DNA of 64,000 nucleotides, taken from the IMG/VR virus record IMGVR_UViG_2930414654_000002, positions 96-64,095 of that record; one strand, written 5' to 3'. This document shows positions 1 through 64,000 of the stretch, in pieces. Positions within the stretch are counted from its first letter, which is position 1. Every line of letters begins with the position of its first letter. Source of the stretch: a virus (taxonomy: Duplodnaviria > Caudoviricetes). The translations under genes and the position numbers were made by a program. Under the pieces are notes generated by a model. It saw nothing but the letters and a program-made list of their open reading frames with translations. It was not told where the DNA came from and did not search any database.

Positions 1-136
1 CGCCGGAGAGGATGCCGGGCGACTTGCCGGTCACTCCCACCACCGGATCGCCGCCGGCGGCGGCGGTGGTTCCGGTGGAGCCGAGCAGTGCGGTGGCGCT
101 GCGGGCGCCGACCACGAGGGCCGTACGGATACGCAT
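1..136 (-). CDS. Chaplin-family secreted protein, 5' part (runs off window)
   Basis: Read manually: MRIRTALVVGARSATALLGSTGTTAAAGGDPVVGVTGKSPGILSG. Signal-peptide-like N-terminus, chaplin SPG(I/V)LSG motif and GGGAGA RBS. Confidence 0.7.
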   Translation of the reverse strand, partial: MRIRTALVVGARSATALLGSTGTTAAAGGDPVVGVTGKSPGILSG

Positions 137-287
137 GTGCTCTCCCGTGCGAGGTGGTTGTTTTCTCCACGCCCACCGTGGGCGTGCACGCCGCCCCCCG
201 CACTTCGGCCTGCTCCGCCCGGGTGGGCGCGTTGGTACGGTGCGAGCCGGCGGGGAACCGCCCGGACGGAGCGGAAGGGGGCCGCGG

Positions 288-536
288 ATGGCCGCGGAGG
301 AGGAGCCGCACGGCGGCGGAGGAGAGCACGGCGAACGCGCCGAGGCGGTGGCGCTCCCCGGCAGCCGGCCGGTCGGGGGACGACGGGTGCTGTGCCGGAT
401 GTGCGGGCAGCCACTGCGCGACCGCGCCTCCCGGCTCTGGGGCCTGGGGCCCGACTGCCGGCACAAGCTGTCCCTGCGTACCGCCCCCGAACCGCCCCGG
501 AACGAGGTCGACCAGGACGTGCTGCCCGGGCTGTGA
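288..536 (+). CDS. Small Zn-finger protein (DUF6011-like), host
   Basis: CRMCGQPLRD..SRLWGLGPDC motif; ATG at 288 after GGAAGGGG. Confidence 0.7.
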   Translation: MAAEEEPHGGGGEHGERAEAVALPGSRPVGGRRVLCRMCGQPLRDRASRLWGLGPDCRHKLSLRTAPEPPRNEVDQDVLPGL

Positions 537-587
537 CCGGCGGCTCCTGGCGCGTCTGCACGGGGATTCCGCGGCGCGACGGGAATC

Positions 588-941
588 ATGGGGGAGCACA
601 CCGGCGAAAGGCAGCTCCCCGTGTCCCAGCCACCGCAGCCCGGGCCCGACCGGAACGACGACCGCCGCTCCCGGCGTTCCCGCTCCGGCACGGAACCGGT
701 GACCGCGCGCAGCGACCTGTGGCTGCGCACTCTGCTGTCGTCCGTCGGAGTGCCGTTCTTCGCCGCGGCCGCCGCGCTGTTCGCCTGGTGGGCCGCGGCC
801 TCGGACAGCCACAGCACCCCCAGCGACCGGGTGCTGACCGTGCTGGCGGCGCTGTGCGCCGCGTTGGCGCTGATCGCGGCTGTCGATCTGCTGGTGCTCC
901 GGCGCAGGCGGGCGCAGGAGCGGCAGCGGCGCCGCCACTGA
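588..941 (+). CDS. Small two-TM membrane protein (DUF6343-like), host
   Basis: RSGTEPVTARS motif followed by two hydrophobic helices. Confidence 0.65.
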   Translation: MGEHTGERQLPVSQPPQPGPDRNDDRRSRRSRSGTEPVTARSDLWLRTLLSSVGVPFFAAAAALFAWWAAASDSHSTPSDRVLTVLAALCAALALIAAVDLLVLRRRRAQERQRRRH

Positions 942-1076
942 GCCGACGGGCGCTCCGGGAGTCTTCCGGTCCGGTCCGGCTCCGGGAGCTTCCCGGTTCC
1001 CCCTGGGGACTCCCGGTTCAGCCCCGGGGCCCGGCGCGCGGGCCGTGGGCTTCCGGAACCGCGTGCCGCGGGGTGC

Positions 1077-1214
1077 TCAGCCCACCGGCTGGCCCGCGTG
1101 CGGGCTGAGGACACCTGCCGCCATCAGGGCGAAGAGGGCCACCCCGAGCAGGATCCGGTAGATGACGAACGGCATGAAGCTGCGGGTGGAGATGAAGCGC
1201 ATGAACCAGGTCAT
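1077..1214 (-). pseudogene. uppP: 3' fragment of undecaprenyl-diphosphate phosphatase, split by prophage insertion
   Basis: WFMRFISTRSFMPFVIYRILLG matches the UppP/BacA C-terminal helix (SF.PFV.YR..LG). Similarity stops at the integrase stop codon. Confidence 0.85.
1190..1213. other. Approximate left prophage attachment junction
   Basis: Switch from uppP coding sequence to the integrase stop. The partner att copy was not seen in the window, so the exact core is unknown. Confidence 0.6.
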
Positions 1215-2587
1215 CCATCGAACTCTTCGGCGGCCTTGACCTGCGCCTTCATCCACTCCATGAGCGGCGGTGGGAGAGGAATGGGAGAAGACTCCCACAG
1301 GCGTTCACCCTCCCGGGCGACAAACCGCATCCACCTGGCCTGCAGCGTTTCCATGATGGCCCGCTCCATGCCCGTTGTCACGTTCGCGTACAGGCCCTCC
1401 ACGCCCGCCACCTCGTGCCCCATGCGCGTCTCCGTCGCGATCCGGCTGTGCCCGTCCTCGTCCAACCACTCCTTGTGCCCGTGCCGCAGCAGGTACAGGC
1501 GCTTCCCCGCATAGCCCGTGGCCGGCAGCTCCGGCACCGGCCGCCGTGAGCCGGCCGTCTGCTGCTGACCCAGCCGCACACGCTCGTACCTCTCGCGGCT
1601 CTCCCTGCCGTCCGCGATGGGCCGCCAGTAGTGGTAGGTGAAGTTCGCGTTGGCGAGCGACCCGCCGCCGATACCGCGAAACACGGTCGGCGCCTCGTGC
1701 GAGTCGAGGAGCATCTCCAGCAGCTCCGCGAGGAACGCCGGCACCACCAGGTCCCGATACGACTCGTACTTCGGCGGGAACAGCTTGATGGGCCCGGTGC
1801 CGTTCTCCCGCTGGTACTGCCACTCGACGCGCAGCGCCGGCATGGGCTCGTCCCCGCGGTAGCGCTGCAGCGACTCCTCGCGCCGCTCCGGGTCCGGATC
1901 CGACGCCGGCCAGGCGGGGTGGCAGAACTCGCGGCGCAGGGCGTACAGCTCCCCGGGGCGCATCCCGGTGAACGGCATCGTGTACATGAAGACGTAGCCG
2001 TCGAGACCCCAGAAGGCGAGCGCGTTGAGTGCGAGACGGTGCACGTCCTCGATGCGCATTTCGCGCTTCTTCTCGCGCGGCTTCTTCTTGTACTTCCCGC
2101 GGCGGCTCTTGCGCTTCACGGGGGAGGCGGCCCGCAGCCCGTCGTCGACCGCGTCGTCCATCATCATCGAGAAGACCAGCAGGATCTCACCCGCATACCG
2201 GGTCCCGACGTTCGGCCGGGCCTTGAGCTCCTTCTCCCACAGCCGGTACTGGCTGGGCTTGATGTCGCCCACGGGGACGTCGCCCCAGCGGGGCTCGATG
2301 TACAGACGGATGAACGATCGGACGTTGTGCAGGCGCAGGTGGCCGACATCGAGGGTGTCGGGCCAGGTGCGGCAGTAGTCCCGCATCAGGATGGAGCCGT
2401 CGCGCCGGCTGATGTACCGGTCGTTGCGGACGTCGGCTTCCCGGTCGAGGCCGTAGTCGTATGCCTCGTCCTCGCTCCAGTCGGTGGACGACAGCGAGTC
2501 GTAGATCTTCTTGCCGGTGTCGGGGTCGACGCGGCCGGTGTCCCACCGCACTCGAACGCTGCGTCCTCGCCGCTCGATGTACGGCAT
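1211..2587 (-). CDS. int: Tyrosine integrase
   Basis: TGMRPGEL (Arg I), YLLRH, RMGH...GLY (His/Tyr); N-terminal arm-binding-like segment. Confidence 0.92.
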   Translation of the reverse strand: MPYIERRGRSVRVRWDTGRVDPDTGKKIYDSLSSTDWSEDEAYDYGLDREADVRNDRYISRRDGSILMRDYCRTWPDTLDVGHLRLHNVRSFIRLYIEPRWGDVPVGDIKPSQYRLWEKELKARPNVGTRYAGEILLVFSMMMDDAVDDGLRAASPVKRKSRRGKYKKKPREKKREMRIEDVHRLALNALAFWGLDGYVFMYTMPFTGMRPGELYALRREFCHPAWPASDPDPERREESLQRYRGDEPMPALRVEWQYQRENGTGPIKLFPPKYESYRDLVVPAFLAELLEMLLDSHEAPTVFRGIGGGSLANANFTYHYWRPIADGRESRERYERVRLGQQQTAGSRRPVPELPATGYAGKRLYLLRHGHKEWLDEDGHSRIATETRMGHEVAGVEGLYANVTTGMERAIMETLQARWMRFVAREGERLWESSPIPLPPPLMEWMKAQVKAAEEFDG

Positions 2588-2659
2588 CGCATGCTCCTCC
2601 GGTACGGCGGTGCGCGGCGGGCACCCCCTGTCCGCCGCGCGTTCCCGCTCGACGGTGCG

Positions 2660-2863
2660 CTAGGCCAGGTGGGCTACGGGGCATCCCTGGCAGAGCGCAC
2701 AGTCACCTCCTTGACGCTTGACCAGGTCGCGCACGACGGCTCTGGCGTGAGCGTCGTGCGCGACTCGGGGCGTCGTTGCGCACACGATTGTGTCATCGAT
2801 CTTTCCTCGGAACCCGTAGAACTCGGCGCCGAGGTCGAGCGTGACTGGCTCGTAGTGCAGCAT
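2660..2863 (-). CDS. Small Cys-rich protein (C-terminal CxxCxxC) between repressor and int
   Basis: ATG after GGAAGGGG; ends CALCQGC. Confidence 0.6.
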   Translation of the reverse strand: MLHYEPVTLDLGAEFYGFRGKIDDTIVCATTPRVAHDAHARAVVRDLVKRQGGDCALCQGCPVAHLA

Positions 2864-3001
2864 GAGCTTCCCCCTTCCGGAGAAGTTGGAACCTCCCAAG
2901 TAGCGCCAATAGTCCCATGTTCAACAGCACTTGTTGGTGTGTCTGGTGCTGGTGTGACTGGTGGTTATGTAACAACTTGGCTCACGGAAAGGGTTGTACG
3001 G

Positions 3002-3430
3002 CTAGCGCAACTTTCCTTGCCGTTCGAGTTCCTCGAGGACCTGCTGCTTGAGCTTCCGGATCTCGGGGGCGGGGAGGTCGGTCGTGGCGACCGCCGCGTC
3101 CTGCACTGCCTGGCCGACCGCGTCTTTGAGGTCGTCGGGTTGCACGGGGGAGATGACGGAGCCGTCGGGGCCCGGCTCGATGGTCGTGGGGCTGCCGCCG
3201 CGCAGGATCTCCTGGCAGGAGCCGGCGGCCCAGCCGAGCGCTGGTTCGATCTTTCCGTAGGTGTTGTCGCGGACGGACTGTCCGGCTTCGACCTGGTTGT
3301 AGGTGTTGATGTTGAGGTCGGCGTCGCGGGCGACGTCGACCTTCGTCTTTCCCAGTTGCGTGCGGCGTAGGCGTACCTGCTCGGCCAGCCTCAGGCGGTG
3401 TTCCTTGGGTGTGGAGGGCATGCCCCGCAT
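3002..3430 (-). CDS. Immunity repressor, XRE-family HTH
   Basis: VRLRRTQLGKTKVDVARDADLNINTYNQVEAG HTH; divergent from cro-like gene. Confidence 0.85.
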   Translation of the reverse strand: MRGMPSTPKEHRLRLAEQVRLRRTQLGKTKVDVARDADLNINTYNQVEAGQSVRDNTYGKIEPALGWAAGSCQEILRGGSPTTIEPGPDGSVISPVQPDDLKDAVGQAVQDAAVATTDLPAPEIRKLKQQVLEELERQGKLR

Positions 3431-3576
3431 CTTCTCAGGAACGCACAGGAACCGCCAGGAACACCTGTGATCGGCTGATTCCGGACCGTAGTGACACTGT
3501 GAGAAACAGCGAGAAACGATGAAGTTACTGCCCAGTTCTACTAGAAACCATTAGAAGAAGCGGCTACCTTCTCTTC
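3431..3576. promoter_or_regulatory. Divergent lysis/lysogeny switch with phased repeats
   Basis: CAGGAAC at 3436, 3446, 3456; GAGAAAC at 3501, 3511; TAGAAA-N17-TACCTT (3542-3570) ends 6 nt before the cro ATG, suggesting a leaderless mRNA. Confidence 0.7.
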
Positions 3577-3828
3577 ATGGAACAACCCCCAGCCACCTTC
3601 GAGGTGAACGGGGCGGCAGTCCGCACCATCCGAATGCGCCACGGGCTCGACCAGGCACAAGCGGCACATGCAGCAGGCATAACCGCCAGCTACCTGAGCC
3701 GCCTGGAGACCGGCACGCGCACCCGCATGAGGCCGGACACCTACGCCGCGCTCCGCACAGCCCTACGCGCCACCGACGACCAGCTCCTCGCACCACTCGA
3801 CGAGGAGCCCACCGAAGAGAAGAGGTGA
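3577..3828 (+). CDS. Cro-like XRE HTH protein
   Basis: GLDQAQAAHAAGITASYLSRLETG HTH. Confidence 0.85.
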   Translation: MEQPPATFEVNGAAVRTIRMRHGLDQAQAAHAAGITASYLSRLETGTRTRMRPDTYAALRTALRATDDQLLAPLDEEPTEEKR

Positions 3829-4151
3829 CCATGTCTCCCCGCCCGACCCCCACGCCCCGCGGCCTTGAGACCTACTACAACGTCAAGCAGGCCACGGTCC
3901 GCCTCGGACTCGCCACCGCGGACGAGTCCGACTGGAGCGGCCAGAAGTGGCTTCGTGACGGGGCCAACCGGCCGGCCGACGGCAGCAAGGGCGACCCGTT
4001 CCCCTGCACCCGCATGGCCGGGCGGCTCCTGTTCTCCGAGTCGCAGCTCGCCCAGATCGCCGAGATGCACGCGAACGCTCCCGAGCGCCGTGGGCGGGGC
4101 CGCAAGACGCGCAAGCCGACCGTCAAGCAGCCGGCCACCGTCGCCGCCTGA
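3825..4151 (+). CDS. Excisionase-like winged-helix protein
   Basis: YYNVKQAT..LG...WLR...FPCTRMAGRLLFSESQL pattern; position after cro. Confidence 0.65.
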   Translation: MTMSPRPTPTPRGLETYYNVKQATVRLGLATADESDWSGQKWLRDGANRPADGSKGDPFPCTRMAGRLLFSESQLAQIAEMHANAPERRGRGRKTRKPTVKQPATVAA

Positions 4152-4251
4152 GTGCGGCAAACGGCCCCAACCGCCGGGCTTCCACACACCGGCAGCAGGG
4201 GCCTCGGAACCACCCTCAACCACAAGAAAGGGGCGCCCCGTGCGTCACATC

Positions 4252-4878
4252 ATGACACCCACCGAACAGACACCGCTCACACCGGAGCGCGAGCGGGAGA
4301 TCCGCGACCGCCGCGAGGCCGTCACCGACACGCCGTGGGGCAGCTACCGCGACCTGGGCGGCGAGTACACCGTCGAGGCCGGTGCGACGATCACCCTCGA
4401 CGAGGGCTTCTCCTCCACCGGCATGGTCGCCCGCGTCTACGGCGACAGCGACGAGCAGCGCTACCGGCGGGCCGACTTCATCACCCAGGCGCCCACCGAC
4501 ATCGACCGCCTCCACACCGAGCTGGACCGGGTGCGCGCCGAGCTGCAGGGGGCGCGGGCCACTGTCACCGAGCTGACGGCCGCCCGTGACGCCGCCACCG
4601 CCGAGGCCGAGTCCCTGCGTAGCCAGCTCGCCGACGCCTACGGCAGCACGGCCGCCGAGTGGATGCAGACCCAGCAGCAGCTCATCACCACGCTGATGGC
4701 CCGCGTCGCCGAGCTGGAGGCCCGCCCGTCCCTGACGGCGGAGCAGGTCGCGGTCAAGGGCGCCGTGTACTGGGAGGTGCTGGCGCACCGCGACGACCCC
4801 GACCTGTCGTCCCGGATCGCCGCCGCCGTCACCAGCGCGCTCGCCGAGGTCCGGGCCGAGGCAGGTGACCGGCGATGA
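4252..4878 (+). CDS. Ead/Ea22-like coiled-coil early protein
   Basis: TPW...ADFITQAPTDIDRLHTELDRVRAEL motif. Confidence 0.55.
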   Translation: MTPTEQTPLTPEREREIRDRREAVTDTPWGSYRDLGGEYTVEAGATITLDEGFSSTGMVARVYGDSDEQRYRRADFITQAPTDIDRLHTELDRVRAELQGARATVTELTAARDAATAEAESLRSQLADAYGSTAAEWMQTQQQLITTLMARVAELEARPSLTAEQVAVKGAVYWEVLAHRDDPDLSSRIAAAVTSALAEVRAEAGDRR

Positions 4879-5150
4879 CGATGCCTTCCCCGTTCGAGCC
4901 GGACGCTTTCGACCGCATCACGGCCCGGCTGCCGCACCTGTCGGCGTGGCAGGCCGCCTGGAACCAGGCCGCCGACGATCTGGCCGACACCTCTGTCGTC
5001 GAGATCTACCCCGAGGACATCGGCCGGCTCGCCTGGGAGCTGCTGCCCGAGCAGGAGCGCGACGAAGCACTCGGCGCCCTCTTCTACTGCTGGTGGGCCG
5101 CCATGCAGAACGACCGCGAACAGCTCGCCACCGAGAGGGGCGACCGGTGA
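4875..5150 (+). CDS. Hypothetical phage protein
   Basis: ATGA-coupled ORF with typical codon bias. Confidence 0.65.
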   Translation: MTMPSPFEPDAFDRITARLPHLSAWQAAWNQAADDLADTSVVEIYPEDIGRLAWELLPEQERDEALGALFYCWWAAMQNDREQLATERGDR

Positions 5151-5413
5151 TGGCACTCACGATCCCCGCACCCGCACCGGAGGGCCACGAGCAGTGCAGC
5201 GGCTTCATCTCGGACGCTCCCCGCGCCCCGGGCCTGTGCGCTGTCTGTGGTGACTCCTGGGCCTGGCACCGCGCCGACGACGGCCGTCTCGCCGAGCAGA
5301 TGCACCAGCTCGACACCGCCGACGGTGCGTTCGCCGCACTCGCCGTCCAGCACCCCGACCGCTGCCACACCCCCGACGACTACAACGGCTGGACCCCCGG
5401 AGGAGCCGCATGA
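5150..5413 (+). CDS. Hypothetical phage protein (Cys/His)
   Basis: TGATG coupling; CAVCG motif. Confidence 0.6.
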   Translation: MALTIPAPAPEGHEQCSGFISDAPRAPGLCAVCGDSWAWHRADDGRLAEQMHQLDTADGAFAALAVQHPDRCHTPDDYNGWTPGGAA

Positions 5414-5745
5414 GCGCCCCGAAGCTTTCTGCCGGATGGAACAAGGTCTCCCTGCGCGAGGGCGGCGAGATGGCAGCCGAGGTGCTGCGTGAGGCCGCTG
5501 CCGAAGTCGTGGCGTTCTGCCCTGAGCACGGCGACCGCGACACCGTGCGGATGGCCTGCCACTGCGAGCTCGCCGACGAACTCCGCCGCAACGCCGCCGA
5601 AGTAGGTGAGACGGCGGGCGGAACGTGCGGGGCAAAGCTCACTCCCCGGAGCGGCACCCGGCCGTGCGTGCTCCCCGCCGGACACCCCGGACACCATCAG
5701 GACCAGCACACGAACACCTGGCCCAACTCGGGCGGCGCGTCATGA
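5410..5745 (+). CDS. Hypothetical phage protein
   Basis: GGAG RBS and ATGA coupling; CVLPAGHPGHH motif. Confidence 0.6.
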   Translation: MSAPKLSAGWNKVSLREGGEMAAEVLREAAAEVVAFCPEHGDRDTVRMACHCELADELRRNAAEVGETAGGTCGAKLTPRSGTRPCVLPAGHPGHHQDQHTNTWPNSGGAS

Positions 5746-6164
5746 GCCTCGAACTCCGCACGTACCGGACCGCACGCACCGCGAAGCGCTGCAACATGCA
5801 CCTCTGCCACACCCGAATCCAGCCCGGAGACCGGTACCTGCGCGCGTCGCTCCCGCCGCTGGTCGATCCCAACTCCAGCGAGCACTGGTGGTCGATGAAC
5901 GTCTGCACCGCATGCATGACCGACGAGGCGAAGGCCGCCGGGGTCCGGGCCGACGAGTTCAACGCCCGGTATCCCGTCGGTACCCGCGTCATCGCCTACC
6001 CCGGCGCCCGGCCGGAGGACGACGCCACCGCCACCCGCATCGACACGACGACCCGCAGCCGGGCCACCGTCCTCGGCGGCCACACCGCCGTCGTCTGGGT
6101 CCACGGCCACAGCGCCTGCATCGCCCTCACCCACATCGACGTGCTCCCTGGAGGTGCCGCATGA
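5742..6164 (+). CDS. Hypothetical phage protein (Zn-ribbon + FNARYPVGT domain)
   Basis: Coupled ORF; CxxxxC..CTAC. Confidence 0.65.
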   Translation: MSLELRTYRTARTAKRCNMHLCHTRIQPGDRYLRASLPPLVDPNSSEHWWSMNVCTACMTDEAKAAGVRADEFNARYPVGTRVIAYPGARPEDDATATRIDTTTRSRATVLGGHTAVVWVHGHSACIALTHIDVLPGGAA

Positions 6165-6547
6165 CCGCCTGGGAACCGCGGCTGGCGGGCCACAGCCTGC
6201 CCACCATCAACCAGAACGGCGACATCGACGGCTTCGTCTACCACCTGCCCGGCACCGCCCAGCAGGGTCTGGCCGCACCGATGACCGACGAGCGGCTGGA
6301 GGAGATCCGCCGCACCATCCCCGAGACCTACCGGGGTCCGTGGGTTTACCGACCGAGCGACGAAGGCGACTGGTGGGTCGAGTACCCGTCCGACAACCCG
6401 CAGGCGGGGCACGTCGCGACCGTCCCCGACTACGGCGAGAACCTCGCCTTCTTCATCGCCAAGGCGCGCACCGCCGTGCCGGAACTCATCGACGAGGTCA
6501 TGCGCCTCCAAGCCGAACTGGCCGCCGAGCGGGGTGAGTCCCGATGA
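6161..6547 (+). CDS. Ead/Ea22-like early protein
   Basis: RLEEIR...GPW...FIAKARTAVPELIDEVMRL. Confidence 0.55.
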   Translation: MTAWEPRLAGHSLPTINQNGDIDGFVYHLPGTAQQGLAAPMTDERLEEIRRTIPETYRGPWVYRPSDEGDWWVEYPSDNPQAGHVATVPDYGENLAFFIAKARTAVPELIDEVMRLQAELAAERGESR

Positions 6548-6822
6548 CGTTCACGCACGACGGCACGGTCTTCGACCTGGACATCGAGCACGCGGATGTG
6601 TTCGGCACCCACTGGACGTGGACCGGCGAGCACAGCCCGGCCGGTGAGCCGCTGATGCAGTCGATCCGCCGCCCCTACGGGCCCGGCCGCCCCAGCCACA
6701 CCCGGCCCTACGACAGCCAGCCCCTCCCACTGCCCGACGTGTACGCCATGTACGGGCCACTCATCCCCATCCACCCGACCCGCATCAACGACGCGGCATG
6801 GACCAGAGGGGTGGCCGCGTGA
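6544..6822 (+). CDS. Hypothetical phage protein
   Basis: Coupled ORF; GEPLM...LPDVY..YGPLIP. Confidence 0.65.
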   Translation: MTFTHDGTVFDLDIEHADVFGTHWTWTGEHSPAGEPLMQSIRRPYGPGRPSHTRPYDSQPLPLPDVYAMYGPLIPIHPTRINDAAWTRGVAA

Positions 6823-7055
6823 ACGGCACCGCCGCCGAGGTGTGCACCTACGCCATGGCCTTCGCCCTCGCCACACTCCGCGAACTCGTCCGCCTGCAGC
6901 AGCAGATCGCCGACCTGCAAGACGCCCTCGACGGCGCCCGCGAAGCCGTCGAAGCCGAACAAGCCGCGCACCAGAACACGCGGCTCCACGGCAGCAGCCG
7001 GCCCCGGGCGATCCCCGCCGTGACCAACCACGAACTCCCCAAGGAGGGGCAGTGA
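6819..7055 (+). CDS. Hypothetical coiled-coil protein
   Basis: GTGA coupling. Confidence 0.5.
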   Translation: MNGTAAEVCTYAMAFALATLRELVRLQQQIADLQDALDGAREAVEAEQAAHQNTRLHGSSRPRAIPAVTNHELPKEGQ

Positions 7056-7375
7056 CTCCGCCGATCGAGGCCCGCTGCGACCACTGCAAGCAGACCCGGC
7101 CCCTGTTCCTGTACGAGCCCGACCACAACATGCACGCCATCCCCGTGCCCTGCGAGTGGTGCGACCGGGAGAAGCAGCCCCTCCTGTGCGTCCGCTGCTG
7201 GGGCGCCGAGCGGGAGCGCGAGGACAACATGCCGATGTCCACCGCAGAGGAAGAGGCGACCGCGTTCCTCCTCGGCGCGGCGGCCAACAACAGCCGCATC
7301 CTCGCCCGACAGGCCGCCGACAAGGCCACCTGCGACGGCATCGCCGCCGCTACCGAGCGGGCCGAGGCCGCCTGA
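7052..7375 (+). CDS. Hypothetical Zn-finger protein
   Basis: AGGAGG RBS; three CxxC pairs. Confidence 0.6.
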   Translation: MTPPIEARCDHCKQTRPLFLYEPDHNMHAIPVPCEWCDREKQPLLCVRCWGAEREREDNMPMSTAEEEATAFLLGAAANNSRILARQAADKATCDGIAAATERAEAA

Positions 7376-7485
7376 TTCGTCCCGCGCCGGCGGATGACCA
7401 AGGGCCCCCGGCGCGGGCCACCAACCACCCCACAGGGACACCGCACCGCGGTGGCCCCGGCACACCACACCCGAAAGGAGGCGAC

Positions 7486-8424
7486 ATGCCCACCACCGAG
7501 CACCCCTACGCAGCCCCCGACGGCATCCTCATCGGACACCTCACCCCCGGCACAGCCGCATGGGACGAAGCCCGCACCGGCCTCACCGTCACCGCAACCG
7601 AGATCGCCGCCATCCTCGGCCTCTCCCCGTGGCAGTCCCGCTTCAGCCTCTGGCACAAGAAAGCCGGACTGCCCACCGCACCGTTCGAGATGACACCCGC
7701 CGTCGAGTGGGGCAACCGCCTCGAAGACCCCGTCGCCCAGAAGTGGGAGGACGAGCACCCCGGCCAGCTCGCGGCCCCCGCGGGCACGTGGCGGCACCGG
7801 GACCGCGAGTGGCAGCGCGCCACCCCCGACCGGCTCGTCTACCCCCAGCCCACCGACCCGTTCACCGTGCCCCACGAGGCCAACGGACTCCTCGAGGTGA
7901 AGACCTCACCCACCGGCGACGGCTGGGGCCCCACTGGCTCGGACGAGTTCCCCATCTACTACCGCTGCCAGGTGCAGTGGCAGATGGACACCCTCGGCCT
8001 CCCGTGGACGAAGTTCGCCGTCCTCATCGGCGGCTGCGACTACCGCGAATACCACGTCGACTACGACGAGGCCGACGCCACGCTCATGCGCGAAGCCGCC
8101 CTCACGTTCCTCCACGACGTGCGCCACGGTATCCGGCCCGCCATCGACGACAGCACGGCCACCTACCAGACGGTCCGCGCCCAGGCCGAGGGCCGCGACG
8201 ACATCGACGTCGAAATCCCCGCCGAACTCGCCGACCGCTACCTCGCCGCCGTCCGCGACGAGAAGACCGCCGAAGCCCACAAGCGGCAGGCCGCCGCCGA
8301 AGTCCTCGACCGAATCGGCACCGGCTACCGCGCCGTCCACGGCGACCGGCGCATCGCCTACCGCACCGTCCGCGACGGCCACACCCACTCCCTCACCCCC
8401 TACCAGCAGAAGGACGCCGCATGA
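7486..8424 (+). CDS. YqaJ-like viral recombinase exonuclease
   Basis: TATEIAAILGLSPW, WGNRLED, ATPD, LLEVKT, YYRCQVQWQM. Confidence 0.92.
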   Translation: MPTTEHPYAAPDGILIGHLTPGTAAWDEARTGLTVTATEIAAILGLSPWQSRFSLWHKKAGLPTAPFEMTPAVEWGNRLEDPVAQKWEDEHPGQLAAPAGTWRHRDREWQRATPDRLVYPQPTDPFTVPHEANGLLEVKTSPTGDGWGPTGSDEFPIYYRCQVQWQMDTLGLPWTKFAVLIGGCDYREYHVDYDEADATLMREAALTFLHDVRHGIRPAIDDSTATYQTVRAQAEGRDDIDVEIPAELADRYLAAVRDEKTAEAHKRQAAAEVLDRIGTGYRAVHGDRRIAYRTVRDGHTHSLTPYQQKDAA

Positions 8425-9251
8425 ACCAGATCAGCAACGCCGTCGCCAAGAGGGACGACGGGCCCGCCGCGCAGCTTCAGCAGTACCGGGACGAGTACGC
8501 CGCCCTCGTCCCCTCCCACATCAACCTCGACCAGTGGATCCGCCTGGCCGTCGGCGCAATCCGCGGCAACGAAGACCTCGAGGAGGCCGCCCGCAACGAC
8601 GTCGGCGTGTTCCTCCGCGAGATGAAGACCGCCGCCCGCCTCGGCCTGGAACCCGGCACCGAACAGTTCTACCTCACCTCCCGCAAGTCCAAGGCCCACC
8701 GCGGCCAGCCGATCATCAAGGGCATCGTCGGCTACCAGGGCATCGTCGAGCTCGTCTACCGGGCCGGCGCCGTGTCCTCCGTCATCGTCGAGACCGTCCG
8801 CCAGAGCGACACCTTCCGCTACACCCCCGGCCGCGACGAACGCCCCATCCACGAGATCGACTGGTTCGCCGACGACCGCGGCCCCCTCGTCGGCGTGTAC
8901 GCCTACGCCGTCATGAAGGACGGCGCCACCTCCAAGGTCGTCGTCCTCAACAAGCGGCAGGTCATGGAGGCCAAGGCCAAGTCCGACAGCCGCAACTCGC
9001 AGTACTCCCCGTGGCAGACCAACGAAGAAGCCATGTGGCTCAAGACCGCGGTACGCCGGCTGGCGAAGTGGGTGCCGACGTCCGCCGAGTACATGCGCGA
9101 GCAGCTCCGCGCCGCAAAGGAAGTCGCCGCCGAGCCCGCCCCGGATACGCCGCCCCTGCCGCCCGTACAGGCCGCCCCCCTCGACGACGTCGACCCCGAC
9201 ACCGGCGAAGTCCTCGAAGGCGAACTCCTCGACGAGCCCCCCACCCAGTAA
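8421..9251 (+). CDS. recT: RecT-family single-strand annealing protein
   Basis: AARLGLEPG, GYQGIVELVYR, GVYAYA, EAMWLKTAVRRLAKWVP. Confidence 0.92.
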   Translation: MNQISNAVAKRDDGPAAQLQQYRDEYAALVPSHINLDQWIRLAVGAIRGNEDLEEAARNDVGVFLREMKTAARLGLEPGTEQFYLTSRKSKAHRGQPIIKGIVGYQGIVELVYRAGAVSSVIVETVRQSDTFRYTPGRDERPIHEIDWFADDRGPLVGVYAYAVMKDGATSKVVVLNKRQVMEAKAKSDSRNSQYSPWQTNEEAMWLKTAVRRLAKWVPTSAEYMREQLRAAKEVAAEPAPDTPPLPPVQAAPLDDVDPDTGEVLEGELLDEPPTQ

Positions 9252-9324
9252 CCCGCCCGGGCCGTCCCGCCCGCCGCTAACAGGCGGGGCGGCCCCAAGC
9301 CAACCGTACTCACAGGAGGCACCA

Positions 9325-9498
9325 GTGCAGATCTCAACCACCGGAAACAAGATCCTCGTCGAACTCGACCACGAAGAAGCCGCCGCCGTCCGCGACGACC
9401 TCGGCGACATCTGGGCCAGCAAGGTCAGCACCGCTGGCGACCGCCTCCACAGCCTGCTGGAGGACACCACCGCCGTCACCGAGGAGGCGGCCCGATGA
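9325..9498 (+). CDS. Small hypothetical protein (57 aa, below the ORF-track cutoff)
   Basis: AGGAGG RBS + GTG; MQISTTGNKILVELDHEEAAAVRDDLG... Confidence 0.6.
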   Translation: MQISTTGNKILVELDHEEAAAVRDDLGDIWASKVSTAGDRLHSLLEDTTAVTEEAAR

Positions 9499-9869
9499 CC
9501 CGCCGCCTGTCTCCGGCTGAGCGTCTGGCCGCCACGGACCGGGACGCCACCCTCGCCGCCATCGCCGCCCGCACGTCCGACTGGGACCGGTTCCTGGTGG
9601 AGCAGGCCGTGTGGATGCTCGGCCTCCAGCAGGACGAGTTCTCCGCGAACGACGCACGCGGCCTCCTGCCCGACCTGGCGCACGGGCACCTCGGCGCCGC
9701 CTTCAACGCCCTCCGCTCCAGCGGGGTGATCGAACACACCGGGCAGTACGTGCCCTCCACCTCACCCACCACCCACGGACACCCCGTGGCGGTGTGGCAG
9801 CTCTCCATCAAGGGCCACCTCATAGCGATACAGCGCCGCCCCCGCCAGCAGGGGAGCGCCGCCGCATGA
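9495..9869 (+). CDS. Hypothetical winged-helix-like protein
   Basis: EFSAND...LGAAF..L...GVIEHTG.YVPST..THG.PVAVW. Confidence 0.7.
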   Translation: MTRRLSPAERLAATDRDATLAAIAARTSDWDRFLVEQAVWMLGLQQDEFSANDARGLLPDLAHGHLGAAFNALRSSGVIEHTGQYVPSTSPTTHGHPVAVWQLSIKGHLIAIQRRPRQQGSAAA

Positions 9870-10684
9870 AGCCGCCGGTGCCGTACTTCGGCGGGAAGGC
9901 CCGCATTGCGAAGTGGATCGTGTCGCTGCTGCCCGAGCACCAGCACTACGTCGAGCCGTTCTGCGGCGGCCTGTCCGTCCTGCTCGCCAAGCGACCAGCT
10001 GCGATGGAGACCGTCAACGACCTCGACGGCGAGCTGATGAACATGTGGCGAGTCCTGCGCGAGCGGCCCACCGAACTGGTCCGAGCCTGCGCCCTGACCC
10101 CGCACTCCCGGACCGAGCTCGCGGTCAGCCACGAGCCCGCGTCCGACGAGCTGGAGGCGGCTCGCCGCACTTGGTCCCGGCTCGCACAGGGACGGTCCGG
10201 CACGCTGCGACAGACCGGGTGGCGGCACTACATCGACCCCGCCGGCTCCACCATCGGCATGCCGGGCTACATGTCCGCCTACGTCGACCGGCTCGCCGCC
10301 GCAGCGGAACGTCTGTCCGCCGTGTCTCTGGAGTGCCTGCCCGCCCTCGACATCATCGGCAAGTACGGCGCTGCGAAGGACGTGCTGCTGTACGTCGACC
10401 CGCCCTACCTCGGCACCACCCGCCCGTTCAGCAACTACCGGTGCGAGATGCGCGGCGAGACAGACCACCGGGAGCTCGCGGCCGCACTGCACGACTGCCG
10501 ATCCGCAGTGGTGCTGTCCGGCTACGACAGCCCGCTCTACGACGAGCTGTACGCCGGCTGGAACCGCTACACGCAGCAGACCATGACCGGCAACGCCAAG
10601 ACCGCGAAGGACCGCACCGAAGTCGTGTGGTCAAACCGGGTCCTGGCAGGCCAGTACGACCTGTTCGCGGAGGTCTCGGCATGA
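9866..10684 (+). CDS. DNA adenine methyltransferase (Dam/D12 class), orphan
   Basis: PYFGGK, YVEPFCGG, VNDLDG, YVDPPY. Confidence 0.92.
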   Translation: MKPPVPYFGGKARIAKWIVSLLPEHQHYVEPFCGGLSVLLAKRPAAMETVNDLDGELMNMWRVLRERPTELVRACALTPHSRTELAVSHEPASDELEAARRTWSRLAQGRSGTLRQTGWRHYIDPAGSTIGMPGYMSAYVDRLAAAAERLSAVSLECLPALDIIGKYGAAKDVLLYVDPPYLGTTRPFSNYRCEMRGETDHRELAAALHDCRSAVVLSGYDSPLYDELYAGWNRYTQQTMTGNAKTAKDRTEVVWSNRVLAGQYDLFAEVSA

Positions 10685-10783
10685 GCCTCCTCCACCTCCT
10701 CGCCGCCTGGACCGGCATCTCCATCCTCGCCGGCCTCGCACTCGGCGCCGCCATCAACCACAACACCAGGAAGGAACACTGAC

Positions 10784-11245
10784 ATGGCCCGCTACGCACA
10801 CCGGCCCCTCACCGCCGCCCGCACCTACAGCAACGCCTTCCGGCTCACCACACCCCCCGCCGAGCCCACCGACGAGACCACCGGCGTCGACTGGATCGCC
10901 GTCGAGCGGGCCGCCCGCGACGACTACGACCCCCGCCTCCTCACCGACGACGAACGCCGCGAAGCCGCGCTCCTCCTCGGCCGCGCCGGATACGGCATCA
11001 AACCCACCTCCACCCGCCTGTGCATCTACGAGCGGCTCATCTGCGAATGGTTCGCCGACGCCGGCCTCCTGCCCCCGGAGCGCATCTGCACCGCCGACGG
11101 CTGCAACCGGGCCAAGGTCGGACTCGGCCTGTGCATCGGCCACCTCCAGGCCAAGCGAGCCGCAGAGAAGCAGGCGAAGAAGGCAGCCGAGGAAGCAGCA
11201 GCCAAAGCCGCCGCCGAGGCCCAACTGCTGGTGGAGGCGGCATGA
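10784..11245 (+). CDS. Hypothetical HTH/Zn protein
   Basis: AAGGA RBS; VDWIAVERA...; CTADGC...GLC..H. Confidence 0.65.
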   Translation: MARYAHRPLTAARTYSNAFRLTTPPAEPTDETTGVDWIAVERAARDDYDPRLLTDDERREAALLLGRAGYGIKPTSTRLCIYERLICEWFADAGLLPPERICTADGCNRAKVGLGLCIGHLQAKRAAEKQAKKAAEEAAAKAAAEAQLLVEAA

Positions 11246-11520
11246 CCATCCGCGACCTGTGGCCCGAGCCAGCGCCCTGCCAGGACGACCCCGACCGTTG
11301 GTTCCCGCCCGGCGGCAGCCACACCCACGCCTGGAAGACCGCAGCCGCCCAAGCGATGCGCATCTGCCACACACGCTGCCCCATCCAACCGCAGTGCCTC
11401 CGAGACGCACTCACCGCCGAACAAGGGCAGCGGGCCGCCGACCGCCACGGCATCACCGGCGGACACACCCCCCGCGAACGCGCCGCACTCGACCCCACAA
11501 CCACACGCACCGCCGCATAG
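11242..11520 (+). CDS. whiB: WhiB-family transcription factor
   Basis: C..DPDRWFP...ICHTRCPIQPQC...GITGG.TPRER (four Cys plus the G-turn). Confidence 0.85.
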   Translation: MTIRDLWPEPAPCQDDPDRWFPPGGSHTHAWKTAAAQAMRICHTRCPIQPQCLRDALTAEQGQRAADRHGITGGHTPRERAALDPTTTRTAA

Positions 11521-11626
11521 CCAGCAAGCCGCCCGTCAGACCCGGAGGAAACGCCGTGACCTTGGATTCTTTGCAGCAGGCGCATGAGCCCGCCCGCCGG
11601 GGCGCCGCGCTGCGGGCGGAGGTGCG

Positions 11627-12550
11627 GTGATGGGCATCAAGCGTGTCGTCGAAGTCCTCCTCCACGCTCCCGCCGACCTGACACCCGCCGAACGCATGGT
11701 GCTTGTGGCCATCGGCGAGAACGTCCGGGACGAGGACCCCCAGCGGAAGACGTGGCCTGACTTCAACGCGCACGTCCTGGCGCAGCGTGCGGGGCTCACC
11801 GGGCAGGGCAGCCTGAAGTCTGCTCTGCAGCGGTTGGCGAAGCGCGGCCTCGAGGTGCGTATCCCGATCACGTTCGGCAAGGACGGTCGTGCTCTGTATG
11901 CGGTGCCGGGCAAGCAGTGCCGGTACCGGTTCCCCACCCTCGCAGAAGGGGAGGCCACAACCTCCCCTTCGAGTGGCCAAGGGGAGGTCACAACCTCGCC
12001 AGGGGAGGTCACAACCTCCCCTAAGGGGAGGTCAGGACCTCGGCAGGCGGGGTCAGAACCTCCCCCTACCCCTACCCCTAAGACCCCTCCCCCCTCCAAG
12101 GAGGACGAGGGCCCCGCGGCGCCGTCGAACCTTGCCGATCGCAGACAGCAACAGAACGACGACCTCGCCGACGCAGCCGCCTTCCTCGAACAGCTCCCAC
12201 ACCCCTGGACCATCGGACCCGTCACCGCCAAAGCCATGGCACCCGACCTCCTCCAGGCCATCGACAGCCAGGGCTGGGACCTCGACGCCGAGCTCACCGC
12301 CAAGCTCACCGAGAACCCCGACGGCATCCGCAGCTACCCGCCGATCCTCCGACGCCGCATCGGAGACCTGCCCAAGCGCATCCGCAAGCCCGCACCCGTT
12401 CCCGACCACCTGCCGCCCTGGTGCGGCGAATGCGCCGACGGCAACCGCGTCGCCGCCCAGCAAGGCCACCTCCGGAAGCTCTTCGACGCCGACGGCAACG
12501 GACGGCCCTGCCCCAAGTGCCACCCCACCCAGACCAGCCACGCCGCCTAA
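11627..12550 (+). CDS. Phage replication initiator (lambda O-like position)
   Basis: N-terminal wHTH, internal iterons, C-terminal CGEC..CPKCHP; directly upstream of DnaB. Confidence 0.75.
   Translation: MMGIKRVVEVLLHAPADLTPAERMVLVAIGENVRDEDPQRKTWPDFNAHVLAQRAGLTGQGSLKSALQRLAKRGLEVRIPITFGKDGRALYAVPGKQCRYRFPTLAEGEATTSPSSGQGEVTTSPGEVTTSPKGRSGPRQAGSEPPPTPTPKTPPPSKEDEGPAAPSNLADRRQQQNDDLADAAAFLEQLPHPWTIGPVTAKAMAPDLLQAIDSQGWDLDAELTAKLTENPDGIRSYPPILRRRIGDLPKRIRKPAPVPDHLPPWCGECADGNRVAAQQGHLRKLFDADGNGRPCPKCHPTQTSHAA
11947..12066. repeat. Iterons / probable phage replication origin
   Basis: About five copies of the quasi-palindrome AGGGGAGGTCACAACCTCCCCT (11947, 11980, 12001, 12024, partial ~12049). 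Confidence 0.8.
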
Positions 12551-12567
12551 CCCCTCAGGAGCATCCC

Positions 12568-13902
12568 GTGACCGACGAACACCTCGAGCGCACCCCACCC
12601 CAGGACCTCGACGCCGAACGCTGCACCCTCAAAGGGATGATCCTCGCCAAGAGGGCCATCAGCGCCGCCGTCGAAACCGTCGAAGCCGACGACTTCTACC
12701 GCCCCGCCCACGCCTCCCTGTTCCGCGCCATCACCGACCTCTACACCCGCACCGAACCCGTCGACCAGGTCACCCTCGCCAACTACCTCCGCGAGCTCGG
12801 CATCCTCGGCCAGGTCGGCGGCCCCTCCTACATCGGCGAGATCCTCAGCGCTGGCACCACCCCGGCCAACACCGGCTACTACGCCGAGATCGTCCGCGAC
12901 TGCGCCGTCCGCCGCCGCATCGTCGAAGCAGGCATCCGCATCACCCAGATCGGATTCAGCGGGGAAGGCGAAGCCAGCGAAGCCCACGACGCCGCCCAGG
13001 CCGAACTCGCCTCCGTCACCACCATCCGCGAGGAAGCCGACTGTGCTCTCCTCGGCGACGACCTCCACGAGGTAGCAGCCGAGCTGGAGCAGCTCGCCGC
13101 CGAGGGCCGCAGCATGGGCGTCCCCACCGGCTTCGCCGACCTCGACACCCTCCTGCACGGCCTCCACCCCGGGCAGATGGTCATCATCGCGGGCCGGCCC
13201 GGGCTCGGGAAGAGCACTCTGGGCGTGGACATGCTCCGGTCCTGCTCCATCCGCTACAACCGGCCCGCCGCCATGTTCAGCCTGGAGATGTCCCGCCGCG
13301 GCGTGCAGCACCGCATCATCTCCGCCGAAGCCCGCATCGGCCTGCACAAGATGCGCGGCGGCCAGATGGCCGACCAGGACTGGGCCGCGTTCGCCAACAC
13401 GCTGACCAAGCTTCAGCAGGCGCCGTTGACCATCGAGGCCACACCCAACCGCACCCTCACCCAGATCAAGGCACGCTGCCGACAGATCAAGCAGCAGACC
13501 GGCCTCGACCTGGTCCTCATCGACTACCTGCAGCTCGTCGAGACCAGCGGCCGACGGCGGGCCGAGAACCGGCAGCAGGAAGTCTCCGAACTCAGCCGCG
13601 GCATCAAGCTCATGGCCAAAGAGTTGGGCGTCCCCGTGGTGGTGCTGTGCCAGCTCAACCGCGGGCCCGAACAGCGCACCGACAAGAAGCCGCTGCTGTC
13701 CGACCTGCGGGAGTCCGGCTCGCTGGAGCAGGACGCCGACGTCGTGATCCTCCTCCACCGCGAGGACGCCTACGACCCGTACTCGCAGCGCGCCGGTGAA
13801 GCCGACGTCATCGTCGCCAAGCACCGCGACGGCCCCCAAGCCACGATCACCGTGGCGTTTCAAGGGCACTATAGCCGTTTTGTCGACATGGCGGCGACAT
13901 GA
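12568..13902 (+). CDS. dnaB: Replicative DNA helicase
   Basis: AGRPGLGKS Walker A, FSLEM, IDYLQL, QLNRG, DLRESGSLEQDAD, KHRDGP. Confidence 0.96.
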   Translation: MTDEHLERTPPQDLDAERCTLKGMILAKRAISAAVETVEADDFYRPAHASLFRAITDLYTRTEPVDQVTLANYLRELGILGQVGGPSYIGEILSAGTTPANTGYYAEIVRDCAVRRRIVEAGIRITQIGFSGEGEASEAHDAAQAELASVTTIREEADCALLGDDLHEVAAELEQLAAEGRSMGVPTGFADLDTLLHGLHPGQMVIIAGRPGLGKSTLGVDMLRSCSIRYNRPAAMFSLEMSRRGVQHRIISAEARIGLHKMRGGQMADQDWAAFANTLTKLQQAPLTIEATPNRTLTQIKARCRQIKQQTGLDLVLIDYLQLVETSGRRRAENRQQEVSELSRGIKLMAKELGVPVVVLCQLNRGPEQRTDKKPLLSDLRESGSLEQDADVVILLHREDAYDPYSQRAGEADVIVAKHRDGPQATITVAFQGHYSRFVDMAAT

Positions 13903-14135
13903 ACTTCACCCCGGAAGACATGGCCGAGATCCGCAAGCAGGGCGATCTGAAGTCGCTGTTCGCCGCGCTCCTCGGCAAGCCCGCCCCGCAGCCCGAGCAG
14001 CCAGTCGAGGACGAGGCGCCGCCGTACCACATAGCGCGCCCCGGGGCCTGGCCGTGCGGCACCGCCGCCTCCGGGCCCATCCCCAGCCCCACCTGCCCTG
14101 ACTGCGCACCCCACTGGAAGGGAGAGACCGCATGA
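13899..14135 (+). CDS. Hypothetical phage protein
   Basis: ATGA coupling; RPGAWP.G motif. Confidence 0.6.
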   Translation: MNFTPEDMAEIRKQGDLKSLFAALLGKPAPQPEQPVEDEAPPYHIARPGAWPCGTAASGPIPSPTCPDCAPHWKGETA

Positions 14136-14329
14136 GCGACAACGGCTACGCCGATGGCTGCCCGCGCTGCCTGGCCGGCCCGACGGCGCCGACGACTGGT
14201 ATCGCCGCCCGCGGGTCCCTCACCGCCGCGTACCGGTGCCGGGCCTGCCGCCACATATGGACCTGCACCTGGGCCGTAGTGCCCGGCCGCGTCCTCCCAC
14301 CCCCGCCCCGACTGGAGGAGGCCGCATGA
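14132..14329 (+). CDS. Small Zn-ribbon protein
   Basis: CPRC...YRCRACRH.W. Confidence 0.6.
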   Translation: MSDNGYADGCPRCLAGPTAPTTGIAARGSLTAAYRCRACRHIWTCTWAVVPGRVLPPPPRLEEAA

Positions 14330-15528
14330 TCCCGCGTATCGGCTCCCTGTTCACCGGCACCGGCGCCCTCGACCTGGCCGTGCAGGACGTGTACGGCGGC
14401 GACCTGGTGTGGCACTCCCAGTTCGAGCCGCCCGACAAGCACGGCAAGCCCGACCGGCACCAGTGGCCCGCGCAGATCCTGCACCGGCACTGGCCGACCG
14501 TGCCGAACCTGGGCGACATCACCGCCATCGACTGGCACGCCGTCCTCGAGGAGCACGGCCCGGTCGACATCCTCACCGGCGGCTTCCCCTGCCAGGACAT
14601 CAGCAGCGCCGGCAAACGCGCCGGACTGGTGCCCGGCACCCGCTCCGGGCTGTGGGCGCACATGGCCCGCGCCATCTCCGTACTCCGACCCCGACTGCTG
14701 GTGATCGAAAATGTCGAAGGACTCCTTTCCCGAAAAGCCCACCGTGACCTGGGACCCGACAGCGAAGCTCTGGATGAGGGAACTGCCGGAGGGACTCTTC
14801 GAGCACTCGGAGCCGTACTCGGAGACCTGGCCACCCTCAGGTTCGATGCGGAGTGGGCGCGGGTGGCCGCATCGGAGGTCGGCGCTCCCCACGGCCGCAA
14901 GCGAGTCTTCATCTGCGCCTGGCCGGCTACTGAAGACGCCGACCGCGCAGCTCGCGGTGAACGGCGGATCGCAGCACCCGGACAAACGCAAGAGCGGGGG
15001 GCACGGGCCGACGCTGGCCGACGAGGTCGAGCACCTGCTGCCAACACCGATGGCGGGGGACGCGACCGGCACCCGCAACGCGACAGCAGGACGGTCGAAC
15101 CCCGACTCGCAGCACCACAACGGGTGGACGCTGTCGGACGTCGTGTTCAGCGGGCAACTCCTGCCGACACCCACGGCTTCGGACGGGGACCGGGCGAGCT
15201 CGACGTACAGCCGGGGCAACCCGACACTGAATGGGGCGCTTACGGGCCCGCCATCCGACGCTGGGAGCACGTCCTCGGACGCCGGGCCCCGCGACCAGTT
15301 GACGATCTGGGACGCCTGAGCCCCGCCTTCACCGAATGGATGATGGGCCTGCCCGCCGGTTGGGTCGTCGACACCCCGGGCATCACCCGGCCCGCCGCGC
15401 TGAAGGCGTTGGGGAACGGGGTGGTGCGGCAGCAGGCCGCCGCCGCGCTCCGGCTCCTGCAGGACCGGATGCCCGCGGCCGCACGACTCGCCCCCGCCGG
15501 GCAGCCCGCCCTGGAGCGTGCCGCATGA
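14326..15528 (+). CDS. DNA (cytosine-5) methyltransferase, orphan
   Basis: Motifs LFTGTG (I), GFPCQD (IV), IENV (VI), HGRKRVF (VIII), EWMMGLP (IX), LGNGVV (X). Confidence 0.92.
   Translation: MIPRIGSLFTGTGALDLAVQDVYGGDLVWHSQFEPPDKHGKPDRHQWPAQILHRHWPTVPNLGDITAIDWHAVLEEHGPVDILTGGFPCQDISSAGKRAGLVPGTRSGLWAHMARAISVLRPRLLVIENVEGLLSRKAHRDLGPDSEALDEGTAGGTLRALGAVLGDLATLRFDAEWARVAASEVGAPHGRKRVFICAWPATEDADRAARGERRIAAPGQTQERGARADAGRRGRAPAANTDGGGRDRHPQRDSRTVEPRLAAPQRVDAVGRRVQRATPADTHGFGRGPGELDVQPGQPDTEWGAYGPAIRRWEHVLGRRAPRPVDDLGRLSPAFTEWMMGLPAGWVVDTPGITRPAALKALGNGVVRQQAAAALRLLQDRMPAAARLAPAGQPALERAA
14711..15319 (+). CDS. Nested +1-frame ORF within the C5-MTase (probable second subunit / TRD)
   Basis: 202 codons open; WPPSGSMRSG and three L(K/P)TP.A repeats; ATG lies inside the ENV codons. 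Confidence 0.6.
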   Translation: MSKDSFPEKPTVTWDPTAKLWMRELPEGLFEHSEPYSETWPPSGSMRSGRGWPHRRSALPTAASESSSAPGRLLKTPTAQLAVNGGSQHPDKRKSGGHGPTLADEVEHLLPTPMAGDATGTRNATAGRSNPDSQHHNGWTLSDVVFSGQLLPTPTASDGDRASSTYSRGNPTLNGALTGPPSDAGSTSSDAGPRDQLTIWDA

Positions 15529-16133
15529 CCGGCCCGGTGCCGTCGTCCCGCCGCGGGCCCAGCAAGCGCCCGCTGAGCGCACACCAACTCGACGCCCTCC
15601 GACTCGTCGCCCTCGGCAAGACGCACAGCTACCTCGCCCGGGAGTTCGGCATCGACAGCAAGAGCGTCGGCAAGTTGATGACTGAGGTGTTCCGCAAGCT
15701 CGGCGCAGCGAACGCACCGAACGCTGTCCTCCTCGCCTGCCGGGCCGGACTCCTCGATGTGAGTCCTCCCGCCGTGCAGTCCAGCGAACTCCTCACCGCC
15801 CGGCAGCACGAGGCGCTGCTGTGGACCGCACGGGGCTGCACCGCGCACGAGGTCGTCGACCGGATGGGCGTGTCTCTCGACACGGTCCGCTGGCTCCTGC
15901 GCACCACCCACCGCCGGCTCGGTGCCCGCACCGCTACCCACGCCGTCGCGCTGGCCATGGCGCGGGGGCTCATCACCGCCACCGACATCGCCGAGCCGCC
16001 ACACGGCCGTGAGAGCGCCGCAGGCGACCGGGAGGCTCCCGAGCCCCACCCGGACCACCAACGGCCGCCCAGCGGGCACACAGCCACCCGCACGGCCCCC
16101 GCCGCGACCACACCCAAGGAGGCAGCCGCATGA
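15525..16133 (+). CDS. Tandem LuxR-type HTH regulator
   Basis: Two L(S/T)..Q..L...A.G...RKLGA/RRLGA...AV..A...GL units. Confidence 0.8.
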   Translation: MTGPVPSSRRGPSKRPLSAHQLDALRLVALGKTHSYLAREFGIDSKSVGKLMTEVFRKLGAANAPNAVLLACRAGLLDVSPPAVQSSELLTARQHEALLWTARGCTAHEVVDRMGVSLDTVRWLLRTTHRRLGARTATHAVALAMARGLITATDIAEPPHGRESAAGDREAPEPHPDHQRPPSGHTATRTAPAATTPKEAAA

Positions 16134-16561
16134 AACCCATCACCGACCCCTACGACACCCGGGACGAGGACGCCGCCGCGAAAGCCAAAGCGATCCTCCG
16201 CGAGGACGAGCCCCTCAACCCCTTGGAGCGGGCCGCCATGGACGCCATCAACGAGAAAGCGTGGGTGCTGTGGCACACCTCCACGATGCTCAGCTACGCC
16301 CACGGCGTCATCCGCCTCCTGTCCACCGCCCACCTGCTGCGCGACAAGAAACACGAGGACCACCAGGCGAAGTCACTCTTCGCCGAGGAACGGGCACGCG
16401 AGGACCGCAAGGCCCGCACCAACAGGCTGATCACCCGGCTCGACACGGTCATCACCCAGGCCGCCGACGCGCTCCGCAAAGGCGAGGACCCCATCAAGGT
16501 CGCCGAGGCACTCGAGAACCACCGGGACCGGGACCGCGGCGACAAGCAGGCCGCCGCGTGA
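16130..16561 (+). CDS. Hypothetical phage protein
   Basis: AAGGAGG RBS, coupled ORF. Confidence 0.65.
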   Translation: MKPITDPYDTRDEDAAAKAKAILREDEPLNPLERAAMDAINEKAWVLWHTSTMLSYAHGVIRLLSTAHLLRDKKHEDHQAKSLFAEERAREDRKARTNRLITRLDTVITQAADALRKGEDPIKVAEALENHRDRDRGDKQAAA

Positions 16562-17310
16562 GGGCCGCCGACCAGCCGCTGCTGCACGGCTACAGCATGC
16601 GCGATCTCGACCACGTCACCCGCTACACCATCGCCGCCGACCGCTGGCACCTGGCCGGCGCCGACGACCGGTACGCGGCAGTGCACCACGCCATCGTCGA
16701 GCACCTCCTCACCACCCCGGAGCGGCCCACCCGCCGTGACCTCGTCAACGTCGGCCTCCACGCCTCCAACGCCCATGTCGCCGACGAGATGCACCACCAC
16801 GGCTGGGACCGCCGCGACATGCAAGCCGGCCGCGGCGCACTCCCCGGGTTCCAGCGCTTCTGGCAGACCCGCGGCCACCTCCCCTGGGACGAAACCCTCA
16901 TCGAGCGGTATGCACTCGCCCAGATCTGGCCCCACCTCACCGACCTCCAGCAGCAGGCCATCGAAGCGCTGGCCGCCACCGGCGACCACCAGGCCGCCGC
17001 CGATGCTCTCGGCCTGCACCTGCCCGCGTTCTCCGCCCGGCTCCGCCTCGCCCGCCGTGCCGTCCTCGGCCTGTGGCACGAACACGAAACCCCCCGCCCC
17101 CTGCCGCGGGACAAGCGGGTCCGCACCAAGACCGGCACCTGGAACGGGCGCCGGCTCCTCACGGAAGCCGACCTCGACAAGCTCCGTCAACGCCGGACCG
17201 AGGGCGCCACCTACGCCCAGCTCGCTGCCGAGACCGGCTACAGCGCCGGCGCCCTCTGCAACCTCCTCCGCGGCAAACGCCGCCCAGTCGCCGAAAGGAC
17301 CGCAGCATGA
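16558..17310 (+). CDS. Sigma-factor-like / HTH regulator
   Basis: Region-4-like LTDLQQQAIEAL..AAADALG...RLRLARR plus a C-terminal HTH. Confidence 0.6.
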   Translation: MRAADQPLLHGYSMRDLDHVTRYTIAADRWHLAGADDRYAAVHHAIVEHLLTTPERPTRRDLVNVGLHASNAHVADEMHHHGWDRRDMQAGRGALPGFQRFWQTRGHLPWDETLIERYALAQIWPHLTDLQQQAIEALAATGDHQAAADALGLHLPAFSARLRLARRAVLGLWHEHETPRPLPRDKRVRTKTGTWNGRRLLTEADLDKLRQRRTEGATYAQLAAETGYSAGALCNLLRGKRRPVAERTAA

Positions 17311-17627
17311 CCCAGCACCCCAGCACCCCCGCCCGTGACGCCCTGTACGACGCGCTCACCACTGGCGTGACGCACGCCCAGCTCCGCCAGCACCACATCG
17401 ACCAGCACGCCGCCGAAGTGCGCACCGTCGTCCGTGCCGAGACGTACCACGACGCCGCCGACGAGATGGAAGCCCGCCAAGCCCGGACTGAGCACGAGGA
17501 GCGCGAAAGGTTCGGCGGGCTCGACCACGAGACCGAGTTGCAGAGTGCCGCTGTTCGCGAGATGGCGGCCTATCTGCGCAAGCGCGCCGGTCAAGTCCGG
17601 GCTGCCACCGAGGAGCCGACCCGATGA
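17307..17627 (+). CDS. Hypothetical phage protein
   Basis: AAAGGA RBS, coupled ORF. Confidence 0.6.
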   Translation: MTQHPSTPARDALYDALTTGVTHAQLRQHHIDQHAAEVRTVVRAETYHDAADEMEARQARTEHEERERFGGLDHETELQSAAVREMAAYLRKRAGQVRAATEEPTR

Positions 17628-18139
17628 CCGATCCCAGCATCCCCGAGACGCCTGCTGTGCGCCCGCAGGACGGCCCCACAGGGGTTCCGGCGACACCCAG
17701 CCTGGCCGACACCGAGAACGCGCCGCAGGCGGGCGCACAGGACCGCGACTGCCCGGCGTGCGACGCGGGTCTCGACCACACCGAGCACTGCCCCACCCCC
17801 GAAACCCACAACTGGGGCTGCGGATGCGCGACAGACCAAGCACCCGCCGCATGGCGCCGCGAGCGGTACGCGGAAGCGATCACAGCGGACTACGTGGATC
17901 TGCGGTTCGTCCGTGACGACCTCGCCGTCGCCGCCATGGCCGTGGCCGACGCCGAGCAGGCCGAACTCCGCGCCGAGCGTGACCGGGCGCGTGAGGTGGC
18001 GGTCCGGCTGGAGAACCAGCTCGCCGCCGTCCGCGCGCTGCACGCCCGCGACGACTCCAACCCGCACGGCCCGTGGTGCAACACCTGCCTCACCACTTGG
18101 CCCTGCCACACCATCCGCGCCATCGAGGAGCAGCCATGA
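17624..18139 (+). CDS. Hypothetical phage protein
   Basis: Coupled ORF; VRALH...C..C...WPC.T motif. Confidence 0.65.
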   Translation: MTDPSIPETPAVRPQDGPTGVPATPSLADTENAPQAGAQDRDCPACDAGLDHTEHCPTPETHNWGCGCATDQAPAAWRRERYAEAITADYVDLRFVRDDLAVAAMAVADAEQAELRAERDRAREVAVRLENQLAAVRALHARDDSNPHGPWCNTCLTTWPCHTIRAIEEQP

Positions 18140-18333
18140 CGTGGCAGCGGCAGGAGATCACCACAGCCTGTGACTCCTGCCGCGCCTACTGGAACACCCT
18201 CCAAGACCTCGGCGCCGAATGGGACGCAGCCGGCCGACCCAACGACCCCGACGGCTGGGGCCAGCAGATCGCCGCAGCCCTCGCCATGTACGGCGGACAC
18301 CTCGGACAGCACCTCGACAGGAGCCACCCGTGA
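18136..18333 (+). CDS. Small hypothetical protein
   Basis: GAGGAG RBS, ATGA coupling. Confidence 0.55.
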   Translation: MTWQRQEITTACDSCRAYWNTLQDLGAEWDAAGRPNDPDGWGQQIAAALAMYGGHLGQHLDRSHP

Positions 18334-18534
18334 CCGACCCCGCCCGGCAGCGCGAGACGCTCGCCAGCCTCGACCGGGCCCTCGACAGCATCACGGCGGC
18401 CGTGTCCGTCCCCGCCACCTTCCGCGCCCACCCAGAGACCACCATCCCCACCCGCCGCTACACCCGCTAGCCCACCGCCCGGCCGCCCCCACGGCCGGGC
18501 CACCATCCCGCACCCTGCGCGACAGGAGCCACCC

Positions 18535-19158
18535 ATGGACACCACCACCTGCACCGTCTGCCAGCAGAACCTGTGGGACAGCGAGCTCGGGCATCAGGCG
18601 TGTGGCGCCTGCGTGCGCAAGCTTGACCGGCTGCTGCAGGATCTGGCCGGGCCGCGTGGGCTGTACGCCCAGCTCGCCACCGTCCTCACCCCCGGCACCG
18701 TCGGCGACAGCGCCCGCGTCTCCGGCAGCCGCACCGCACCGCTGCCCATACGGCTCGAGCCGCTGTCGCTGGCCAGCCGCGGGGGAGTCGTCACCATCCT
18801 CCAGACTTGGCTCGTCGACATCCACGAGCACCTGGGCTATCGGCACCCCCGCTGGCAGGGCGGGCTGCAGGGCCAGCTTGATCAGGCCGTCAGCCGGCTC
18901 CGCATCCTCCTCCCCTGGGCCGCCGAGAACCATGAGGCGTTCCGTGAACTCTTCACCGAGGTGAGGGACGCCGTATCCGCGTGTCGAGCCCAGGTGTCCG
19001 GCGAGCCGCCCGCCCGCCGCGTCACCGTCGTCTGCGCCCTGTGCGACGCCACCATGCGCATCACGCTCGACACCCCCGGCCGGCGCTGCCAATGCGGCAC
19101 CCAATACGGGTGGGCCGAACTCCGGCAGCTCCCGTTGGCGGAGAGGGCCGCGGCATGA
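18535..19158 (+). CDS. Zn-ribbon putative transcriptional regulator
   Basis: Cys pairs at both termini (CTVC, CGAC, CALC, CQCG) around a helical core. Confidence 0.65.
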   Translation: MDTTTCTVCQQNLWDSELGHQACGACVRKLDRLLQDLAGPRGLYAQLATVLTPGTVGDSARVSGSRTAPLPIRLEPLSLASRGGVVTILQTWLVDIHEHLGYRHPRWQGGLQGQLDQAVSRLRILLPWAAENHEAFRELFTEVRDAVSACRAQVSGEPPARRVTVVCALCDATMRITLDTPGRRCQCGTQYGWAELRQLPLAERAAA

Positions 19159-19385
19159 GCGACGAGACGGTTCAGCCGGCCAGCAACCGCATGCCCATCG
19201 TCACCGCCACCAACGGGCAGCCCTACATCGCAGCCTGCAACGTCCTCGCCCTCCTCCGAGCCGTCGCCGACTCGTGCCGCAACCTCGCCGACGACCCAGA
19301 CTGTGACCTCGACACCGCAGCAGCAGCCATCGACCTCGAAGCCGACGCCCTCGAAGTCCGAGCCATCCACCACACCACCGAGTGA
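19155..19385 (+). CDS. Hypothetical phage protein
   Basis: Coupled ORF. Confidence 0.55.
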   Translation: MSDETVQPASNRMPIVTATNGQPYIAACNVLALLRAVADSCRNLADDPDCDLDTAAAAIDLEADALEVRAIHHTTE

Positions 19386-19804
19386 ACCCGGCCCCCGCCA
19401 GCAACCGGCGGGGGCCTCGCCGTGTCACCCCCGGCATGACACCCCTCGACCTGCCCGGCCACGTCCGCATCACCATCGAAGCCGGCGACCCGCAGATCGC
19501 CACCCGCGCCGCCTACCAGCTCGCCCACCTCACCGGCGGCAGCGGACCCAGCGAACCCGAGGCCACCAGCGACGGCACATACAGCGTGTGGATCTACGCG
19601 CGGCCGGAAGCGTGAACCCTCAACACGGCTTCACCAAAACTCCCACCAAACTCATGGAAGACACCTCAACACATGTGCCCACACCCCTGCGCCGACCTCT
19701 ACCTCCGCGCTAATGTCGTGTCACTGAGACGAGATATACGCAACCACGAACAGTCACGAGCAACGAGTGTCGAGTTACAGGATTTCTGAGCATGAGGGGC
19801 CGGC

Positions 19805-20125
19805 ATGAGCGAACAGCCGTGGACCATCGACACCATCGCCCACGCCCTGCCACACCCCGAGCTCCGTGCGACCTTCATGCGCGACGTCAACCTGACGCCA
19901 GTCGACCGACTCCCCGACGTCATCGCCCGATGGACACGCTTCGTCGAACAGTGGGAAGCCTCCAAGCTCGGACTCGATCAGATCCAGTCCTACATTCGGG
20001 ACCACGGCGAGCTCCCACCCGAGTACCGTGAGTCCCCCGAGGCCGAGGCCCACACCGACACGTTCCTAGAACAGCTCCGGGCCGACGCCGCAAACCGTCG
20101 GCAACATGGGAGCAACGCCGCGTGA
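19805..20125 (+). CDS. Putative antitoxin (DUF6247-like)
   Basis: WTIDTIAHALP..R..F..V....L..VIARW; overlaps a RelE-like gene. Confidence 0.55.
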   Translation: MSEQPWTIDTIAHALPHPELRATFMRDVNLTPVDRLPDVIARWTRFVEQWEASKLGLDQIQSYIRDHGELPPEYRESPEAEAHTDTFLEQLRADAANRRQHGSNAA

Positions 20126-20376
20126 CCTGGCGCGTGATCATTCCGACTGACATCCAGCAGCAGGTATGGGCACTCCCCGACGACGGACGCGACAGCGTGC
20201 TCAGCCTCATCGACGACCTACGGGCAGACCCCCACAACGCCACCCAGAAGCTCACCAGGTACGACGACGGCCCCGTCCACATGCGCACCGCCGCAAAGGA
20301 TCTGGTACTCGTCACCATCACCATCAACGACACCACCGGCGTCGTCACCTTCATGGAGCTCACCACCGCACACTGA
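20122..20376 (+). CDS. Putative RelE/ParE-fold toxin
   Basis: WRVII....QQVWALP...IDDLRADP...LVLVTI.D.TGVVT layout; 84 aa. Confidence 0.55.
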   Translation: MTWRVIIPTDIQQQVWALPDDGRDSVLSLIDDLRADPHNATQKLTRYDDGPVHMRTAAKDLVLVTITINDTTGVVTFMELTTAH

Positions 20377-20387
20377 CCCACACGAAA

Positions 20388-20416
20388 GCCCCCGGCCGCA
20401 ACCCGCGGCCGGGGGC
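20388..20416. terminator. Hairpin between convergent operons
   Basis: GCCCCCGGCCGC-AACCC-GCGGCCGGGGGC. Confidence 0.7.
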
Positions 20417-20455
20417 ATCGTCGTGTACGGGGTCAGGCGGTCAGCGGTAGCTGGG

Positions 20456-20929
20456 CTACTCCGCCTCGACCCAGTGCGCAGGACGGCTAGACACTCGCGT
20501 CTCACGGATGCAGATCCATTCAGCCCGACTGCGAGGCTTGCTGTTGTGCACGATGTTGTGTTGCGGCCGTTCTACCCTGATGGCGTGCGCCTCCACGGCT
20601 CGCGCTTCTGCTTGGCTGTCGCACCATTCGAGGCACAGGGTGGCGACCTCCGGCCACCATTTCTTGCTCTGTGCATGCTGTACCCAACGCTGCGGGGGCT
20701 TGGTGCTGATGCCGACATAGAGAAGCTGGTCATCACTGTCGCGGAGCCTGTACACCGCAGTACGGACGTCATCGCCCCGCGCTGCCGCCTCTTGCTTGGC
20801 GGCTTTCCTCCATGAGGTGTCCTCTTTGGGCTGTACGGCGTACCAGGTGTTTGGGTCATCCTCGATTTCAAAGGGGCCGAGGACAACGTAGTCGGTCATC
20901 TCCGAAGCGATGGGGTCGTCGATGCTCAT
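20456..20929 (-). CDS. GIY-YIG nuclease family protein
   Basis: AVYRL...LLYVGIS..P.QRWVQH...EAHAI...P.HN. Confidence 0.85.
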   Translation of the reverse strand: MSIDDPIASEMTDYVVLGPFEIEDDPNTWYAVQPKEDTSWRKAAKQEAAARGDDVRTAVYRLRDSDDQLLYVGISTKPPQRWVQHAQSKKWWPEVATLCLEWCDSQAEARAVEAHAIRVERPQHNIVHNSKPRSRAEWICIRETRVSSRPAHWVEAE

Positions 20930-22419
20930 CGTCCCTCCCCGTAGCTCCAGCGGCTCCCGGTGCCCCGATACTCAGATACCGGGATGGGCTCGACGCTCGG
21001 CCGCATGCGGGCCCGGTAGAGCATGCCGTGCAGGTGGTCGACTTCGTGGGCGACGAGCCGGGCCACGCCTCGCTCGAAGATCGTGATGCGCTTCTGGCCG
21101 TCGATGCCGGTGTGCTCGACGCTGACCGACAGGGGCCGGGGCACCATGCCACGCACGTCGAAAAAGCTCAGGCAGCCTTCGTACTGCTCGTCCGTCTCCT
21201 GCGACTCCTCGACGTACCGCGGATTCAGCAGCGTGATGCTCTCGCCGTCGGGGGTGCGGACGATGGCGGCAGCCCGGTCGATGCCGATCTGCGGGGCGGC
21301 GATGCCCATGCCCTTGCCGAAGTTGTGCACCGTGGATGCGCGCTCAGTCGCGGACACGAGCTCGGCGATGACGCGGCGGGCGTCCTCGGCCTCGTCAGGC
21401 AGGGTGAACTCGCGCGCCGTCTTCGTCAGGATCGGGTCGCCCTCCTGGACGATGCCGATCTCCTGCATGCGGTCGCTGGGCCTCACGGCGGTCACGTCCG
21501 TGGTGATCTCCTCCTCTGGTTGACTGCGGAACTTCCATTCGAGCCTGTAGCGGGCATGCAACGGCGGGTCCTCCGTCGACCACGAGAAGACGCGCCGGCC
21601 GTCCTCGTCGGTGCGACGGATCGCGGTACGGAACGGCATCGCCGTCGCTGTCATGGTGGTCTCGGTGCCCCACACGGTCGGGGCGAGATCGGCGGGGAAG
21701 TCCAGCCGGACGCTGAGCCGGCGGGTCGGGAGCCTCACGGCCCGCTGGAACCAGGATCCCCACTTGTCGTCGCCGACCGTGTAGCTGTACTCCAGCCACG
21801 CCGCCTCGCCCGGGTAGAGCGGGTAGCGGCCGTGCTCGTTCTCCAGCAGCAGCCACAGTTCCTTGAACGCGTCCCGGTCGTGCCGCACCGTCCACGTCAA
21901 CGGCTCACCGTCGATGCTGGCGCTGAGGTCGATCTCTCCCCAGGTCAGCGGGTTCTCCCGATAGTGCTGATTGGAGCGCTCCGGGTTGCCGGGGTAGCGG
22001 TCGACGGAGATGCGGATCAGGTACTGGGTGATCGGATCCGGGCTGTCGTTGTACAGGCGGCGGCGCTGCGTGGCCCGGTACGTCGACCCGTCGTAGAACA
22101 GGGCGGTGTCCTCGTGCTCGACGATGAGGCTCGCCTCGTGCGGTGCCCCGTGGTCCGGACCCGAATGCTGGGCGGGAACGGGCCGGCCCTGCGCTTCCAG
22201 CTCGCGGTAGGCGTGCACGATGGCACCACCAGCCCGGAGCACCGTGTCCGTCTGGCGGGCGAAGGACTCCGACGGTCGCTGGGTGCCGCCCTCGACCTTC
22301 GAGACGTAGGACGGCGTGTAGCCCACCGCCTGGGCGAGCTTCGACTGCGAGAAGCCTCGCACGTCCCGCCAGTACTTCAGCTCGGCGACGAAGTCGATGC
22401 CTTGCTGCCTTTCAGGCAT
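20926..22419 (-). CDS. XRE HTH - beta-rich domain - peptide deformylase fusion
   Basis: N-terminal HTH (SQSKLAQAVGYTPSYVSKVE); PDF motifs GMGIAAPQIG, EGCLS and HEVDH all intact. Confidence 0.9.
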   Translation of the reverse strand: MPERQQGIDFVAELKYWRDVRGFSQSKLAQAVGYTPSYVSKVEGGTQRPSESFARQTDTVLRAGGAIVHAYRELEAQGRPVPAQHSGPDHGAPHEASLIVEHEDTALFYDGSTYRATQRRRLYNDSPDPITQYLIRISVDRYPGNPERSNQHYRENPLTWGEIDLSASIDGEPLTWTVRHDRDAFKELWLLLENEHGRYPLYPGEAAWLEYSYTVGDDKWGSWFQRAVRLPTRRLSVRLDFPADLAPTVWGTETTMTATAMPFRTAIRRTDEDGRRVFSWSTEDPPLHARYRLEWKFRSQPEEEITTDVTAVRPSDRMQEIGIVQEGDPILTKTAREFTLPDEAEDARRVIAELVSATERASTVHNFGKGMGIAAPQIGIDRAAAIVRTPDGESITLLNPRYVEESQETDEQYEGCLSFFDVRGMVPRPLSVSVEHTGIDGQKRITIFERGVARLVAHEVDHLHGMLYRARMRPSVEPIPVSEYRGTGSRWSYGEGR

Positions 22420-22533
22420 GGGTCCCCCTGTGCCTGTGCGTGATCTATGAGTGAGTGCTGCTCACGGTGTCCTCATGTGTGCGCTCCGCGATTACCTCAA
22501 GGCATGACGGACGACGACATGAGCCAGTACGAA

Positions 22534-22806
22534 TCAGTCGGACGCCTGGGTGCTGCGCACGGTCTTACTGCGCAGCGGAGGGACGCCGGCCTGGATGCCG
22601 ATACGCCGGATGTGATTCCGATCGTAAGGACTGTGCGCCGCGATCTTCCCGGGGGCGGCGTTGCGCTCCATGAGGTGCTTGACGATCCCAGCTTGGAGAG
22701 CTTGGCGGGCCCGGTCGAAGGACTCTTCGGCCTCCCTGTAGGTGGCGGTCAGCTTGTCGAGCTCCGTCAGGGCTGCCGCTTCCCGCTCTCTCTCCTCGCT
22801 CGTCAT
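22534..22806 (-). CDS. Small HTH-like repressor divergent from the transfer operon (Kor-like position)
   Basis: MTSEERE...APGKIAAHSPYDRNHIRRIG. Confidence 0.6.
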   Translation of the reverse strand: MTSEEREREAAALTELDKLTATYREAEESFDRARQALQAGIVKHLMERNAAPGKIAAHSPYDRNHIRRIGIQAGVPPLRSKTVRSTQASD

Positions 22807-23003
22807 GACGGCATGTTGCCACACGTGGCAGCAGCCGTCCGGGTTCGGTCTCGGGAATCTTCCTCGAAGGACTTGCGCCTGCTTCGTCATGTTGCAACTA
22901 TAGGTGTCATCGCGGCGGAACAACAGGCCACGAAAAAAGCCCCGTCCGGTGCGCCAACACCGAACGGGGCGAGGAAGCCCCTTATCGCAGAAGGAGCAAC
23001 CCC

Positions 23004-23405
23004 ATGAGCAGCAGTGTAGCCACGTCCGCCCCCGCCAGCTCGGGGGACCACCCCCGCCAGGCCGTCGCCTACGTCCGCGGTCAGCGTGTGATCGTCGACT
23101 GTCCGGCGTGGTGCACCGTCGTGCATGCCGCCCGGGACGAGTACTTCCTGGAGGACGTCTCCCACTCGTCCGACTCCCTGTCGGTTTCGGCGCCGGTGGG
23201 CGTGAGCCGCCGGGAGGACGTTCTGGTCGGGCACATCGCCGAGTGGTCGTTCGCCGGCGAGTCCCGCCCGAGGTTCGCGTTCGACGCGACGGGCTCCGGC
23301 GAGTTCTCCGAGCTGTCCAAGCACCAGGCGCGCGCCGAGCTGGACCGGATCGCCGCCCACGTCGAGCACCTGCGCCGCGTCGTCGACGCCATGCCCAGCG
23401 CCTGA
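23004..23405 (+). CDS. Hypothetical protein (DUF6907-like)
   Basis: AAGGAG RBS; CPAWC...H...DVSH. Confidence 0.7.
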   Translation: MSSSVATSAPASSGDHPRQAVAYVRGQRVIVDCPAWCTVVHAARDEYFLEDVSHSSDSLSVSAPVGVSRREDVLVGHIAEWSFAGESRPRFAFDATGSGEFSELSKHQARAELDRIAAHVEHLRRVVDAMPSA

Positions 23406-23486
23406 TCTCACTCTCACCCCGTAGCGGCCCCGGCCGTGCGACCCAACCGCCGGCCGGGGCCTTGATCCCCCATGGAGGGACCCGCA

Positions 23487-23795
23487 ATGAATCCTGTCAC
23501 GACCCTGTCCTCGTCTCCCGTCTCCCTGTCCGACGGCGACGCCGCCACGGTTTCGGACCTGTCCGCCCACCGCCGGGCCGCCGTGTCGGTGGCGGACGCG
23601 AATGCGGCCTACCGTGCGGAGTTGGTGACGGACTACATCGCCGCGCGTCGGACGGGGGTGTGGTTCGACGAGCTGCGGCTGCTGGCGGAGGCCCGCCGCT
23701 ACGACGTGGCCAACCCGGACGACTCGGTGCCGCTGTTCGACGAGCTGCACGCCATCGAGCTGTTCGGCGCCCAGCCGGCGGGGGTGGCGGCGTGA
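23487..23795 (+). CDS. Hypothetical protein
   Basis: GGAGG RBS; ORF in the transfer operon. Confidence 0.6.
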   Translation: MNPVTTLSSSPVSLSDGDAATVSDLSAHRRAAVSVADANAAYRAELVTDYIAARRTGVWFDELRLLAEARRYDVANPDDSVPLFDELHAIELFGAQPAGVAA

Positions 23796-24037
23796 GTGCC
23801 TGGCCGGCGGGGCTGGTGGCCCGCTATCTGACGGTGGGTGGGGCGGCGGTGGATCTGTTCGGCCCCGACCCGGTCAACAACTTCGGCGGCCCGTGCGGCG
23901 GCTGCGGGCAGCAGGTGTCGAACCGTCGGTCGGACCCGGACAGCCCGCAGGCGGGTCTCGCGGACGCCCGCGGTGAGGCGCAGGCCCACGCCAAGCAGTG
24001 CCGCGCGGTGCCGCAGCCCGAGGCGGGTGGTCGGTGA
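23792..24037 (+). CDS. Small Zn-binding protein
   Basis: ARYLTVGGA.V...CGGCG...AQAHAKQCRAVP. Confidence 0.65.
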   Translation: MSAWPAGLVARYLTVGGAAVDLFGPDPVNNFGGPCGGCGQQVSNRRSDPDSPQAGLADARGEAQAHAKQCRAVPQPEAGGR

Positions 24038-24354
24038 TGCGGGCTGTTGTGGCGACGGTGGTCGTGTGGCTGCTGTCTCTGGCCGAGTTCTTCGTCTCGT
24101 GGGCTGTGGCTGCCGGTCTGGCGTCGTTCCTGTTCACGCAGGGTGTCGGGTTTTTGCCCGCGTTTCTGCTGGCGACGGGCGCCGGTGTGGTGGCCCTGTT
24201 CGTGGCTGACGAGTTCGTGTGGCCGGGCCGGTCGCGTCCGCTGGCGGATGTGGCGGCGGAGTGGGCTGACCGTGTCGCCGACTGGGGTGGCCTCGACTGG
24301 ATCGACGCCGACCCCTCCGAGCAGCAGCCTTCCCGGTCCGATTCGCGGGGCTGA
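24037..24354 (+). CDS. Small membrane protein (Spd-like)
   Basis: Two to three hydrophobic segments. Confidence 0.6.
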   Translation: MRAVVATVVVWLLSLAEFFVSWAVAAGLASFLFTQGVGFLPAFLLATGAGVVALFVADEFVWPGRSRPLADVAAEWADRVADWGGLDWIDADPSEQQPSRSDSRG

Positions 24355-24444
24355 CGGCTGCCCGATCCGCCCGGCACACCCCCAGTCGGGCGGTGAGGGG
24401 AGCCGGCCAGACCGGCCGGACCACCACTAGGGAGGGAAGACGAG

Positions 24445-24612
24445 ATGGCTTCTAACGAGCTGGCAGACCGCGTGGTGACGCTGATGGAGCGGCTGCAGCG
24501 GATGGGTCGTTCCGAGCAGGAGATCAGGGCCGCGGTCGAGGAGGAGCTGGCCCCGCACAGCCGGGGTGAGACCGCGGTCGCCCTGAAGGCCCTGGAGAAG
24601 AACAGCCGCTGA
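24445..24612 (+). CDS. Small hypothetical protein (55 aa)
   Basis: GGGAGG RBS; MASNELADRVVTLMERLQRMG... Confidence 0.55.
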   Translation: MASNELADRVVTLMERLQRMGRSEQEIRAAVEEELAPHSRGETAVALKALEKNSR

Positions 24613-24699
24613 CCGGCTGTCCGCGGGTGCCCGGCACGAGGTCCGGGCGCCCAAGGAGAACCGGCCAAGCACCCCACCCCTGAGTTTTGGAAGGACGTC

Positions 24700-24918
24700 A
24701 TGAACATCTCGATGTTGATCGCGGCGACGAGGGCGCGTCTCGCGCTGCTGATCGCGGGTCTGGCCTGGTTCGTCGGGCTGGACGCCCCCGCCCCGGTACG
24801 GCTCGCCATCGCCGGCCTCGTCGTCATGGCCCTCGTGTTCGACGGGGCCATCGACGAAGGCCGCATCCGCACCGATGCCGCCAGCAAGCACCAGAACCGA
24901 CCGCACTCAACTGTCTGA
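24700..24918 (+). CDS. Small two-TM protein (Spd-like)
   Basis: AAGGA RBS; hydrophobic. Confidence 0.6.
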   Translation: MNISMLIAATRARLALLIAGLAWFVGLDAPAPVRLAIAGLVVMALVFDGAIDEGRIRTDAASKHQNRPHSTV

Positions 24919-24936
24919 CCGGAAGGAGGCTGACCG

Positions 24937-26229
24937 ATGTCTACCGCTACCGAGCACGTCAACGGCTACGAGCGCCAAGCCGCCGATCCGGTGGAGCAGG
25001 CGAAGGCGGACGCGATCCGATCCAAGTCCTACGCCGAGTCCGAAGCCCTGCGCATCGAGGCCGAGGGCAAGGCCAAGGCCGCCGAGATCGTCGCCAAGGA
25101 GGAGGCGGAGAAGCAGCGCCTCGCCAACGAGCGGGCCCGGCTGAAGCTGGAGAAGGACCAGGCCGCGCACGACCGGCACATGGCCGAGCAGCAGCGCAAG
25201 GCCGCTGAGGAGCGGGCCGCGAAGGACAAGGCCGAGCGGCAGGAAGCCGAGGAGGCGCAGCAAGAGGCTGACCGTGCCGCGGAGCAGCAGCGCAGCGAGA
25301 GGTACTGGAAGTGGGGGGCCCGCGGAATCTACGCCGTCGGTCTGATCATCGCCGCGCCGGTGCAGTTCCTGCACTTCTGGGACCCCGAGAGGCCGTTCCT
25401 CATCGCCGCGCCCGGCCTGCTGGAGGGTTTCGCTCTGGTCCTCGCGTGCGGCGCCGCGTGGGCGGTGGCCCACAAGCGCGACGTGGCCCCGTACCGGGTG
25501 GGCATCATGCTCGGTGCGCTGATCGCCGCCGCCATCAACCTGTACGGCGGTATGGCCGACGCGCGGATCGGTTTCAACGCGGGCCTGATCGGCGCCATCG
25601 CCTCGCTGGGTGGGCCGATCGTGCTGATGGCCTACGAGCATGGCATCGCGCAGAAAGCCGACGGCATTCCCTCGTTCCGGGAGCGGCGCGCGACGGAGAA
25701 GGCGGAGAAGGCCGCCGCGAAGGATCGGGAGCGGGCGAAGGCCGAGAAACGCGCCGCCGAGGAGAAGTCTGCGGCGGAGCGGCTCGACCAGAAGCGGCGT
25801 GCAGAGGTCGAGCAGGAACGCCGCGACAGCGACCGTCAGCGTCGGCACCCGGACGTGTGGGAGGTAGCAGAGTCGCTGCGTTCGGCCCGCGGTGAGGCGG
25901 TCGTCACCGAAGCCATCTGGAGCGAGGCGTGGTACGTCGTCACCGGCTCGAAGAGGGTCGGCTACACCACCGAGATTGAGGCGACGGCGCGTGCTGCGCA
26001 GGCCCGAATGAAGACGGTCACGGAGATGCCGATAGAGGGCGAGTTCTCCCTGATCACTTCCCAAAAGGCTGCCCGCTCGAAGAAGGCTCCTGACGCGCCC
26101 GACGGGCGCCGCTTCAACGGCGGCACACCGCCTCGCCGGACCCCCGGGGACACGCAGCCGTACAGCGCTGGGGCGAAGAAGCAGGCGGCCATCGAGCAGG
26201 CCAAGCCGGCTGCCGCCGACGGTAAGTGA
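24937..26229 (+). CDS. SpdB/DUF2637-like coiled-coil multi-TM spread protein
   Basis: Coiled coil, about four TM helices, then a coiled coil; directly upstream of the FtsK-like gene. Confidence 0.65.
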   Translation: MSTATEHVNGYERQAADPVEQAKADAIRSKSYAESEALRIEAEGKAKAAEIVAKEEAEKQRLANERARLKLEKDQAAHDRHMAEQQRKAAEERAAKDKAERQEAEEAQQEADRAAEQQRSERYWKWGARGIYAVGLIIAAPVQFLHFWDPERPFLIAAPGLLEGFALVLACGAAWAVAHKRDVAPYRVGIMLGALIAAAINLYGGMADARIGFNAGLIGAIASLGGPIVLMAYEHGIAQKADGIPSFRERRATEKAEKAAAKDRERAKAEKRAAEEKSAAERLDQKRRAEVEQERRDSDRQRRHPDVWEVAESLRSARGEAVVTEAIWSEAWYVVTGSKRVGYTTEIEATARAAQARMKTVTEMPIEGEFSLITSQKAARSKKAPDAPDGRRFNGGTPPRRTPGDTQPYSAGAKKQAAIEQAKPAAADGK

Positions 26230-26243
26230 GAGGACCCGACGAG

Positions 26244-28367
26244 ATGAGTATCGACACCACTGTGCGGGTCCCCGCCGACGCCGCCGAGGCAGCCACCGAC
26301 CGGCCTCCGCTGGCCCTCGTGAAGGACACCCCGGCTCCGTTTGAGGGGACGGTGGTCGAGCATCAGGGGCAGTCGGTGCGGCCGGCGTGGATCGAGTCGG
26401 GTGCGGCGCTCGCCGCCCGCGCCCGGCAGCACGCCGCAGACAACCGCCTGTACGTCGGGTGGACGGTGCGTGGCTACCGGCAGCTCGGCCGCCGCTGGCT
26501 GGACGCCCGCCGCGACGACTACCCGCAGATGATCGCCTCCGCCAAGGCAGAGCTGAAGGCGGCGTCGGGGGATGTGTCGGCCGAGGACTCGGCCCGCCGC
26601 AGCCTCACCGAGCGCCGCGCCGCATACCGGCTCCACAAGCGCTGGCACTGGATCAAGACCGGCGGCTGGGGGACCGCGGGCGCTACTGGTCTCGCCACCG
26701 GCGTCGTCACCGGAGGACTCTGGGTCGACCTGGCCCTCACCATCGGCACCTTCGTCGTCGGTGCAGTGAACGGACGGCCGACCCCGCCCGCCCCCGAGCC
26801 CACCAGGGGCGAGGTCGGCCCGTCCCAGGCGCCGCGGGAAGCGAGCCAGCTCGGCGAGGAAACCATGCGCCGCGCCCTCGTCGAAGCGGGCATCGTCCCC
26901 GAACGGCGCGCCGACGAGATCACCGGCGTCGGCCTGCCCCGCACCGAAGGCCCCGGCACCGCCTACACCGCGGAACTCCCCGCCGGTATCCCCGCCACGG
27001 CCGCCCTGACCAAGGCCGAACAGCTCGCCTCCGCCCTCGGCGTCCATCGGGACTGGATGGACCTCGACGTCGACCGGGGCGAAGGCTCCAACGCCTCACG
27101 CCTGAAGATCTGGGTGTCCGACCAGAACCCCTTCGACGTCGTGCGCCCCTCGCCGCTCCTGCAGCACCGCGGGCCGACCGACACCTGGCACACCGGGATC
27201 CCCGTCTCGTTCGGCAAGCGCGGCAACCCGATCTCCTTCCACATTCGCGACACGTCTCTCCTCGTCGGAGGCGCCACCCGCCGCGGCAAAGGCATGTTCC
27301 TCGCCAACCTCCTCATCGGGGCAGCCAAGGACCCGTGGGTCAACATCCGCGTCTTCGACGGCAAGGGCACCGCCGAGCACAACCCGTTCGCTCCGCTGCT
27401 GGCAACGTTCGTCAAGCGCGACCCCGAGCGCCTCGCCGTGTTCCTCCGCGGCGTGCTCGACGACCTGGACCGGCGGTCCGACATCCTCGACCAGCACAAC
27501 CTCGAGAAGATCGACGATGAGCACTACGGCGAGCTGATGCGCCTCCTCGGCGGCATCGAGCTGCTCGTCATCGACGAACTCGCCACCTACACGCCCAAGG
27601 GCACCAGCAAGTGGGCCGACGAGATCACCGAGAACCTGGCGCAGATCGCCGCCGTCGCTGCCGCGCTCGGCATCATCCTCATCGACCTCACCCAGGTGCC
27701 CGAGGTGGATGTGGTCCGCGGCCGGCTTCGGCAGAACCACGTCGGCCGGGCCGCGGTGAAGACCGAGTCTGGTAGTGCCTCGAACACGATCCTCGGCGAC
27801 GGCATGACTGGGGAGGGGTACAACGCGGCCAGCATCCCCATCAACCAGCCCGGCCGGCACTGGCTGTCCACCCCGGAGACTGGCGTTGTAGATGCCCGCT
27901 CCTTCCTGGTGAAGCCGGAGGAGAAGCGTGTGGCCGCGGCCGAGGCGATCGAGCTGCGGCGTGAGGCGGGACGACTGCCGGGTCAGTGGCACGACCCGAT
28001 CGAGGCATACCTGATGCGAGAGACGGGCGTGTCGTCGGCTGCCGGCGGCGAGCGCGGCAACGGCCGCATCAGCCGGGTGACGGTGCTGGAGCGGCTGGAG
28101 ATGCTGGCGAAGGCGACCGGCCGCGGGTCGGTCACCAACGGAGAGGTGATCTCTGCGTTCGCTGTGCACGAGCCGTCGAAGTACGCCCGCCGCGACGGGG
28201 AGTCCGACCGGGCCTACGCGACCCGCGCCGGGAAGCTCGTCAAGGACGCGCTCGACGCGGCCGGTGTCGAGCTGGAGACCCGCCGAGTGCCGTCCCCGGA
28301 CGGCGGGGAGCGGTCGACGGGCTACACCCTCGACGACATCGTCCAGGCCGGTCAGAGCGCGAAATGA
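26244..28367 (+). CDS. traB: TraB-like FtsK/SpoIIIE DNA translocase
   Basis: N-terminal TM pair, Walker A LLVGGATRRGKG, VFDGKG, Walker B LLVIDE, LTQ.P, C-terminal wHTH-like tail. Confidence 0.85.
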   Translation: MSIDTTVRVPADAAEAATDRPPLALVKDTPAPFEGTVVEHQGQSVRPAWIESGAALAARARQHAADNRLYVGWTVRGYRQLGRRWLDARRDDYPQMIASAKAELKAASGDVSAEDSARRSLTERRAAYRLHKRWHWIKTGGWGTAGATGLATGVVTGGLWVDLALTIGTFVVGAVNGRPTPPAPEPTRGEVGPSQAPREASQLGEETMRRALVEAGIVPERRADEITGVGLPRTEGPGTAYTAELPAGIPATAALTKAEQLASALGVHRDWMDLDVDRGEGSNASRLKIWVSDQNPFDVVRPSPLLQHRGPTDTWHTGIPVSFGKRGNPISFHIRDTSLLVGGATRRGKGMFLANLLIGAAKDPWVNIRVFDGKGTAEHNPFAPLLATFVKRDPERLAVFLRGVLDDLDRRSDILDQHNLEKIDDEHYGELMRLLGGIELLVIDELATYTPKGTSKWADEITENLAQIAAVAAALGIILIDLTQVPEVDVVRGRLRQNHVGRAAVKTESGSASNTILGDGMTGEGYNAASIPINQPGRHWLSTPETGVVDARSFLVKPEEKRVAAAEAIELRREAGRLPGQWHDPIEAYLMRETGVSSAAGGERGNGRISRVTVLERLEMLAKATGRGSVTNGEVISAFAVHEPSKYARRDGESDRAYATRAGKLVKDALDAAGVELETRRVPSPDGGERSTGYTLDDIVQAGQSAK

Positions 28368-28530
28368 GGTCCGACAGAGGTACGTCGCCGACGGGATCGC
28401 CGCAGGTCGCAGGTCTGACACAGGTCCGACAGTCGCTGTCGGGAGCGCAGTCCTCGGACAGTCCGTGACGTACCTCTGACTGACCTCCCACCTGCACTTA
28501 TCCCCCCACTGTCGTACCTCTCGACGTACC
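28367..28530. repeat. clt-like repeat cluster downstream of traB
   Basis: AGGTC(C/T)GACA at 28367, 28411, 28422; 12-bp inverted pair CAGAGGTACGTC (28375) / GACGTACCTCTG (28467); further CGTACC copies at ~28513 and ~28525. Confidence 0.6.
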
Positions 28531-28583
28531 ACAATGCCCGAAAGATCCACATATGCACCATCTGCCGAACAGGAGACTCGATC

Positions 28584-29144
28584 ATGGGAATGTCCCGCGC
28601 GGACCGCCGCACATGGGCCGACGCCCGCACCGTCGCAGACCTCGGCCACCTCATGGCCCGCTGGCTGGAGGGCGACCTCAAATCGTGGCCCGGCAACGAA
28701 GCCGGCTACGGCCCCGACGAGGAAACCCGCCCGCTCGTGTCGCCTCTGGCTGCCGCCAACCGGGCCGGGTTCCTCACCACCTGCTCGCAGCCCGGGACGG
28801 ATGGCGCCGGCTACGACGGAGCCCGCTGGAGGCAGCGCGCCGCCGTCGAGGGGTTCGTCGCCGACCCGGACATGCTGCAGCGCGTGAGGCGCGCCGCCCA
28901 GCGGCACGGACTCCGGGCCACGACAGGCGGCCAGTGGACTGTCGTCACCGACCGCAACGGCGAGCCGATCACCGTGTTCGGTCAGCGTGTTGACGGTCGG
29001 GTCCTGCGCAGCATGTGGCACGGCATCCACCGAACCGCCTACCGGGCCGTCGGCGACGCCCAGCCCGTCGCCGTCGTCCACCCGGTGTGGGGGCCGTCCG
29101 GCACCGGACCGCTGCAGAAGTTCCTCGCCGAGGTGGCCCGATGA
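28584..29144 (+). CDS. Hypothetical protein (DUF6919-like)
   Basis: AGGAG RBS; LAAANRAGFLTTCSQPG...QRAAVEGF. Confidence 0.7.
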   Translation: MGMSRADRRTWADARTVADLGHLMARWLEGDLKSWPGNEAGYGPDEETRPLVSPLAAANRAGFLTTCSQPGTDGAGYDGARWRQRAAVEGFVADPDMLQRVRRAAQRHGLRATTGGQWTVVTDRNGEPITVFGQRVDGRVLRSMWHGIHRTAYRAVGDAQPVAVVHPVWGPSGTGPLQKFLAEVAR

Positions 29145-29617
29145 CCGCCGCCACCCTCGCCCCGGCGGTCGCCCCGGCGGGAGAGCTGGACCTGGAGACG
29201 CGCATGGCCATGGCCGACGCTGCGATGACCGTCCGCCTCGACGAGGCCGCCCTCGCCCACGCGGTGAACACCGCCCACCTCGACACGCCGACGGTGCCGC
29301 ACCTGCCCGTCGACACCCAGCCGGCCGTCGAGCAGACCCCCGTCGCCGCGCTCCTCCAACGGGCCCGAGCCCGCATCCTCCGCGACGGCTGGTGCCGAGA
29401 CGCCGCACACAACAGCGGCGGCGGCATGTGCCTCGCCGAAGCCATCCGGGCCGAAGCCCGCACCCACGCCGACGAAGGCGAAGCCCGTCTGCTGCTGCGC
29501 CGGGCTCTCGGCGGCGGTGACCCCATCCCCGAACAGAACCGGCGACTGGCCAGCACCGCGCACGCTGCGGCCGTCCTCGCCCAAGCAGCTACCAGCGCCG
29601 CCGACCGCGGCATCTGA
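29141..29617 (+). CDS. Hypothetical protein (DUF6197-like)
   Basis: LLQRARARILRDGWCR...MCLAEAI. Confidence 0.65.
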   Translation: MTAATLAPAVAPAGELDLETRMAMADAAMTVRLDEAALAHAVNTAHLDTPTVPHLPVDTQPAVEQTPVAALLQRARARILRDGWCRDAAHNSGGGMCLAEAIRAEARTHADEGEARLLLRRALGGGDPIPEQNRRLASTAHAAAVLAQAATSAADRGI

Positions 29618-29635
29618 AATCTGAAGGAGAAACAC

Positions 29636-29860
29636 ATGCCGAGCTACACACCCGCCCCCGGAGACCGGGTCCGAGTCACCCGACGCGACCCGACCGGCCG
29701 AATCAAGTTCGTCAAGACCGGGACAGTAGCCGCCCCCGCCGATTCCCAGGCATTCCGCTTTCACGACGACGCCGGCTACCGCGTCCACCTCACCACCGAC
29801 CAGGCCCTGGCCGAGCACATGCACGGCTGGACACAAATCACCGAACCCATCACCCGCTGA
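29636..29860 (+). CDS. Small SH3/KOW-like hypothetical protein
   Basis: AAGGAG RBS; PGDRVRVT. Confidence 0.6.
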   Translation: MPSYTPAPGDRVRVTRRDPTGRIKFVKTGTVAAPADSQAFRFHDDAGYRVHLTTDQALAEHMHGWTQITEPITR

Positions 29861-29871
29861 AGGAGAACCCG

Positions 29872-30048
29872 ATGCCCACCGCGAAGTACGTCCTCACCAT
29901 CCGATCCCGGTCCGGCAAGCGCCTCCCCGGCTGCACCGGATCGAGCACCGGCATCGCCGTCTACAGCGACACCGACCTGAAGAAGCGCCTCAAGGAAGCC
30001 GCCAAGGACCCCGACCTCGCCGCGACCTACCGCCGCGCCAACGACTGA
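29872..30048 (+). CDS. Small basic hypothetical protein (58 aa)
   Basis: AAGGAG RBS; MPTAKYVLTIRSRSGKR... Confidence 0.55.
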   Translation: MPTAKYVLTIRSRSGKRLPGCTGSSTGIAVYSDTDLKKRLKEAAKDPDLAATYRRAND

Positions 30049-30060
30049 AGGAGAAACCCG

Positions 30061-30372
30061 ATGGGTTGGAACATCTCGCACCGCCCCGACTGCGACGACA
30101 TGCGCCGCTCGTACACCAGCATCAGCAACCTCGGCCAGCACATCGCGCACGTGCTGCCCGGCCGCGACTGGCGCCGCGTGCGCTCCATCTTCGCCCGGCG
30201 GTCCGGTGACCCGTTCACCGTCACCGCCCGCGACGCCGGCGACATGGCGCGCATCCTCACCACCGCCGCACAGCACCCCAAGATGCCCGCCGACTGGGCC
30301 CTCGACGCCCAGCAGCTCGCCGACTCAGCCCGCAACGCCGCCAACACCCGCAGCGCCTGGACCTGGCGCTAA
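30061..30372 (+). CDS. Hypothetical protein
   Basis: AAGGAG RBS; MGWNISH...WTWR. Confidence 0.7.
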   Translation: MGWNISHRPDCDDMRRSYTSISNLGQHIAHVLPGRDWRRVRSIFARRSGDPFTVTARDAGDMARILTTAAQHPKMPADWALDAQQLADSARNAANTRSAWTWR

Positions 30373-30397
30373 CCACACCCCACCGAAGGAGCACACC

Positions 30398-30787
30398 ATG
30401 GGAATCTTCTCCGCCATCGACCAGCAGATCGCCCAGCACAAGGCAGGCAAGGACGGCCGGAAGTTCGCGAAGGCCGTCGTGATCGGCAAGACCTACTACT
30501 GCATCGTCCCCAACAAGACCTGGTCCGGCTCCTGGTCCGACCTCGTCCACGAGTACACGTTCACCCGCATGTCGTCGACCATCACCGGCCGGCCCATGCC
30601 CATGTGCGGCACCATGTCCGCCGAACGCGCCTGGAACCTGTACGGCCCGTTCTACACACACATCCCCAAGGGCCTGCAGACCCTCGCCGAGTACAACAAC
30701 AGCTCCGTGTGCACCGACGACGACGTCGCCAAGAAGACCCAGCAGGAGTTCCTCAAGGAACTGGGCAAGGCCCTCGTCCGCGTCTGA
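30398..30787 (+). CDS. Hypothetical protein
   Basis: AAGGAG RBS; strong codon bias; followed by hairpins. Confidence 0.7.
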   Translation: MGIFSAIDQQIAQHKAGKDGRKFAKAVVIGKTYYCIVPNKTWSGSWSDLVHEYTFTRMSSTITGRPMPMCGTMSAERAWNLYGPFYTHIPKGLQTLAEYNNSSVCTDDDVAKKTQQEFLKELGKALVRV

Positions 30788-30953
30788 CCCGGCCCGCCCC
30801 TCCCGGGGATATCGGGAGGGGCGGTGTCGCCCACTGTAGGCCCCCGCCGAAGCGGGGGCCGTTGGGGCACGGAACGGTCACACCCGTCGCATACGGCTCC
30901 CGACGGCGTCAGGCCGTCGATACGATCCGCTTCTCAACCACAAGGGGGGAATC

Positions 30954-31643
30954 GTGAAGATCCGCATATACGCGACCGTGGCCGTCCTGTCCCTGCTGCC
31001 CCTCACCGCCTGCAGCAACAACGACGGCGGCGGACACGCCGACACCGAGCCGAAGAAGACCGCCGACAAGGGCTGCGGGAAAGACTCCGACCTGTCCCAA
31101 GCCGACTGGAACGAACTCTGCGGCCCCAACGCCGTCGGCAACGGCGGCAAACCCCGCAAGCCCGAGCAGCCCAAGAACCACAAGCTCGGCGAAGCACAAA
31201 CCACCATCGGCGGCGACGGCACCGGCGAACTGGAGATCACACCCACCACCGTCGTCTACGTCGACAAAGCCACCGGCGAAACCCCCGACAACGACCTGTT
31301 CGCCGTCGTCACCACCAAAGACAAAGCCACCAACGCCGTCGACACCTCCGAAGAAGCCCCCGCCGGCGGAGGCGGCTGGAAATGGGCCACACCAGACGGG
31401 CAGGCCATCGGTGACGGCGACGGAGACGCCGCATTCAACGTCACCCCCGAACACTTCAACGGCGGCGGCAACATCGCAGCCGGCACATGGGCGTGGGACT
31501 CCGCCGTATTCGACCTCAGCGACGCCCAGCGCGGCGGCACCCTCCTCTACACCGACGGCGCCGGCACCACCTACCGGTGGAAAATGCCCAAGACCGACAG
31601 CGGCCCCGACGTGGACAAGCTGAAGAAAGACCTCGCCTACTAG
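30954..31643 (+). CDS. Lipoprotein (possible superinfection exclusion)
   Basis: Signal peptide with lipobox LTAC; beta-rich C-terminal domain. Confidence 0.75.
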   Translation: MKIRIYATVAVLSLLPLTACSNNDGGGHADTEPKKTADKGCGKDSDLSQADWNELCGPNAVGNGGKPRKPEQPKNHKLGEAQTTIGGDGTGELEITPTTVVYVDKATGETPDNDLFAVVTTKDKATNAVDTSEEAPAGGGGWKWATPDGQAIGDGDGDAAFNVTPEHFNGGGNIAAGTWAWDSAVFDLSDAQRGGTLLYTDGAGTTYRWKMPKTDSGPDVDKLKKDLAY

Positions 31644-31726
31644 CCAGCCACCCCCCTTGTGGCCCCGCCAAACCCCCAGTGCGGCGGGGCCACACCTCTA
31701 CCCTGGAAGCAGCCCTTGGAGGTTCC

Positions 31727-31984
31727 ATGCTCATCGTCCGTGCAGCCCGCGCCTACTACCGCCTGAATGTTCGGGCCTTCAGCGCCATCAAGCGGTCTGT
31801 CGAGTGGGTACCGCCGATCGCACTCATGGCCGCTGTGTCTGTCGGCTACCTCGGCTTCATGGCCGGCATGAAGGGCGCCGGTCACGACACCACAGTCTTC
31901 GCTCTGGTCGCCTGCCCGCTGTTCCTAGCGCTGGGAATGGCAACGGGACACGCCCATGTGGACCGGGTGACTCGGCGCCGTTGA
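31727..31984 (+). CDS. Small two-TM protein
   Basis: GGAGG RBS; two hydrophobic helices. Confidence 0.5.
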   Translation: MLIVRAARAYYRLNVRAFSAIKRSVEWVPPIALMAAVSVGYLGFMAGMKGAGHDTTVFALVACPLFLALGMATGHAHVDRVTRRR

Positions 31985-32104
31985 GGTCTTGCTTGCCGGA
32001 GGATTCCCGGCTATGTCACACTGATCGCAGACGGGCTCACTGCGCCCTAAATGCCACCGGACCCCCGCCAGAGTGCGGGGGTTTCGTCATGTCGGGGGTG
32101 TGCC

Positions 32105-32347
32105 GTGGACGTCATCTACCTCCAGGTCGAAGACCTCGTCTTCGCCCACGAAGCCGCCGAACGTACCGGCGTCCCGCAGCAGGTGATCCGCAAGTGGGCG
32201 TCACGCGGGAAGATCCGCAAGTTCGACGGTGACGGCCGGCCCCTCGGTATCGGACACTTCGCCCGCACCATGTACGCCCTGCCTGAGATCGAAGCCCTCG
32301 CACGCACCTACCGGCCCACACCCCAACGCGCCCCGCGGGCCGCGTAG
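32105..32347 (+). CDS. MerR-like HTH DNA-binding protein
   Basis: EAAERTGVPQQVIRKWASRGKI...MYALPEI. Confidence 0.75.
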   Translation: MDVIYLQVEDLVFAHEAAERTGVPQQVIRKWASRGKIRKFDGDGRPLGIGHFARTMYALPEIEALARTYRPTPQRAPRAA

Positions 32348-32490
32348 ACCGGGTGCTCCAGCCCAGCTGTTGAGCCCCATGGTGGCCGCCCCGCCGAGGG
32401 CACGGGGCGGCCACCAACATCCTGACCCCTGCTGCCCGCCGTCGGGAGGGTGCGGGCAGCAGGACCCTCCCAACACAAGGAGCCCGCGCC

Positions 32491-32682
32491 ATGACCCACG
32501 TGAAGAACCCGCCGCCGACGAACTACCACATCGAGTTCCGCGACGGCGACACCTGCACCGCCCGCGCCGTGTCCGCCATCGAGCGAGGGCCCGACTGGCT
32601 GACCCTCATGGACGACCAGATGCGCATCCTCTTCAGCGCACCCCGAGAGACCATCCTCTACTACGAAGCGGTGGTGGACTGA
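32491..32682 (+). CDS. Small hypothetical protein
   Basis: AAGGAG RBS. Confidence 0.6.
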   Translation: MTHVKNPPPTNYHIEFRDGDTCTARAVSAIERGPDWLTLMDDQMRILFSAPRETILYYEAVVD

Positions 32683-33224
32683 TGCCGACGAGTGACGCCG
32701 AGGGCAAGGACTGGTCCCTGACCCGGTTCGAGCGGCACCTGCCCGACACCGTGTGCGACGTCGGCCCCGGAGAGGGCACCTACGCGCGACTGTTCCGGCC
32801 CGTGCACAAGGGCGTGTGGTGGACCGCAGTCGAGATCCACAAGCCCTACGTGGCCAAGTACAAGCTGCGCTCGACGAAGACCCGCACCATGTACGACGAG
32901 ATCCACATCGAAGACGTGCGCGAGTCGGCGGACCACCTGTTCCACCGGGATCTTGTCATCCTCGGCGACGTCCTCGAACACATGCCGCGCGAAGACGCCG
33001 TCGCACTGCTGGAGCGCGTCGAGGCCGCCGGCGCGTGGCACATCCTCGTATCGGTGCCCATCGTCGACTCCCAGCAGGGCGCCGTCGACGGCAACCCGCA
33101 CGAAGCCCATCTGCACCAGTGGGACCCCGACGACATGGACCACGTCCTCGCCCAGCTCGGCGGCGGCGTCGAGACCATGCGCGGCAACACGCTCGGCGTG
33201 TGGTGGTGGTCCCGCCGTGGCTGA
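32682..33224 (+). CDS. Class I SAM-dependent (non-DNA) methyltransferase
   Basis: VCDVGPGEG, AVEI, ILGDVLEHM, VSVP, NPHEAH. Confidence 0.8.
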   Translation: MPTSDAEGKDWSLTRFERHLPDTVCDVGPGEGTYARLFRPVHKGVWWTAVEIHKPYVAKYKLRSTKTRTMYDEIHIEDVRESADHLFHRDLVILGDVLEHMPREDAVALLERVEAAGAWHILVSVPIVDSQQGAVDGNPHEAHLHQWDPDDMDHVLAQLGGGVETMRGNTLGVWWWSRRG

Positions 33225-33459
33225 CCAGCCCATCGGGCAGATGCTCGACGCGATCGGCCTCACCGCCGACATCGACGACGGCGACATGACCATGGACGCC
33301 ATCGTCATCCTCAAAGTCATCAAAGCCGACGGCAGCGTCCACCTAGTCAAAGGCCGCTCCGACGCGGTCGACTGGGTCACCGCACTCGGCATGGTCACCG
33401 CCGCACAAGCCGTCGAAAACAGCGGCTACGACCTCGCCGACGAAGACGACGAACCATGA
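33217..33459 (+). CDS. Hypothetical acidic protein
   Basis: Coupled ORF; W...LGMV motif. Confidence 0.6.
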   Translation: MADQPIGQMLDAIGLTADIDDGDMTMDAIVILKVIKADGSVHLVKGRSDAVDWVTALGMVTAAQAVENSGYDLADEDDEP

Positions 33460-33749
33460 GCGGCGGCTGGCAGGGCTCGGATCGTGTGAGCCGGCTACCC
33501 CGAGGCTGGAAGAAGATCCGCGCCGAAGTCCTCGCCCGGGATCCGATCTGCGTCCTCTGCGGCGTGCGGCCCAGTTCGCACTGCGACCACATCAAAGCCA
33601 AGACCGACGACCACCAGCCCGCCAAGTTGCAGGGCGTGTGCGCCGAATGCCACGGCCGCAAGTCCAGCGCCGAGGGCAACGCCGCACAACGCGCCAACCC
33701 GCGGCCCGGCAGACGGCGCCCACCCGAACGGCATCCAGGGCTGAGGTGA
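33456..33749 (+). CDS. HNH endonuclease (packaging-associated type)
   Basis: W..IR..VL.RD..CVLCG...DHI...LQGVC..CH..KS. Confidence 0.85.
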   Translation: MSGGWQGSDRVSRLPRGWKKIRAEVLARDPICVLCGVRPSSHCDHIKAKTDDHQPAKLQGVCAECHGRKSSAEGNAAQRANPRPGRRRPPERHPGLR

Positions 33750-33753
33750 CCAC

Positions 33754-33945
33754 GTGCCCGCGTTCCTGATCCGCTATCCGAAGGGGCAGGGCGAGGACAT
33801 CCTCGCCGAGGACAACCACCTCACCCTCACCATCGACCACGGCTGGGCTGTACTCGCCGACCCACACGGCACCTGCATCGCCATACCCGCACACAGCGGA
33901 GCCACCATCACCCGCATCGACCAGGACCAGCAGCCCGAGGAGTGA
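33754..33945 (+). CDS. Small hypothetical protein
   Basis: GAGGTG RBS. Confidence 0.55.
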   Translation: MPAFLIRYPKGQGEDILAEDNHLTLTIDHGWAVLADPHGTCIAIPAHSGATITRIDQDQQPEE

Positions 33946-34217
33946 TCCACGTGGCCAGCAAGGGGCGAGGACGCAGCAACAGGGGCAACCGCGGCAATGC
34001 CGCCGCCCTGAAGCAATACTGGGGCCCCGGCAAGGGCGGGACCACCAAGATCCGCTGGAACACCCCGTCGGACTTCACCCGGTGCAAGCGCCACCTCAAG
34101 CGCTACCTCGGCAGCCGCGCCGCCGGATATTGCGCCCGCCTCCACCGGGAGATGACAGGGGTCTGGCCCGGCGACCGCCGCAATGTCGGCCGCACTTCAG
34201 CACGGCGACGCCGCTGA
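33942..34217 (+). CDS. Conserved basic actinophage protein
   Basis: LKQYW...KIRW.TP.DFTRC...GYCA..H...GVWPG. Confidence 0.7.
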   Translation: MIHVASKGRGRSNRGNRGNAAALKQYWGPGKGGTTKIRWNTPSDFTRCKRHLKRYLGSRAAGYCARLHREMTGVWPGDRRNVGRTSARRRR

Positions 34218-34316
34218 ACGACCACGCTGTCAGGGGCGGTTGAGATACTAGAAGCACAGACCCCGGCGAGTGCGGACACACTCCCGGGGCACGGCCGATC
34301 CAAGTAGGAGATCGAC

Positions 34317-34985
34317 ATGCCCAAGGCTACCCGCGCATGCGCACACTGCGGAACGGACATATCCCACCGTCACGGCAACGCCAAGTACTGCCAGCCATGC
34401 GGCGACCAGCAGGCCATAAACCTGCAAGGCCAGGGCACACGCACGTGCCCCTGCCAGATCGGCAACGAAGAGTGCGTGCCGGGCCGGCTGAGGAACGACA
34501 TGTGCGAACTCCACTACCGCCGCGCAAGGACGACCGGCACCACGGACGACCCGCACCTGAACAATCTCCTGCGCTACGCCGTCGCCCCAACGGGATGCTG
34601 GGAGTGGCAGGGTGCGCGCTATTCCAACGGCTACGGCAGGACCTCACGCCAGATCCACGGGACACGATTGGCCCACCGAGTCTTCTACGCCGAACACTGT
34701 GGCCCCATCCCTGAAGGTGCCGAACTGGACCACCTGTGCCGCAACCGGGCATGCGTCAACCCTGGACATCTAGAGCCAGTGGCACGGGCCGTGAACATCC
34801 AACGCGGATACGACGCTCGTCAAGGTGGCAGGTGCAAGAACGGCCACGACTTGACTCGATCTGATGCGTATTACGTCGAGCCCAAGTCCGGCAGGCGACA
34901 GTGCCGGGAGTGCTGGCGTCGGAACTATCGAACCGCTCGACGGAACCTCAACGCCAGGCGAGCTGCCCAACCCAAGGCGAGCTGA
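34317..34985 (+). CDS. Free-standing HNH endonuclease with Zn fingers (homing type)
   Basis: CWEWQG...GYG...AHRV...DHLCRNRACVNPGHLEPV...N; CKNGH..CREC. Confidence 0.9.
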   Translation: MPKATRACAHCGTDISHRHGNAKYCQPCGDQQAINLQGQGTRTCPCQIGNEECVPGRLRNDMCELHYRRARTTGTTDDPHLNNLLRYAVAPTGCWEWQGARYSNGYGRTSRQIHGTRLAHRVFYAEHCGPIPEGAELDHLCRNRACVNPGHLEPVARAVNIQRGYDARQGGRCKNGHDLTRSDAYYVEPKSGRRQCRECWRRNYRTARRNLNARRAAQPKAS

Positions 34986-35119
34986 CAGGTAGCTGACGCA
35001 GCCACAAGGCAACCCTCCGAGCATGGGCAAGGCAGGCTGGGTGCCACCACGTCGGACCCCTCCTCTCCGGTGGTGGGGCACCGGTAGGGGCAGGGCGCAG
35101 GCAGGCGTGAGGCCATGCG

Positions 35120-35410
35120 AGGCATGTGATCAGGTGTCGAGCATGAGCAACTGTTCGAGTTGATGTTCGTCGAGTGATCGAAATCGGTGAGCTGCGAGCG
35201 GCGTCGGGCTGTGCGCGGCGGTCGAGGTTGATCGTCGCGAGCCGTGAATGATCAGTCGGAGTGATCGCGCACGATGATCCGTGATCTTCTCGAAGATCAT
35301 CCGCCTCAAGATCACCTGGGGGGATGATCTTCCCCCCATGATCACAGCCATCGGGGCCGTATAGCACCTGACCGTCTGTACGGGTTCCCTAGGCCCCCGC
35401 CCTCTTGATC
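35120..35410. other. Probable packaging (cos/pac) region
   Basis: Non-coding DNA between HNH and terS; dyad TGGGGGGA-N6-TCCCCCCA (35317-35338); 12 GATC sites; strand-skew switch. Confidence 0.6.
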
Positions 35411-35506
35411 GTCCACCGTGACTCGGTCGCCCTGGAGGCGCCCACCCGCGGTGCTTCATCCGCCCACCCGCTCGCCCCGGAGGCGGGCCAGACCCTGGAG
35501 GTCGCC

Positions 35507-35944
35507 ATGGGCACGCACGGTCCTATCCCCAAGCGCTCGGAGGAGCGGCGACGGCGGAACAAGGACGAGGGCCCCGAACTGGCGAAGGCTCCGTCGGGGG
35601 CGCCGGTGGATCTGCCGGAGCTTCCGGAGCCGGACGAGTTGTGGCATCCGATCGCGCGGGACTGGTACCTCAGCCTGCGGGAGTCGGGGCAGGCCGCGTT
35701 CTATCAGCCGTCGGACTGGGCGATGGCCCGGTATGCGGCTGAGCTGATGTCGCGGGGCTTGTCGTCGGATCGGCCGCCGAATGGGCAGTTCGTGTCGGCG
35801 CTCGACAGCGTGATGGCCCGGCTGCTGACGACGGAAGGGGACCGCCGGCGGGCTCGGATCGAGCTGGAGCGGAAGCCTGCGCAGCAGCAGGCTCCGGCAG
35901 GCGTGACAGCGATCGCCGACTACCGTGCTGCGATCGGGGGCTGA
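35507..35944 (+). CDS. Terminase small subunit
   Basis: GPIPKRSEERRRRNK, WHPIA.DWY.SL.ESGQ, LLTTEGDRRRARIEL. Confidence 0.85.
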   Translation: MGTHGPIPKRSEERRRRNKDEGPELAKAPSGAPVDLPELPEPDELWHPIARDWYLSLRESGQAAFYQPSDWAMARYAAELMSRGLSSDRPPNGQFVSALDSVMARLLTTEGDRRRARIELERKPAQQQAPAGVTAIADYRAAIGG

Positions 35945-35945
35945 C

Positions 35946-36191
35946 GTGCTGAGGTTCCTGGTGTGTGCGGGCAGCATGGAAGAAATGCTGTGCTGGGCTC
36001 GGCGGTACGAGATTCCGCAGGGTCAGTTCTCGTTCGCGGATGGCCGCCGGTCGCATGGCATCAGGGATGTCGTCGTGGTGCGGTTGCCTGGTTTCGAGCG
36101 GAGTCCTGCTCGTGATCAGGTCGAGGCGCTGGTTGCGCACCTTTCGCGTCGCGGGTTTGTGCTCGGGCAACTCGATGGCTGCGGAGTCTGA
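35946..36191 (+). CDS. Small ORF inserted between terS and terL
   Basis: GTG just after the terS stop; overlaps the terL start. Confidence 0.45.
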   Translation: MLRFLVCAGSMEEMLCWARRYEIPQGQFSFADGRRSHGIRDVVVVRLPGFERSPARDQVEALVAHLSRRGFVLGQLDGCGV

Positions 36192-37914
36192 GCGGGTCCC
36201 CGAGGTCGTCACTCCGTTCACGATCGGGCCGACGTGGAAGCGGGGTCCGGACGGCCGGTTCCTCCTTCCCGAGTACACGCTGGGCTGGCACTGTCTGGCG
36301 TGGACTGCGACGTACCTGCAGCACCATGTGGGGGCGCCGTGGCGGTACACGCCCGAGCAGGCCCGGCTGACGCTGTGGTGGTACGCGCTGGATCCGGCGA
36401 CGAACCGGTTCCTGTGGCGTGATGGTGTCCTGCAGCGCCTGAAGGGCTGGGGCAAGGACCCGGTGAAGGCGACGTGGGCGGGCTTCGAGTTCGTCGGCCC
36501 GTGCCGGCCGTCGGGGCGGGTAGCGGACGAGGGCGACGAGTGGGGGATTCCGCCGGGCCAGCCGATCGGGGTACAGCATCCTGCGGCGTGGGTGCAGATC
36601 GCGGCGGTGTCGCAGGACCAGACGCGGAACACGATGACGCTGTTCCCGAGCTTGTTCACGAAGCGGGCGCTGGAGGAGTACCGCATCGACCTCGGCAAGG
36701 AGATCATCTATGCCGACAAGGGGCGGGCCCGGATCGAGGCGGTGACGAGTTCGCCGCGGGCGCTGGAGGGCGGTCGTCCGACGTTCACGTCGATGGGCGA
36801 GACACATCACTGGGTGGAGTCCAACGGCGGCCATGAGATGGCGGCGGTCATCGAGCGGAACGCGACGAAGTCGGCGGATGGCCAGGCGCGGACGTTGGCG
36901 GACACGAACGCTTACGAGCCAGGTGAGGACAGTGTCGCGGAGCGGACGCGGGAGGCTTTCGAGTCGTCGCAGTCGGGTCGGGCGCTGGACACGGGCCTGT
37001 TCTACGACTCGTTGGAGGCGCCGGCTGAGGCGCTGCTGACGGAGGAGTGGATCGTTCCGACGTTGGAGGCGGTGCGGGGGGATTCAACGTGGCTGGACAT
37101 CGACCGGTTGAAGGCGTCGATTCTCGATACCCGGAATCCGCCGTCGCGGTCGCGCAGGTTCTGGTTCAACCAGATCGTCGCTGCGGAGGATGCGTTTCTG
37201 GCTCGGTACGAGTGGGACGCGAATCCGCACGAGGGGATGGACCTTGCGCCGCGGGATGAGTTGGTGCTGTTCTTCGACGGCTCGAAGAGCGACGACGCGA
37301 CCGGCTTGGTTGGCTGCCGTCTGTCGGATGGGCTGGTGAAGACGCTGGGTGTGTGGCAGCGGCCGGCGAACTGGCTGGAGGACACGCCGTGGCGGGTGCC
37401 GCGCGAGCAGGTCGACGGTGTTGTGGATCGCGTGTTTGCCGAGTACCGGCCGGTGGCGTTCTTCGCTGACCCGGGTTCGGGTTTCGACGAGGCGGACGGC
37501 GAGCGGTACTGGGATGGCTACATCGACGCGTGGGCGCAGCGCTACGGGCGTCAGCTGAAGCTGAAGGCCGTGTCGGGTGGCGCGAACCGGCACGCGGTCA
37601 TGTGGGACATGCGGGACCGGCGCCGTCAGCAGACATTCACGGAGGCCGTGGACCGGTTCTACCGGGATGTGCTTGAGCGGCAGGTGCCGCATGACGGGCA
37701 CAGGGTGCTGCGGCAGCACATCGCGAACGCTCGGCGCCGGACGAACGCCTGGGGCTATTCGATCGGCAAGGAGCATCGGGAGTCGGCGCGGAAGGTCGAC
37801 TTGGCGGTGTGTGCGATCGGCGCCAGGATGCTGCGGCGGATGGTGCTGAACAGTGAGCAGTTCGGGAAACGGAAGGGCGCGCCTGGTAAGGGGCGGGTCG
37901 TCGTGTTGAGGTGA
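36175..37914 (+). CDS. Terminase large subunit
   Basis: QRLKGWGKD Walker A, GETHHW, FFDGSKSDDATG, KVDLAV. Confidence 0.93.
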   Translation: MAAESERVPEVVTPFTIGPTWKRGPDGRFLLPEYTLGWHCLAWTATYLQHHVGAPWRYTPEQARLTLWWYALDPATNRFLWRDGVLQRLKGWGKDPVKATWAGFEFVGPCRPSGRVADEGDEWGIPPGQPIGVQHPAAWVQIAAVSQDQTRNTMTLFPSLFTKRALEEYRIDLGKEIIYADKGRARIEAVTSSPRALEGGRPTFTSMGETHHWVESNGGHEMAAVIERNATKSADGQARTLADTNAYEPGEDSVAERTREAFESSQSGRALDTGLFYDSLEAPAEALLTEEWIVPTLEAVRGDSTWLDIDRLKASILDTRNPPSRSRRFWFNQIVAAEDAFLARYEWDANPHEGMDLAPRDELVLFFDGSKSDDATGLVGCRLSDGLVKTLGVWQRPANWLEDTPWRVPREQVDGVVDRVFAEYRPVAFFADPGSGFDEADGERYWDGYIDAWAQRYGRQLKLKAVSGGANRHAVMWDMRDRRRQQTFTEAVDRFYRDVLERQVPHDGHRVLRQHIANARRRTNAWGYSIGKEHRESARKVDLAVCAIGARMLRRMVLNSEQFGKRKGAPGKGRVVVLR

Positions 37915-37927
37915 GGGGCGGTGACCT

Positions 37928-39358
37928 GTGGCCGCCACGATTCCTGAGCTGCCTTTGCTGGGTTTGTCGGATGATGAGTTGGCGCTGGTGACGGCGCTGC
38001 GCACGGATTTGATGGAGCACCGGTTCCGGCTGGAGCTGCTGGACAGCTATTTCAACGGCGAGCAGCTCGTCAGGGACTTGGGCATCAGCATTCCGCCGCA
38101 GCTGCAGGGTCTGCATACGGTGATTGGCTGGCCGCGGATCGGTGTGGAGGCGTTGGAGCAGCGGCTGGAGTTGGAGGCGTTCCGGTGGGCTGATGGTGCG
38201 GATGCGGAGGATCTGCGGGAGGTCGCCGAGGCGAACGATCTGTTCGATGAGTCGTCGCTCGCGCATCTGGACGCGCTGACCTACGGCCGGGAGTACATCG
38301 CGGTCGGGTCGGGGGATTGCGGTACGGATGACTGCCCGCCGCTGATCACCGCCGAGTCGCCGCTGGATATGACGCTGTTCTGGGATGCCCGTGCGCGGGT
38401 GGCGACCTCGGCGCTGCGGGAGTCGGTTGAGGATGGCGTGCGCGTGATCACGCTGTATCTGCCGGATGAGACGGTGCATGCGGCGGAGGCGAACGGCGGC
38501 TGGGAGGTCTTCGACCGGGACATGCACGGCCTGGGTGTGGTGCCGGTGATTCGCATGGCGAATCGGCAGCGGACCGCGGACCGGGTGGGCAAGTCGGAGA
38601 TCACGCCGGAGGTCATGTCGATCACGGATGCGGCGTGCCGGCGGCTGATGAGCATGGAGATAACCTCCGAGTTCTATGGGGCACCTCCCAGGTACATCCT
38701 CGGTGCCTCGGAGGCCGCGTTTCAGGACGCTGAGGGCAACACCAAGTCGGCGTGGGAGACATACATCGGTCGGGTGCTGGCCCTGGAGCGGGATGAGGAC
38801 GGGCAGATCCCGCAGGTCGGTCAGTTCCCTGCGCACGATCCGCAGACCTTCACGAAGATCATCGACCTGTATGCGCGGATCATGGCGACGCAGCTCGGTC
38901 TGCCGCCGCACTACCTGGGCTACACGACGGACAACCCGGCCTCGGCGGACGCCATCCGTAGCAGCGAGGCGCAGCTCGTGAAGCGTGCCGAGCGCCGCTG
39001 CCGCCGGTTCGGCGGGGCGTGGTCGGATGTGATGCGGCTGGCGCTGTGGGTGCGTGACGGAGAGCCGCCGGAGCGCACACGGCGGATCGAGTGCGTGTGG
39101 CGGGATCCGGCGACGCCGACGGTGGCGCAGCAGACGGACGCCGCGGTGAAGCTCGTCCAGGCGGGCATCCTCCCGGCGGACGGTGAGGTCGTGCTGGAGA
39201 TGGCGGGCCTGTCGGAGGATCAGCGGCAGCGTGTGGCGGCGGAGCGGCGCCGTTCGCAGGGCCGCCAGGTGCTGGACCGGTTGAGTCAGCTCGGCGCGGA
39301 GGACCAGCCGGACGAGGAGCCAGAGGAGCCTGACGGTGGCGACGACGGTCTCGGATGA
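37928..39358 (+). CDS. Portal protein (SPP1 gp6-like)
   Basis: Position and size; G.SEIT, NPASADAI, WRDPATPT. Confidence 0.92.
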   Translation: MAATIPELPLLGLSDDELALVTALRTDLMEHRFRLELLDSYFNGEQLVRDLGISIPPQLQGLHTVIGWPRIGVEALEQRLELEAFRWADGADAEDLREVAEANDLFDESSLAHLDALTYGREYIAVGSGDCGTDDCPPLITAESPLDMTLFWDARARVATSALRESVEDGVRVITLYLPDETVHAAEANGGWEVFDRDMHGLGVVPVIRMANRQRTADRVGKSEITPEVMSITDAACRRLMSMEITSEFYGAPPRYILGASEAAFQDAEGNTKSAWETYIGRVLALERDEDGQIPQVGQFPAHDPQTFTKIIDLYARIMATQLGLPPHYLGYTTDNPASADAIRSSEAQLVKRAERRCRRFGGAWSDVMRLALWVRDGEPPERTRRIECVWRDPATPTVAQQTDAAVKLVQAGILPADGEVVLEMAGLSEDQRQRVAAERRRSQGRQVLDRLSQLGAEDQPDEEPEEPDGGDDGLG

Positions 39359-40103
39359 CGGTGACCGTGTGGGTCGCTGGCGTCGTGCGCAGCGGGGTTT
39401 GACGCGGCTGCTCGGGCGGGATGTGCGGAAGCTGCGGCGGCTGATCGTGCCGACCCGTCTGGAGGCGTCGGTGCCGGATTGGGTCGAGGCTGTGCGGGCT
39501 GTGGTCGACGACTATGCGGACGCGTCGGTGTCGCTGGCCGCGGATTTCTATGAGGCGGAGCGTGTGGCGGCTCGGGTGACGGGTCGGTTCACGGTGCCGC
39601 TGATCGGTCCGCCTCCGGTGGAGAAGACTGAGGCCAGCCTGCGGTGGGCCACGAAGGACCTGTGGCCGCGGACCGAGGAGGAGGCGACGCCGGCGCAGCT
39701 TGCGCCGCTGGATGTGCGGCTGGAGCAGGCCGGGAAGAAGGCGGAGGCGGTCGCCCAGAAACTCGTGGCTGATCAGGGCCGGGAGGCGGTGCGGGAGGCC
39801 GTGCGCCGGGACCGGCAGGCCACCGGCTGGGCGCGTACCGCGGCGCTCGGAGCCTGCCATTTCTGTAAGGCCCTCGCGATCCGCGGCGCGGTGTATGAGC
39901 GGGATACGGCGAACTTCCGGGCCCATGACGGCTGCCATTGCGGCGTGGTCCCGATCTTCCGAGGGCAGTCGTTCGAGCTGTCCGACAAGGCCAAGGAGTG
40001 GGAGCGGCTGTACCAGGAGTACGCCGCACCGCACTCCGGAGACCAGTTGGCTCGCTTCCGGCGGGCGCTGGCTGAGCACGGGCATCTGCCTGCTGCTCAC
40101 TGA
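39336..40103 (+). CDS. Head maturation / MuF-like protein
   Basis: WAR....AC.FC..LA.RG..Y...HDGCHC.V.P. Confidence 0.8.
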   Translation: MATTVSDDGDRVGRWRRAQRGLTRLLGRDVRKLRRLIVPTRLEASVPDWVEAVRAVVDDYADASVSLAADFYEAERVAARVTGRFTVPLIGPPPVEKTEASLRWATKDLWPRTEEEATPAQLAPLDVRLEQAGKKAEAVAQKLVADQGREAVREAVRRDRQATGWARTAALGACHFCKALAIRGAVYERDTANFRAHDGCHCGVVPIFRGQSFELSDKAKEWERLYQEYAAPHSGDQLARFRRALAEHGHLPAAH

Positions 40104-40163
40104 CACAACCCCGTGGCTGCCCTGGTGGTGGCCCTTTCTCAGCCCCAGGAGGGCGACTCAGCC

Positions 40164-40778
40164 ATGCCCGAAGAGCCGAACAGCCCTGCCCCGGAACAGC
40201 CGGCGGAGGGCGAGCAGTCAACCGAGCCGCAGCAGACCGCCGAGCAGCCCCCGGAGGGCGGCAAGACGGATCCGTGGCACGACCCGGAGAAGGCACGCCG
40301 GGAGATCGAGAAGCTCCGTAAGGAAGCTGCGAAGTATCGGACTACGGCCAAGGAACTGGAGCCGTTCGCACAGAAGGCGTGGGAGGCCGAGGAGGCGCAG
40401 AAGTCGGAGGCCGAGCGGCTTGCCAGCCAGCTCAAGGCCGCCGAGGAGCGCGTCGCTGCGGTGCAGCAGCGGGCGGTCCGCGCGGAGGTGCGGGCTTTGG
40501 CCGCTGGCGAGTTCGCCGACCCGGAGGACGCTGCGGCGTTCCTGTCGCTCGACGGCTACGTGAGCGACGACGGAGAGGTCGACGCGGAGCAGATCCGCGC
40601 GGACCTCAAGGCGCTCCTCAAGGCGAAGCCGCATCTCGCGAAGCCGGCGGACACCAGCCCGCGGCGGCCTGCTCCGGACCGGTCTCAGGGCTCGTCGGGC
40701 AACGGCAATCGAACCCCATCTGACCCGTCGGCGGTGTTCGCCGACTTCATGAAGCAGGGCCTCGCACGGGGCCACTGA
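40164..40778 (+). CDS. Capsid scaffolding protein
   Basis: IEKLRKEAAKYR coiled coil; upstream of the capsid gene. Confidence 0.85.
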   Translation: MPEEPNSPAPEQPAEGEQSTEPQQTAEQPPEGGKTDPWHDPEKARREIEKLRKEAAKYRTTAKELEPFAQKAWEAEEAQKSEAERLASQLKAAEERVAAVQQRAVRAEVRALAAGEFADPEDAAAFLSLDGYVSDDGEVDAEQIRADLKALLKAKPHLAKPADTSPRRPAPDRSQGSSGNGNRTPSDPSAVFADFMKQGLARGH

Positions 40779-40793
40779 GAAAGGTAGCCCCCG

Positions 40794-41756
40794 ATGGCAA
40801 CCACCGATCCGATCAAGCTGTCTGCGGTCGACCCGGTCTTCCTTCCGGAGACCCTGGTCGCCCCGATCTTCGAGAAGTCCGTCGAAGGCTCCGCGGTCAT
40901 GTCGCTGGCGCGGCGTGTTCCGCTGTCCATGACGGCGAACACGGCGGTGCCGGTGCCGCTGGACGTGCCGACCGCGGACTGGGTCGCCGAGGGCGGCAAG
41001 AAGCCGCTGTCGAGTGGCGGCGTCGAGGTCAAGCAGATGTCCGGAAAGAAGATCGCGACGCTGATCCCCGTGTCCATGGAGGTCGCCCAGTCCAACGCGG
41101 CGGGCCTGTGGACCCAGCTGCAGCGGGACCTTCCGACCGCGTTCGCCCGCGCCTTCGACATGGCCACCATCCACGGCAAGAACATGGCCGGCAGCACCGG
41201 CCCGTTCGCGGACTACCTGGCAATGACCAGCAAGAGCGTGTCGCTGGGCACCACGGCGCAGAACATGGGCGGCGTCTGGGGCGACTTCGTCGAGGGCCTG
41301 GACCAGATCATCGACGACGACTGGGACTACACCGGCACCGTCGCCGACAACCGGCTGAAGCCCAAGCTGCTGTCCGCGACATCGACGACGGGCGAGCCGC
41401 TGTTCGTGCAGACCCGGCAGCCGGGCGCCGGCACGGGGGCGGCTCTGCAGGGTGAGCTGATCGGCGAGCCGCTCGCCTACTCGCGTTCCGTCAGCGGCAA
41501 GCTGCGCCGTCAGTCGACCAGCACCGATTCCGGACTCCGGGCTGTGGGCGGCGACTGGTCGCAGGCGGCGTTCGGTGTGGGCATGGAGATCAGCGTCAAG
41601 CTGTCCCGTGAGGCGACGTACATCGACGAGGAGGGCGGCGTCCACTCGGCGTTCCAGGAGAACCTGGTGCTGCTGCTGGCCGAGGCGTACTACGGCTTCG
41701 TCCTGGGCGACGCCGAGGCGTTCGTCAAGTTCACCGGCACCCCCAGCGGGACCTGA
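40794..41756 (+). CDS. Major capsid protein (HK97 fold)
   Basis: ADWVAEGGKKP, KKIA.LIPVS.E, GDWSQ, FQENLV...E. Confidence 0.93.
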   Translation: MATTDPIKLSAVDPVFLPETLVAPIFEKSVEGSAVMSLARRVPLSMTANTAVPVPLDVPTADWVAEGGKKPLSSGGVEVKQMSGKKIATLIPVSMEVAQSNAAGLWTQLQRDLPTAFARAFDMATIHGKNMAGSTGPFADYLAMTSKSVSLGTTAQNMGGVWGDFVEGLDQIIDDDWDYTGTVADNRLKPKLLSATSTTGEPLFVQTRQPGAGTGAALQGELIGEPLAYSRSVSGKLRRQSTSTDSGLRAVGGDWSQAAFGVGMEISVKLSREATYIDEEGGVHSAFQENLVLLLAEAYYGFVLGDAEAFVKFTGTPSGT

Positions 41757-41758
41757 GC

Positions 41759-42748
41759 ATGAGGCTCGTCGCCCGGGTGCATGCGGCACCGCCGGAGCAC
41801 AATGCGGGCGCCGAGCACATGCTCATCAGCATGCTGCGTCCGCTGGTGGAGCGCGGTCACGAGGTGGAGGTGTGGCTGTCCCGGTACGGGAAGGCCCATG
41901 AGGTCTACGAGTATCGGGGCATCCGCATCGTGCCGCTGGAGTCGCGCTTGGACTTCGCTACGGCGGTGCGCAGGGCGGATGTGCTGGTGTCGCATCTGGA
42001 GTGCGTGCCGTCGACGTCGTCTCTGGCCCGCGGCTACGGCAAGCCGATGGTGGTGATCTGCCACAACACGCACAGGACGACGTTCCGGGACGCCGCGGCT
42101 GGGCAGACGGCGCTGGCGGTGTACAACAGCCGCTGGATGGAGGCGGAGGCGGAGCTGTTCTTCGCCGAGTACCCGAAGTCCGTCCGCCCCGCGTCCAGCC
42201 TTATCGTGCGGCCTCCGGTGTTTGCCGACGAGTACAAGGCGAAGCCTGGCAGCGCGGTGACGCTCATCAACTGCTGCGAAGCCAAGGGCGGGAACGTGCT
42301 GCGGCGGTTGGCGGAGCGGATGCCGGAGCAGCAGTTCCTCGCGGTCCGCGGCGCCTACGGCGAGCAGGTCGACTTCGACGGTCTCGACAACGTCGAGGTG
42401 CTGCCGCAGGTGCCGGGGGAGGACATGGCCCAGCAGGTGTACGCCCGCACGCGGGTGCTGCTGATGCCGTCCTCGTATGAGTCGTGGGGTCGGGCCGGCT
42501 GTGAGGCGCTCGCTTCCGGGATTCCGGTGGTGGCGCATCCGACGCCGGGGCTGTGCGAGTCGCTGGGTGAGGCCGGGATCTTCGTCGACCGCAACGACCT
42601 CGACGGCTACGAGGCGGTGCTGCGGCGACTGCTGGGCGATCCGGCCGAGTACCGGCTGGCGGCGAAGCGGGCCCGTGCCCGGTCCCGGGAGCTGGATCCG
42701 GCGGCCGAGCTGGCTGCATGGTGCGACACCGTCGAGGCCCTCGCCTGA
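41759..42748 (+). CDS. Glycosyltransferase (GT-B, GT4-like)
   Basis: GAE; KGG; PSSYESWGRAGCEALASGIPVV (E-x7-E). Confidence 0.9.
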   Translation: MRLVARVHAAPPEHNAGAEHMLISMLRPLVERGHEVEVWLSRYGKAHEVYEYRGIRIVPLESRLDFATAVRRADVLVSHLECVPSTSSLARGYGKPMVVICHNTHRTTFRDAAAGQTALAVYNSRWMEAEAELFFAEYPKSVRPASSLIVRPPVFADEYKAKPGSAVTLINCCEAKGGNVLRRLAERMPEQQFLAVRGAYGEQVDFDGLDNVEVLPQVPGEDMAQQVYARTRVLLMPSSYESWGRAGCEALASGIPVVAHPTPGLCESLGEAGIFVDRNDLDGYEAVLRRLLGDPAEYRLAAKRARARSRELDPAAELAAWCDTVEALA

Positions 42749-42760
42749 GAGGAGACCCAG

Positions 42761-43177
42761 ATGGCGTACACGGTGCCGTCTGCGGAGGATCTGGCCCTGT
42801 ATCTGGGTCTCGACGAGATTCAGGGGGCTCGGGCGGATCTGCTGCTGCAGCAGGCCACGAATCTGTGTCTGGCGGTGGTGACGCCGCTGCCGGATGGTGC
42901 GAAGGCTGTGGTGCTGTCGGCTGCGGGCCGCGCGTATGTGAACCCGCAGAGCGTCAGCTACGAGACGATCGGGCCGATGTCGGTGCAGCGCCCGCAGGGG
43001 TCCGGCGGCCTGTATCTGACGAAGGCCGACAAGTCGGCACTCAAGAGCATGGCGGGTCGTGGCGGGGCGTTCACGGTCGATCCGACGCCGGACACCGCGG
43101 ACCCGTCGCCGACATATCCGATCGACTACTCCTACGGGCCGGGCCTGGAGTACGAGCCTGGCTGGGGCTGGGTCTGA
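42761..43177 (+). CDS. Head-to-tail adaptor
   Basis: DLALYL...RAYVNP...ETIGP...GLYLT. Confidence 0.8.
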   Translation: MAYTVPSAEDLALYLGLDEIQGARADLLLQQATNLCLAVVTPLPDGAKAVVLSAAGRAYVNPQSVSYETIGPMSVQRPQGSGGLYLTKADKSALKSMAGRGGAFTVDPTPDTADPSPTYPIDYSYGPGLEYEPGWGWV

Positions 43178-43539
43178 TGCCCGCCCCGTACCCGTATGGG
43201 GAGACGGTGGTGCGTCTGCGGCGTGGCGAGTCGCCGGGCCGGGACCCGCGGGGTCAGCCGATTCCGGGGCCGCTGGTGGAGACGGACATGCCGGGCTGTG
43301 TGGTGACGCCTCGGGCGGAGACGCCTGCAGTGGGTGGCCCGGAGCAGACGGGGCGGGACACGGTCATCGTCGGCTACACGGTCTACACGCCGCCCGGGAG
43401 CGATGTGCTGACGACGGACCAGTTCCGTATCCGCGGCGAGGTGTGCGAGGTGACCGGTCAGCCGGGCGACTGGGGCCGCAGCCCCTTCACAGGCACTGCG
43501 GGTCCGGTGCAGTTCGCTGCCGATCGGGTCACCGGCTAG
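43177..43539 (+). CDS. Head closure / stopper protein
   Basis: D..G.P...Y.PPG.DV...D...IRG...EV.G.P..W.SPF. Confidence 0.8.
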   Translation: MPAPYPYGETVVRLRRGESPGRDPRGQPIPGPLVETDMPGCVVTPRAETPAVGGPEQTGRDTVIVGYTVYTPPGSDVLTTDQFRIRGEVCEVTGQPGDWGRSPFTGTAGPVQFAADRVTG

Positions 43540-43548
43540 GAGGTGCGC

Positions 43549-43878
43549 ATGGCTGCGAAGTTCAAGATGTCCCGGAAGGGTGTCGGGGAGCTGCTGCGTA
43601 GCCGCATGGTGGAGGTGGAGATGCTGCGCCGCGCCGACGTCATCAAGGACGCGGCGGCCGGCATCTCCCCGGTGGGTACGGCGGCGTGGGATCCGCACCC
43701 GGGTCTGTACAAGGCGTCGTGGCATTCGACGAGTACGCGCCGTGGCGGGCGCCGTAAAGACCGTGCGGTGGCCACTGTGTGGAACAGCGCGCCGTATGCC
43801 CGGTGGGTGGAGTACGGCACCGAACGTGTCCACGCGCATCATGTGCTGCTGCGGGCGGCGCAGGCGGGCGGCCGGTGA
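43549..43878 (+). CDS. HK97 gp10-like neck protein
   Basis: PV.T...G.YK.S...APYARWVEYGT. Confidence 0.8.
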   Translation: MAAKFKMSRKGVGELLRSRMVEVEMLRRADVIKDAAAGISPVGTAAWDPHPGLYKASWHSTSTRRGGRRKDRAVATVWNSAPYARWVEYGTERVHAHHVLLRAAQAGGR

Positions 43879-44279
43879 TGGCGGCGGTCGGGTCGGTGGA
43901 TGTCGAGCTGGAGCTGATCGGCTGGCTGCAGGAGCGGCTCGGCGGCGGCGTGGTGGTGCGCGACGAACTCGACAACAACCTGCTGAACGAGCTGCCGACG
44001 GTGCAGGTGCAGCGGCTTCCGGCTGGCGGTGATGACGGGTTCCGGCTGGACCGGGCGCTCGTCGACGTCGACGTGTATGCCGCCACCCGCGGTGAGGCGA
44101 TCGCCCTGTCGGCGACGATCCGCGGCGCTCTCCTCGGCGAGCTGCGGGGCAGCACGACCAGCAACGCCACGTGGGGGCGAATCTCCTCGGATCCGCCGCC
44201 CGCGATCCGCCCATACGAGAACACGGGGCTCCGCCGCTGTGGGGCCACGTATCAGATGTTCGTTCACCCGGTCTCCTGA
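43878..44279 (+). CDS. Tail terminator
   Basis: LP.VQV.R..GGD...VDVDVYA; position before the major tail gene. Confidence 0.75.
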   Translation: MAAVGSVDVELELIGWLQERLGGGVVVRDELDNNLLNELPTVQVQRLPAGGDDGFRLDRALVDVDVYAATRGEAIALSATIRGALLGELRGSTTSNATWGRISSDPPPAIRPYENTGLRRCGATYQMFVHPVS

Positions 44280-44354
44280 CCGGCCAGGCCCGCGCCGGAC
44301 CTGTAAGCCAACCCCGCCCGTGTGCGGGGTTTTCGCATGTTGGGAGACCCCCTG

Positions 44355-44942
44355 ATGGTCAACATCACTCGCGCTGCGGACTTGTCAGCGATCGGTGCGA
44401 ACGGAGGTGGATGGACGGCGCCTGTCGGAACCACCTCCCCTGGCGATCCGCTGATCCAACCGACGGGGCTGTGGCAGCCCATCGGCGGCATCTCGGAGGA
44501 CGGTCTGACGCAGGGCTTCGACGAGGACTCGGAGGAGTACACCCCCTGGGGCTACACGTCGCCGTGGCGCACGACCATCACCAAGTCCGTCCGCACGTTC
44601 GGCCTGACGGCGTGGGAGACCAGCCGGACAACGGTCAAGTCGATCCAGTACCGGATCGCCGAGGCGGATCTGGCGCCCGACGAGGACGGGCTGACGACCT
44701 ACGCGGAGACCGCGTCGCCGCTGCCGGACCGCCGCGCCTGGTGGTTCATCGTCATCGACGGCAACGTCATGCAGGGGTTCTACGTGCCCGAGGGCGAGGT
44801 GTCGGAGCGCTCGGACGTGAACCACAAGCAGGACGAGACGGCCGGCTACGAGTGGACGATCACCGCCTATCCCGACACGGAGGGCAACACCGTCTACCAC
44901 GCGGACCGTCTGCCTGCGACGCCCGAGTACACCGGGTCCTGA
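44355..44942 (+). CDS. Major tail tube protein
   Basis: APVGT, GGISEDG, TITAYPD. Confidence 0.88.
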   Translation: MVNITRAADLSAIGANGGGWTAPVGTTSPGDPLIQPTGLWQPIGGISEDGLTQGFDEDSEEYTPWGYTSPWRTTITKSVRTFGLTAWETSRTTVKSIQYRIAEADLAPDEDGLTTYAETASPLPDRRAWWFIVIDGNVMQGFYVPEGEVSERSDVNHKQDETAGYEWTITAYPDTEGNTVYHADRLPATPEYTGS

Positions 44943-45039
44943 CGGACCCCCATGACTGGTGGCGGGCCGCCCTCTGGCGCGGGCCCGGCCCGCCACCTCC
45001 CCACTGGCCCGCGCCCGGAAGAGAGAAGAGGCCCGCGCT

Positions 45040-45396
45040 ATGCCCACGACGAAGAAGGAACTCGACGCCGCCGCCGCGCAGGAGGCGGAAGCCGAGCAGG
45101 AACTCGACCCCTACGTGCCGGTGCCCCTCGCCGGCTACGACGGCGTCACCAAGGACGTCCGAGCCCTCCCGGCCGGCCGCTGGCGCGCGTCCGCGTTCCG
45201 CGCCCTGAACTCCGGCGACATGGACGCCTTCATGGCGCTCGTCCTCCACGAGGACGACGTCGAGGTGTACGAGGACCTCGACCCGGACATGGACGCGATC
45301 GGCCGGTTCGCGGAGGCCGCGGCCCGCGCCGGGGGTGAGGACCTGGGGAAATCCGGTGGGCCGTCTCGGTCTGGCAGGAGCACCCGGAGGCGGTAA
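45040..45396 (+). CDS. Tail assembly chaperone
   Basis: Lies between major tail and tape measure genes; slippery site near its 3' end. Confidence 0.85.
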   Translation: MPTTKKELDAAAAQEAEAEQELDPYVPVPLAGYDGVTKDVRALPAGRWRASAFRALNSGDMDAFMALVLHEDDVEVYEDLDPDMDAIGRFAEAAARAGGEDLGKSGGPSRSGRSTRRR

Positions 45397-45803
45397 GAGC
45401 TGACCTCATCGACCGGCACTACGACATCACCGACGTGCTGGCCGGGCGGCGGACGTGGGCGTGGCTGCGGGTGCTGATCCAGCATCTGCCGCCCGAGTCG
45501 CACACGATGACCGCCATCCGCAACAGCCTGTCCGACGTCGAGCTGGATGAGCAGGCGGACCTGGGCGAGCCGGAGAAGGGCCGCTGGTCGCAGGCCGAGC
45601 AGTTGCTGGCGCTGCTGGCGGACCGGGTGGCGCAGCTCCAGTACACGCTGATCTGCGTCAACACGGAGAAGAAGTCGCAGCGGCCGGATCAGCCCGAGCC
45701 GATCCGCCGCCCTGGGGCTCAGCCCCGCAAGAAGAAGACGGCACCCATGTCGGACGCTGCCGCCGAGCGGCTGTTCCAGCTCATCAACGGAGGCGCGGCC
45801 TGA
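45345..45803 (+). CDS. Tail assembly chaperone -1 frameshift extension
   Basis: GGGGAAAT at 45345; the -1 frame is open from there (GEIRWAVSVWQEHPEAVRADL...) to 45803. Confidence 0.8.
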   Translation, partial: GEIRWAVSVWQEHPEAVRADLIDRHYDITDVLAGRRTWAWLRVLIQHLPPESHTMTAIRNSLSDVELDEQADLGEPEKGRWSQAEQLLALLADRVAQLQYTLICVNTEKKSQRPDQPEPIRRPGAQPRKKKTAPMSDAAAERLFQLINGGAA

Positions 45804-45824
45804 CGCGCGGGAGGGAGTCCTCCT

Positions 45825-48800
45825 GTGGCCATCTCCGTCGGATCCGTCGAGGTCGATGTCATCCCCAACACCAAGGGGATCTACAACCACCTCAAGTCAG
45901 CCTTGGTGCCCGCCGCGGCGAAAGCCGGAGAGGACGCGGGCAAGGCGGCCGGGCGTAGCTTCGGGCCGGCGATGCAGTCCGAGGTGGGGCAGGTCGGCCT
46001 GCAGATCGGGCAGCAGATCGGCGCGCAGATCGCCGCCCGCATCACCGCCGAGATCCGCGGTGCGCTGCGGGACGGTGTCACCCAGGGCGGGCGGACTGCC
46101 CGCCCGGCGGCGGCGAAGCAGGGCGAGCAGGCGGGCGGGGCGTTCGCGAGGAGCGCCCGCGCCCGCATCGAGGCCGCGTTCCGGTCGCTGCCCGACGTCA
46201 CCGTCGGCGCTGACACGTCCGAGGCAGACTCCGACCTGCAGGCCCTGCGGGCCCGCATGGAGACCCTCGCGGGCAAGCGCATCGGCGTCGACATCGACAC
46301 GGGCGAGGCCCGCGCCGAAATCACAGAGCTGGAGGATCAACTGCGGCGGCTGGGCGCCGCTCACCCCAACCCGACTGTGCGGGCCGACACGGCCGCGGCG
46401 CGGGCACAGCTCGCCGAGGTGCGTGCCGAGCTGGACCGGATCTCGGCGGACCGCACCACGATCCGCCTGGAGGCCGACGGCACGTTCGGGCAGCGGCTTC
46501 GTGCCGCGGTGCAGCAGGCAGAATCGTCCCTCCCCAACATCAACATTGGGGCGGACACCACCCCCGCGCAGGGCGAGATCGCTAGCCTGCGGGCCCAGTT
46601 GACGGCGCTGCGGGACGTGCGGGTCGGCGTCGATATCGACGCGGCCACCGCCCAGGCGAAAATCACCGAACTGCAGGGCCGACTGGAGCGGCTTTCCGCC
46701 TCGGACGCGGACGTGGCGGTGCGGGTGGACGCGGCTGCTGCCGCGACGCAGCTCGCCGCCGTGCAGGCCATGGTGAACCGTCTCGACGGTCAGACGGCGC
46801 GGGTGCGGGTGGACACGTCCGCCGCGGTGCGGGCCCTCATTCAACTGTCGATCGCGGTGGGTGGCGTCGCTGTCCTGCCCGCTGTGCCCGCCCTGGCGGC
46901 GGGCCTCGGCGCGGTCACCGCGGCGGCCACCGTCGCGGCGGCCGGTGTGGGTGCTCTGGCCGCGGTCGCGGTGCCCGCGGTGAAGGACATCGCCGGTGCG
47001 CTGCAGGCGCAGAAGGCGGCGCAGGAGGCGGCGTCGCGGGCGACCGCGTCCGGCGGGCAGGCGTCTGCGCAGGCGGCCCGGCATGCCCTGACGCAGGCGA
47101 GCGCCCAGCAAGCGCTGGCTGCGGCGGAGCGGAACGGGGCCCGGCAGATCGCGCAGGCCCAGCGGCAGGTGCGTCAGGCCCGGCAGGCTGCCGCGGACGC
47201 GGCGGCGACCGCGGCGCAGCGGCAGGAGGCGGCTGCCCGTGCGGTGCAGGATGCGGAGCGGGCATTGTCGTCGGCTCAGCGTGATGCCCGGCAGGCGCAG
47301 CAGGATCTGACGGATGCGCGCCGTGAGGCGGCCCGCGAGCTGGAGGATCTGAACGCACGGTTGGCTGGGGCACAGCTCTCTCAGCGGGATGCGGTGCTGA
47401 GTGTGCGGGAGGCGCAGGTTTCGCTGGCCCGCACGATGAAGGATGCGGGGTCCAGCGAGCTGGATCGTGCTCGTGCGCAGCTCGCCTACGACCAGGCGGT
47501 GCAGCGCCTCAAGGACCAGACGGTTGAGACGAAGCGACTGAAGGCGGAGACCGCGGCGGCGAACAAGGCCGGGGTCTCGGGTAGCGACACGGTGCGGTCG
47601 GCTCAGCAGCGGCTGGCGTCGACGCAGCAGCAGGTGGCCGACCGGGCGCGCGGGGTGCGGGACGCGCAGGTGGAGGCGGCCCGCGCGCAGACGCAGGCGG
47701 CGCGGGATGTGGCTGCCGCGCAGGAGCGGGTGGGTGAGGCCACCCGGAACGTGGCGGTGGCGCAGCAGTCGGCTGCGGATGCGGTGTCGAGTGCGCAGCG
47801 GCAGATCCGGTCGGCTGAGCTGTCGGCGGCGGGTGGCGCGGATCAGGCTGCTGCCGCACAGGCGAAATACCGGGCGGCGTTGGCGAAGATGACGCCGGCG
47901 ACGCGGGGCACGTTCAACGCGTTCGTGTCGCTCCGGAAGGCTTTCACCGCCTGGTCGCGGAGCTTGCAGCCGGCTGTGATGCCGATCTTCACGCGGGCCC
48001 TGAACGGGATGAAGAACAGCCTGCCGGGCCTGACGCCGCTGGTACTGGCGGCGGCCCGCGGCATCAAGACACTCCAGGACCGGGTGTCGGCCGGCTTCAA
48101 GTCCCCTTGGTGGAAGAGCTTCAAGAAGGACGTGCAGGGCAGTGTCGAGCCTGCGGTCGTCAGCCTCGGCGTCAGCTTCGGCCGGATCTTCAAGGGCATG
48201 GCCGGGATCGTCCAAGCGTTCCTGCCGCACATGGACTCCATCTCCGAGCGGATGGAGTCGATCACCGGCCGGTTCGCGAACTGGGGCACCGGGCTGAAGG
48301 GCTCGCCTGAGTTCGAACGCTTCCTGGACTACGCGGCGAAGTTCGGACCGAAACTCGCGTCGACCCTGGGCGACCTGGGGCGGGCGTTCCTCGACGTGTC
48401 GCAGGCGCTGATCCCTCTGCAGGGCCCGGTCCTCGATGTGCTGGGCGCGCTGGCCCGGGGTATCGCGTCGATCGCAACGACCCTGCCGTGGCTGATCCAG
48501 CTCATGTACGCGGCGCTGATCGTGACGCGGCTGTGGACGATCGGCATGGTCATCTTCAACGCGGTCATGCAAGCGAACCCGATCACGTTGATCATCCTGG
48601 GGATCATCGCGCTCGTCGCGATTGTCGTCTACGCCTACAAGCGTTGGGGCTGGTTCCGGACCGCTGTGCAGGCGGCGTGGGAGGGCATCAAGACCGCGGC
48701 CCTGTGGGCGTGGAACGTGGTGCTGAAGCCGGTTTTCAATGCGCTGGTCGTCGCGATCCGCTGGGTCGCGAAGATCGCCGTGTGGCTGTGGCACAACGTG

Positions 48801-50810
48801 CTGAGCCCGGTGTTCCACGGGATCGCCGTGGTGGTCACCTGGTGGTGGCAGAACATCGTGCGCCGGTACTTCGGGCTGGTGCGGGGTGCGTTCCGCCTGG
48901 TGGCGAAGGTCGCAACGTGGCTGTGGCGGAACATCTTGTCGCCCGTGTTCCGCGGCATCGGGAGGGTCATCTCCTGGTGGTGGACCAACGTCGTCAAGCG
49001 CTACTTCGGCTTCGTGAAGTCGGCGATCCGCACGATGGCGGGCGTCTTCAAGTGGCTGTGGAAGAACATCATCAAGCCCGTGTGGTCGGGTATCCGGACG
49101 GCGATCCGCGTCGCCTGGGAGAAGGGCATCCGGCCCGCCTTCAACGCCATCAAGAGCGCGGTGTCGAAGGTCGCGGACAGCTTCCGGAAGGCTAAGGACG
49201 CCCTGGGCAAATCCTGGGCGAAGATCAAGAGCCTGACGAAGAAGCCGATCAAATGGGTGATCGACTTCGTGTACAACAAGGGCGTCCGCGGCCTGTGGAA
49301 CACGGCCGCGAAGGTCCTGCCGATCAAGAAGCTGCCGGTGTTCAAGTTCGCCACCGGCGGCCCGGTTCACGGCCCGGGTACGGCGACGTCTGACAGCATC
49401 CCCGCACGGCTGTCCCGCGGCGAGCACGTGTGGACCGCGCGCGAAGTGCAGGGAGCCGGCGGACACGGTGCCGTCGAGGGGCTCCGGGCTGCGGCCCGCG
49501 GGGGAGCGGGCCAGAGCGGTCCGGCTCCCGCGGCTGGCGGTGTGCCCGGATTCGCACTGGGTGGAGCCGTCGACTGGTTCAAGGGGGCAGGTGAGCAGCT
49601 CGCCGGGGGTGCTCGTGCGGTCGCCGGGTCCGTCTCCAAGGGTCTGGGCAAGCTGAAGGATGCCGCCTTGGGCGGCGTGTACAAGGCCGCGTCGGCGGCG
49701 GCCAAGCCCATCCGATCCCTGATCAACAAGGTGCCCGGCGGCACCAAGGGCTGGGGCTCGCTGGCCAAGGCCGTCCCCTCTGGACTTCTCACCGAGGCGC
49801 TGTCCGCCATCAAGGGGTCGGAGACCTCGGAGCTGGGCGGGCAGGGCGTCGCCCGTGCGCTGAAGTGGGCGCGCTCGCAGGCAGGGAAGCCCTACCAGTG
49901 GGGCGGCGCAGGCAACCCGAGCTTTGACTGCTCGGGGTTCCTCAGCAGCATCCAGAAGGTCATCCAGGGCAAGAAGCCCAAGGGGCGCCTGTGGTCCACG
50001 TTCTCCTTCTCCGGGAAGAGAGCTCCGGCTGGGTGGGAGTACCACAAGCGCAGCCCGTACCAGATCGGCATCACGAACAAGGGCAAGGGGCACACGGCGG
50101 GCACCTTGGCCGGGACGAACGTGGAGTCGCGCGGTGGCGACGGCGTCGTCGTCGGCTCCCGGGCCCGCGGCTACAACAGCCCGATGTTCGGGAAGAACTG
50201 GTACGGGTTCAAGCCTGCCATCGGTGGTGGCGGCGGCAAGTCGGTGAAGGCCGCGCAGGCCACGGCTCGCCAGATGTTGGGTGAGTTCGGCTGGTCGCAA
50301 AAGCAGTGGCCGCCGCTCAAGAAGTTGTGGACCCGTGAGTCCGGGTGGCGCTGGAACGCGAAAAACCCCAGCTCAGGCGCCTACGGGATTCCGCAGGCGC
50401 TTCCGGCTTCCAAAATGCGGTCGGCTGGCGCGGACTGGCGCACCAACCCGGCCACACAGATCAAGTGGGGCATGGGCTACATCAAGAAGCGCTACGACTA
50501 CGGCACCCCGGCGAGGGCCTGGGCGAGGTGGCAGTCAAGGTCGCCGCACTGGTACGACGACGGTGGTCTGCTCCAGCCCGGCCTCAACCTCGTCGCGAAC
50601 GGAACAGGCCGGCCCGAGCCGGTACTGACTGGCAGGCAGTGGGACGTACTGACGGGGGCTGCAGCACGTGGCACCGACGAGCCCGCACTCGGCGACCTCT
50701 CGGTGACCGTGTACGTCGGCGATCGGGAGATCACGGATATCGCGCGGGCTGAGGTGCGGCGGTCGAACGGTGAGGTTTTGACGGCGCTGGGTGCGCGGGC
50801 GGGGAGGTGA
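45825..50810 (+). CDS. Tape measure protein with NlpC/P60-like and lytic transglycosylase domains
   Basis: 1661 aa, helical with Trp-spaced repeats; PYQWGG..FDCSG..GHT; RESGW...AYGIPQALP. Confidence 0.93.
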   Translation: MAISVGSVEVDVIPNTKGIYNHLKSALVPAAAKAGEDAGKAAGRSFGPAMQSEVGQVGLQIGQQIGAQIAARITAEIRGALRDGVTQGGRTARPAAAKQGEQAGGAFARSARARIEAAFRSLPDVTVGADTSEADSDLQALRARMETLAGKRIGVDIDTGEARAEITELEDQLRRLGAAHPNPTVRADTAAARAQLAEVRAELDRISADRTTIRLEADGTFGQRLRAAVQQAESSLPNINIGADTTPAQGEIASLRAQLTALRDVRVGVDIDAATAQAKITELQGRLERLSASDADVAVRVDAAAAATQLAAVQAMVNRLDGQTARVRVDTSAAVRALIQLSIAVGGVAVLPAVPALAAGLGAVTAAATVAAAGVGALAAVAVPAVKDIAGALQAQKAAQEAASRATASGGQASAQAARHALTQASAQQALAAAERNGARQIAQAQRQVRQARQAAADAAATAAQRQEAAARAVQDAERALSSAQRDARQAQQDLTDARREAARELEDLNARLAGAQLSQRDAVLSVREAQVSLARTMKDAGSSELDRARAQLAYDQAVQRLKDQTVETKRLKAETAAANKAGVSGSDTVRSAQQRLASTQQQVADRARGVRDAQVEAARAQTQAARDVAAAQERVGEATRNVAVAQQSAADAVSSAQRQIRSAELSAAGGADQAAAAQAKYRAALAKMTPATRGTFNAFVSLRKAFTAWSRSLQPAVMPIFTRALNGMKNSLPGLTPLVLAAARGIKTLQDRVSAGFKSPWWKSFKKDVQGSVEPAVVSLGVSFGRIFKGMAGIVQAFLPHMDSISERMESITGRFANWGTGLKGSPEFERFLDYAAKFGPKLASTLGDLGRAFLDVSQALIPLQGPVLDVLGALARGIASIATTLPWLIQLMYAALIVTRLWTIGMVIFNAVMQANPITLIILGIIALVAIVVYAYKRWGWFRTAVQAAWEGIKTAALWAWNVVLKPVFNALVVAIRWVAKIAVWLWHNVLSPVFHGIAVVVTWWWQNIVRRYFGLVRGAFRLVAKVATWLWRNILSPVFRGIGRVISWWWTNVVKRYFGFVKSAIRTMAGVFKWLWKNIIKPVWSGIRTAIRVAWEKGIRPAFNAIKSAVSKVADSFRKAKDALGKSWAKIKSLTKKPIKWVIDFVYNKGVRGLWNTAAKVLPIKKLPVFKFATGGPVHGPGTATSDSIPARLSRGEHVWTAREVQGAGGHGAVEGLRAAARGGAGQSGPAPAAGGVPGFALGGAVDWFKGAGEQLAGGARAVAGSVSKGLGKLKDAALGGVYKAASAAAKPIRSLINKVPGGTKGWGSLAKAVPSGLLTEALSAIKGSETSELGGQGVARALKWARSQAGKPYQWGGAGNPSFDCSGFLSSIQKVIQGKKPKGRLWSTFSFSGKRAPAGWEYHKRSPYQIGITNKGKGHTAGTLAGTNVESRGGDGVVVGSRARGYNSPMFGKNWYGFKPAIGGGGGKSVKAAQATARQMLGEFGWSQKQWPPLKKLWTRESGWRWNAKNPSSGAYGIPQALPASKMRSAGADWRTNPATQIKWGMGYIKKRYDYGTPARAWARWQSRSPHWYDDGGLLQPGLNLVANGTGRPEPVLTGRQWDVLTGAAARGTDEPALGDLSVTVYVGDREITDIARAEVRRSNGEVLTALGARAGR

Positions 50811-50811
50811 C

Positions 50812-53052
50812 ATGGCGATCCCGGGAAATCTCCTCAGTGCGACGACGGAGATGGTGGATCCGAACACGTCCGGCTGGGCGGCGCGGCTGAACTGTGCGCT
50901 GTCGCTGGCGTCGGGTGGGCGGAATGGTGACGGCTGCCTGAAGCTCACCTCGGCGGCGGCTGGGGAGATGCAGGCGCGCACGTTCTCGTCGGTGCCGGTG
51001 GAGGCCGGCTCGCTGTACTGGACGTTCGCGGACGCGTCGTCGTCGGCGCAGCCGGAGCGGATCGGTATCCGCTGGCTGGACGCGGCGGGCGCCGAACTGT
51101 CGGTGACGTGGTCGCTGACGACGGCGACAGCCTCGGCGAGCTGGCATCGCGTGTCGGTGGCCGGGGTCGCCCCCTCCAGCGCGGCGCGGGCGCAGGTGCT
51201 GCTGTCGTCGACCGTCGCCGGGGCGGGAGTGGTGCACTACTGGGAGAACGTCTACCTGGGCCTGCCGATCCGCTACCCCGGCAACCTGCTGTCCTTCAAC
51301 GCTGAGGCGGGCGGGGAGGTCGACGCGTCGGCGTGGGCTGCGGAGTCGAACGCGACCGTCTCCCGGATCGCGCCGGTGTCGAGCTGGTCTGCGTCGTTCT
51401 ACAACGCGGGCGGCGAGCAGGTCGCGGTGACCGCCACAGCGGCGGGTGATGCGAGCGGCGAGTGCGTGGAGCGACCGCCCGTGACGCCGGGCGTCGAGTA
51501 TGTGGCGTTCGCCTACCTGGGGCCCGCCACCACCGGGTCGGCGACGTGGGTGGAGCTGCGGTTCTACGACGAGACGGACACGGTGCTGGAGGCGCACCGG
51601 GGGCCACTGGCGCCGCCGGGTACGGGCATGTACCGGCAGCTCACCTCCGGGATAGCCCCGGCGGGCGCGGTCGCCGCCAGTCTGGCGGTCGGCATCACCG
51701 GAGCCGGCGCCGGGGAGACGGTACGCACTGAGGGTGCGTTCGTCGGCGCGGTGGGCGCGGTACCGAACCCCGCGATCCGCACCGGCAACCTCCTCACCTG
51801 GGCGGACTGGGACTTCGAGGAAGGCGTCGGATCGTGGGCGGTCGCCTCCGGACCGGCCACCATCGCCCGGTCGTCGCCGTGGGGCGCGGAGCACGTCTTC
51901 GACTACTACGCGCTTACCGTGTCGTCGGCCACGGCGTCGGGGAGTGTCCTGCGGTCCGGCATCTATCCAGGTGTGACGGCGGGCGACAACTGGCGCGCCG
52001 AGACCTGGTTCAAGGTCAGCGCGGGCGGGTGGCAGATCGCGATCGCTGTCCGCTGGTACGACGACACCGATACCTACCTGTCCAGCAGCACCGCGATCAC
52101 GTTTGATGCGCCGACGCCCGGCTGGTGGCTCCTCGTCGATGACGCTGTCGCCCCGGCCGGCGCCACTCAGGGCCAGGTGGAGGTCACGCTCACCGCGACG
52201 TCGGGTAGCAGCGTCATGCAGCTCGACCGGCCGGCCCTGTGGCAAACCTTGCCGCGGGAAGAGGTAGCTGCGTTCGATGAGCAGGCGATGGTGCAGCTCA
52301 TCCTGCGGGAGCTGAGCGTCGGGCATCTGATGACGGTGTGGCGGGTTACGCCGGACGGTGGCCGCACTCTGGTCCGCGGCCCGGAGGGGCTGTATGACGG
52401 CTACTCGATCCCGGCCGACAGCCTGGTCATCGAGGACTATGAGGCGCCGCTCGGGGTGCCGGTGTACTACGTGATCGAGACGGTGGCGGTCGACGACAGC
52501 GCCCACAGCCACAAAATCACGGACACGGTGACGCTCACCGCAGGCGACCCCAACTACGCGTGGCTGACCGATCCGGCCCGGCCGGGTGTGGGACTGCAGG
52601 TGGCGGTGAAGACCGGGCCGGAGTGGCAGCAGGCGATCGAGCAGACCGTGTACCGGGTGCGTGGCCGGGCCACGCCCGTGGTGCTGGCGGACGTGCGTCA
52701 GTCCCGCGAGGGCAGCCTCGTCTGCTGGACACGCACCGACCAGGAGCGGGACGCACTCCGCTTCCTGCTGTCGACCGGGAACGTGCTGTTGTGGCGGTGC
52801 GCGCCCGGCATGGGCGAACCCGACGTGTACGTGGCGGTGGGCGAGGTGCAGTACCCGCGGATCGTGACGTATGCCCGCGAGGAGTGGCGGGAGTGGACGC
52901 TGCCGCTGACCGAGGTGGACATGCCCACTGGCGGGCAGGTCGGCTCCGCCACCTGGACCGTGTTCGACGTGGTTCTCGAGTACGACAGCGGCTACGACGT
53001 CCTCGACCGCTACGAGACGGTTTTCGACCTCGCCATCGACAGGAGGTCGTGA
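50812..53052 (+). CDS. Distal tail / minor tail protein with repeated carbohydrate-binding-like domains
   Basis: Three GNLL-initiated beta-sandwich-like units followed by a Dit-like C-terminus. Confidence 0.75.
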   Translation: MAIPGNLLSATTEMVDPNTSGWAARLNCALSLASGGRNGDGCLKLTSAAAGEMQARTFSSVPVEAGSLYWTFADASSSAQPERIGIRWLDAAGAELSVTWSLTTATASASWHRVSVAGVAPSSAARAQVLLSSTVAGAGVVHYWENVYLGLPIRYPGNLLSFNAEAGGEVDASAWAAESNATVSRIAPVSSWSASFYNAGGEQVAVTATAAGDASGECVERPPVTPGVEYVAFAYLGPATTGSATWVELRFYDETDTVLEAHRGPLAPPGTGMYRQLTSGIAPAGAVAASLAVGITGAGAGETVRTEGAFVGAVGAVPNPAIRTGNLLTWADWDFEEGVGSWAVASGPATIARSSPWGAEHVFDYYALTVSSATASGSVLRSGIYPGVTAGDNWRAETWFKVSAGGWQIAIAVRWYDDTDTYLSSSTAITFDAPTPGWWLLVDDAVAPAGATQGQVEVTLTATSGSSVMQLDRPALWQTLPREEVAAFDEQAMVQLILRELSVGHLMTVWRVTPDGGRTLVRGPEGLYDGYSIPADSLVIEDYEAPLGVPVYYVIETVAVDDSAHSHKITDTVTLTAGDPNYAWLTDPARPGVGLQVAVKTGPEWQQAIEQTVYRVRGRATPVVLADVRQSREGSLVCWTRTDQERDALRFLLSTGNVLLWRCAPGMGEPDVYVAVGEVQYPRIVTYAREEWREWTLPLTEVDMPTGGQVGSATWTVFDVVLEYDSGYDVLDRYETVFDLAIDRRS

Positions 53053-53053
53053 C

Positions 53054-54151
53054 GTGTACCCGCCTCCCTCCGGCCGGTTCCTGCCGACGCTGGTGGAGGC
53101 CCACACCCCCGTCACCGTCGTCCAGCTCCACAAGGCGGACGGCAGTGTTGTGGAGGTGGAGCACACCGCGGGCTCGGTGACGGTGGACAGGTCGCAGGCT
53201 GTGCGCCGCACCGCCACCGTGTCCGTCCCCGACACCGGCCTCATCCCCAGAACGCCAAGCGAGCAGCTCACCATCTACGGGGCGCGGCTGCGTATCGAGC
53301 GGGGCATCCGCTACGGCAACGGCAGCATCGAGACGGTGCCGGTGTTTTGGGGGCGGGTCGACACAGTGGACGGCGATCCCGACTACGGCCCGGTGGACAT
53401 CAAAGCCTCGGGCCTCGAGGCGACGGTGGCGGACGACAAGTTCACGGCCGCCTACTCGACGCGCGGCGGTGTCACCGCGGTGACCGCCATCCGCGGTCTC
53501 ATCCAGGAGTCCATCCCGGGCGCGGTCGTCACCAGCTACGCCACCGACCAGGTCATCGGGGTGCGCACCTGGGATGCGGAGGGGGATCGGTGGGCGGCGG
53601 TGCAGGAGTGCGCCACCGCCATCGGCGCCGAGGTGTACGCGGACGCCGACGGGCAGTTCGTCATCGCCGAGCTGCCGGACCTGCTGGTCGCGCCGATCTC
53701 GTGGCAGGTGGATGCGGGGGAGCGGGGGGCGCTCGTCTCCGCCAGCCGCGGCTACAACCGCGACGGCATGTACAACTGGGTGACGGCTCGTGGGGAGAAC
53801 ACCGAGGAGGACACCCCGCCTGTCTCGGCCTACGCCGCCGACGAGGACCCGACGTCGCCGACCTACGTGTACGGCAGCTTCGGCCGGGTGCCGACGTTCT
53901 ACAGCAGCGCGACGTTGACGACGACGACCCTCGCTCAGGCCGCGGCGAACAAGCTCCTCCGCGACAGCCTGAAGCCGAACGCCACCGCGGACCTGTCCAG
54001 CGTCCCGAACCCGTGCCTGGAGCCGGGCGACGTCCTCCGCGTCACCTACGCCAGCGGAGACCGCGACCTCCTACAAGTCGAATCCTTCTCCCTCGACCTG
54101 GTCGGCGGCGACTTCACCGTGCAGTGCATCGGCGGACGGGAGGACTCGTGA
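53054..54151 (+). CDS. Baseplate hub / Tal-like protein (DUF5047-like)
   Basis: GSVTVDR...RRT, YN.V...GE, PNP.LEPGDV. Confidence 0.8.
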   Translation: MYPPPSGRFLPTLVEAHTPVTVVQLHKADGSVVEVEHTAGSVTVDRSQAVRRTATVSVPDTGLIPRTPSEQLTIYGARLRIERGIRYGNGSIETVPVFWGRVDTVDGDPDYGPVDIKASGLEATVADDKFTAAYSTRGGVTAVTAIRGLIQESIPGAVVTSYATDQVIGVRTWDAEGDRWAAVQECATAIGAEVYADADGQFVIAELPDLLVAPISWQVDAGERGALVSASRGYNRDGMYNWVTARGENTEEDTPPVSAYAADEDPTSPTYVYGSFGRVPTFYSSATLTTTTLAQAAANKLLRDSLKPNATADLSSVPNPCLEPGDVLRVTYASGDRDLLQVESFSLDLVGGDFTVQCIGGREDS

Positions 54152-54747
54152 CCGGGATCAGCCCCCAGCAGCTCGCCGCAGCCATCCGCGGCGCCGCCGT
54201 CGAAGCCGGCCAAACGGCGCCCGTCGTGCGCGGCGCCGACTGGCGGCTCGCCACCGTCACCACCGTCAACAGCGATGGCACCGTCGACTGCGACGAGATC
54301 CGCGCCCGCCGTCTGCCCAGCTACCCGGCACCGCAGACGGGGGACGTCATCGTCGTCACCCGCTCCAGCTCCGGCAACTGGGCTGCGCTCGGCCGGCTGG
54401 AGAGCAGCGGCGCCGGCTGGACCAGCCTCACGCTCGCATCCGGCTACGTGTGGCCGGGCCACGGCTACAGCCCCGCCTACCTGGTGCAGGGCCGCCAGGT
54501 GACGTTCCGCGGTCGGGTCGGGCCGTCATCCGGAACCATCGCCAACGGGTCGACGATCGCCACGATCCCTACCGCGATCCGCCCGCCGGCCGGTGTGGAG
54601 GCCGGTTTCGGGGTGGCCCGGGACTCCACCATCAACCCCGCGGTCGTCCGCGCGGAGATCACCGACAGCGGCATTCTGCGGATCTACGAGACGACGAGTC
54701 AGCCCTCCTGGATCGCGCTCGACGGCATCACCTACTGGACCATCTAG
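54148..54747 (+). CDS. Minor tail protein
   Basis: OB-fold-like N-terminus; beta-rich C-terminus with IP.AIRP. Confidence 0.7.
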   Translation: MTGISPQQLAAAIRGAAVEAGQTAPVVRGADWRLATVTTVNSDGTVDCDEIRARRLPSYPAPQTGDVIVVTRSSSGNWAALGRLESSGAGWTSLTLASGYVWPGHGYSPAYLVQGRQVTFRGRVGPSSGTIANGSTIATIPTAIRPPAGVEAGFGVARDSTINPAVVRAEITDSGILRIYETTSQPSWIALDGITYWTI

Positions 54748-54755
54748 GAGGCCCC

Positions 54756-55367
54756 GTGCCCACCGACGACTACGGCCAGGGCGTGCCCTGGCTGGAGAAC
54801 TCCGACAAGCCGGATCTGCGGGCCGGGACGAAGGGGCTGGCCGACGCCCTCACCCCGCGGTCGATGATGCGGTTCTCGACGGCTGCCGAACGCAACGCCA
54901 CCATCACGTCGCCCGTGGCCGGGATGGTGGCCTGGCTGGCGACGGAGCAGCTGTTCACGGGCTACGACGGCACCGCCTGGGTCGTCCTCGCCGCGGGCTC
55001 CTCCCAGTGGACGACGATCAGCCTCGCGTCCGGCTACGCGCACGACGGCAACAGCAACGGCACCTGCCAGTACCGGTTGGTCAACTTCTTCGGCGAGATC
55101 AGCCTGATGTTCCGGGGCGGGGTCGGCATCACCTACTCCAGCGGCAACCCGCCCAACAGCAGCCAGATCAACGCTACGGCGTTGCCCGTGGCCGCCCGGC
55201 CGTCGACCAAGCGCACCATCACCTGCGCCTGCAGCGTGGTCGACACCACCCTGTCCAGCGTGAAGTTGGACATCAACCCGGAGGGGACGTTGGTCCTCAT
55301 CGGCATCGGCTCCTCGTCGGAGAACCCGCCCTGGGTCAGCCTCAACGGGACGTTCTGCTCCCTCTGA
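54756..55367 (+). CDS. Minor tail / receptor-binding candidate
   Basis: RF.TAAERNA...P.AGM..W...YDGTAW; C-terminus paralogous to the previous gene. Confidence 0.7.
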   Translation: MPTDDYGQGVPWLENSDKPDLRAGTKGLADALTPRSMMRFSTAAERNATITSPVAGMVAWLATEQLFTGYDGTAWVVLAAGSSQWTTISLASGYAHDGNSNGTCQYRLVNFFGEISLMFRGGVGITYSSGNPPNSSQINATALPVAARPSTKRTITCACSVVDTTLSSVKLDINPEGTLVLIGIGSSSENPPWVSLNGTFCSL

Positions 55368-55429
55368 ACCTGCACCACCTACCGCAGCCCCCGCCGCGTC
55401 GGCCGGGGCCTTTTCTGTGAGGAGGCCCC

Positions 55430-56251
55430 ATGGCCACACCCATGTCCGCGAGCGCGTTCGTCTCCGCCCTCAAGCGCGAGGGTGTCAAGGTGTCCGAGCG
55501 GTACAGCGGCTGGCGCACCCACAACCGCAACCACGTCGGCCAGTGGGGCGGCGTCAACGGCGTCCTCATCCACCACACCGCGGGCCGCGGCTCCCGGGCC
55601 CTCTGCTACAACGGCCGCTCCGACCTGCCCGGTCCGCTGTGCCACACGCATCTCGCGAAGGACGGCACCGCCACGATGATCGGCAACGGGCGGGCCAACC
55701 ACGCGGGGAAGGTCGCGCGCAACGCGTTCAACGCCGTCGTCAACGAGTCGTCCACGCACCCGCGGCCCTCGGCGTCCAGCGGCACAGTCGACGGCAACCG
55801 TCACTTCTACGGCATCGAGATCGAAAACCTCGGCACCGGCCACGACCCGTACCCGAGCGTCCAGTACGACGCCGCGGTCCGCTGGGCTGCCGCGATCTGC
55901 CGCCACCACGGCTGGACCGCCAACAGCGTGGTCGGCCACAAGGAAACGTCGATCGAGGGCAAGCCCGACCCCTCCTTCGACATGAACCGATTCCGCCGCG
56001 ACGTCGCCGCACGCCTCAAGGGCTCGGCCAGCAGCGGCGACTCAACGAACGACAGCAGCGAGGAGCTGAACATGAACGACAAGCAGGTCTTCGAAGCCGT
56101 GTGGGGACAGGACAAGCTGCCCGCCCCGTCCACGTCGAGCACGAAGGCAACGAACAAGACCTGGCAGCCCGGCAACCTGCTCCGCGAGCTGTACGACCGG
56201 GTCCGCGAGCTTCAGGACGCCGTCGCCGAGCTGTCGAAGAAGGTCAACTAG
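55430..56251 (+). CDS. Endolysin, N-acetylmuramoyl-L-alanine amidase
   Basis: IHHTA, GRANHAG, GIEIEN, GHKE...KPDP. Confidence 0.92.
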   Translation: MATPMSASAFVSALKREGVKVSERYSGWRTHNRNHVGQWGGVNGVLIHHTAGRGSRALCYNGRSDLPGPLCHTHLAKDGTATMIGNGRANHAGKVARNAFNAVVNESSTHPRPSASSGTVDGNRHFYGIEIENLGTGHDPYPSVQYDAAVRWAAAICRHHGWTANSVVGHKETSIEGKPDPSFDMNRFRRDVAARLKGSASSGDSTNDSSEELNMNDKQVFEAVWGQDKLPAPSTSSTKATNKTWQPGNLLRELYDRVRELQDAVAELSKKVN

Positions 56252-56304
56252 CCCGCAACCGGAAGCCGATCAGCCCATTTCTTCTCTGAAACGGATTCTC
56301 CGCT

Positions 56305-56556
56305 ATGAGCGATAGCCCCACCCTGCTGAAGACCGCCCGCACCTACCTCGTCGACCTCGTCGAGCGTGTGCTCGCCACGTTCGTCGTCGCCGCGGCCGGT
56401 GTCGCATTCGCCGCCGGCCCGGCCGACATGTTCTCCGCCAGCTTCTGGGAGACCGTCGCCGCGGCCGGGATCGCCGCCGCCGCATCCCTCGTCAAGGGAC
56501 TCCTCGCCAAGGGCATCGGCAGCCCCCAATCCGCCAGCACCGCGCCGAGGGTCTGA
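56305..56556 (+). CDS. Holin (r1t-like)
   Basis: DLVERVLATF, two TMs, after the endolysin. Confidence 0.8.
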   Translation: MSDSPTLLKTARTYLVDLVERVLATFVVAAAGVAFAAGPADMFSASFWETVAAAGIAAAASLVKGLLAKGIGSPQSASTAPRV

Positions 56557-56999
56557 TGGTGTGCCGCGCGGCCCGACGACTCAAGCAGCACCTGGGCCGC
56601 CGCGGCGCGTTTCTCCTCATCCTCGGTGTCGGCAAAATCTGCTGGGGTGTCGGATTCATCGCCGCCACACCCGCCAGCAGCAGCGGCCTCGACGTCCTGA
56701 CCCGGCTGTGTTCGCTCAGCCACTGGGGCTGGCTGTGGGTCGCCGCCGGCGCCATCATGATCTGCTCGTCGCTCGTCCGTATCGGCCGAGACCGGTTCGG
56801 GTTCATCGTTGCCCTCGTTCCCCCCACCGTGTGGGCACTCGCCTACGCCGTCGCCGCCATCCGCGGTGACTATCCCCGCGGCGCCTGGGTCGCGGTCTGG
56901 TATCTCACCTCCCATGTGGGGGTCATCCTGTGGGCCGCGTCGGTGCCCGAGCATTCGGTCCCCCGCCATCGCCGCGGCCGGAGAGGCACGGCGCCATGA
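56556..56999 (+). CDS. Four-TM membrane protein (lysis cassette)
   Basis: GRRGAFL and four hydrophobic helices. Confidence 0.7.
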   Translation: MVCRAARRLKQHLGRRGAFLLILGVGKICWGVGFIAATPASSSGLDVLTRLCSLSHWGWLWVAAGAIMICSSLVRIGRDRFGFIVALVPPTVWALAYAVAAIRGDYPRGAWVAVWYLTSHVGVILWAASVPEHSVPRHRRGRRGTAP

Positions 57000-57358
57000 C
57001 AGTAGGGGAGTGGGCGGCACTGCTGGCCGCCGCGGGCAGCGTGTTGGGGGGTGGGGGCTGGTTCGTGGCCCGCGCCACCGTCCGCGCTGCCGAAGCCACC
57101 GCCCGCGCCAACGAGGCGGCGGCCCGTGCGCAGGCCGAGCCGGAGCAGAGGCGCGCCGACCTGGAGGCATTCAAGACGATCCGCGACGACCTGCAGACGG
57201 AGGTGCGGAATCTGCGGCAGGAGACGACGCGGCTGCGGTCCATCGTCCGTGCGTTCGCCAGCTATGTGGGCGAGCTGACGATGCAGATGCGCACTGCGGG
57301 TGTGGATCCGGTGTCGCCGCCGGATCTGGTCGACGAGTACAACCGAACTGGAGTGTGA
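56996..57358 (+). CDS. TM + coiled-coil lysis-cassette protein
   Basis: N-terminal TM followed by a coiled coil. Confidence 0.7.
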   Translation: MTVGEWAALLAAAGSVLGGGGWFVARATVRAAEATARANEAAARAQAEPEQRRADLEAFKTIRDDLQTEVRNLRQETTRLRSIVRAFASYVGELTMQMRTAGVDPVSPPDLVDEYNRTGV

Positions 57359-57539
57359 CATGCCGTTGCAGTCGCCGGGGCCGACGCCGGCTCCGGATCC
57401 GGGGGGCGCCGACCTGGGCAGCCAGGTGGATATGGGGTGGGTGGAGCCGCCGCCCGAACCGTCACCGGAGCCGCCACCGCCGCCGTCCACGAACCCGTTC
57501 CTCGAACCCGCCCCGCCGCCGGACGAGACGGCATGACAA

Positions 57540-57569
57540 CGCCCCGCTGCCCTCACGGGCGGCGGGGCG
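57540..57569. terminator. End-of-late-operon hairpin
   Basis: CGCCCCGCTGCCC-TCAC-GGGCGGCGGGGCG between convergent genes. Confidence 0.7.
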
Positions 57570-57634
57570 CTTCGTCGTGTGCGGCTACCATGCAGATAGC
57601 CGCCCCGGTACTAGACCTACCGGGGCGGCGCGCA

Positions 57635-57856
57635 TCAGCGGCGGATGATGGTGAGGCAGTCGGGGCACCAGCGCTCGCCCGGTTTGTCGAGCCGCAGCGG
57701 TACCTCCCTCTTCCCGCTCGACATGACGATGCCGTCTTCGTCGCTGCACGCGATCCCCTGGAACGTGGCGTCCGGGTCCGGGCCGACCGGCTTGTGCCAG
57801 ATCAACTCCTCCGTGACACCACCGGGCCCCTTGATGCGTTCCGACACTGCCAGCAT
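57635..57856 (-). CDS. Small Zn-binding protein
   Basis: AAAGGA RBS; WH...IAC...WCPDC. Confidence 0.6.
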   Translation of the reverse strand: MLAVSERIKGPGGVTEELIWHKPVGPDPDATFQGIACSDEDGIVMSSGKREVPLRLDKPGERWCPDCLTIIRR

Positions 57857-57858
57857 GG

Positions 57859-58029
57859 TCAGTCCTTTCTGGTGTTGGCGGGCGGCTTCCCGACGCCTTC
57901 GCAGCGCTGCCCTCTACGGGGGTCGACGACGCTGCTGCTGCCGTTCAGGTGGTGGCGGACGGTGCCGTCCTTGGTGAGGAGGTAGTGGCGCCCACAGGCT
58001 GAGCACTTCCTGCGCTGGCGGTCAGCCAC
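57859..58029 (-). CDS. Small Zn-ribbon protein
   Basis: AAGGAG RBS + GTG; CSACGR...G.VRHH...CEG.G. Confidence 0.6.
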   Translation of the reverse strand: MADRQRRKCSACGRHYLLTKDGTVRHHLNGSSSVVDPRRGQRCEGVGKPPANTRKD

Positions 58030-58031
58030 GG

Positions 58032-58190
58032 TCAGTTCTCCTTGTCGCCGTGCGCGTGGGAGAGGAGCCGGTGAAGCCCCCACGCCTCGGTGCTCGGCGC
58101 CAGCCCCAGCACGTCGCGGATCGCGTGCGCCTCTTCGTCGGTCAGTTCGACCGTCGTCGTGCCGTCCTTCTTGATGTCGACCAGTTTCAT
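58032..58190 (-). CDS. Small hypothetical protein (52 aa)
   Basis: AAGGAGG RBS; MKLVDIKKDGTTTVELTDEEAHAIRDVLG. Confidence 0.55.
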   Translation of the reverse strand: MKLVDIKKDGTTTVELTDEEAHAIRDVLGLAPSTEAWGLHRLLSHAHGDKEN

Positions 58191-58369
58191 GATGCGTCCT
58201 CCTTTTGTGGTTGTTGGGGGGTGTCCGTGGTGTCTTCCACGGGGGTGATGCGGGCGACGGGTTTCCCGTGGCGGGTGAGTGTGACGACCGCGCCGGTGTA
58301 GCGGACTTCGTTGACGAGGTCGCCGAGGGTCTTGCGGGCTTCCTCGATACCGACCTTCTTGCTCGACAT
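58187..58369 (-). CDS. Phd/YefM-family DNA-binding protein
   Basis: VGIEEARKTLGDLV..V......LTRHGKPVARITP. Confidence 0.85.
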   Translation of the reverse strand: MSSKKVGIEEARKTLGDLVNEVRYTGAVVTLTRHGKPVARITPVEDTTDTPQQPQKEDAS

Positions 58370-58453
58370 GTAAGGACCTTAAGGTTCTGTAGGTGTGGAG
58401 TCAAGGGAGCGTGCGGCAACACCGCCCGACGGAACGCCGGTTGATGCCACTTC

Positions 58454-58566
58454 GCCCCCGATAACATGCAATATCGCGGGCCCCGCTCCATCGGAGTGGG
58501 GTCCTTCGTCGTTGCCCGCGCGGGGGTGGCGATCAACCAACGGCATGGTTGATAATGCCAGTTATC
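58454..58566. other. res/dif-like recombination site
   Basis: Three dyads with 6-bp spacers: GCCCCCGATAA-CATGCA-ATATCGCGGGC, ATCAACCA-ACGGCA-TGGTTGAT and GATAA-TGCCAG-TTATC. Confidence 0.55.
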
Positions 58567-58589
58567 CTATACTGGCGAGAGAGGTGGAC

Positions 58590-58847
58590 ATGGCACAGGA
58601 CTGGATCTCGATGGACCGCCCGTCGGCGGCCATCTTGGAGTTCAAGCTGGAGGAGCGGCGCAAGAAGATCACCCAGGGACTTCTTCAGCAGCCTGACTAC
58701 CCGCCGCTGCCGGAGTGCCCGGAGTGCGGGGCGGCGAGCGAGGCGATCGTTGATCGGCGCGACATGGACGACGCAGTCCTCATCGGCTTCAAACCTTGCG
58801 GCCACCGCTTCCGCGCGGAGCCGCCGTCGCTGGACAGCTACCTGTGA
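58590..58847 (+). CDS. Zn-ribbon protein
   Basis: GAGG RBS; CPECG...PCGH. Confidence 0.65.
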   Translation: MAQDWISMDRPSAAILEFKLEERRKKITQGLLQQPDYPPLPECPECGAASEAIVDRRDMDDAVLIGFKPCGHRFRAEPPSLDSYL

Positions 58848-59872
58848 CCGCCCTCGTTCCGCGCCCGTCGGCGGAGCTGTCGACCGACCGGCACGACCCC
58901 CGCGACGACTGGCACAAGCTGGCCCGCAACCTCGCCAACGACCTCGCCGAGATCTACGGCAACGGCGACCCCCTACCGACCGCCGCCGGGGCATGGATCG
59001 CCCGCCAGAAGTCAGACCACACGAAGCGTGCCTACGCGCGAGCGTTCCGACGCTGGGAGAAGTACGCGCGCAGCACCGGCACCCACCCCCTTCAAGCGAG
59101 GCTCCCCCTCGCGGACGCCTACGCCAACAACGTCGCGAAGACGCCCGGCCGCCAGGGGAAACCGCCCCAGGACACCACGCTCGCACAGACACTCTCAGGC
59201 GCCGCCTCGTTCTACGACTACGCCATCGAGGTAGGGCTGACGGAGGCCAATCCGTTCAACCGTGTCCAGCGTCCCACCATCGACCCCGACTACAGCCCGA
59301 CGGAGGGCCTTACCGAGCAGGAGACCGCCCGGCTCATCGAAACCGCACGCGACTGGGCACCCCGCTCCTACGCCCTCGTCACCCTCCTCTACCTCACCGG
59401 CGCCCGCATCGACGAACTCCTCTCGCTGAACGCCAACCAGCTCGGCTACAACCGAGGACATCGCACCCTGCCCCTCACCCAGAAAGGCAACAAGAAGCGG
59501 CCCGCACCCATCCCACCGCTCGCCCTCGAAGCGCTCCTCGCCTACCTCGGCGACCGGGAAGACGGCCCGCTGTTCACCACCGAGTCCGGCCGCCGCTGGA
59601 CGCAGCCCGAAGCGTGGAAACACCTCCGCGTCCTCGCCCGCCAAGCCGGCCTCCCGCAAGCCGCCAGCATCAAACCCCACACATTGCGGCACCAGTTCAT
59701 CACCGACAACCTCGCCAACGGCGTCCCTTTGCAGGACGTGCAAGACGCCGTATCCCACACCGACCCGCGCACCACCCAGCGGTACAACCGGCGCCGCCGC
59801 CAACTCGACGACCATCCCGCCTACAGCCTCGCCGCGAAACTCGCCGCCAGACTCACCGAAGAGGAGAAGTGA
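58844..59872 (+). CDS. Second tyrosine recombinase (Xer/resolvase-like)
   Basis: TGARIDEL, KG.K, PHTLRH, SHTDPRTTQRY; no arm-binding domain evident. Confidence 0.92.
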   Translation: MTALVPRPSAELSTDRHDPRDDWHKLARNLANDLAEIYGNGDPLPTAAGAWIARQKSDHTKRAYARAFRRWEKYARSTGTHPLQARLPLADAYANNVAKTPGRQGKPPQDTTLAQTLSGAASFYDYAIEVGLTEANPFNRVQRPTIDPDYSPTEGLTEQETARLIETARDWAPRSYALVTLLYLTGARIDELLSLNANQLGYNRGHRTLPLTQKGNKKRPAPIPPLALEALLAYLGDREDGPLFTTESGRRWTQPEAWKHLRVLARQAGLPQAASIKPHTLRHQFITDNLANGVPLQDVQDAVSHTDPRTTQRYNRRRRQLDDHPAYSLAAKLAARLTEEEK

Positions 59873-59874
59873 TC

Positions 59875-60150
59875 ATGACCCGCGCCTACGTGTACGGCGA
59901 GACCCCCTGGGACGTGGCGGGCCCGCTCGCCACCTGGAAGGGCACAACCAAGCAGTTCTCACCGGAGCACAGGGCCCTATTTCGAGAGGCGATGCAGACA
60001 AAGACGCCGCCGCCCTGCCCTGTCTGCGGAGAGCTGGTCGAGACCATGAACGCCGAATCCGTCTCAGTGCAGATGTACATGCACGAAGACTTCAAGGAGG
60101 TCGGTACGCTCGTCACCCTCGAACCTTGCGGGCACCACATGAAGCGCTGA
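59875..60150 (+). CDS. Zn-ribbon protein
   Basis: CPVCG...PCGH. Confidence 0.6.
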   Translation: MTRAYVYGETPWDVAGPLATWKGTTKQFSPEHRALFREAMQTKTPPPCPVCGELVETMNAESVSVQMYMHEDFKEVGTLVTLEPCGHHMKR

Positions 60151-60166
60151 CCCCGCCCGCACGCAT

Positions 60167-60199
60167 GGTGCCCCCGCCAGTCGTAGTGGCGGGGGCACC
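60167..60199. terminator. Hairpin between convergent operons
   Basis: GGTGCCCCCGCCA-N7-TGGCGGGGGCACC. Confidence 0.7.
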
Positions 60200-60210
60200 G
60201 TCGTGTGACC

Positions 60211-60453
60211 CTACCCGCTGCCAGGTGCCCATTCCCAGGCTCCGCCGCCGCGCCAGTCGATGAGCTGCGGGTCGTCGAGGCGGACATGCTCCCGCTCCAG
60301 CCCAACCGTCTCCAGCATGTCCAACACGTCCATCACGTTGTGGGCGACACCGAGGATCCGGCCGCGGGCCACCACCCGCCGGCCACCCTCACCATCCGGA
60401 GCATGCACCACCACCGGAGCAGCCATAAGCCCACCGTGCAGCACGATGGGCAT
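60211..60453 (-). CDS. Conserved hypothetical protein
   Basis: VVVH.P...GGRRV...LG.A.....D..E...L....LDDP.LI.WRGGG...W. Confidence 0.65.
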   Translation of the reverse strand: MPIVLHGGLMAAPVVVHAPDGEGGRRVVARGRILGVAHNVMDVLDMLETVGLEREHVRLDDPQLIDWRGGGAWEWAPGSG

Positions 60454-60468
60454 CGGCGCATCTCGAGA

Positions 60469-61356
60469 TCACCGCCGCCAGACGTTCACCCGTTCAGTGG
60501 AGAGCAGTGGGGCGCCGTCCGGCCCCTTCACGTAGGCGGGAATCCACTGCTGCCGTCGCTGCTCACGGCCGGGTCCGTATGGCTGGTTGCGCCAGTGGCC
60601 AGAGACCACCCACCTGTGCCGGTAGGTGCGCCCATCAGTCTCTTCGTCGGGGTCCCGGTCCTGGGGCCGGTACTGGCGGCGCAGACTCACCAGCGTGACG
60701 CCTTCGTCGGGAAGCTGGGCGCGGCGCAGCGATCGGGCGTCCCGCTTGGGCGTCTCCTCACGGGCGCGGTCAACGAGTTGCGGCTGCTGCATGAGGTGCC
60801 ACGCGGCGGATAGCGCGGCGACGATGGTCCGGGAAGGACGCATCCCCTCCCTGGCGGGCAGATCGTCGAGGGAGACGGGGTCGGCGGTGACCGGGAGGCG
60901 TACTTCCCGGATGGCCAGCATTGGGGGGAAGCGCTGCACTACTTCCGGCGGCAGCCCGGCTCCCATGCGTTCCCGGGTGGCGAGGTGCCACACGATGAGT
61001 GTCTGCTCTGGCCCGGGTCCCCACGCAAGGGCATCGACGGGCCCTGATTGACCGGGCGCCATCTCCACCATGCTGAGACCACCGTTGAACACGAGGAGGC
61101 CGACAGGGCTGGGCCGGTCGACGGTGGCCCAGCGTGCTGCGGCGAGCTGCTGCCCGGCATGCATGGCCAGCGCGGTCATGTCGTCGGCGGCCCAATACAG
61201 GTCGGCTGCCCGCAGGTGCGTGGTGAAGAGCTGAACGAGGTTGTCGTCCCCGGGAAGCATGCCCTTGGGGAGGCCGTCGCCAGCTAGGGACAGTCGCTCA
61301 GTCGCGCGGATACTCTGGGCCCGTTTACGGGGCAGTTGTCGTGGCTGGATGGTCAC
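60469..61356 (-). CDS. Hypothetical phage protein with V.GHWR.Q motif
   Basis: GTGA-coupled to the Aca2-like gene; HRWVVSGHWRNQ...WIPAYVKGP. Confidence 0.7.
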   Translation of the reverse strand: MTIQPRQLPRKRAQSIRATERLSLAGDGLPKGMLPGDDNLVQLFTTHLRAADLYWAADDMTALAMHAGQQLAAARWATVDRPSPVGLLVFNGGLSMVEMAPGQSGPVDALAWGPGPEQTLIVWHLATRERMGAGLPPEVVQRFPPMLAIREVRLPVTADPVSLDDLPAREGMRPSRTIVAALSAAWHLMQQPQLVDRAREETPKRDARSLRRAQLPDEGVTLVSLRRQYRPQDRDPDEETDGRTYRHRWVVSGHWRNQPYGPGREQRRQQWIPAYVKGPDGAPLLSTERVNVWRR

Positions 61357-61772
61357 TGCTGCTGCTCCACGCTGTCGGCGTAGGCGATGGACAGGCCGGG
61401 CACCTCCTGGGCGATGCGGGCGATGACAGCGCGGTGCCAGGAGGCGGGGAACGGGATCTCGGGGTGGGCGGCGTGGTACTCGGCGTCGTCCCGGTAGGTG
61501 ACCACTCCCGGCTCGGGCAGGTCCATCAGTTTGCCGATCAGGCCGGACACGAACTCGCCGGTCCGCTGCTCCAGGTCCTCGATCTCCAGGCGGACTCCGT
61601 CGGGGATGGCGTACTTCCCTGCTTCCCAGTGGCGGACGGTGCGGGCGCTGACGCCGAGGTGTTGGGCGAGCCATTCGGGGGTGAAGCCGAGCCATTCGCG
61701 GACGACCCGCAACTCGGCCGGGGTCATGCGCTCGTCCTCCGGCATGCCGGGCGGATCGGTGTAGTCGGGCAT
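61353..61772 (-). CDS. Aca2/YdiL (DUF1870)-like HTH repressor
   Basis: MT..EL...R..LG.....A...GVSARTVRHWEAG...IPDGV..EI..L...Y.D..EY.A.HP...V.A.I; both the HTH and the C-terminal pattern fit Aca2. Confidence 0.8.
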   Translation of the reverse strand: MPDYTDPPGMPEDERMTPAELRVVREWLGFTPEWLAQHLGVSARTVRHWEAGKYAIPDGVRLEIEDLEQRTGEFVSGLIGKLMDLPEPGVVTYRDDAEYHAAHPEIPFPASWHRAVIARIAQEVPGLSIAYADSVEQQQ

Positions 61773-61827
61773 GGTGCCTCCAGGGTGAGGCCCCCGACCG
61801 GGCGGTCGGGGGCTGTGAGTGATGCGG

Positions 61828-62160
61828 TCAGGCGTTGTCGACGTCGTGGCGCTGGATGATCGCGAAGAGGTCGATGTCCTCGATGATCTCGCTGATGTTC
61901 AGCTCGCCCTCCCAGGTGTAGTCGGCGGGGTAGAAGGGGCCGAGGAAGTCGTTGCCCGCCAGGTGCACGCCCTCGGGCAGTGCGTTGTCGATGGCGTCGC
62001 GGTAGTCGGAGGCGATGCGGTCGAGCGCGCCGGACGTCTCCATGCGCTGCTGCCATTCGCTGTCGCCGCCGTTGATGGCGTCCAGGATGCTGGCCTCGAC
62101 GCTCACGTTGAAGCGGTCGCCGTGGTTGCACCAGGTGCCGTAGCCGGTGGTGGTGGTCAT
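61828..62160 (-). CDS. Small acidic protein, candidate anti-CRISPR/anti-defence
   Basis: 110 aa, about 21 D/E vs 5 R and no K; directly upstream of the aca2-like gene. Confidence 0.7.
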   Translation of the reverse strand: MTTTTGYGTWCNHGDRFNVSVEASILDAINGGDSEWQQRMETSGALDRIASDYRDAIDNALPEGVHLAGNDFLGPFYPADYTWEGELNISEIIEDIDLFAIIQRHDVDNA

Positions 62161-62201
62161 AGCTGTCCCCTTATTTCTCGGTTCGGATGTGTGCTGGTGG
62201 T

Positions 62202-62708
62202 TCAGAGGGCGGCGATGGCGCCGCGGATGCCGGAGACGACGGCGGCGAAGACCTCGTCGCGGTCGGCGACGCGGGACTCGCTCCAGCCGAAGCGGGCGTG
62301 GATCTTGCCGGTGGCGGCGTCGAACCACACCTTGTCGATGCAGCCGAGGAGCTTGCTCGCCTGGCTGTTGGAGATGCCTGCGCCCTGGTAGCTGGCGGAG
62401 GCGATGTTGCCGGTGTTGTAGTGGCTGGTCTCGATGCCCGCGAAGTGTGCCCAGTTGTTGATGTAGACGCGGTCGTGGCCGTTCTTCTGCCAGCGGTTGC
62501 CGCCGATGGCGGTCATGGTGTCGACGGTGAACTCGACTGTGCGGGCGGGCCGCTTGAGGGCGCCGATGGCGATGCGGGCGGCGAGGGAGGCGGAGTCGAT
62601 GACCCAGCGGCCGGCCTGCTTGACGGCGTTGATGGCTCCGTAGCGGCACCAGGTGCGGATGGTGGCGACGGTGACGTTGGCCTCGGCGGCGGCGGCGGTG
62701 GTGTTCAT
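62202..62708 (-). CDS. HTH-fused protein, candidate anti-defence
   Basis: N-terminal MerR/HTH_17-like (VTVATIRTWCRYG...GRWVID) plus a W.K.G..RVY.N domain; first gene of the operon. Confidence 0.75.
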   Translation of the reverse strand: MNTTAAAAEANVTVATIRTWCRYGAINAVKQAGRWVIDSASLAARIAIGALKRPARTVEFTVDTMTAIGGNRWQKNGHDRVYINNWAHFAGIETSHYNTGNIASASYQGAGISNSQASKLLGCIDKVWFDAATGKIHARFGWSESRVADRDEVFAAVVSGIRGAIAAL

Positions 62709-62762
62709 CGACCGGTTCCTTCCGGCGGGGTCTGGGGCTGTTCCCCTGACCTCATGACAACC

Positions 62763-62791
62763 ACAGTAGCTTCCAAATGTGGAAGGCGCAA
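62763..62791 (-). promoter_or_regulatory. Sigma70-type promoter with an operator palindrome in the spacer
   Basis: TTGCGC-N17-TACTGT; the spacer holds CTTCCA-N4-TGGAAG (62770-62785). Confidence 0.7.
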
Positions 62792-62832
62792 GGGGTCTCC
62801 GTGACTCCCCTCTGCCTGTGCCATACTCAGCG

Positions 62833-63000
62833 AGCCACCGCCTGTGTGAGGCGCGCAGCCCGTTTTCTCCTTGAGTGACTGCGGTTGCCTACCTGCACGC
62901 GCAGGCCTGGTGTGCGTCGGCTCTTGCATGGTGCCCGGCGCCTGCTCCCCGCCACTGCGGGGCTAGCGTCAAGCCTCCGCCACACAGGCGGAGGCTTTCG
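62833..63000 (+). ncRNA. Putative small RNA with type I-E CRISPR-repeat-like unit(s)
   Basis: -10-like CATACT at 62822; repeat-like CTGCTCCCCGC-CACT-GCGGGG-CTAGCGTC (62942-62970); terminator AAGCCTCCGCC-ACACA-GGCGGAGGCTT (62971-62997). Confidence 0.5.
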
Positions 63001-63158
63001 CACGTTCACGAACCGCCGGGGGTCCGCACCGCATCCCGAGCCCCCGCCGCTTGTCACCGGGCCCTGTCACACTGGGTGCATCACATCCATCATGCTGGCT
63101 GCATGTGGACGGACGGCCCCGCTACAGCGCAGCGGGGCCGGATCCGTAAGGAGAGGCA

Positions 63159-63593
63159 ATGGGCGACCTGGTGGCGTTCCTGCGGGCACGGATCGACGAG
63201 GAGGCTGAGGAAGCTCGCGCGGCTGCGGAGAAGGCCGGTTCCGGGGACTGGCGGTTCAAGGACGACGACGACTGCGTGTCCGCCGTCGACACCAACGAAC
63301 GCGCCGCCACGGACGCACCGACCTACGCCCGCGAACACTGGATGCCGCTCGTTACCGAAGCCAGCTCCTACATCGGCGACACGATCGACAACGAGATCGG
63401 CCGCTTCATCGCCCGCCACGATCCGACCCGCGTCCTCGCCGAGGTTGCTGCCAAGCGGCGTATCCTCCGGTGGCACCTCGACGAAGAGTGCTGTTCCGTC
63501 TGCCTCGACGACGTCGAAGGATGCCCGCTGTTCCGGGCCCTCGCCCTGCCCTACGCGGGTCACCCCGACTACCGCGAGGAGCGGCGGCCATGA
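63159..63593 (+). CDS. DUF6221-like phage protein
   Basis: LVAFLRARIDEE...IARHDP.RVLAEV.AKR.I...LALPYA.HPDY. Confidence 0.8.
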   Translation: MGDLVAFLRARIDEEAEEARAAAEKAGSGDWRFKDDDDCVSAVDTNERAATDAPTYAREHWMPLVTEASSYIGDTIDNEIGRFIARHDPTRVLAEVAAKRRILRWHLDEECCSVCLDDVEGCPLFRALALPYAGHPDYREERRP

Positions 63594-64000
63594 GCTGCAC
63601 CATCCGGCTTGTAGGCGGTCCCGCTGACGGCCAGAGCCACATCGTGTCCGGCGAGATGCCGCCGCCGCTCTACCTGGTCCCCACCCCGTGGTCGGTAGCC
63701 GACCTACTCAGCGCCCCCATCGAACCGACGCCGCCCGTGACGCGGGCGGCGGAGTACGAGCCCCAGCACGAGGACGGCTTTCTGCGGCGAGCGGACGACG
63801 GCGCTTTCCTCTACCGGTACCGGGTGCCGGCTGTGACGCCAGAGCAGAAGGACGGTCTCCAGCGGGCCCGCGCTGAGGTGGCGGAAGCGCAGGCGGCGAG
63901 GGAAGCGGAGCTGGATGCCGCCTGGCAGGAGATCCGCAAAGAGCGGCCTCACTACCCCAAGGAATGGCGCGACCTCGGCCGCGAGGAGTGGCGGCCCTAG
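63590..64000 (+). CDS. Hypothetical phage protein
   Basis: ATGA coupling; LVGGPADG motif. Confidence 0.65.
   Translation: MSCTIRLVGGPADGQSHIVSGEMPPPLYLVPTPWSVADLLSAPIEPTPPVTRAAEYEPQHEDGFLRRADDGAFLYRYRVPAVTPEQKDGLQRARAEVAEAQAAREAELDAAWQEIRKERPHYPKEWRDLGREEWRP

Follow-up and report, generated by a model that had tools for sequence, protein, structure and literature searches.

The stretch of DNA analysed here (the window, 64,000 nucleotides) belongs to a Streptomyces prophage, IMG/VR provirus record IMGVR_UViG_2930414654_000002, and contains portal, capsid and terminase-like genes; no tRNA genes were found in it, and a search for attL/attR between its ends gave just one 16-nt low-complexity match. 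Flanked by plus-strand phage genes is a minus-strand cassette made up of a 90-aa ORF, a fusion gene and a nuclease gene. Upstream of the cassette lies a terminator-like hairpin (22,939-22,970, minus strand; a 14-bp stem with a T run behind it), a predicted terminator that would shield it from minus-strand transcription arriving from that side, and its 3' end is marked by a second, strong hairpin (20,388-20,416, minus strand; a 13-bp stem with 12 G-C pairs), which the fusion and nuclease genes share. These are two of the three terminator-like hairpins found by the scan, where 0.8 would be expected. The first gene, at 22,534-22,806 with its ATG at 22,806, matches phrog_34713 (E = 7.5e-23), and its homologues also sit 5' of the fusion in four other loci (L002, L005, L007 and L012). 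A TATAGT box resembling a -10 element was spotted, by eye only, about 95 nt 5' of this ORF; a sigma-70-type promoter scan of 20,300-23,100 found 0 sites, which is expected for a high-G+C organism and so is uninformative. There follow the leader of the fusion gene (22,420-22,533), the 497-aa fusion ORF itself (20,926-22,419) and the gene for a 157-aa GIY-YIG nuclease (20,456-20,929), whose start overlaps the fusion stop in an ATGA at 20,926-20,929. The earlier note on this DNA had described the same overlap, and had likened the pair, antisense to the lytic genes, to a moron; the self-contained cassette, with its terminators and its own leader, bears this out.

The fusion was read in that note as an XRE-type HTH, a beta-rich domain and a peptide deformylase (PDF) in which none of the three catalytic motifs is missing, and the ORF, Pfam, the motifs and the structure model all agree. 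The HTH domain, residues 10-76 (22,192-22,392), matches HTH_31 (PF13560) over residues 10-67 (E = 7.3e-11; 42.7 bits against a Pfam cut-off of 27) and is modelled as five helices with pLDDT of 82-93; the PADLOC models capH (E = 6.8e-7), HTH_VI and RmrA match this part of the protein only. A linker modelled as disordered, residues 78-96, lies between the HTH and the remainder. The deformylase domain, residues 314-484 (20,968-21,480), matches Pep_deformylase (PF01327) over residues 323-474 (E = 1.2e-31; 109.8 bits against 22.8). Its motifs -- GxGxAAPQ at 370-377, EGCxS at 414-418 and HExDH at 458-462 -- are invariant in all 27 aligned family members, among which the variable position of the second motif, 417, is L or W, and the domain is followed by a conserved tail, PIPVxEYRGTGxxWxY. 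Foldseek pairs it with solved PDFs, including actinonin complexes (E = 2e-12; TM 0.82-0.88, target-normalised), and its closest matches in sequence are type II PDFs (E = 1.3e-18). It misses the NCBIfam equivalog cut-offs for housekeeping-type def (TIGR00079, 85.3 vs 103.95 bits; NF001159, 97.3 vs 125) and is a divergent subfamily; with the remaining PDFs encoded in the genomes that carry it, it shares 31-41% identity. Its motifs indicate an intact catalytic site, and deformylase activity is predicted. GC3 is even across the three domains (0.87, 0.92 and 0.91), and in the full-length model, with a pTM of 0.48, the domains are not confidently packed against one another.

This combination is close in outline to the Xre-COG2856 systems (ImmR/ImmA of ICEBs1, IrrE/DdrO, CapH/CapP), in which an XRE-type HTH and a HEXXH metallohydrolase are likewise fused or adjacent, are carried on mobile elements and regulate themselves, as the module is predicted from its leader to do. 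One could therefore imagine a switch of the ImmR/ImmA or IrrE kind, in which the PDF, as a signal-activated HEXXH domain, cleaves an HTH repressor (its own or that of a partner) and so derepresses its targets; the capH match of the HTH and the disordered linker that sets it apart would suit such a scheme. We consider it improbable: the hydrolase is a genuine PDF in which the formyl-methionine-specific motifs are all invariant, it is not a COG2856/M78 peptidase and neither Pfam nor NCBIfam models of that type are matched, and no PDF is known to work as an endopeptidase. The module also differs from those systems in the extra beta domain between its two parts. Xre HTH and HEXXH hydrolase pairs are nonetheless an established class on mobile elements, fused in over half the cases and split otherwise, according to the part of PMC2701414 drawn on here.

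The middle domain, residues 98-297 (21,529-22,128), is conserved, and Pfam shows nothing on residues ~95-315, including no match to M1_N; NCBIfam is likewise without a model for it, and a phmmer search of the domain against the PDB gave a chance-level match only (E = 0.31). Structure prediction, which the earlier note had proposed for this region, gives an all-beta domain with a pLDDT of 90.9 and a pTM of 0.86. Since Foldseek with the full-length model returned PDFs only, masking the beta domain, the latter was folded alone; it then matched LTA4 hydrolase (1sqm), aminopeptidase N (6oiu) and a two-domain M1 peptidase (6iff) with E = 3e-7 and probability 1.00, at TM 0.43-0.54, rmsd 5-9 Å and 6-12% identity. 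The aligned part of these targets is presumably their N-terminal domain, to go by the known architecture of M1 enzymes. The predicted fold thus resembles, at the level of a moderate match, the accessory beta domain of the M1 zinc aminopeptidases, where an all-beta domain of ~200 aa also lies directly N-terminal to a HEXXH catalytic domain; the catalytic partner there differs in fold from PDF, and the beta domain of the fusion lacks a match to the M1_N profile. The BFVD viral library offered weak, M1-like matches from giant viruses only, and in the ESM Atlas the domain matched solely unnamed actinobacterial clusters.

The beta domain is found in 358 representative clusters, and dozens of its residues are invariant across the 27 aligned family members, which span 51-95% identity. 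Elsewhere it is fused to Trypsin_2, to phosphoesterases (Metallophos) and to a STAND NTPase (nSTAND3), one architecture combines Trypsin_2, the beta domain and PDF (P0208), and there are HTH-beta genes with no PDF inside 1.5 kb (L102 and L104). Trypsin_2, Metallophos and nSTAND3 are domains common in conflict systems. The beta domain is thus not PDF-specific, and the range of its partners is one met with more typically in conflict systems.

Each of the best 120 protein-cluster matches to the fusion is full-length, at 485-524 aa and 66-95% identity, and has both PF01327 and PF13560, so that at least 120 clusters, a lower bound, make up the full-length family; its members are labelled plainly 'peptide deformylase' in the source databases. 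Among IMG/VR viral contigs, 11 have the fused form, and these are 38-79 kb long. Among 50,697 sequenced phage records no full-length match was found, and 103 match the PDF part only, all at <60% identity. HTH-beta plus PDF occurs in 39 of 301 sampled Streptomyces genomes. Fifteen fused loci were recovered from this sample, 6 at >=70% identity and 9 at ~54%; intact fused copies are present in 14 of the 301 genomes, and one more copy, that of L021, counted in the >=70% class, has an internal nonsense codon, the only one seen. Of the 9 copies in the ~54% class, 7 had seemed to have a TGA in frame, which raised the idea of a split or read-through gene; it was dropped because this TGA is a terminal or upstream stop. 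The recurrence of intact fused copies in two divergent classes shows that the fused ORF did not arise through faulty assembly.

In a further 25 loci the module is split into an HTH-beta gene and a PDF gene, the PDF ORF being directly next in 24 of them; the junction is a GTGA overlap preceded by a GGGGAG Shine-Dalgarno sequence, from which the two genes are predicted to be translationally coupled. The earlier note had counted separate translation of the PDF domain from an internal start against its reading: a two-gene form with a separately translated PDF does exist in nature, which adds weight to a functional tie between the parts, and an internal start within the fused gene may also be used. 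Of the 56 positive genomes, 17 have module-type PDF matches with no detected HTH-beta part. The module is distributed patchily and in association with mobile elements, and the neighbours differ by class: phage genes in one; glycosyltransferases, a kinase and a relaxase in another; and AMP-ligase and ketosynthase genes in a third. The module is self-contained and sits in unrelated contexts, in prophages, other mobile elements and chromosomal islands; widespread as it is in actinobacteria, it is undescribed, and the literature searched holds no account of an HTH-beta-PDF module.

That the databases call the protein simply a peptide deformylase, and that in some positive genomes the PDF is seen with no HTH-beta part detected, could mean that it is a plain accessory deformylase whose N-terminal domains are non-regulatory, a historical accident of gene fusion. 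This is very improbable given that strong conservation extends over the HTH and the beta domain, in the latter down to its many invariant residues, that the split form nearly always keeps partner and order, and that the leader element described below is conserved as well. A different possibility is raised by the ~54% class, which in 3-4 loci adjoins ketosynthase and AMP-binding/carrier genes: the beta domain might cap the PDF pocket in the manner of M1 enzymes, making a peptide-processing enzyme whose substrates for deformylation are free N-formyl peptides, be they signals or natural products, with the HTH coupling this activity to expression of the module or its neighbours. The M1-like fold and the Trypsin_2-beta-PDF architecture lend themselves to this idea, which stands only a slim chance of being right, as the neighbourhoods differ between classes and the fold match is moderate (TM ~0.5, with 6-12% identity).

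In fused and split forms alike, the module is preceded by a conserved leader element of the TCACTCAC type, seen in the window as GTGAG-N5-CTCAC / TCACTCA at 22,447-22,465. Of 41 family-member leaders, 40 contain its CACTCA core, which is enriched ~118-fold above the locus background (61 core hexamers in 5,740 nt of leaders vs 75 in 808,884 nt of background). The exact GTGAGN5CTCAC string was found once where 0.16 would be expected, a count reached by 16 of 100 shuffles and alone not significant. XRE-family HTH regulators typically bind an operator in their own promoter; the leader element is a candidate operator of the HTH domain, and the module probably regulates itself.

Reports that PDF inhibitors induce certain prophages independently of SOS -- actinonin being one of them and a Vibrio prophage the example, with the route given as unknown in the part of bioRxiv 10.1101/2025.06.06.656871 drawn on here -- and that Streptomyces species produce actinonin (from the portion of PMC12690207 used) invite the thought that the fusion represses phage genes and is inactivated by an inhibitor held in the PDF pocket, letting the prophage escape a poisoned host. 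The module is indeed common in Streptomyces proviruses, yet such an induction sensor is hardly likely: elsewhere in the prophage the leader element occurs at chance level only (2 copies vs 2.8 expected), a separate HTH_31 repressor candidate adjoins the integrase at 3,002-3,430, and the same module is found outside prophages, beside glycosyltransferase or ketosynthase genes. A role of the fusion as master repressor of the prophage was ranked low on the same two grounds, the want of extra operator-like sites and the other HTH_31 gene beside the integrase.

The nuclease of the window matches GIY-YIG (PF01541) over residues 58-122 (E = 4.6e-10; 40.1 bits vs 22.6), as well as phrog_16880 (E = 1.7e-20) and phrog_3312, an 'endonuclease'. 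The coupling to a GIY-YIG gene that the earlier note reported holds in the window and altogether in 4 of 22 distinct prophage-type loci, most homologues being unlinked; when neighbourhood conservation, the check it had suggested, is widened to any nuclease superfamily, the slot after the fusion is occupied in 10 of these 22 loci (4 GIY-YIG, 5 MUG113/T5orf172 and 1 HNH), against 1 of 15 other fused loci, where the gene is on the opposite strand, and 0 of 29 split or partial loci. All ten slot nucleases are on the same strand as the fusion, at -30 to +311 nt from its stop, and nine start <=30 nt from it. Their GC3 is lower than that of the fusion in 7 of 7 pairs (0.74-0.84 vs 0.86-0.93; in the window 0.74 vs 0.91), and they are 41-44% identical where the fusions share 81-91%; between the window and L002, for example, the nuclease is 44% and the middle-plus-PDF region 91% identical. 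In L010 an AAA_21 (AbiEii-like) ATPase comes after the fusion.

These proportions bear on the suggestion that fusion and nuclease are a sensor-nuclease pair for defence or abortive infection, in which the fusion monitors translation or deformylation and releases or activates a swappable nuclease effector (GIY-YIG, MUG113/T5orf172 or HNH). Such a pair would account for the ten same-strand, mostly abutting nucleases and for the terminator shared in the window, and would fit the fusion of the beta domain to Trypsin_2, Metallophos and nSTAND3, the L010 ATPase and the patchy, mobile-element-linked distribution. A sensor-nuclease defence pair was the second idea of the earlier note; we hold it to be unlikely. 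The nuclease is missing from 12 of the 22 prophage-type, 14 of the 15 other fused and all 29 split or partial loci, and an effector ought not to be dispensable; the differences in GC3 and in identity set the nucleases apart from the fusions, and PADLOC matches the HTH only, along with a weak match of the GIY-YIG protein to the candidate family PDC-S14 (E = 5.8e-5). As the nuclease families are swapped, their GC3 is lower and their divergence higher, an optional mobile passenger fits better than an obligate effector. To all appearance the gene is a selfish passenger of an optional kind, and the best reading makes it part of a set of exchangeable homing-endonuclease-like genes that use the slot behind the highly conserved fusion in phage-borne copies, though abutment in 10 of 22 loci, nine of them within 30 nt, is a high rate for a passenger alone and might reflect a function.

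The interpretation toward which we lean, tentatively, is that of an autoregulated accessory deformylase akin to a trigger enzyme, carried as lysogeny cargo together with a homing-endonuclease-like passenger. The HTH would bind the module's own leader, the beta-PDF pair would handle or sense N-formyl peptides or deformylase inhibitors, and module output would rise once deformylation is compromised; the prophage copy, as cargo expressed in lysogeny, would protect the lysogen from natural deformylase inhibitors made by neighbouring actinomycetes. What the loci display is the anatomy, conservation, fused and split forms, leader element, cassette boundaries and contexts; the leader binding, enzyme activity, ligand response and lysogen benefit we infer. 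A protein tethered to DNA, autoregulated and hence probably scarce, would be an odd supply route for an enzyme that normally serves most nascent chains. The one-component regulator built around a deformylase that the earlier note had in mind is compatible with the data and close to this interpretation.

Trigger enzymes are bifunctional enzyme-repressors such as PutA and BirA, and the analogy would lie in the joining of a DNA-binding domain and an enzyme in one polypeptide whose own expression is set by the state of the substrate; here the enzyme is a translation-associated deformylase. No deformylase-based regulator of the trigger-enzyme type is described in the literature searched. Accessory PDFs, which mobile elements often carry and which make cells less susceptible to actinonin (part of PMC12690207), are the other evident relatives: Vibrio Def2 and integron-cassette PDFs from that source, and phage PDFs such as that of cyanophage S-SSM7 (PDB 3uwa), share with the module the same fold and motifs and a divergent but motif-intact second PDF borne by a mobile element. 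These relatives are stand-alone proteins of ~150-190 aa, whereas the module PDF is fused or coupled to HTH-beta and has its own conserved leader; the one fusion that a term search of the main text of PMC12690207 turned up was def-fmt, and none involved an HTH.

It is quite unlikely, in our estimation, that matters go further and the DNA-binding deformylase itself serves as the receptor through which the cell directly reads its deformylation status, its pocket reading N-formyl peptides or actinonin-class inhibitors, switching transcription and, in phage-borne copies, arming the abutting nuclease. Were it so, Streptomyces prophages and islands would gain a sense devoted to detecting the poisoning of translation or takeover by a phage, and the beta domain would define a new sensor or adaptor family common to protease, phosphoesterase and STAND-NTPase conflict proteins; even if the module turns out to be a resistance gene under its own control and no more, it adds a neat new case to the enzyme-repressors. 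PDF is indispensable in translation and a target of antibiotics, and both accessory PDFs on mobile elements and prophage induction by PDF inhibitors have been recognised only recently. The module is a concrete candidate for coupling deformylation to gene control in inhibitor-making actinomycetes or their prophages, and it adds an uncharacterised beta domain with repeated appearances alongside proteases, phosphoesterases and a STAND NTPase. The module would moreover put on record a hotspot of homing-endonuclease-like genes in Streptomyces phages.

For these last genes the free-standing homing genes of T4-like phages, the GIY-YIG seg and HNH mob genes, are the natural comparison. They too are small GIY-YIG, GIY-YIG-clan or HNH genes, often with an extra DNA-binding domain, that occur sporadically beside a conserved gene, differ in composition from their neighbours and are swapped among related phages, and the slot nucleases are likewise sporadic, recur at one set position next to a conserved gene and are unlike their surroundings in composition. 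To our knowledge, MUG113/T5orf172 proteins are not established homing enzymes, and homing and site-specific cleavage by the nucleases described here are putative. Pfam recognises no DNA-binding domain in the copy of the window, in which it differs from the T4-like genes; GntR or other HTH domains are present in the nuclease copies of L002, L006, L007, L106 and L109, in several of them at the C-terminal end.

The gene encoding the 497-aa fusion protein lies on the minus strand of the window at 20926..22419, where an earlier note had placed it, and the three-part anatomy described there is borne out: Pfam identifies HTH_31 at residues 10-67 and Pep_deformylase (PDF) at residues 323-474, and the middle is all-beta in the AlphaFold model, with no match to residues ~95-315 in the Pfam search. 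The fusion's stop overlaps, as ATGA, the start of a 157-aa minus-strand ORF (20456..20929) which does carry the GIY-YIG domain attributed to it (Pfam, residues 58-122). Both belong to a minus-strand cassette set among plus-strand phage genes; it opens with a terminator-like hairpin (22939-22970), continues through a 90-aa ORF (22534-22806; phrog_34713), a 114-nt leader, the fusion and, 3' of it, the GIY-YIG gene, and closes with a strong hairpin (20388-20416). GC3 is 0.87, 0.92 and 0.91 in the three parts of the fusion and lower, 0.74, in the GIY-YIG gene. The fusion gene is single-copy in the window, an IMG/VR provirus record whose phage genes include an integrase (1211-2587), a YqaJ exonuclease, a D12 methyltransferase, a DnaB-type helicase, portal, capsid and a tape-measure-sized gene; the 1661-aa product of the last (45825-50810, plus strand) matches NlpC/P60 weakly around residue 1354.

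A full-text literature search found no description of an HTH-deformylase fusion or of the beta domain of the module (HTH, beta domain and PDF, as one gene or two). A term search of the main text of a 2025 survey of accessory PDFs (PMC12690207) found def-fmt as the only fusion, though its supplements could list others. The module takes its place among known kinds: accessory PDFs, HTH-hydrolase modules and enzyme-repressors. Its nearest described architecture is that of the Xre-COG2856 modules, more than half of which are fusions (PMC2701414); the module differs in lacking the peptidase family that defines that class.

In an alignment of 27 family members (52-95% identity), the PDF motifs GxGxAAPQ, EGC(L/W)S and HExDH are invariant, and the most conserved part of the protein is the beta domain, with blocks such as HDRDAFKE, PLYPG, KWGxWFQRAVRLPT and DPPLHARYRLEW; conservation extends to a C-terminal tail, PIPVxEYRGTGxxWxY. 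The full-length AlphaFold model (pLDDT 82, pTM 0.48) consists of a five-helix HTH, a disordered linker (78-96), the all-beta region (98-297), a short second linker and the PDF; given this pTM, the model does not predict how the domains are placed relative to one another. PADLOC recognises the HTH alone (capH, E 6.8e-7). NCBIfam recognises the PDF, with scores below the equivalog cut-offs. The PDF part superimposes on solved deformylases, including actinonin complexes, with target-normalised TM of 0.82-0.88, is nearest by sequence to type II deformylases (2okl_A, E 1.3e-18), and shares only 31-41% identity with the other PDFs encoded by its carrier genomes.

Modelled by itself from a diverse alignment, the beta domain reaches pLDDT 90.9 and pTM 0.86. 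No solved structure is a sequence relative of it, and its Foldseek matches include leukotriene A4 hydrolase, aminopeptidase N, ERAP1 and a two-domain M1 peptidase of Deinococcus (E ~3e-7, probability 1.00, TM 0.43-0.54, identity 6-12%), as well as an oligosaccharyltransferase subunit and two putative protease or binding proteins. In M1 peptidases an N-terminal beta domain lies directly before, and packed on, the HEXXH catalytic domain; judging from this architecture, the matched region would be that domain. The fusion likewise has its all-beta region ahead of a PDF with HExDH, a suggestive parallel. A profile-free search of 1.84 billion representatives found the beta domain in 358 clusters, 115 of them at E <= 1e-30, most being HTH-beta proteins of ~300-350 aa or fusions of ~500 aa. 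Among ten longer beta-domain proteins scanned with Pfam, two have Trypsin_2 (P0224, and P0208 as Trypsin_2, beta and PDF), four a calcineurin-like phosphoesterase, one a weak nSTAND3 match with an inositol monophosphatase, one a weak PDF match only, and two no Pfam domain. Two further members, P0247 and P0250, have hydrophobic N-terminal stretches that look by eye like membrane anchors.

A word-indexed family search, with 8,000 candidates scored, gave 1,892 proteins at E <= 0.001. The best 120 of these are full-length (485-524 aa), 66-95% identical, all with PF01327 and PF13560, named solely 'peptide deformylase' at source, and come from Streptomyces, Kitasatospora, Streptacidiphilus and a few other actinomycetes. 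None of 50,697 sequenced-phage records has a full-length match to the fusion; 11 IMG/VR viral contigs of 38-79 kb do. Of 301 Streptomyces genomes in an evenly drawn sample, 56 match at E <= 1e-30: six with a fused copy at >=70% identity, nine with one at ~54%, and 25 split loci, in which an HTH-beta ORF of ~324 aa precedes a PDF ORF of ~189 aa in a different frame. The PDF ORF lies directly 3' in 24 of the 25, the exception (G096) having a partial PDF match on the opposite strand. The whole module is thus present in 39 of the 301 genomes, one of which has both fused and split copies; in the remaining 17 matching genomes the match covers the PDF part alone or is partial. When a divergent HTH-beta protein (P0162) served as the query of an independent search, the same 39 genomes came up, along with two partial matches confined to the HTH. 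At the split junction, stop and start overlap as GTGA after a GGGGAG Shine-Dalgarno, and the fused form has the same segments joined in frame at 'VRPS(D/E)xM'. Such fusion and fission of one pair of partners, with their order kept, is a classic sign of parts that work together.

One of the six closer copies (L021, G279:C3) is a pseudogene, its invariant Trp189 being changed from TGG to TGA (KEL*LL); internal TGA codons suspected in the ~54% copies proved to be terminal or upstream stops. In a phylum-wide sample the beta domain is found in six of 401 genomes (G001 among them), as a fragment only at L103. Three non-Streptomyces copies are fused (L099, L100 and L101), or two without L099, whose genome, G537, is flagged unpublished. 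L102 and L104 are HTH-beta genes without a PDF within 1.5 kb; the beta-PDF link is therefore strong, not universal. G297 has identical module-type PDF-only matches on opposite strands near both ends of a 9.6-Mb contig (C1:22190-22750 and 9620113-9620673); the contig is probably a linear chromosome and the matches part of its terminal inverted repeats.

Loci of the >=70% class lie among small phage-type genes, and several share with the window DUF6907 (23004-23405), a 430-aa coiled-coil/membrane-like protein (24937-26229), a 713-aa FtsK/SpoIIIE-family ATPase (26226-28367) and DUF6919 (28584-29144), all plus-strand, along with phrog_1467 and the DnaB-type helicase. In this phage setting the 23004-29144 stretch forms a conjugation-like DNA-translocase block, and homologues of its genes accompany the fusion in L003, L005, L007, L008, L012 and L109-L113. 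Split loci neighbour glycosyltransferases, an AAA_33 kinase, a MobA/VirD2-type relaxase and sometimes a DnaB-like helicase; three to four of the ~54% fused loci lie beside an AMP-binding/carrier protein, ketosynthases and a deoxyribosyltransferase-like gene. Only the module is common to all contexts, and it behaves as an autonomous unit.

Just 5' of the fusion start is GTGAG-N5-CTCAC (22451-22465), the sole exact match in the window and not significant by itself (0.16 expected; at least one in 16 of 100 shuffles). When the 140 nt before the HTH were compared across 41 loci of all three classes, without de-duplication (L008 and L020 are the same place), a core CACTCA was found in 40, ~118-fold enriched (61 in 5,740 nt of leaders vs 75 in 808,884 nt of the same loci, both strands), within an aligned consensus TGA..(N)..TCACTCAC..TCA some 35-50 nt 5' of the start. 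Each class has its own upstream genes, so the element is part of the module; it is a candidate operator of the HTH, which would make the module autoregulated. The prophage has no surplus of it (TCACTCAY twice, the second site at 61815, vs 2.8 expected), which argues against the fusion as phage master repressor. A 142-aa HTH_31 protein (3002-3430, minus strand; phrog_37057) adjoining the minus-strand integrase (phrog_1) is the likely prophage repressor; its homologues lie convergent and directly 3' of the fusion in L003 and L110.

What the analysis establishes is the module's anatomy, conservation, fused and split forms, leader and boundaries; the biochemistry that follows is inferred throughout. 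We propose, at somewhat below even confidence, a self-regulated accessory deformylase of the trigger-enzyme type. In this reading the HTH would act at the cassette's own leader to repress it, the beta and PDF parts together would form an active deformylase whose occupancy by N-formyl peptides or deformylase inhibitors would relieve repression, and the prophage would carry the module as lysogeny-expressed cargo. The literature lends support: according to PMC12690207, mobile elements commonly carry accessory PDFs, which reduce susceptibility to actinonin. In another study (10.1101/2025.06.06.656871), PDF inhibitors, actinonin among them, induced a Vibrio prophage independently of SOS, and its section 7 names no sensor.

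The earlier note had coupled the fusion to the GIY-YIG nuclease; the overlap stands in the window, but the slot directly 3' of the fusion holds several nuclease families across loci, viral ones included (Pfam: GIY-YIG in L005, GIY-YIG with GntR in L002, HNH_3 in L012, MUG113/T5orf172 in L106, L112 and L113). Its suggestion that neighbourhood conservation be checked was followed in 66 loci, de-duplicated at 98% identity from 111, by counting same-strand nuclease-superfamily genes starting -30 to +311 nt from the fusion stop. Such a gene is present in ten of 22 loci of the >=70% class: four GIY-YIG (window, L002, L005, L006), five MUG113/T5orf172 (L007, L106, L109, L112, L113) and one HNH (L012). 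The count is one of 15 in other fused loci, on the opposite strand, and 0 of 29 in split or partial loci, some with only ~900 nt of downstream sequence, long enough to reveal a gene that abuts. None of the ten ORFs is disrupted, and several have an added C-terminal HTH. Their GC3 is 0.74-0.84 vs 0.86-0.93 in the adjacent middle and PDF part (7/7 pairs measured), and the window's nuclease is 44% and 41% identical to those of L002 and L005, vs 91% and 81% for middle and PDF. Free-standing homing-endonuclease genes are familiar from T4-type phages, and the slot genes resemble them in being sporadic, family-swapped, compositionally foreign and confined to phage-borne copies beside a very conserved gene. 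As a rival reading, a functional pairing of fusion and nuclease would fit the tight overlap and a slot filled in 45% of the class.

In L115 a GIY-YIG gene is instead convergent with the fusion; a 514-aa AAA_21 (AbiEii-like) ATPase replaces the nuclease after a 53%-identical fusion in Nocardiopsis flavescens (L010:4409-5953), and in one viral contig an IS605-family OrfB/TnpB with a Cas12f-like TNB domain lies ~250 nt 3' (L108:3599-5254). NUDIX hydrolase genes lie a few hundred bases 3' of fusion or nuclease at L004:12136-12642 and L006:11905-12375. Convergent with the window's GIY-YIG gene, and sharing its hairpin at 20388-20416, are plus-strand ORFs of 106 and 84 aa (19805-20376; 4-nt overlap), without matches in Pfam, PHROG or PADLOC; their layout resembles that of a toxin-antitoxin pair, and homologues occur near the fusion in L003, L006, L011, L013 and L111-L114.

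Follow-up and report, generated by a model that had tools for sequence, protein, structure and literature searches.

Do the genes that share an operon with an Aca2-like repressor in a Streptomyces prophage encode proteins against host defences and, if so, which of them? The question is raised by a gene run on the minus strand of a provirus deposited in IMG/VR (record IMGVR_UViG_2930414654_000002; 64,095 bp, CheckV completeness of 100%), of which positions 96 to 64,095 were analysed here (64,000 nucleotides, referred to as the window). The exact sequence of one of its proteins, B, is present on a 637,847-bp contig as well; together with the provirus record, this bears out that the element is a Streptomyces prophage, as a first-pass annotation of the DNA had proposed. 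The same annotation had described the locus as a candidate acr-aca2 operon of four minus-strand genes, A, B, C and D, all of which were recovered with their features at the coordinates given below. A fifth gene, E, absent from that list, closes the run. A search of the 64-kb window for tRNA genes and att sites found neither a tRNA nor convincing direct repeats. Among antibiotic producers, Streptomyces is the main genus, and the engineering of its strains is limited by phages and by defence systems. A functionally tested phage counter-defence protein for this genus was not found in the literature, and the operon is a good candidate source of new proteins of this kind.

C (61353-61772, minus strand) is an HTH regulator of 139 aa, and its earlier designation as Aca2/YdiL-like is upheld by profile and PDB comparison. 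Its match to the Pfam family Aca2_YdiL (PF08965) exceeds the cut-off (29.1 versus 23.8 bits) and extends from residue 16 to 104, over profile positions 1-92 of 118; HTH_31 is matched at 33.2 bits. The three best matches among PDB sequences are all Aca2 chains, 8w35_A (2.4e-9), 7vjo_B and 7b5j_A, with E-values from 2.4e-9 to 1.4e-8 over residues 16-106, covering the HTH and the dimerisation domain. R44 of C is aligned with R30 of Aca2, and its conservation across 18 family members is 90% or higher; in the available text of PMC8434428, R30 of ZF40 Aca2 is the recognition-helix arginine needed for autoregulation. Since the Pfam cut-off is passed, the best PDB matches are Aca2 and the arginine is kept, C is, as judged by sequence comparison, a true Aca2 homologue. 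C has homologues in 60 phage records. One is that of the 129-kb Streptomyces phage Gilgamesh, in which an unrelated 107-aa gene precedes the C homologue; tblastn with C reaches two Pectobacterium phage records.

Upstream of A lies the promoter reported earlier, TTGCGC-N17-TACTGT with the palindrome CTTCCA-N4-TGGAAG in its spacer, which was confirmed at 62763-62791. The -35 hexamer TTGCGC (62786-62791, minus strand) was read directly, the -10 hexamer TACTGT, of the form TAnnnT, occupies 62763-62768 on the same strand, and the 17-nt spacer is filled by the dyad CTTCCACATTTGGAAG (62770-62785), with the core TTCC-N6-GGAA. Compared to the sigma-70 consensus, the promoter is weak, with three of six positions matching in each hexamer, and a generic sigma-70 consensus scan of 59800-63300 called no promoter. 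The pattern CTTCCA-N4-TGGAAG has one exact match in 64 kb, which is CTTCCACATTTGGAAG, and four matches with up to two mismatches, versus 1.26 expected. It is the conservation of the block across 33 distinct loci that marks promoter and dyad as more than a chance arrangement. In this alignment (A6), the -35 hexamer, the dyad, TAnnnT and a leader block can all be aligned; the TTG of the -35 hexamer is nearly invariant, the T-A with which the -10 hexamer begins, immediately 3' of the dyad, reaches 90% conservation or more, and conservation is confined to the stretch from the -35 hexamer through the ATG, the sequence upstream of -35 being unconserved. In 38 of the 47 distinct loci that encode a C homologue, the leader core (scored at up to two mismatches) is found upstream of that gene, and 34 have the perfect dyad as well. 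The variant dyads GCCCTAAATTAGGGC and GTGTCCTAATTTAGGACAC remain symmetric; three loci have outer dyad arms that differ and yet retain the symmetry. Most relatives have an N7 spacing in the dyad, compared to N6 in the window.

This arrangement resembles that of the ZF40 acrIF8-aca2 operon. As described in the accessible parts of two reports (Birkholz 2019, Usher 2021), its promoter has the -35 hexamer TTGCTT, an N17 spacer and an inverted repeat, IR1, with the core TTCG-N6-CGAA, which blocks -35 and -10. Both operons, as far as these parts of the reports go, combine a dyad of 4-nt cores at N6 spacing within a 17-nt promoter spacer with a regulator that is homologous over the HTH and dimerisation domain and keeps the key arginine, a 5'UTR that is structured, here by prediction, a small variable gene upstream of aca and location in a prophage. 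By analogy, the dyad would be the binding site of a C dimer. The operons differ in the half-site (TTCC here, TTCG in ZF40), in the payloads, which are unrelated to AcrIF8, and in the gene order, with up to two genes (A and B) before C and two (D and E) after it. A GC hairpin between payload and aca and the actinomycete host further set the present locus apart.

The conserved block continues into the 5'UTR, for which RNAalifold predicts a consensus of two hairpins across 32 loci, with 96.4% of cells paired. Hairpin 1 (62729-62751, minus strand) has the form GGUC-A-GGGG-AACAG-CCCC-A-GACC, and hairpin 2 (62712-62725, minus strand), CCGG-AAGGAA-CCGG, holds the Shine-Dalgarno sequence in its loop, 3 nt before the ATG of A. 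Double changes are seen in 3 of the 12 pairs of hairpin 1, versus 0.7 expected, a count equalled by 5 of 500 shuffles, and the single-sequence fold of this region has a z-score of -1.82; the pairs of hairpin 2 are almost invariant and therefore yield little covariation. Since the leader shows hardly any sequence variation, covariation lends modest support to its hairpins. The leader is matched by no family in Rfam. The GC hairpin mentioned above, GCCCCCGACC-gccc-GGUCGGGGGC (61790-61813, minus strand), lies between B and C and has no U tract. Perfect stems of 7 bp or more occupy this gap in 28 of 34 distinct loci, compared to 6% of shuffles, and the stem sequences between the payload gene and C vary by locus.

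The kind of locus is already known: according to the text available via PMC13551039, operons of the acr-aca2 kind that carry an RNA motif in their 5'UTR, the 'actino-motif', have been published for actinobacteria. By the description in that text, they resemble the present locus in a conserved leader, here predicted to form two hairpins, that follows the promoter dyad directly, in an Aca2 gene that ends the operon and in residence on actinomycete elements. The same text reports helicases with DEAD/HA domains downstream of aca2 in actinobacterial operons, and a related locus without an Aca2 gene (L024) carries a DEAD/HA-domain helicase downstream in the same gene string. Literature on this locus type in Streptomyces was not found; the published lists of actinobacterial operons may include the locus.

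The gene directly before C, B (61828-62160, minus strand), encodes a very acidic protein of 110 aa, as previously noted, with 21 Asp and Glu versus 5 Lys and Arg residues and a pI at the floor of the calculator (4.05). B finds no match in Pfam and PHROG, and its single NCBIfam match, GatD, is far below threshold (17 bits versus a cut-off of 450). It has 28 homologues, of which the organism-named ones are all from Streptomyces and whose source names are all 'hypothetical'. An AF2 model of B (pLDDT 87.8, pTM 0.80) found no match in the PDB at E ≤ 0.001 and one in BFVD, an unnamed viral protein of 387 aa. Weaker BFVD matches of B are Propionibacterium phage proteins without known function.

B occupies a slot that is filled differently in related loci. 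At least eight unrelated families of small proteins, all with a pI of 4.1-4.6 and B being one of them, are found before C, while a pI below 4.3 is seen in just 1% of 82 roughly called ORFs of the window. The two largest slot families are unrelated as judged by hhalign (probability 0.1%), and none of nine slot proteins reaches a Pfam cut-off. A survey of the kind proposed with the first-pass annotation depicts the slot gene as a swappable, small and very acidic orphan, a classic pattern for guilt by association. Between the window and the related locus L007, B is 78% identical, compared to 96% for A and 93% for C, and the dN/dS ratio is 0.65 for B versus 0.30 for C. A and B are encoded upstream of the aca gene, in one operon and on a mobile element, and the same order is kept in relatives. 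Because C belongs to the Aca2 family, the dyad is placed like IR1 of ZF40 and the slot before C is swappable and acidic, B appears as a reasonable candidate for an anti-defence protein. Ocr and ArdA are acidic inhibitors that mimic DNA; B is likewise small and strongly net negative, but resembles no solved protein in fold or sequence.

The first gene of the operon, A (62202-62708, minus strand), encodes a basic protein of 168 aa (pI 9.7). Its AF2 model (pLDDT 93.3) suggests a winged-helix head of the Xis/MerR/BldC type (residues 1-50) followed by an alpha/beta C-terminal domain, in line with the earlier description of an HTH-fusion protein. Foldseek matches are confined to the head and include the Xis of mycobacteriophage Pukovnik, BldC and RacA (TMt 0.64-0.81). 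The Pfam match to HTH_17 (23.4 bits) is under the cut-off of 27, and the ESM Atlas yielded nothing but leads to HTH_17, at 0.79, under its reliability bar. Searching phages with A by tblastn gave four partial matches with no function attached. A has 598 homologues, the best 120 of which are 63-100% identical, and is present in 10 of the 47 distinct loci, with or without an adjacent integrase. These numbers, the basic character and the DNA-binding-like head make A a poor anti-CRISPR candidate, and the proposal that 62202-62708 encodes a new anti-CRISPR protein is not supported. A was also considered as a DNA-binding Acr of the CasPR type and rejected; in the available part of the source, this type combines CapR and AP2 domains and comes from Bacillota.

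D (60469-61356, minus strand, 295 aa) appears to be the sole gene of the operon that can be linked to a known family of anti-CRISPRs, and it is located downstream of the aca gene. The first-pass annotation, which placed its candidates upstream of the repressor only, overlooked this link, but had correctly seen D as a GHWR-motif protein coupled to the repressor gene: the GTG start of D, supported by the N-termini of homologues, overlaps the TGA stop of C (GTGA), and the same overlap is present in L009 and L010. D matches phrog_15934 (6e-40). Precomputed PF26125.1 annotations are found on 46 of the 120 D homologues listed, including the closest one (89% identity). In the ESM Atlas, the three top-ranking clusters reach a score of 0.98, with PF26125 on 46, 27 and 17% of their members. 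By these homologue annotations and cluster names, D can be assigned to the AcrVA2/FinQ-like family PF26125, which comprises 6,688 clusters at E ≤ 0.001. D alone matches no chain among PDB sequences at E ≤ 0.1, and profiles of 36 and 80 family members retrieve chance-level PDB matches only (E 0.69 and 1.1); the link of D to the AcrVA2 of Moraxella is an indirect one. On alignment, the GHWR motif of D (G253-H254-W255-R256) is the HxR motif of the AcrVA2/FinQ family, with H254, W255 and R256 each conserved to 90% or more across 80 family members.

In the accessible part of the work on this family (Marino et al., bioRxiv 10.1101/2022.11.29.518452), the C-terminal HxR motif is essential for mRNA knock-down, FinQ inhibits conjugation of the F-plasmid, and most family members occur in hosts without Cas12a. 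D shares with AcrVA2 and FinQ the size of about 300 aa, the location on a mobile element and the C-terminal HxR (H254, R256), and differs from them in its coupling to an aca gene. Five host genomes carrying related loci were sampled; they gave no match to Cas12a, as is the case for most family members in the cited part, and contain type I CRISPR-Cas genes. cas3 is above the cut-off in four of the five and cas1 in three, the other two being without cas1.

The gene run is thus probably a self-limiting accessory operon of the Aca2 type, carried by a temperate Streptomyces phage, with a cargo that most likely acts against host defences or rival elements. Of the earlier acr-aca2 reading, the Aca2-family regulator and the dyad placed like IR1 of ZF40 stand, and A as an Acr is not supported. 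We infer the following course of events. On entry or induction, host RNA polymerase would fire the TTGCGC-N17-TACTGT promoter, giving a transcript that begins with the conserved leader of about 50 nt, in which hairpin 2 would present the ribosome-binding site of A. The putative DNA-binding protein A and the acidic orphan B would be made first, and the GC hairpin after B may lower or stabilise what reaches C. As C accumulates, it would dimerise, bind TTCC-N6-GGAA between -35 and -10 and shut the promoter; by analogy to ZF40 Aca2, it may bind the leader hairpins too and block translation. D, translationally coupled to C, would act via its HxR motif to reduce the mRNA of a single specific protein, presumably a target other than Cas12a, which has no match in the host genomes sampled. 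B could inhibit a nuclease-type host defence directly, perhaps by mimicking a nucleic acid. A more specific version is tentative and rather doubtful as a whole: the slot would be a hot spot of at least eight mutually unrelated and uncharacterised inhibitor families directed against actinomycete defences (type I CRISPR-Cas, Pgl/BREX or restriction), with B as an acidic inhibitor of a new fold, D as an AcrVA2-type, nascent-chain-guided mRNA silencer with a Streptomyces target other than Cas12a, and the conserved GC hairpin as an attenuator that sets the ratio of inhibitor to repressor. The textbook order is acr before aca, and the position of D and E after the aca gene counts against the accessory-operon explanation, as does A, which is far more conserved and widespread than typical Acrs. 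Also on that side are the two sampled host genomes without cas1, the modest covariation in the leader, the indirectness of the tie between D and Moraxella AcrVA2, and the occurrence of Aca2/YdiL-like regulators in other contexts.

The cargo could instead serve host take-over or phage regulation, with an Aca2-like autorepressor timing acidic inhibitors of host transcription, replication or a phage regulator, and with A as a transcription factor for other phage promoters. Aca2/YdiL-like regulators are known from contexts other than anti-CRISPR too, according to the available text of PMC8434428. The conserved, DNA-binding-type A and the divergent orientation of the operon relative to an early DUF6221 gene would fit this account, as would the payload proteins, which show no resemblance to known Acr or anti-restriction proteins in Pfam, PDB sequence and fold comparisons. 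Core take-over functions are usually conserved, whereas the slot swaps at least eight unrelated families under a fixed regulator and promoter. The family of D is moreover known, from the accessible part of its literature, for anti-CRISPR activity and conflict between elements, and we regard a take-over function as unlikely. D and C could also form a toxin-antitoxin-like module of prophage defence, in which D is a toxic effector checked by the coupled C and shields the lysogen from phages or plasmids. The chance of this is slim: D follows C in just 8 of the 47 distinct loci, its homologues in phi16, G4, BigBern1 and Yara are without an Aca2-like partner, and PADLOC has no match for D, B or E, although the GTGA overlap in the three loci, weak matches of C to antitoxin-type HTH families such as HigA-2 and MqsA, a Phd-like antitoxin gene near the operon and the reported effect of the D relative FinQ on F-plasmid conjugation speak for it. 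This idea partly overlaps with the accessory-operon explanation, in which D may act on rival elements.

The least probable of the alternatives is a lysogeny and excision module, with A as the recombination directionality factor (Xis), C as a Cro/CI-like switch and a tyrosine recombinase (58796-59872) as partner. The head of A superposes on Pukovnik Xis with an rmsd of 0.9 Å (TMt 0.74-0.77), HTH_17 has only one further weak match elsewhere in the genome, and the Int358-type recombinase adjoins the operon in the window, in L011/L044 and in L064. Excisionases and other recombination directionality factors are, however, small winged-helix proteins of about 50-110 aa that act with an integrase, whereas A has 168 aa with a conserved extra domain of 110 aa and is missing from 37 of the 47 distinct loci. 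The best structural relatives of C are Aca2 and not CI/Cro, and the role of immunity switch can fall to a separate, divergent pair of CI/Cro-like HTH genes (3002-3430 and 3577-3828). In Gilgamesh, the C homologue adjoins lysis and terminase genes, and no integrase is present in the 7.4-kb stretch inspected.

The cassette of promoter, dyad and leader provides a search handle, which has already recovered at least eight candidate families. Here, an AcrVA2/FinQ-like gene stands next to that of an Aca2 regulator, and the hosts sampled gave no Cas12a match; this pairing offers a place to ask for the targets of this very large family other than Cas12a. Even if the proteins should be inactive against defence systems, the locus documents the reach of the Aca2 design of dyad and structured leader into actinophages.

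AcrIIA1 and AcrIF24 are self-regulating fusions of an HTH domain and an Acr, and the operon of L024 and a second operon in L041, neither of which is followed by C, encode B-like domains that share a C-terminal extension of 65-70 aa, a layout reminiscent of an inhibitor that carries its own regulator as a fusion. Pfam assigns no family to the extension, the best match being HTH_Crp_2 (E 0.02); at this value, and with no similarity to A in hhalign, its reading as an HTH is unsupported. E (60211-60453, minus strand, 80 aa), the final gene of the run, belongs to phrog_17005 (1.2e-23) and accompanies the operon in L009 and, on the opposite strand, also in L022.

The window comprises nearly the entire 64,095-bp IMG/VR provirus record, which is rated 100% complete, with structural and lysis genes at 35-57 kb. 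Five tightly packed minus-strand genes span 62708 to 60211 in the order A-B-C-D-E: A (62202-62708; 168 aa, pI 9.7), B (61828-62160; 110 aa, 21 acidic versus 5 basic residues), the Aca2 homologue C (61353-61772; 139 aa), D (60469-61356; 295 aa, with a GTG start within the GTGA that ends C) and E (60211-60453; 80 aa, phrog_17005). The operon is convergent with a tyrosine recombinase gene (58796-59872; Phage_integrase, 92.3 bits) and divergent from a DUF6221 gene at 63159. In the 450 bp that separate A from the DUF6221 gene, an inverted repeat (AAGCCTCCGCC / GGCGGAGGCTT, 62971-62997) has perfect 11-bp arms and a 5-nt loop. The related loci L038 and L065 likewise have the operon convergent with the end of the tail/lysis block, and in Corndog the Aca2-like gene is the last in a run of small genes oriented towards the lysis cassette. 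The genes, promoter and dyad described in the first-pass annotation are present in the sequence, and the reading as an Aca2 operon has good support from the regulator, the operator and the architecture. Loci of this kind have already been described, and the window operon adds one more instance, of moderate interest.

C scores above the cut-off of the Pfam family Aca2_YdiL (29.1 bits; cut-off 23.8), and Aca2 proteins fill the top three places among its matches to all PDB sequences (E 2.4e-9 to 1.4e-8), in agreement with the Aca2/YdiL-like repressor initially proposed. These matches cover residues 16-106, i.e. the HTH and dimerisation domain; the PDB matches ranked next are HigA-2 antitoxins, weaker by a factor of a million. 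R44 of C, at least 90% conserved among 18 relatives, aligns with R30 of Aca2, which is reported to be required for autoregulation (PMC8434428). A tblastn search of 50,697 phage records found C homologues in 60 records, including 2 from Pectobacterium, 52 from Mycobacterium phages and that of Streptomyces phage Gilgamesh (gp87, 76% identity to C). Loci with C homologues were taken from IMG/VR (16 loci) and species-representative genomes (37 loci, of which a re-scan confirmed 36), giving 53 loci with the window included, 47 of them distinct; the genera represented are Streptosporangium, Actinoplanes, Micromonospora, Amycolatopsis, Lentzea, Streptomyces and others.

The promoter consists of a -35 hexamer TTGCGC (62786-62791, minus strand) and a -10 hexamer TACTGT (62763-62768, minus strand), and its 17-nt spacer contains the dyad CTTCCACATTTGGAAG (62770-62785), which occurs only once in the window. 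A generic sigma-70 scan left TTGCGC-N17-TACTGT uncalled; the promoter is taken as real because its sequence is conserved across loci. In an alignment of 33 loci, conservation starts abruptly at ccTTG and extends to the ATG, with unconserved sequence farther upstream, and across loci the -10 element is always TAnnnT at a spacing of N17. A perfect dyad lies 30-95 nt 5' of the leader core in 34 of the 47 distinct loci; the misses include incomplete contigs (L039, L043, L067 and L068), L018 and L074, whose variant dyads fall outside the frame scanned, and divergent C homologues below about 65% identity. The dyad in most loci is GCTTCCTAAATTAGGAAGC, with N7 separating the TTCC and GGAA cores; CTTCCAnnnnTGGAAG, with N6, is the form in the window and in some loci that carry A; L018 and L074 carry (G)CCCTAAnTTAGGG(C), and L062 carries GTGTCCTAATTTAGGACAC. 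This variation of the arms with retained symmetry fits the operator of a dimer. In Pectobacterium phage ZF40, the promoter is reported to have the same N17 between -35 and -10, and its IR1, with TTCG-N6-CGAA cores, blocks both hexamers. The promoter plan is identical in the window and the half-site (TTCC versus TTCG) nearly so.

Of the 47 distinct loci, 38 have the leader core CCGGAAGGAACCGG (up to 2 mismatches) no more than 1.5 kb upstream of C. RNAalifold on 32 loci predicts two hairpins, GGUC-A-GGGG-AACAG-CCCC-A-GACC and CCGG-AAGGAA-CCGG, the latter with the Shine-Dalgarno sequence in its loop. The consensus fold pairs 96.4% of cells, compared with only 58-60% in slid controls, and 3 of 12 pairs show double changes versus 0.7 expected, a value reached by 5 of 500 shuffles; support for the structure is moderate, since the single-sequence z-score is just -1.82 and the low sequence variation leaves few changes to test. 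A search against Rfam returned no matching family. A 2026 NAR paper (PMC13551039) reports that Aca2 binds two conserved 5'UTR hairpins and refers to an RNA 'actino-motif' defined earlier upstream of acr-aca2 operons of Actinobacteria, which is probably what the window leader represents. Of 34 distinct loci, 28 (Gilgamesh among them) also have a GC-rich perfect stem of at least 7 bp between the slot-gene stop and the ribosome-binding site of C. The stem averages 9.1 bp (7 bp is attained by 6% of shuffles), differs in sequence among loci and has no U tract; this putative attenuator or 3'-end stabiliser would favour cargo over repressor.

The gene occupying the slot immediately before C encodes proteins of 60-226 aa with a pI of 4.1-4.6, from at least eight families that are mutually unrelated by BLAST clustering, the number being a minimum because the gene calls are rough (wrong-frame ORFs in some rows, and B missed in the window and in its closest relative, L007). 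The largest family, F1, is present in 18 distinct loci and B in 10 loci by tblastn, followed by three families with 2-3 loci each and three singletons. Profile comparison finds no relationship between F1 and B (probability 0.1%); gp86, the slot gene of Gilgamesh, is another occupant unrelated to B, and none of nine slot proteins reached a Pfam cut-off. A pI below 4.3 is found in only 1% of the 82 roughly called window ORFs. The 28 homologues of B are all named 'hypothetical' at source, and those with a named organism are all from Streptomyces. The AF2 model of B is confident (pLDDT 87.8, pTM 0.80) and has no match among PDB folds at E<=0.001 (top TM-score 0.31). Identity between the window and L007 is 96% for A, 93% for C and 78% for B, and dN/dS is higher for B (0.65) than for C (0.30), a contrast that is weak evidence because it comes from one pair alone.

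A B-like domain with a C-terminal tail of 65-70 aa occurs in L024 and in the second operon of L041, in neither case with a C after it. The two tails are related to each other (E 9e-7), and family searches on them reached no assignment. L041 (9398-10393 and 11863-14187) carries two cargo operons in tandem, one with a leader, an F1-type acidic gene and C, the other, without C, with an A-like gene, the tailed B-like gene, a gap and a D homologue (63% identity). In L024 (4528-7673), two genes come after the A and tailed-B pair: one encodes a 273-aa protein built from HTH repeats, the other a helicase of the ResIII/DEAD type (758 aa) that contains four HA domains (218 bits); such helicases are reported after aca2 (PMC13551039). 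A multi-HTH protein of 483 aa follows C in L011.

The first-pass annotation regarded both A and B as new anti-CRISPR or other anti-defence proteins. B is a reasonable counter-defence candidate and A a poor one. A is not ranked as an anti-CRISPR candidate: it has 598 homologues, and the 50-residue head of its model (pLDDT 93.3) resembles Pukovnik Xis, BldC and RacA. It probably serves as a DNA-binding accessory or regulator. Its C-terminal domain has no PDB match. The best 120 of the 598 homologues are 63-100% identical and come from Streptomyces, Kitasatospora and Streptosporangium; many homologues are on contigs of 85-95 kb, and for two the source name says plasmid. In 10 of the 47 distinct loci, the leader is followed first by A. 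Five loci (L008, L009, L010, L059 and L061) contain another match to the leader core, positioned after the first leader and before C, and in L008-L010 leader-like sequence directly precedes the start of the slot gene. The DNA of A is almost identical in the window (62202-62708) and L007 (3059-3565), with a dS of 0.017 compared with 0.15-0.20 for the adjoining B and C; this contrast is suggestive of recent recombination with its breakpoint between A and B.

D appears to be the operon gene linked to a known anti-CRISPR family, judged by homologue annotation and a motif. It belongs to phrog_15934, a family of unknown function, and its top three ESM Atlas clusters score 0.98, with PF26125 ('AcrVA2-like') on 46%, 27% and 17% of their members. 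Precomputed PF26125.1 annotations are present on 46 of 120 D homologues among the matches listed, including one that is 89% identical. AcrVA2 is reported to depend on a conserved C-terminal HxR motif (H286 and R288) common to AcrVA2 and FinQ, and members of its family to occur on diverse mobile elements, mostly without Cas12a (Marino et al., bioRxiv 10.1101/2022.11.29.518452). In the G253-H254-W255-R256 motif of D, the last three residues are each at least 90% conserved (80 members), so that the 'GHWR motif' of the first-pass annotation corresponds to the HxR motif. With 6,688 clusters (50% identity, E<=0.001), this is a very large family, and neither D alone nor its family profiles matched a PDB chain significantly. 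D follows C in 8 of the 47 distinct loci; other homologues without an Aca2 partner adjoin a small tyrosine recombinase in phi16 and BigBern1 or follow a D5-type primase in Yara. In phi16 (L001, 3974-5727) and BigBern1 (L004, 3836-5529), the gene of the XerC/D-like recombinase (285-295 aa) comes immediately after the D homologue, overlapping it, and is distinct from the main phage integrase; in the window, a convergent XerC/D-like recombinase of 358 aa lies 340 nt past E. Among the host genomes of five related loci, three have cas1 and four have cas3 above the cut-off; the two genes are co-located, which makes a type I CRISPR target possible, though not indicated. Cas12a had no match in these five genomes, and the control genomes gave none either. 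In practice, the cassette can serve as an anchor for finding new inhibitor families in actinophages.

Elsewhere in the prophage, an array of five tandem 21-nt units at 11947-12065, each resembling AGGGGAGGTCACAACCTCCCC (81-100% identity) and set 21-33 nt apart, has the appearance of replication-origin iterons. A 511-aa protein (20926-22461, minus strand) combines an N-terminal XRE-type HTH (HTH_31, 7.5e-11), with a weak capH-like match in PADLOC, and a C-terminal peptide deformylase domain (1.3e-31); its gene runs against the early-gene direction, and a homologue in L058 is 74% identical. Two divergent HTH_31 proteins (3002-3430, minus strand, 142 aa; 3577-3828, plus strand, 83 aa) are likely a CI/Cro-type immunity switch, and L047 and L058 carry homologues of the larger one 3-4 kb from the Aca2 operon. 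Searches of Pfam, NCBIfam and PADLOC gave no match for a 458-aa ORF with a strong coding signal (1211-2587, minus strand) that lies downstream of the CI-like gene. In the segment separating the lysis genes from the recombinase, the gene of a Phd/YefM-type antitoxin (58187-58369, minus strand; 40.4 bits), also present in L009, shares 4 nt with a 52-aa ORF that belongs to no known family (58032-58190, minus strand), and the two may form a toxin-antitoxin pair.

What the first reader, a model, noticed from the sequence alone, without database searches (positions are those of the whole stretch)
62822..63000. crRNA-mimic small RNA (type I-E repeat-like unit) divergent from an Aca2-type operon
Seen: 62942-62970 (CTGCTCCCCGC CACT GCGGGG CTAGCGTC) has the 29-nt, 11+4+6+8 layout of actinobacterial type I-E repeats (CTGCTCCCCGC-NNNN-GCGGGG-ATGGTCCC type). 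A second, degenerate 4-nt-loop hairpin lies 56 nt upstream (CCTGC-ACGC-GCAGG, followed by a handle-like CTGGTGTG; ~62886-62914), leaving a 27-nt spacer. The unit sits between a -10-like CATACT and a perfect 11-bp terminator stem, with no cas genes in the window. Known: phages carry solitary repeat units that act as RNA anti-CRISPRs (Racr), often near acr-aca loci, and degenerate-repeat/short-spacer/repeat RNAs (CreA-like) redirect Cascade to repress promoters. Inference: this is a Streptomyces phage RNA that jams or reprograms host I-E Cascade, paired with protein Acrs at one divergent promoter.
Basis: partly seen in the sequence, partly recalled or inferred. Interest (0 to 1): 0.9.

Follow-up and report, generated by a model that had tools for sequence, protein, structure and literature searches.

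The report
Repeat-like small RNA in Streptomyces provirus
A Streptomyces provirus carries a short promoter-to-terminator unit that ends in a hairpin copied from type I-E CRISPR repeats; it is most likely a decoy RNA against CRISPR immunity, a kind of element already described in other bacteria.

Summary
The main observation holds. At 62942-62962 there is an exact copy of the first 21 nt (5' flank plus 6-bp hairpin) of the commonest Streptomycetaceae type I-E repeat. A strong 11-bp hairpin follows it. It lies in a provirus without cas genes, divergent from an operon that includes an Aca2/YdiL-like regulator.

On its own the unit is not significant: two repeat covariance models give E about 1.3-1.5 per window, and its last 8 nt do not match the repeat handle.

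Context gives the support. The same flank plus hairpin is 6-13 times commoner in viral contigs than two permuted-flank controls. In 29 of 52 viral loci found by the motif it is part of short I-E-like mini-arrays: a conserved -10 box, 0-4 units, a terminal unit with a degenerate handle, then a terminator. The window has that box exactly once, 123 nt upstream on the same strand. Seven independent motif-found loci carry homologues of the window's operon genes within 1.2 kb of the unit.

The proposed upstream "degenerate repeat" and 27-nt "spacer" are not supported. Their similarity is at chance level and I found no target.

Best reading: a solitary-repeat (Racr-like) small RNA, a new member of a known kind. 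No RNA data exist.

The parts
62817..62827 (+). Promoter box TGTGCCATACT (extended -10; CATACT at 62822-62827). Predicted start of the small RNA is about 62834 (inferred).
   Evidence: The motif TG[CT][CG]ATA[GC]T occurs once in the window, at 62819. In 953,194 nt of viral loci it occurs 18 times, and 12 of those lie within 200 nt upstream of a repeat-like unit on the same strand; 2 of the 12 are the close relative.
62842..62867 (+). Weak hairpin (7 pairs, 2 of them G-U) followed by a T-run. It looks like an early terminator or attenuator just after the predicted start.
   Evidence: It is the only terminator-like site called in 62600-63250. In L017 both changes in the 3' arm (G62853A, C62854T) keep pairing.
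62885..62914 (+). I read it as an unproven hairpin, not an established repeat.
   Evidence: 16 of 24 identity to host repeats, matched or beaten by 414 window positions. 9.9 bits, E 5.1 with model R1; not listed with R2. z -0.71, and not formed in context.
62915..62941 (+). 27-nt interval proposed as a spacer. No target found.
   Evidence: It differs at 4 of 27 positions in the relative L017.
62942..62970 (+). Solitary I-E repeat-like unit. Flank CTGCT (62942-62946), stem 62947-62952/62957-62962, loop CACT, then a non-canonical 8 nt, CTAGCGTC.
   Evidence: Fold -14.8 kcal/mol, z -2.57. Identical in L017/L079.
62971..62999 (+). Terminator-type hairpin (11-bp stem, loop ACACA) followed by TC. 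It has only a short T-run.
   Evidence: The consensus scanner did not call it because it lacks a T-tract. In family members a GC hairpin also follows the terminal unit.
62710..62794 (-). Conserved leader/operator of about 85 nt for the leftward operon. It holds the palindrome CTTCCA-N4-TGGAAG and the ribosome-binding site. It is a neighbour of the RNA cassette, not part of it.
   Evidence: The same element lies upstream of small-gene plus DUF1870/Aca2-like pairs in Streptomyces phage Gilgamesh, Thermobifida phage P1312 and Streptomyces plasmids, and in IMG/VR loci.
61353..62708 (-). Leftward operon: HTH_17 protein, acidic 110-aa orphan, Aca2_YdiL-like regulator.
   Evidence: The module is 93.7% identical over 1.8 kb in L017.

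Best explanation
The segment from about 62817 to 63000 is a small non-coding RNA gene on the + strand. It has a conserved extended -10 box, a structured 5' part of about 108 nt, one unit copied from the 5' 21 nt of Streptomyces type I-E CRISPR repeats (flank CUGCU plus a 6-bp hairpin), and a strong terminator hairpin.

It belongs to a family of I-E repeat-derived cassettes carried by Streptomyces phages, proviruses and plasmids. In this copy only the terminal, handle-less unit is recognisable.

The most likely action (inferred, not shown) is that of a solitary-repeat RNA anti-CRISPR (Racr-like). The hairpin is bound, and perhaps cut after G62962, by host Cas6e. The RNA has no proper 5' handle, so it ties up Cas6e, and possibly Cas7, in unproductive complexes and lowers I-E interference against the element.

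What is shown: the sequence anatomy, the family resemblance and the gene neighbourhood. What is inferred: transcription, Cas6e binding and inhibition.
For: 1. Match to host repeats. The flank plus hairpin is identical to the commonest class of host repeats: 18 of 43 distinct Streptomycetaceae I-E consensus repeats start CTGCT, and the stem is near-invariant. It is the unique best 21-nt match in the window (19 of 21).
2. Enrichment over controls. The 17-base pattern gives 52 IMG/VR loci, against 4 and 8 loci for two same-composition permuted flanks.
3. Family architecture. Of the 52 loci, 5 are true arrays and 29 hold clusters of 2-8 units. Their layout is box, units, a terminal unit with a degenerate handle, then a GC terminator. 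With the host model, two of the terminal units in those mini-arrays score 13.4 and 18.6 bits, and the solitary unit of L008 scores 21.4; the window scores 11.4.
4. The promoter box occurs once in the window, 123 nt upstream on the same strand.
5. Neighbourhood. Seven independent loci found only by the motif carry homologues of the window's operon genes within 1.2 kb of the unit. Aca2-like: L008, L019, L023, L031. Acidic protein: L008, L038. HTH_17: L014, L019, L052. L008 has the same divergent layout with a solitary unit.
6. Conservation. The unit, terminator and downstream 150 nt differ at 1 position in 62931-63154 from the relative, against 17 substitutions plus 1 indel in 62779-62930.
7. 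A host for the RNA to act on. The genome that holds the relative (G001) has an I-E cas locus with arrays. Cse1 was found in 147 of 301 Streptomycetaceae genomes.
8. Precedent. Racrs, including two type I-E ones, are experimentally shown in other bacteria and often lie near acr/aca genes (PMC10651486).
Against: - Whole-repeat models do not separate the unit from other GC hairpins in this window (E 1.5 and 1.3; another hairpin at 44308-44329 scores higher).
- The 8-nt 3' part misses the invariant G24 and C28 and the near-invariant C27.
- Only one relative carries the region, and it is 97% identical, so there is no informative covariation.
- That relative's host has repeats with flank GTCGA, not CTGCT.
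- Unbiased sampling shows the association is loose. None of 15 independent Aca2-homologue loci has a unit. Only L054, of the 12 HTH_17-homologue loci left after setting aside the L017 element (L053, L067) and the Myxococcota MAG hit L073, has one upstream.
- A terminator-like hairpin lies only about 10 nt after the predicted start.
- The tight conservation extends 150 nt past the unit, so it may reflect the rightward promoter or a recent recombination tract.
Confidence: 0.4

Rival explanations
1. Guide RNA (Cracr/CreR-like). Units at 62885-62914 and 62942-62970 flank a 27-nt pseudo-spacer. Cas6e would release a 56-nt crRNA-like RNA that loads a Cascade short of one Cas7 and directs it to bind, and silence, a host or rival-element target.
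For: - The family contains real two-unit arrays of this layout (for example L002 and L026).
- Viral pseudo-spacer lengths cluster at 18-22 nt (29 of 51), 26-27 nt (3) and 30-33 nt (16), that is in steps of about 6 nt.
- Shortened I-E spacers assemble Cascades with fewer Cas7 subunits (PMC5159557, abstract).
- Viral I-E crlRNA arrays with 21-24-nt pseudo-spacers silence cas promoters (preprint 10.1101/2024.10.29.618823; abstract, section 7 and passages).
- In L017 the 8 nt after the first hairpin read GTGGTGCG, 7 of 8 to a host handle.
Against: - The upstream unit is at chance level, its base pair next to the expected cut site is an A/C mismatch, and it is not formed in the context fold.
- The best match of the 27-mer in 42 host I-E loci is 13 of 15 scored positions, reached by 97.5% of 200 shuffles.
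- No self-target and no significant hit in phages or plasmids.
- The 5 collection hits are one low-GC (46%) virus sequence.
- In 301 genomes there were 5 hits with one mismatch against 1 for the reversed control, none exact, all in unrelated coding sequence.
- L017 differs at pseudo-spacer positions 7, 11, 15 and 16.
Confidence: 0.15
2. Ordinary GC-rich hairpins. A terminator or insulator pair sits between divergent transcription units, and its first stem happens to carry CTGCT on its 5' side.
For: - CM E-values near 1.
- The permuted-flank controls show that 4-8 chance loci are expected in IMG/VR.
- A perfect 14 of 14 match to the repeat's 3' half occurs by chance inside a coding region at about 23044-23057.
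- No Rfam family.
- The region is private to two elements.
Against: - The single window copy of the family's -10 box lies 123 nt upstream on the same strand. By my arithmetic the chance is about 0.001-0.004, from the rates.
- The layout and neighbourhood are the same as in L008, L023, L025 and L026.
- There is 6-13-fold enrichment over the controls.
Confidence: 0.2
3. Decayed remnant of a mini-array. It has lost anti-CRISPR function and now serves, if anything, as part of a long leader/attenuator for the rightward DUF6221 operon.
For: - It is the weakest unit of the family (11.4 bits against 13-31).
- There is no canonical internal unit.
- An 11-mer (62838-62848) is the exact inverted copy of the terminator loop plus 3' arm (62981-62991), so an anti-terminator pairing is possible (used in the minus-strand fold).
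- Near-perfect conservation runs from 62931 to the DUF6221 ribosome-binding site.
- A third hairpin with the same CCCCGC/GCGGGG stem lies at 63115-63139, just before that site.
Against: - The flank and stem are intact and identical in two elements whose neighbouring genes are about 6% diverged.
- L008 shows that a solitary unit with a leader is a recurrent form, not only a decay product.
Confidence: 0.2

Closest known systems
Racr, RNA anti-CRISPRs made of solitary repeat units (Camara-Wilpert et al. 2023, PMC10651486; abstract and passages read)
   Same: A solitary unit that mimics the host-type repeat hairpin. It lies on a mobile element without cas genes, behind a promoter and next to an aca-like regulator gene.
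   Different: - Tested Racrs come from Pseudomonadota, and the I-E ones were tested in P. aeruginosa. This one is from a Streptomyces provirus.
- Only 21 of its 29 nt resemble the repeat.
- It has a long structured 5' part and its own terminator.
- No binding or inhibition data exist.
Cracr, viral crRNA-like regulatory RNAs and Cracr arrays (Liu et al. preprint 10.1101/2024.10.29.618823; abstract, section 7 and passages read); viral regulatory mini-arrays (Shmakov et al. preprint 10.1101/2023.03.03.530964; section 26 read)
   Same: The surrounding family in Streptomyces elements looks like these: degenerate repeats, short pseudo-spacers, multi-spacer arrays and a place in anti-defence loci.
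   Different: - In the window the first repeat is not demonstrable.
- The defining match of the pseudo-spacer to a host CreR spacer or cas promoter was looked for and not found.
- 'Streptomyces' does not occur in the main text of either paper. The first says only that Actinomycetota are among the phyla.
Host CreR/CreA mini-arrays inside I-E cas loci
   Same: Same repeat family. A candidate with a 20-nt pseudo-spacer lies between cas3 and cse1 of G001.
   Different: Those lie inside cas loci and match a nearby promoter. The window's unit is on a provirus and has no matching target.
Virus-borne mini-CRISPR arrays used in conflicts between viruses (Medvedeva et al. 2019, PMC6858448; search listing and abstract start only)
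   Same: Repeat units on a virus without cas genes.
   Different: Those carry full-length spacers that match rival viruses. No such match was found here.

Membership tests
Racr (solitary-repeat RNA anti-CRISPR) | A solitary unit similar in sequence and hairpin to the CRISPR repeat of a system in the host range | tested here: inconclusive
   19 of 21 for flank plus hairpin, the unique best in the window, and 22 of 29 overall. Whole-repeat CM E 1.3-1.5. 52 loci against 4 and 8 control loci in IMG/VR.
Racr (solitary-repeat RNA anti-CRISPR) | [quoted passage not shown] | tested here: met
   Provirus record, CheckV 100%, no Cas6e-family match. Only that cas family was searched. No other repeat copy in the window.
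Racr (solitary-repeat RNA anti-CRISPR) | Lies just downstream of a predicted promoter | tested here: met
   The family -10 box is at 62817-62827. The generic sigma-70 scan found none. The distance to the unit is 115 nt, longer than 'immediately'.
Racr (solitary-repeat RNA anti-CRISPR) | Genetic context of acr/aca genes | tested here: inconclusive
   An Aca2_YdiL-like gene lies 1.2 kb away in the divergent operon. No known Acr was recognised. 0 of 15 independent Aca2-homologue loci carry a unit.
Racr (solitary-repeat RNA anti-CRISPR) | Binds Cas6 (and Cas7) and inhibits interference | not testable with these tools
   No RNA run holds the region. Needs bench work.
Cracr / viral crlRNA | Pseudo-repeat, pseudo-spacer, pseudo-repeat unit | tested here: not met
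   The upstream unit is at chance level and is not folded in context.
Cracr / viral crlRNA | At least 9 PAM-proximal bases of the pseudo-spacer shared with a host CreR/CreA spacer or cas/creT promoter | tested here: not met
   In 42 host I-E loci the best match is 13 of 15, equalled by 97.5% of shuffles, with no positional clustering above shuffles. Only the sampled loci were tested.
CRISPR array | Three or more regularly spaced near-identical repeats with unique spacers | tested here: not met
   One exact unit in the window. The other 4 matches, each with 3 mismatches, are scattered; 2.4 are expected by chance.
I-E repeat-derived cassettes of Streptomyces mobile elements (family delimited here) | A -10 box TG[CT][CG]ATA[GC]T or GCTAC[AG]GT, then units, then a terminal CTGCT-hairpin unit with a degenerate handle, then a GC terminator | tested here: met
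   Box, terminal unit and terminator. Internal canonical units are absent, as in L008.

The most novel reading that the evidence does not exclude
The cassette is one member of a large, so far uncharacterised Streptomyces family of mobile-element guide RNAs. Their short pseudo-spacers (about 20/21, 26/27 and 32/33 nt, that is Cascades built with 4, 5 or 6 Cas7) aim host Cascade at conserved coding sequence of the host's own cas genes rather than at promoters. Examples: the L002 pseudo-spacer against the cas7 N-terminal codons in 41 of 41 host loci, and the L004 pseudo-spacer against the cas3 HD domain. On this reading the window's 27-mer is such a guide, and its target lies in a host or rival element that I did not sample.
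Probability: 0.15. Interest if true: 0.75.

Novelty: new member of a known kind. Interest (0 to 1): 0.5.

Why it matters
- If the RNA binds Cas6e, it would be a type I-E RNA anti-CRISPR candidate from Streptomyces. My two full-text searches turned up no tested RNA anti-CRISPR from Streptomyces, and that name is absent from the main texts of the Cracr and Shmakov preprints; in the search listing the Racr paper also shows no occurrence.
- I-E systems are common in this group (Cse1 in 147 of 301 genomes) and affect phage work and genome engineering there.
- The comparison set gives dozens of better-preserved relatives, with clear handles and short pseudo-spacers, that would be stronger first candidates for testing than this degenerate copy.

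Tried and rejected
- Rfam: 0 matches at gathering score over the window; 3 chance-level matches (E 2.5-6.8) in 62600-63300.
- tRNA/tmRNA: none in the window, so no tRNA-derived att site.
- Small ORFs. The - strand 74-aa frame (62705-62929) is broken by the L017 indel at 62859. In the + frames that start at 62875 and 62885, the L017 differences fall mostly on codon positions 1 and 2 (my reading). Coding rejected.
- Relatives of the region. blastn of 62709-63158 against plasmids and phages found only the first 86 nt. Soil-metagenome contigs (X3-X5) cover only the HTH_17 gene and diverge at 62708-62710.
- RNA evidence: no RNA holder listed.
- Target searches for the 27-mer. The 20 of 27 match upstream of a G001 array looked attractive but is at shuffle level.
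- 'Anti-repeat' idea. The 85-nt leader contains GGGGCTGTTCCC, 13 of 14 to a host repeat's 3' half, and the CM hits it in six Aca2 loci. A 14 of 14 match inside a coding region of the same window shows that such matches occur by chance. Left as a note only.
- Known Acr identity of the neighbouring proteins: no Pfam or PHROG family for the acidic protein, only a sub-threshold HTH_17 Pfam match (23.4 bits against a cut-off of 27) and no PHROG family for the HTH_17 protein, and no PDB relative of the acidic protein at a meaningful E-value.
- Supplementary tables of the three key papers were closed. They may already list some of the IMG/VR contigs used here.

Full report
WHAT IS THERE

The window is almost the whole of a 64,095-bp record that the tools class as a provirus, estimated complete.

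Between the leftward gene that starts at 62708 and the rightward DUF6221 gene that starts at 63159 lies a 450-nt non-coding stretch. Reading the + strand, it contains:
- a conserved leader of about 85 nt for the leftward operon (62710-62794);
- TGTGCCATACT (62817-62827);
- a weak hairpin with a T-run (62842-62867);
- a 5-bp hairpin (62892-62905);
- the unit CTGCTCCCCGC-CACT-GCGGGG-CTAGCGTC (62942-62970);
- an 11-bp perfect hairpin (62971-62997);
- about 150 nt that end in a third hairpin (63115-63139) just before the DUF6221 ribosome-binding site.

The leftward operon encodes an HTH_17 protein, an acidic 110-aa orphan and an Aca2_YdiL/HTH_31 protein. An integrase and a Phd/YefM antitoxin lie 3-4 kb further left. 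There is no Rfam family, no tRNA and no Cas6e.

IS THE REPEAT LIKENESS REAL?

I took real repeats from data, not from memory. I used two sets: 22 repeats from arrays in IMG/VR loci (alignment A2), and 43 distinct consensus repeats from arrays in 42 Streptomycetaceae I-E loci (A3).

In the host set the stem CCCCGC/GCGGGG is nearly invariant. The 5' flank is CTGCT in 18 of 43. The last 8 nt follow xTGxxCCC, with T23, G24 and C28 invariant.

The window unit equals the commonest class over its first 21 nt apart from the loop. It is the single best 21-nt match in the window (19 of 21; next best 17). Its last 8 nt keep only T23.

For that reason, covariance models of the whole repeat give 12.8 bits (E 1.5) and 11.4 bits (E 1.3). 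Another hairpin in the window scores higher. Taken alone, the unit is not beyond chance.

- 16 of 24 identity, shared by 414 window positions;
- no listing with the host model;
- a fold no better than shuffles, and replaced by another pairing in context.

WHAT THE CONTEXT ADDS

1. Enrichment over controls. An exact scan of IMG/VR for the flank plus hairpin found 52 loci. Two controls with the same five flank letters permuted found 4 and 8.

2. What the 52 loci are:
- 5 are true arrays with a 61-nt period.
- 11 are one coding-sequence family.
- 29 hold clusters of 2-8 I-E-like units.
- 7 are solitary, among them the relative L017 and also L008.

The clusters share one plan: a -10 box (gTGCCATAGTgg or gCTACAGTg), units with good handles separated by short intervals, a last unit whose handle is degenerate (for example TTACGAxx), a GC hairpin, and often CTTCGTCGT.

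3. The promoter box. TG[CT][CG]ATA[GC]T is rare: 18 occurrences in 953 kb of these loci. Of those, 12 lie within 200 nt upstream of a unit on the same strand, and 2 of the 12 are the relative. The window has the box exactly once, at 62819, 123 nt upstream of the unit on the same strand. From those rates I estimate the chance of this at about 0.001-0.004 (my arithmetic).

4. Neighbourhood. Loci found only through the motif carry homologues of the window's operon genes within 1.2 kb of the unit:
- Aca2-like in L008 (72%), L023, L031 and L019;
- the acidic protein in L008 and L038;
- HTH_17 in L019, L052 and L014.

L008 has the same divergent layout, the same 85-nt leader and a solitary unit with a 60-nt 5' part.

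LIMITS OF THAT SUPPORT

Starting from the proteins instead of the motif, the link is loose.
- Among 16 viral loci with an Aca2 homologue (15 independent of L017), none has a unit. The CM hits there fall in the 85-nt leader.
- Among the 15 loci found with HTH_17, I set aside L053 and L067 (the L017 element) and the Myxococcota MAG hit L073. Of the remaining 12, only L054 has units upstream.

So the cassette is occasional cargo beside this module, not a fixed part of it.

Only one other element carries the window's version (L017, and the identical stretch L079 in genome G001). It is 97% identical there, which is too close for covariation. Soil contigs related to the HTH_17 gene diverge exactly at its start codon.

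Differences from the relative are uneven: 17 substitutions and 1 indel in 62779-62930, against 1 in 62931-63154. This favours constraint or a recent exchange. However, the quiet tract runs well past the unit.

HOST SIDE

G001, the genome that holds the relative, has an I-E cas locus with two arrays. Their repeat has flank GTCGA but the same stem. It also has a CreR-like mini-array between cas3 and cse1 with a 20-nt pseudo-spacer. Cse1 was found in 147 of 301 sampled Streptomycetaceae genomes. So an I-E machinery for the RNA to act on is common and is present in at least this host.

GUIDE OR DECOY?

The published viral guides (Cracr) are defined by a pseudo-spacer that shares at least 9 PAM-proximal bases with a host CreR/CreA spacer or its promoter target.

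I scored the window's 27-mer and L017's version against both strands of 42 host I-E loci, ignoring every sixth base. The best match was 13 of 15, which 97.5% and 96% of 200 shuffles reach. There was no positional clustering above shuffles.

Other searches also found nothing:
- No self-target.
- No significant match in the phage or plasmid collections.
- Five hits in IMG/VR and metagenome contigs are one sequence of a 46%-GC virus.
- In 301 genomes there were five one-mismatch hits against one for the reversed control, all in unrelated coding regions.

The method can find targets. With the same scoring, the L002 pseudo-spacer hits the cas7 N-terminal codons in 41 of 41 loci, and the L004 pseudo-spacer hits the cas3 HD domain with 19 of 21 in L136.

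I therefore rank the decoy (Racr-like) reading above the guide reading.

MECHANISM PROPOSED

Shown: the anatomy and the family resemblance.

Inferred:
- Transcription starts near 62834 and ends at the 62971-62997 hairpin.
- Host Cas6e recognises the CUGCU-flanked 6-bp hairpin and may cut after G62962.
- The product has no 5' handle, so it cannot seed a proper Cascade and instead holds Cas6e, and perhaps Cas7, away from real crRNAs. This is what was reported for a type I-F Racr.

The early hairpin with a T-run (62842-62867), and the 11-mer at 62838-62848 that is the inverted copy of part of the terminator, leave room for regulated read-through. That is the basis of the leader/attenuator rival.

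COMPARISON AND NOVELTY

Solitary-repeat RNA anti-CRISPRs, viral regulatory mini-arrays and viral crRNA-like guides are all in print or preprint. This finding is therefore a new member of a known kind, and a degenerate one.

'Streptomyces' does not occur in the main text of the Cracr or Shmakov preprints; for the Racr paper I have only the search listing, which shows no occurrence. The Cracr preprint lists Actinomycetota among the target phyla. Its tables, which I could not open, may include some of these contigs.

The better-preserved relatives found on the way are more interesting than the window's copy.

VERDICT

My odds:
- Repeat-derived and homologous to the family: about 0.8.
- Racr-like decoy: 0.4.
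- Ordinary hairpin: 0.2.
- Remnant or leader: 0.2.
- Guide: 0.15.

Interest: 0.5.

Noticed in passing
IMG/VR loci L001-L052 (for example L025:1567-1691, L026:2696-2785, L019:3830-4060, L004:4015-4241, L052:9996-10175): A large family of I-E repeat-derived mini-arrays on Streptomyces-like viral contigs. It has a shared -10 box and a terminal handle-less unit followed by a terminator. Pseudo-spacer lengths cluster at 18-22 nt (29 of 51), 26-27 nt (3) and 30-33 nt (16), which suggests steps of one Cas7.
   Followed up: partly
L002 (minus strand, unit at about 666-686 and the one before it); host loci L121-L160, about 2.4 kb after the cse1 start: The 21-nt pseudo-spacer of L002 matches the cas7 codons for NLNRDDTG in 41 of 41 host I-E loci (at least 11 of 15 scored positions). 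In 7 loci it matches 15 of 15, with mismatches in the first 18 nt only at positions 6 and 12. The flanking triplet is AAC in 35 loci and AAT in 5. This is a viral guide aimed at cas coding sequence rather than a promoter.
   Followed up: partly
L004 (third pseudo-spacer) and L136:5322-5342: The pseudo-spacer CCTGTCAGGTCGATCGGATCG matches 19 of 21 to the cas3 HD-domain coding region just after the HDVGK codons. At least 11 of 15 positions match in 16 of 41 host loci, and the flanking triplet is TCG in 11 of those 16.
   Followed up: partly
L019:3969-3988, and similar in L031, L016, L024, L038, L032, L052: A pseudo-spacer family conserved in its first 13 nt or so (GATTCCAGGGGCGTG-like) recurs in different viral contigs. 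A second family is GATGCGCATGACGAC-like. I found no convincing target in the 42 host loci; the best was 14 of 15 in L132, outside the cas operon.
   Followed up: partly
window 62710-62794 (- strand leader); Gilgamesh L061:1501-1575; plasmid loci L062, L065; IMG/VR L185-L198: A conserved element of about 85 nt directly upstream of small-gene plus DUF1870/Aca2-like operons in Streptomyces phage Gilgamesh, Thermobifida phage P1312, several plasmids of about 90 kb and many viral contigs. It holds a palindrome (CTTCCA-N4-TGGAAG; a perfect 20-mer in L008) and the ribosome-binding site in a small hairpin, so it is probably the Aca2 operator and leader. It also contains GGGGCTGTTCCC, identical to the 3' end of one host repeat class, but a chance 14 of 14 match elsewhere in the window argues for caution.
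   Followed up: partly
L089 about 12590-12670 (G001, between cas3 and cse1): A host CreR-like mini-array read on the strand opposite to the cas genes: handle ATGACCCG, a 20-nt pseudo-spacer, then a repeat-like unit. Eleven PAM-proximal bases reappear next to the cse1 start, with mismatches at positions 6 and 12.
   Followed up: no
window 63115-63139: A third hairpin, GGCCCCGC-N9-GCGGGGCC, has the same inner stem as the repeat. It lies 20 nt before the DUF6221 start codon, and its loop contains GCTACAGCG, close to the family's second -10 box. It is fully conserved in L017.
   Followed up: no
window 62838-62848 and 62981-62991: An exact 11-nt inverted repeat joins the region just after the predicted RNA start with the loop and 3' arm of the terminator, so an anti-terminator pairing is possible.
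   Followed up: no
host loci (for example L091-L095): Many Cse1 matches lie in open frames of about 1,550-1,690 aa, which suggests cas3-cse1 fusions. In such loci, candidate CreR-like units lie upstream of cas3 (for example L150, L153, L159).
   Followed up: no
window 58032-59872: A tyrosine integrase (58796-59872) and a Phd/YefM-type antitoxin (58187-58369), with a small downstream ORF, lie near the right end of the provirus.
   Followed up: no
L054:2331-2410 and L052:9996-10175: In two HTH_17 homologue loci the mini-array lies directly upstream of the HTH_17 gene and in the same direction, followed by TTTTCAGTATTGACAACC. In the window it is divergent. The cassette is therefore placed in either orientation beside this gene.
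   Followed up: no
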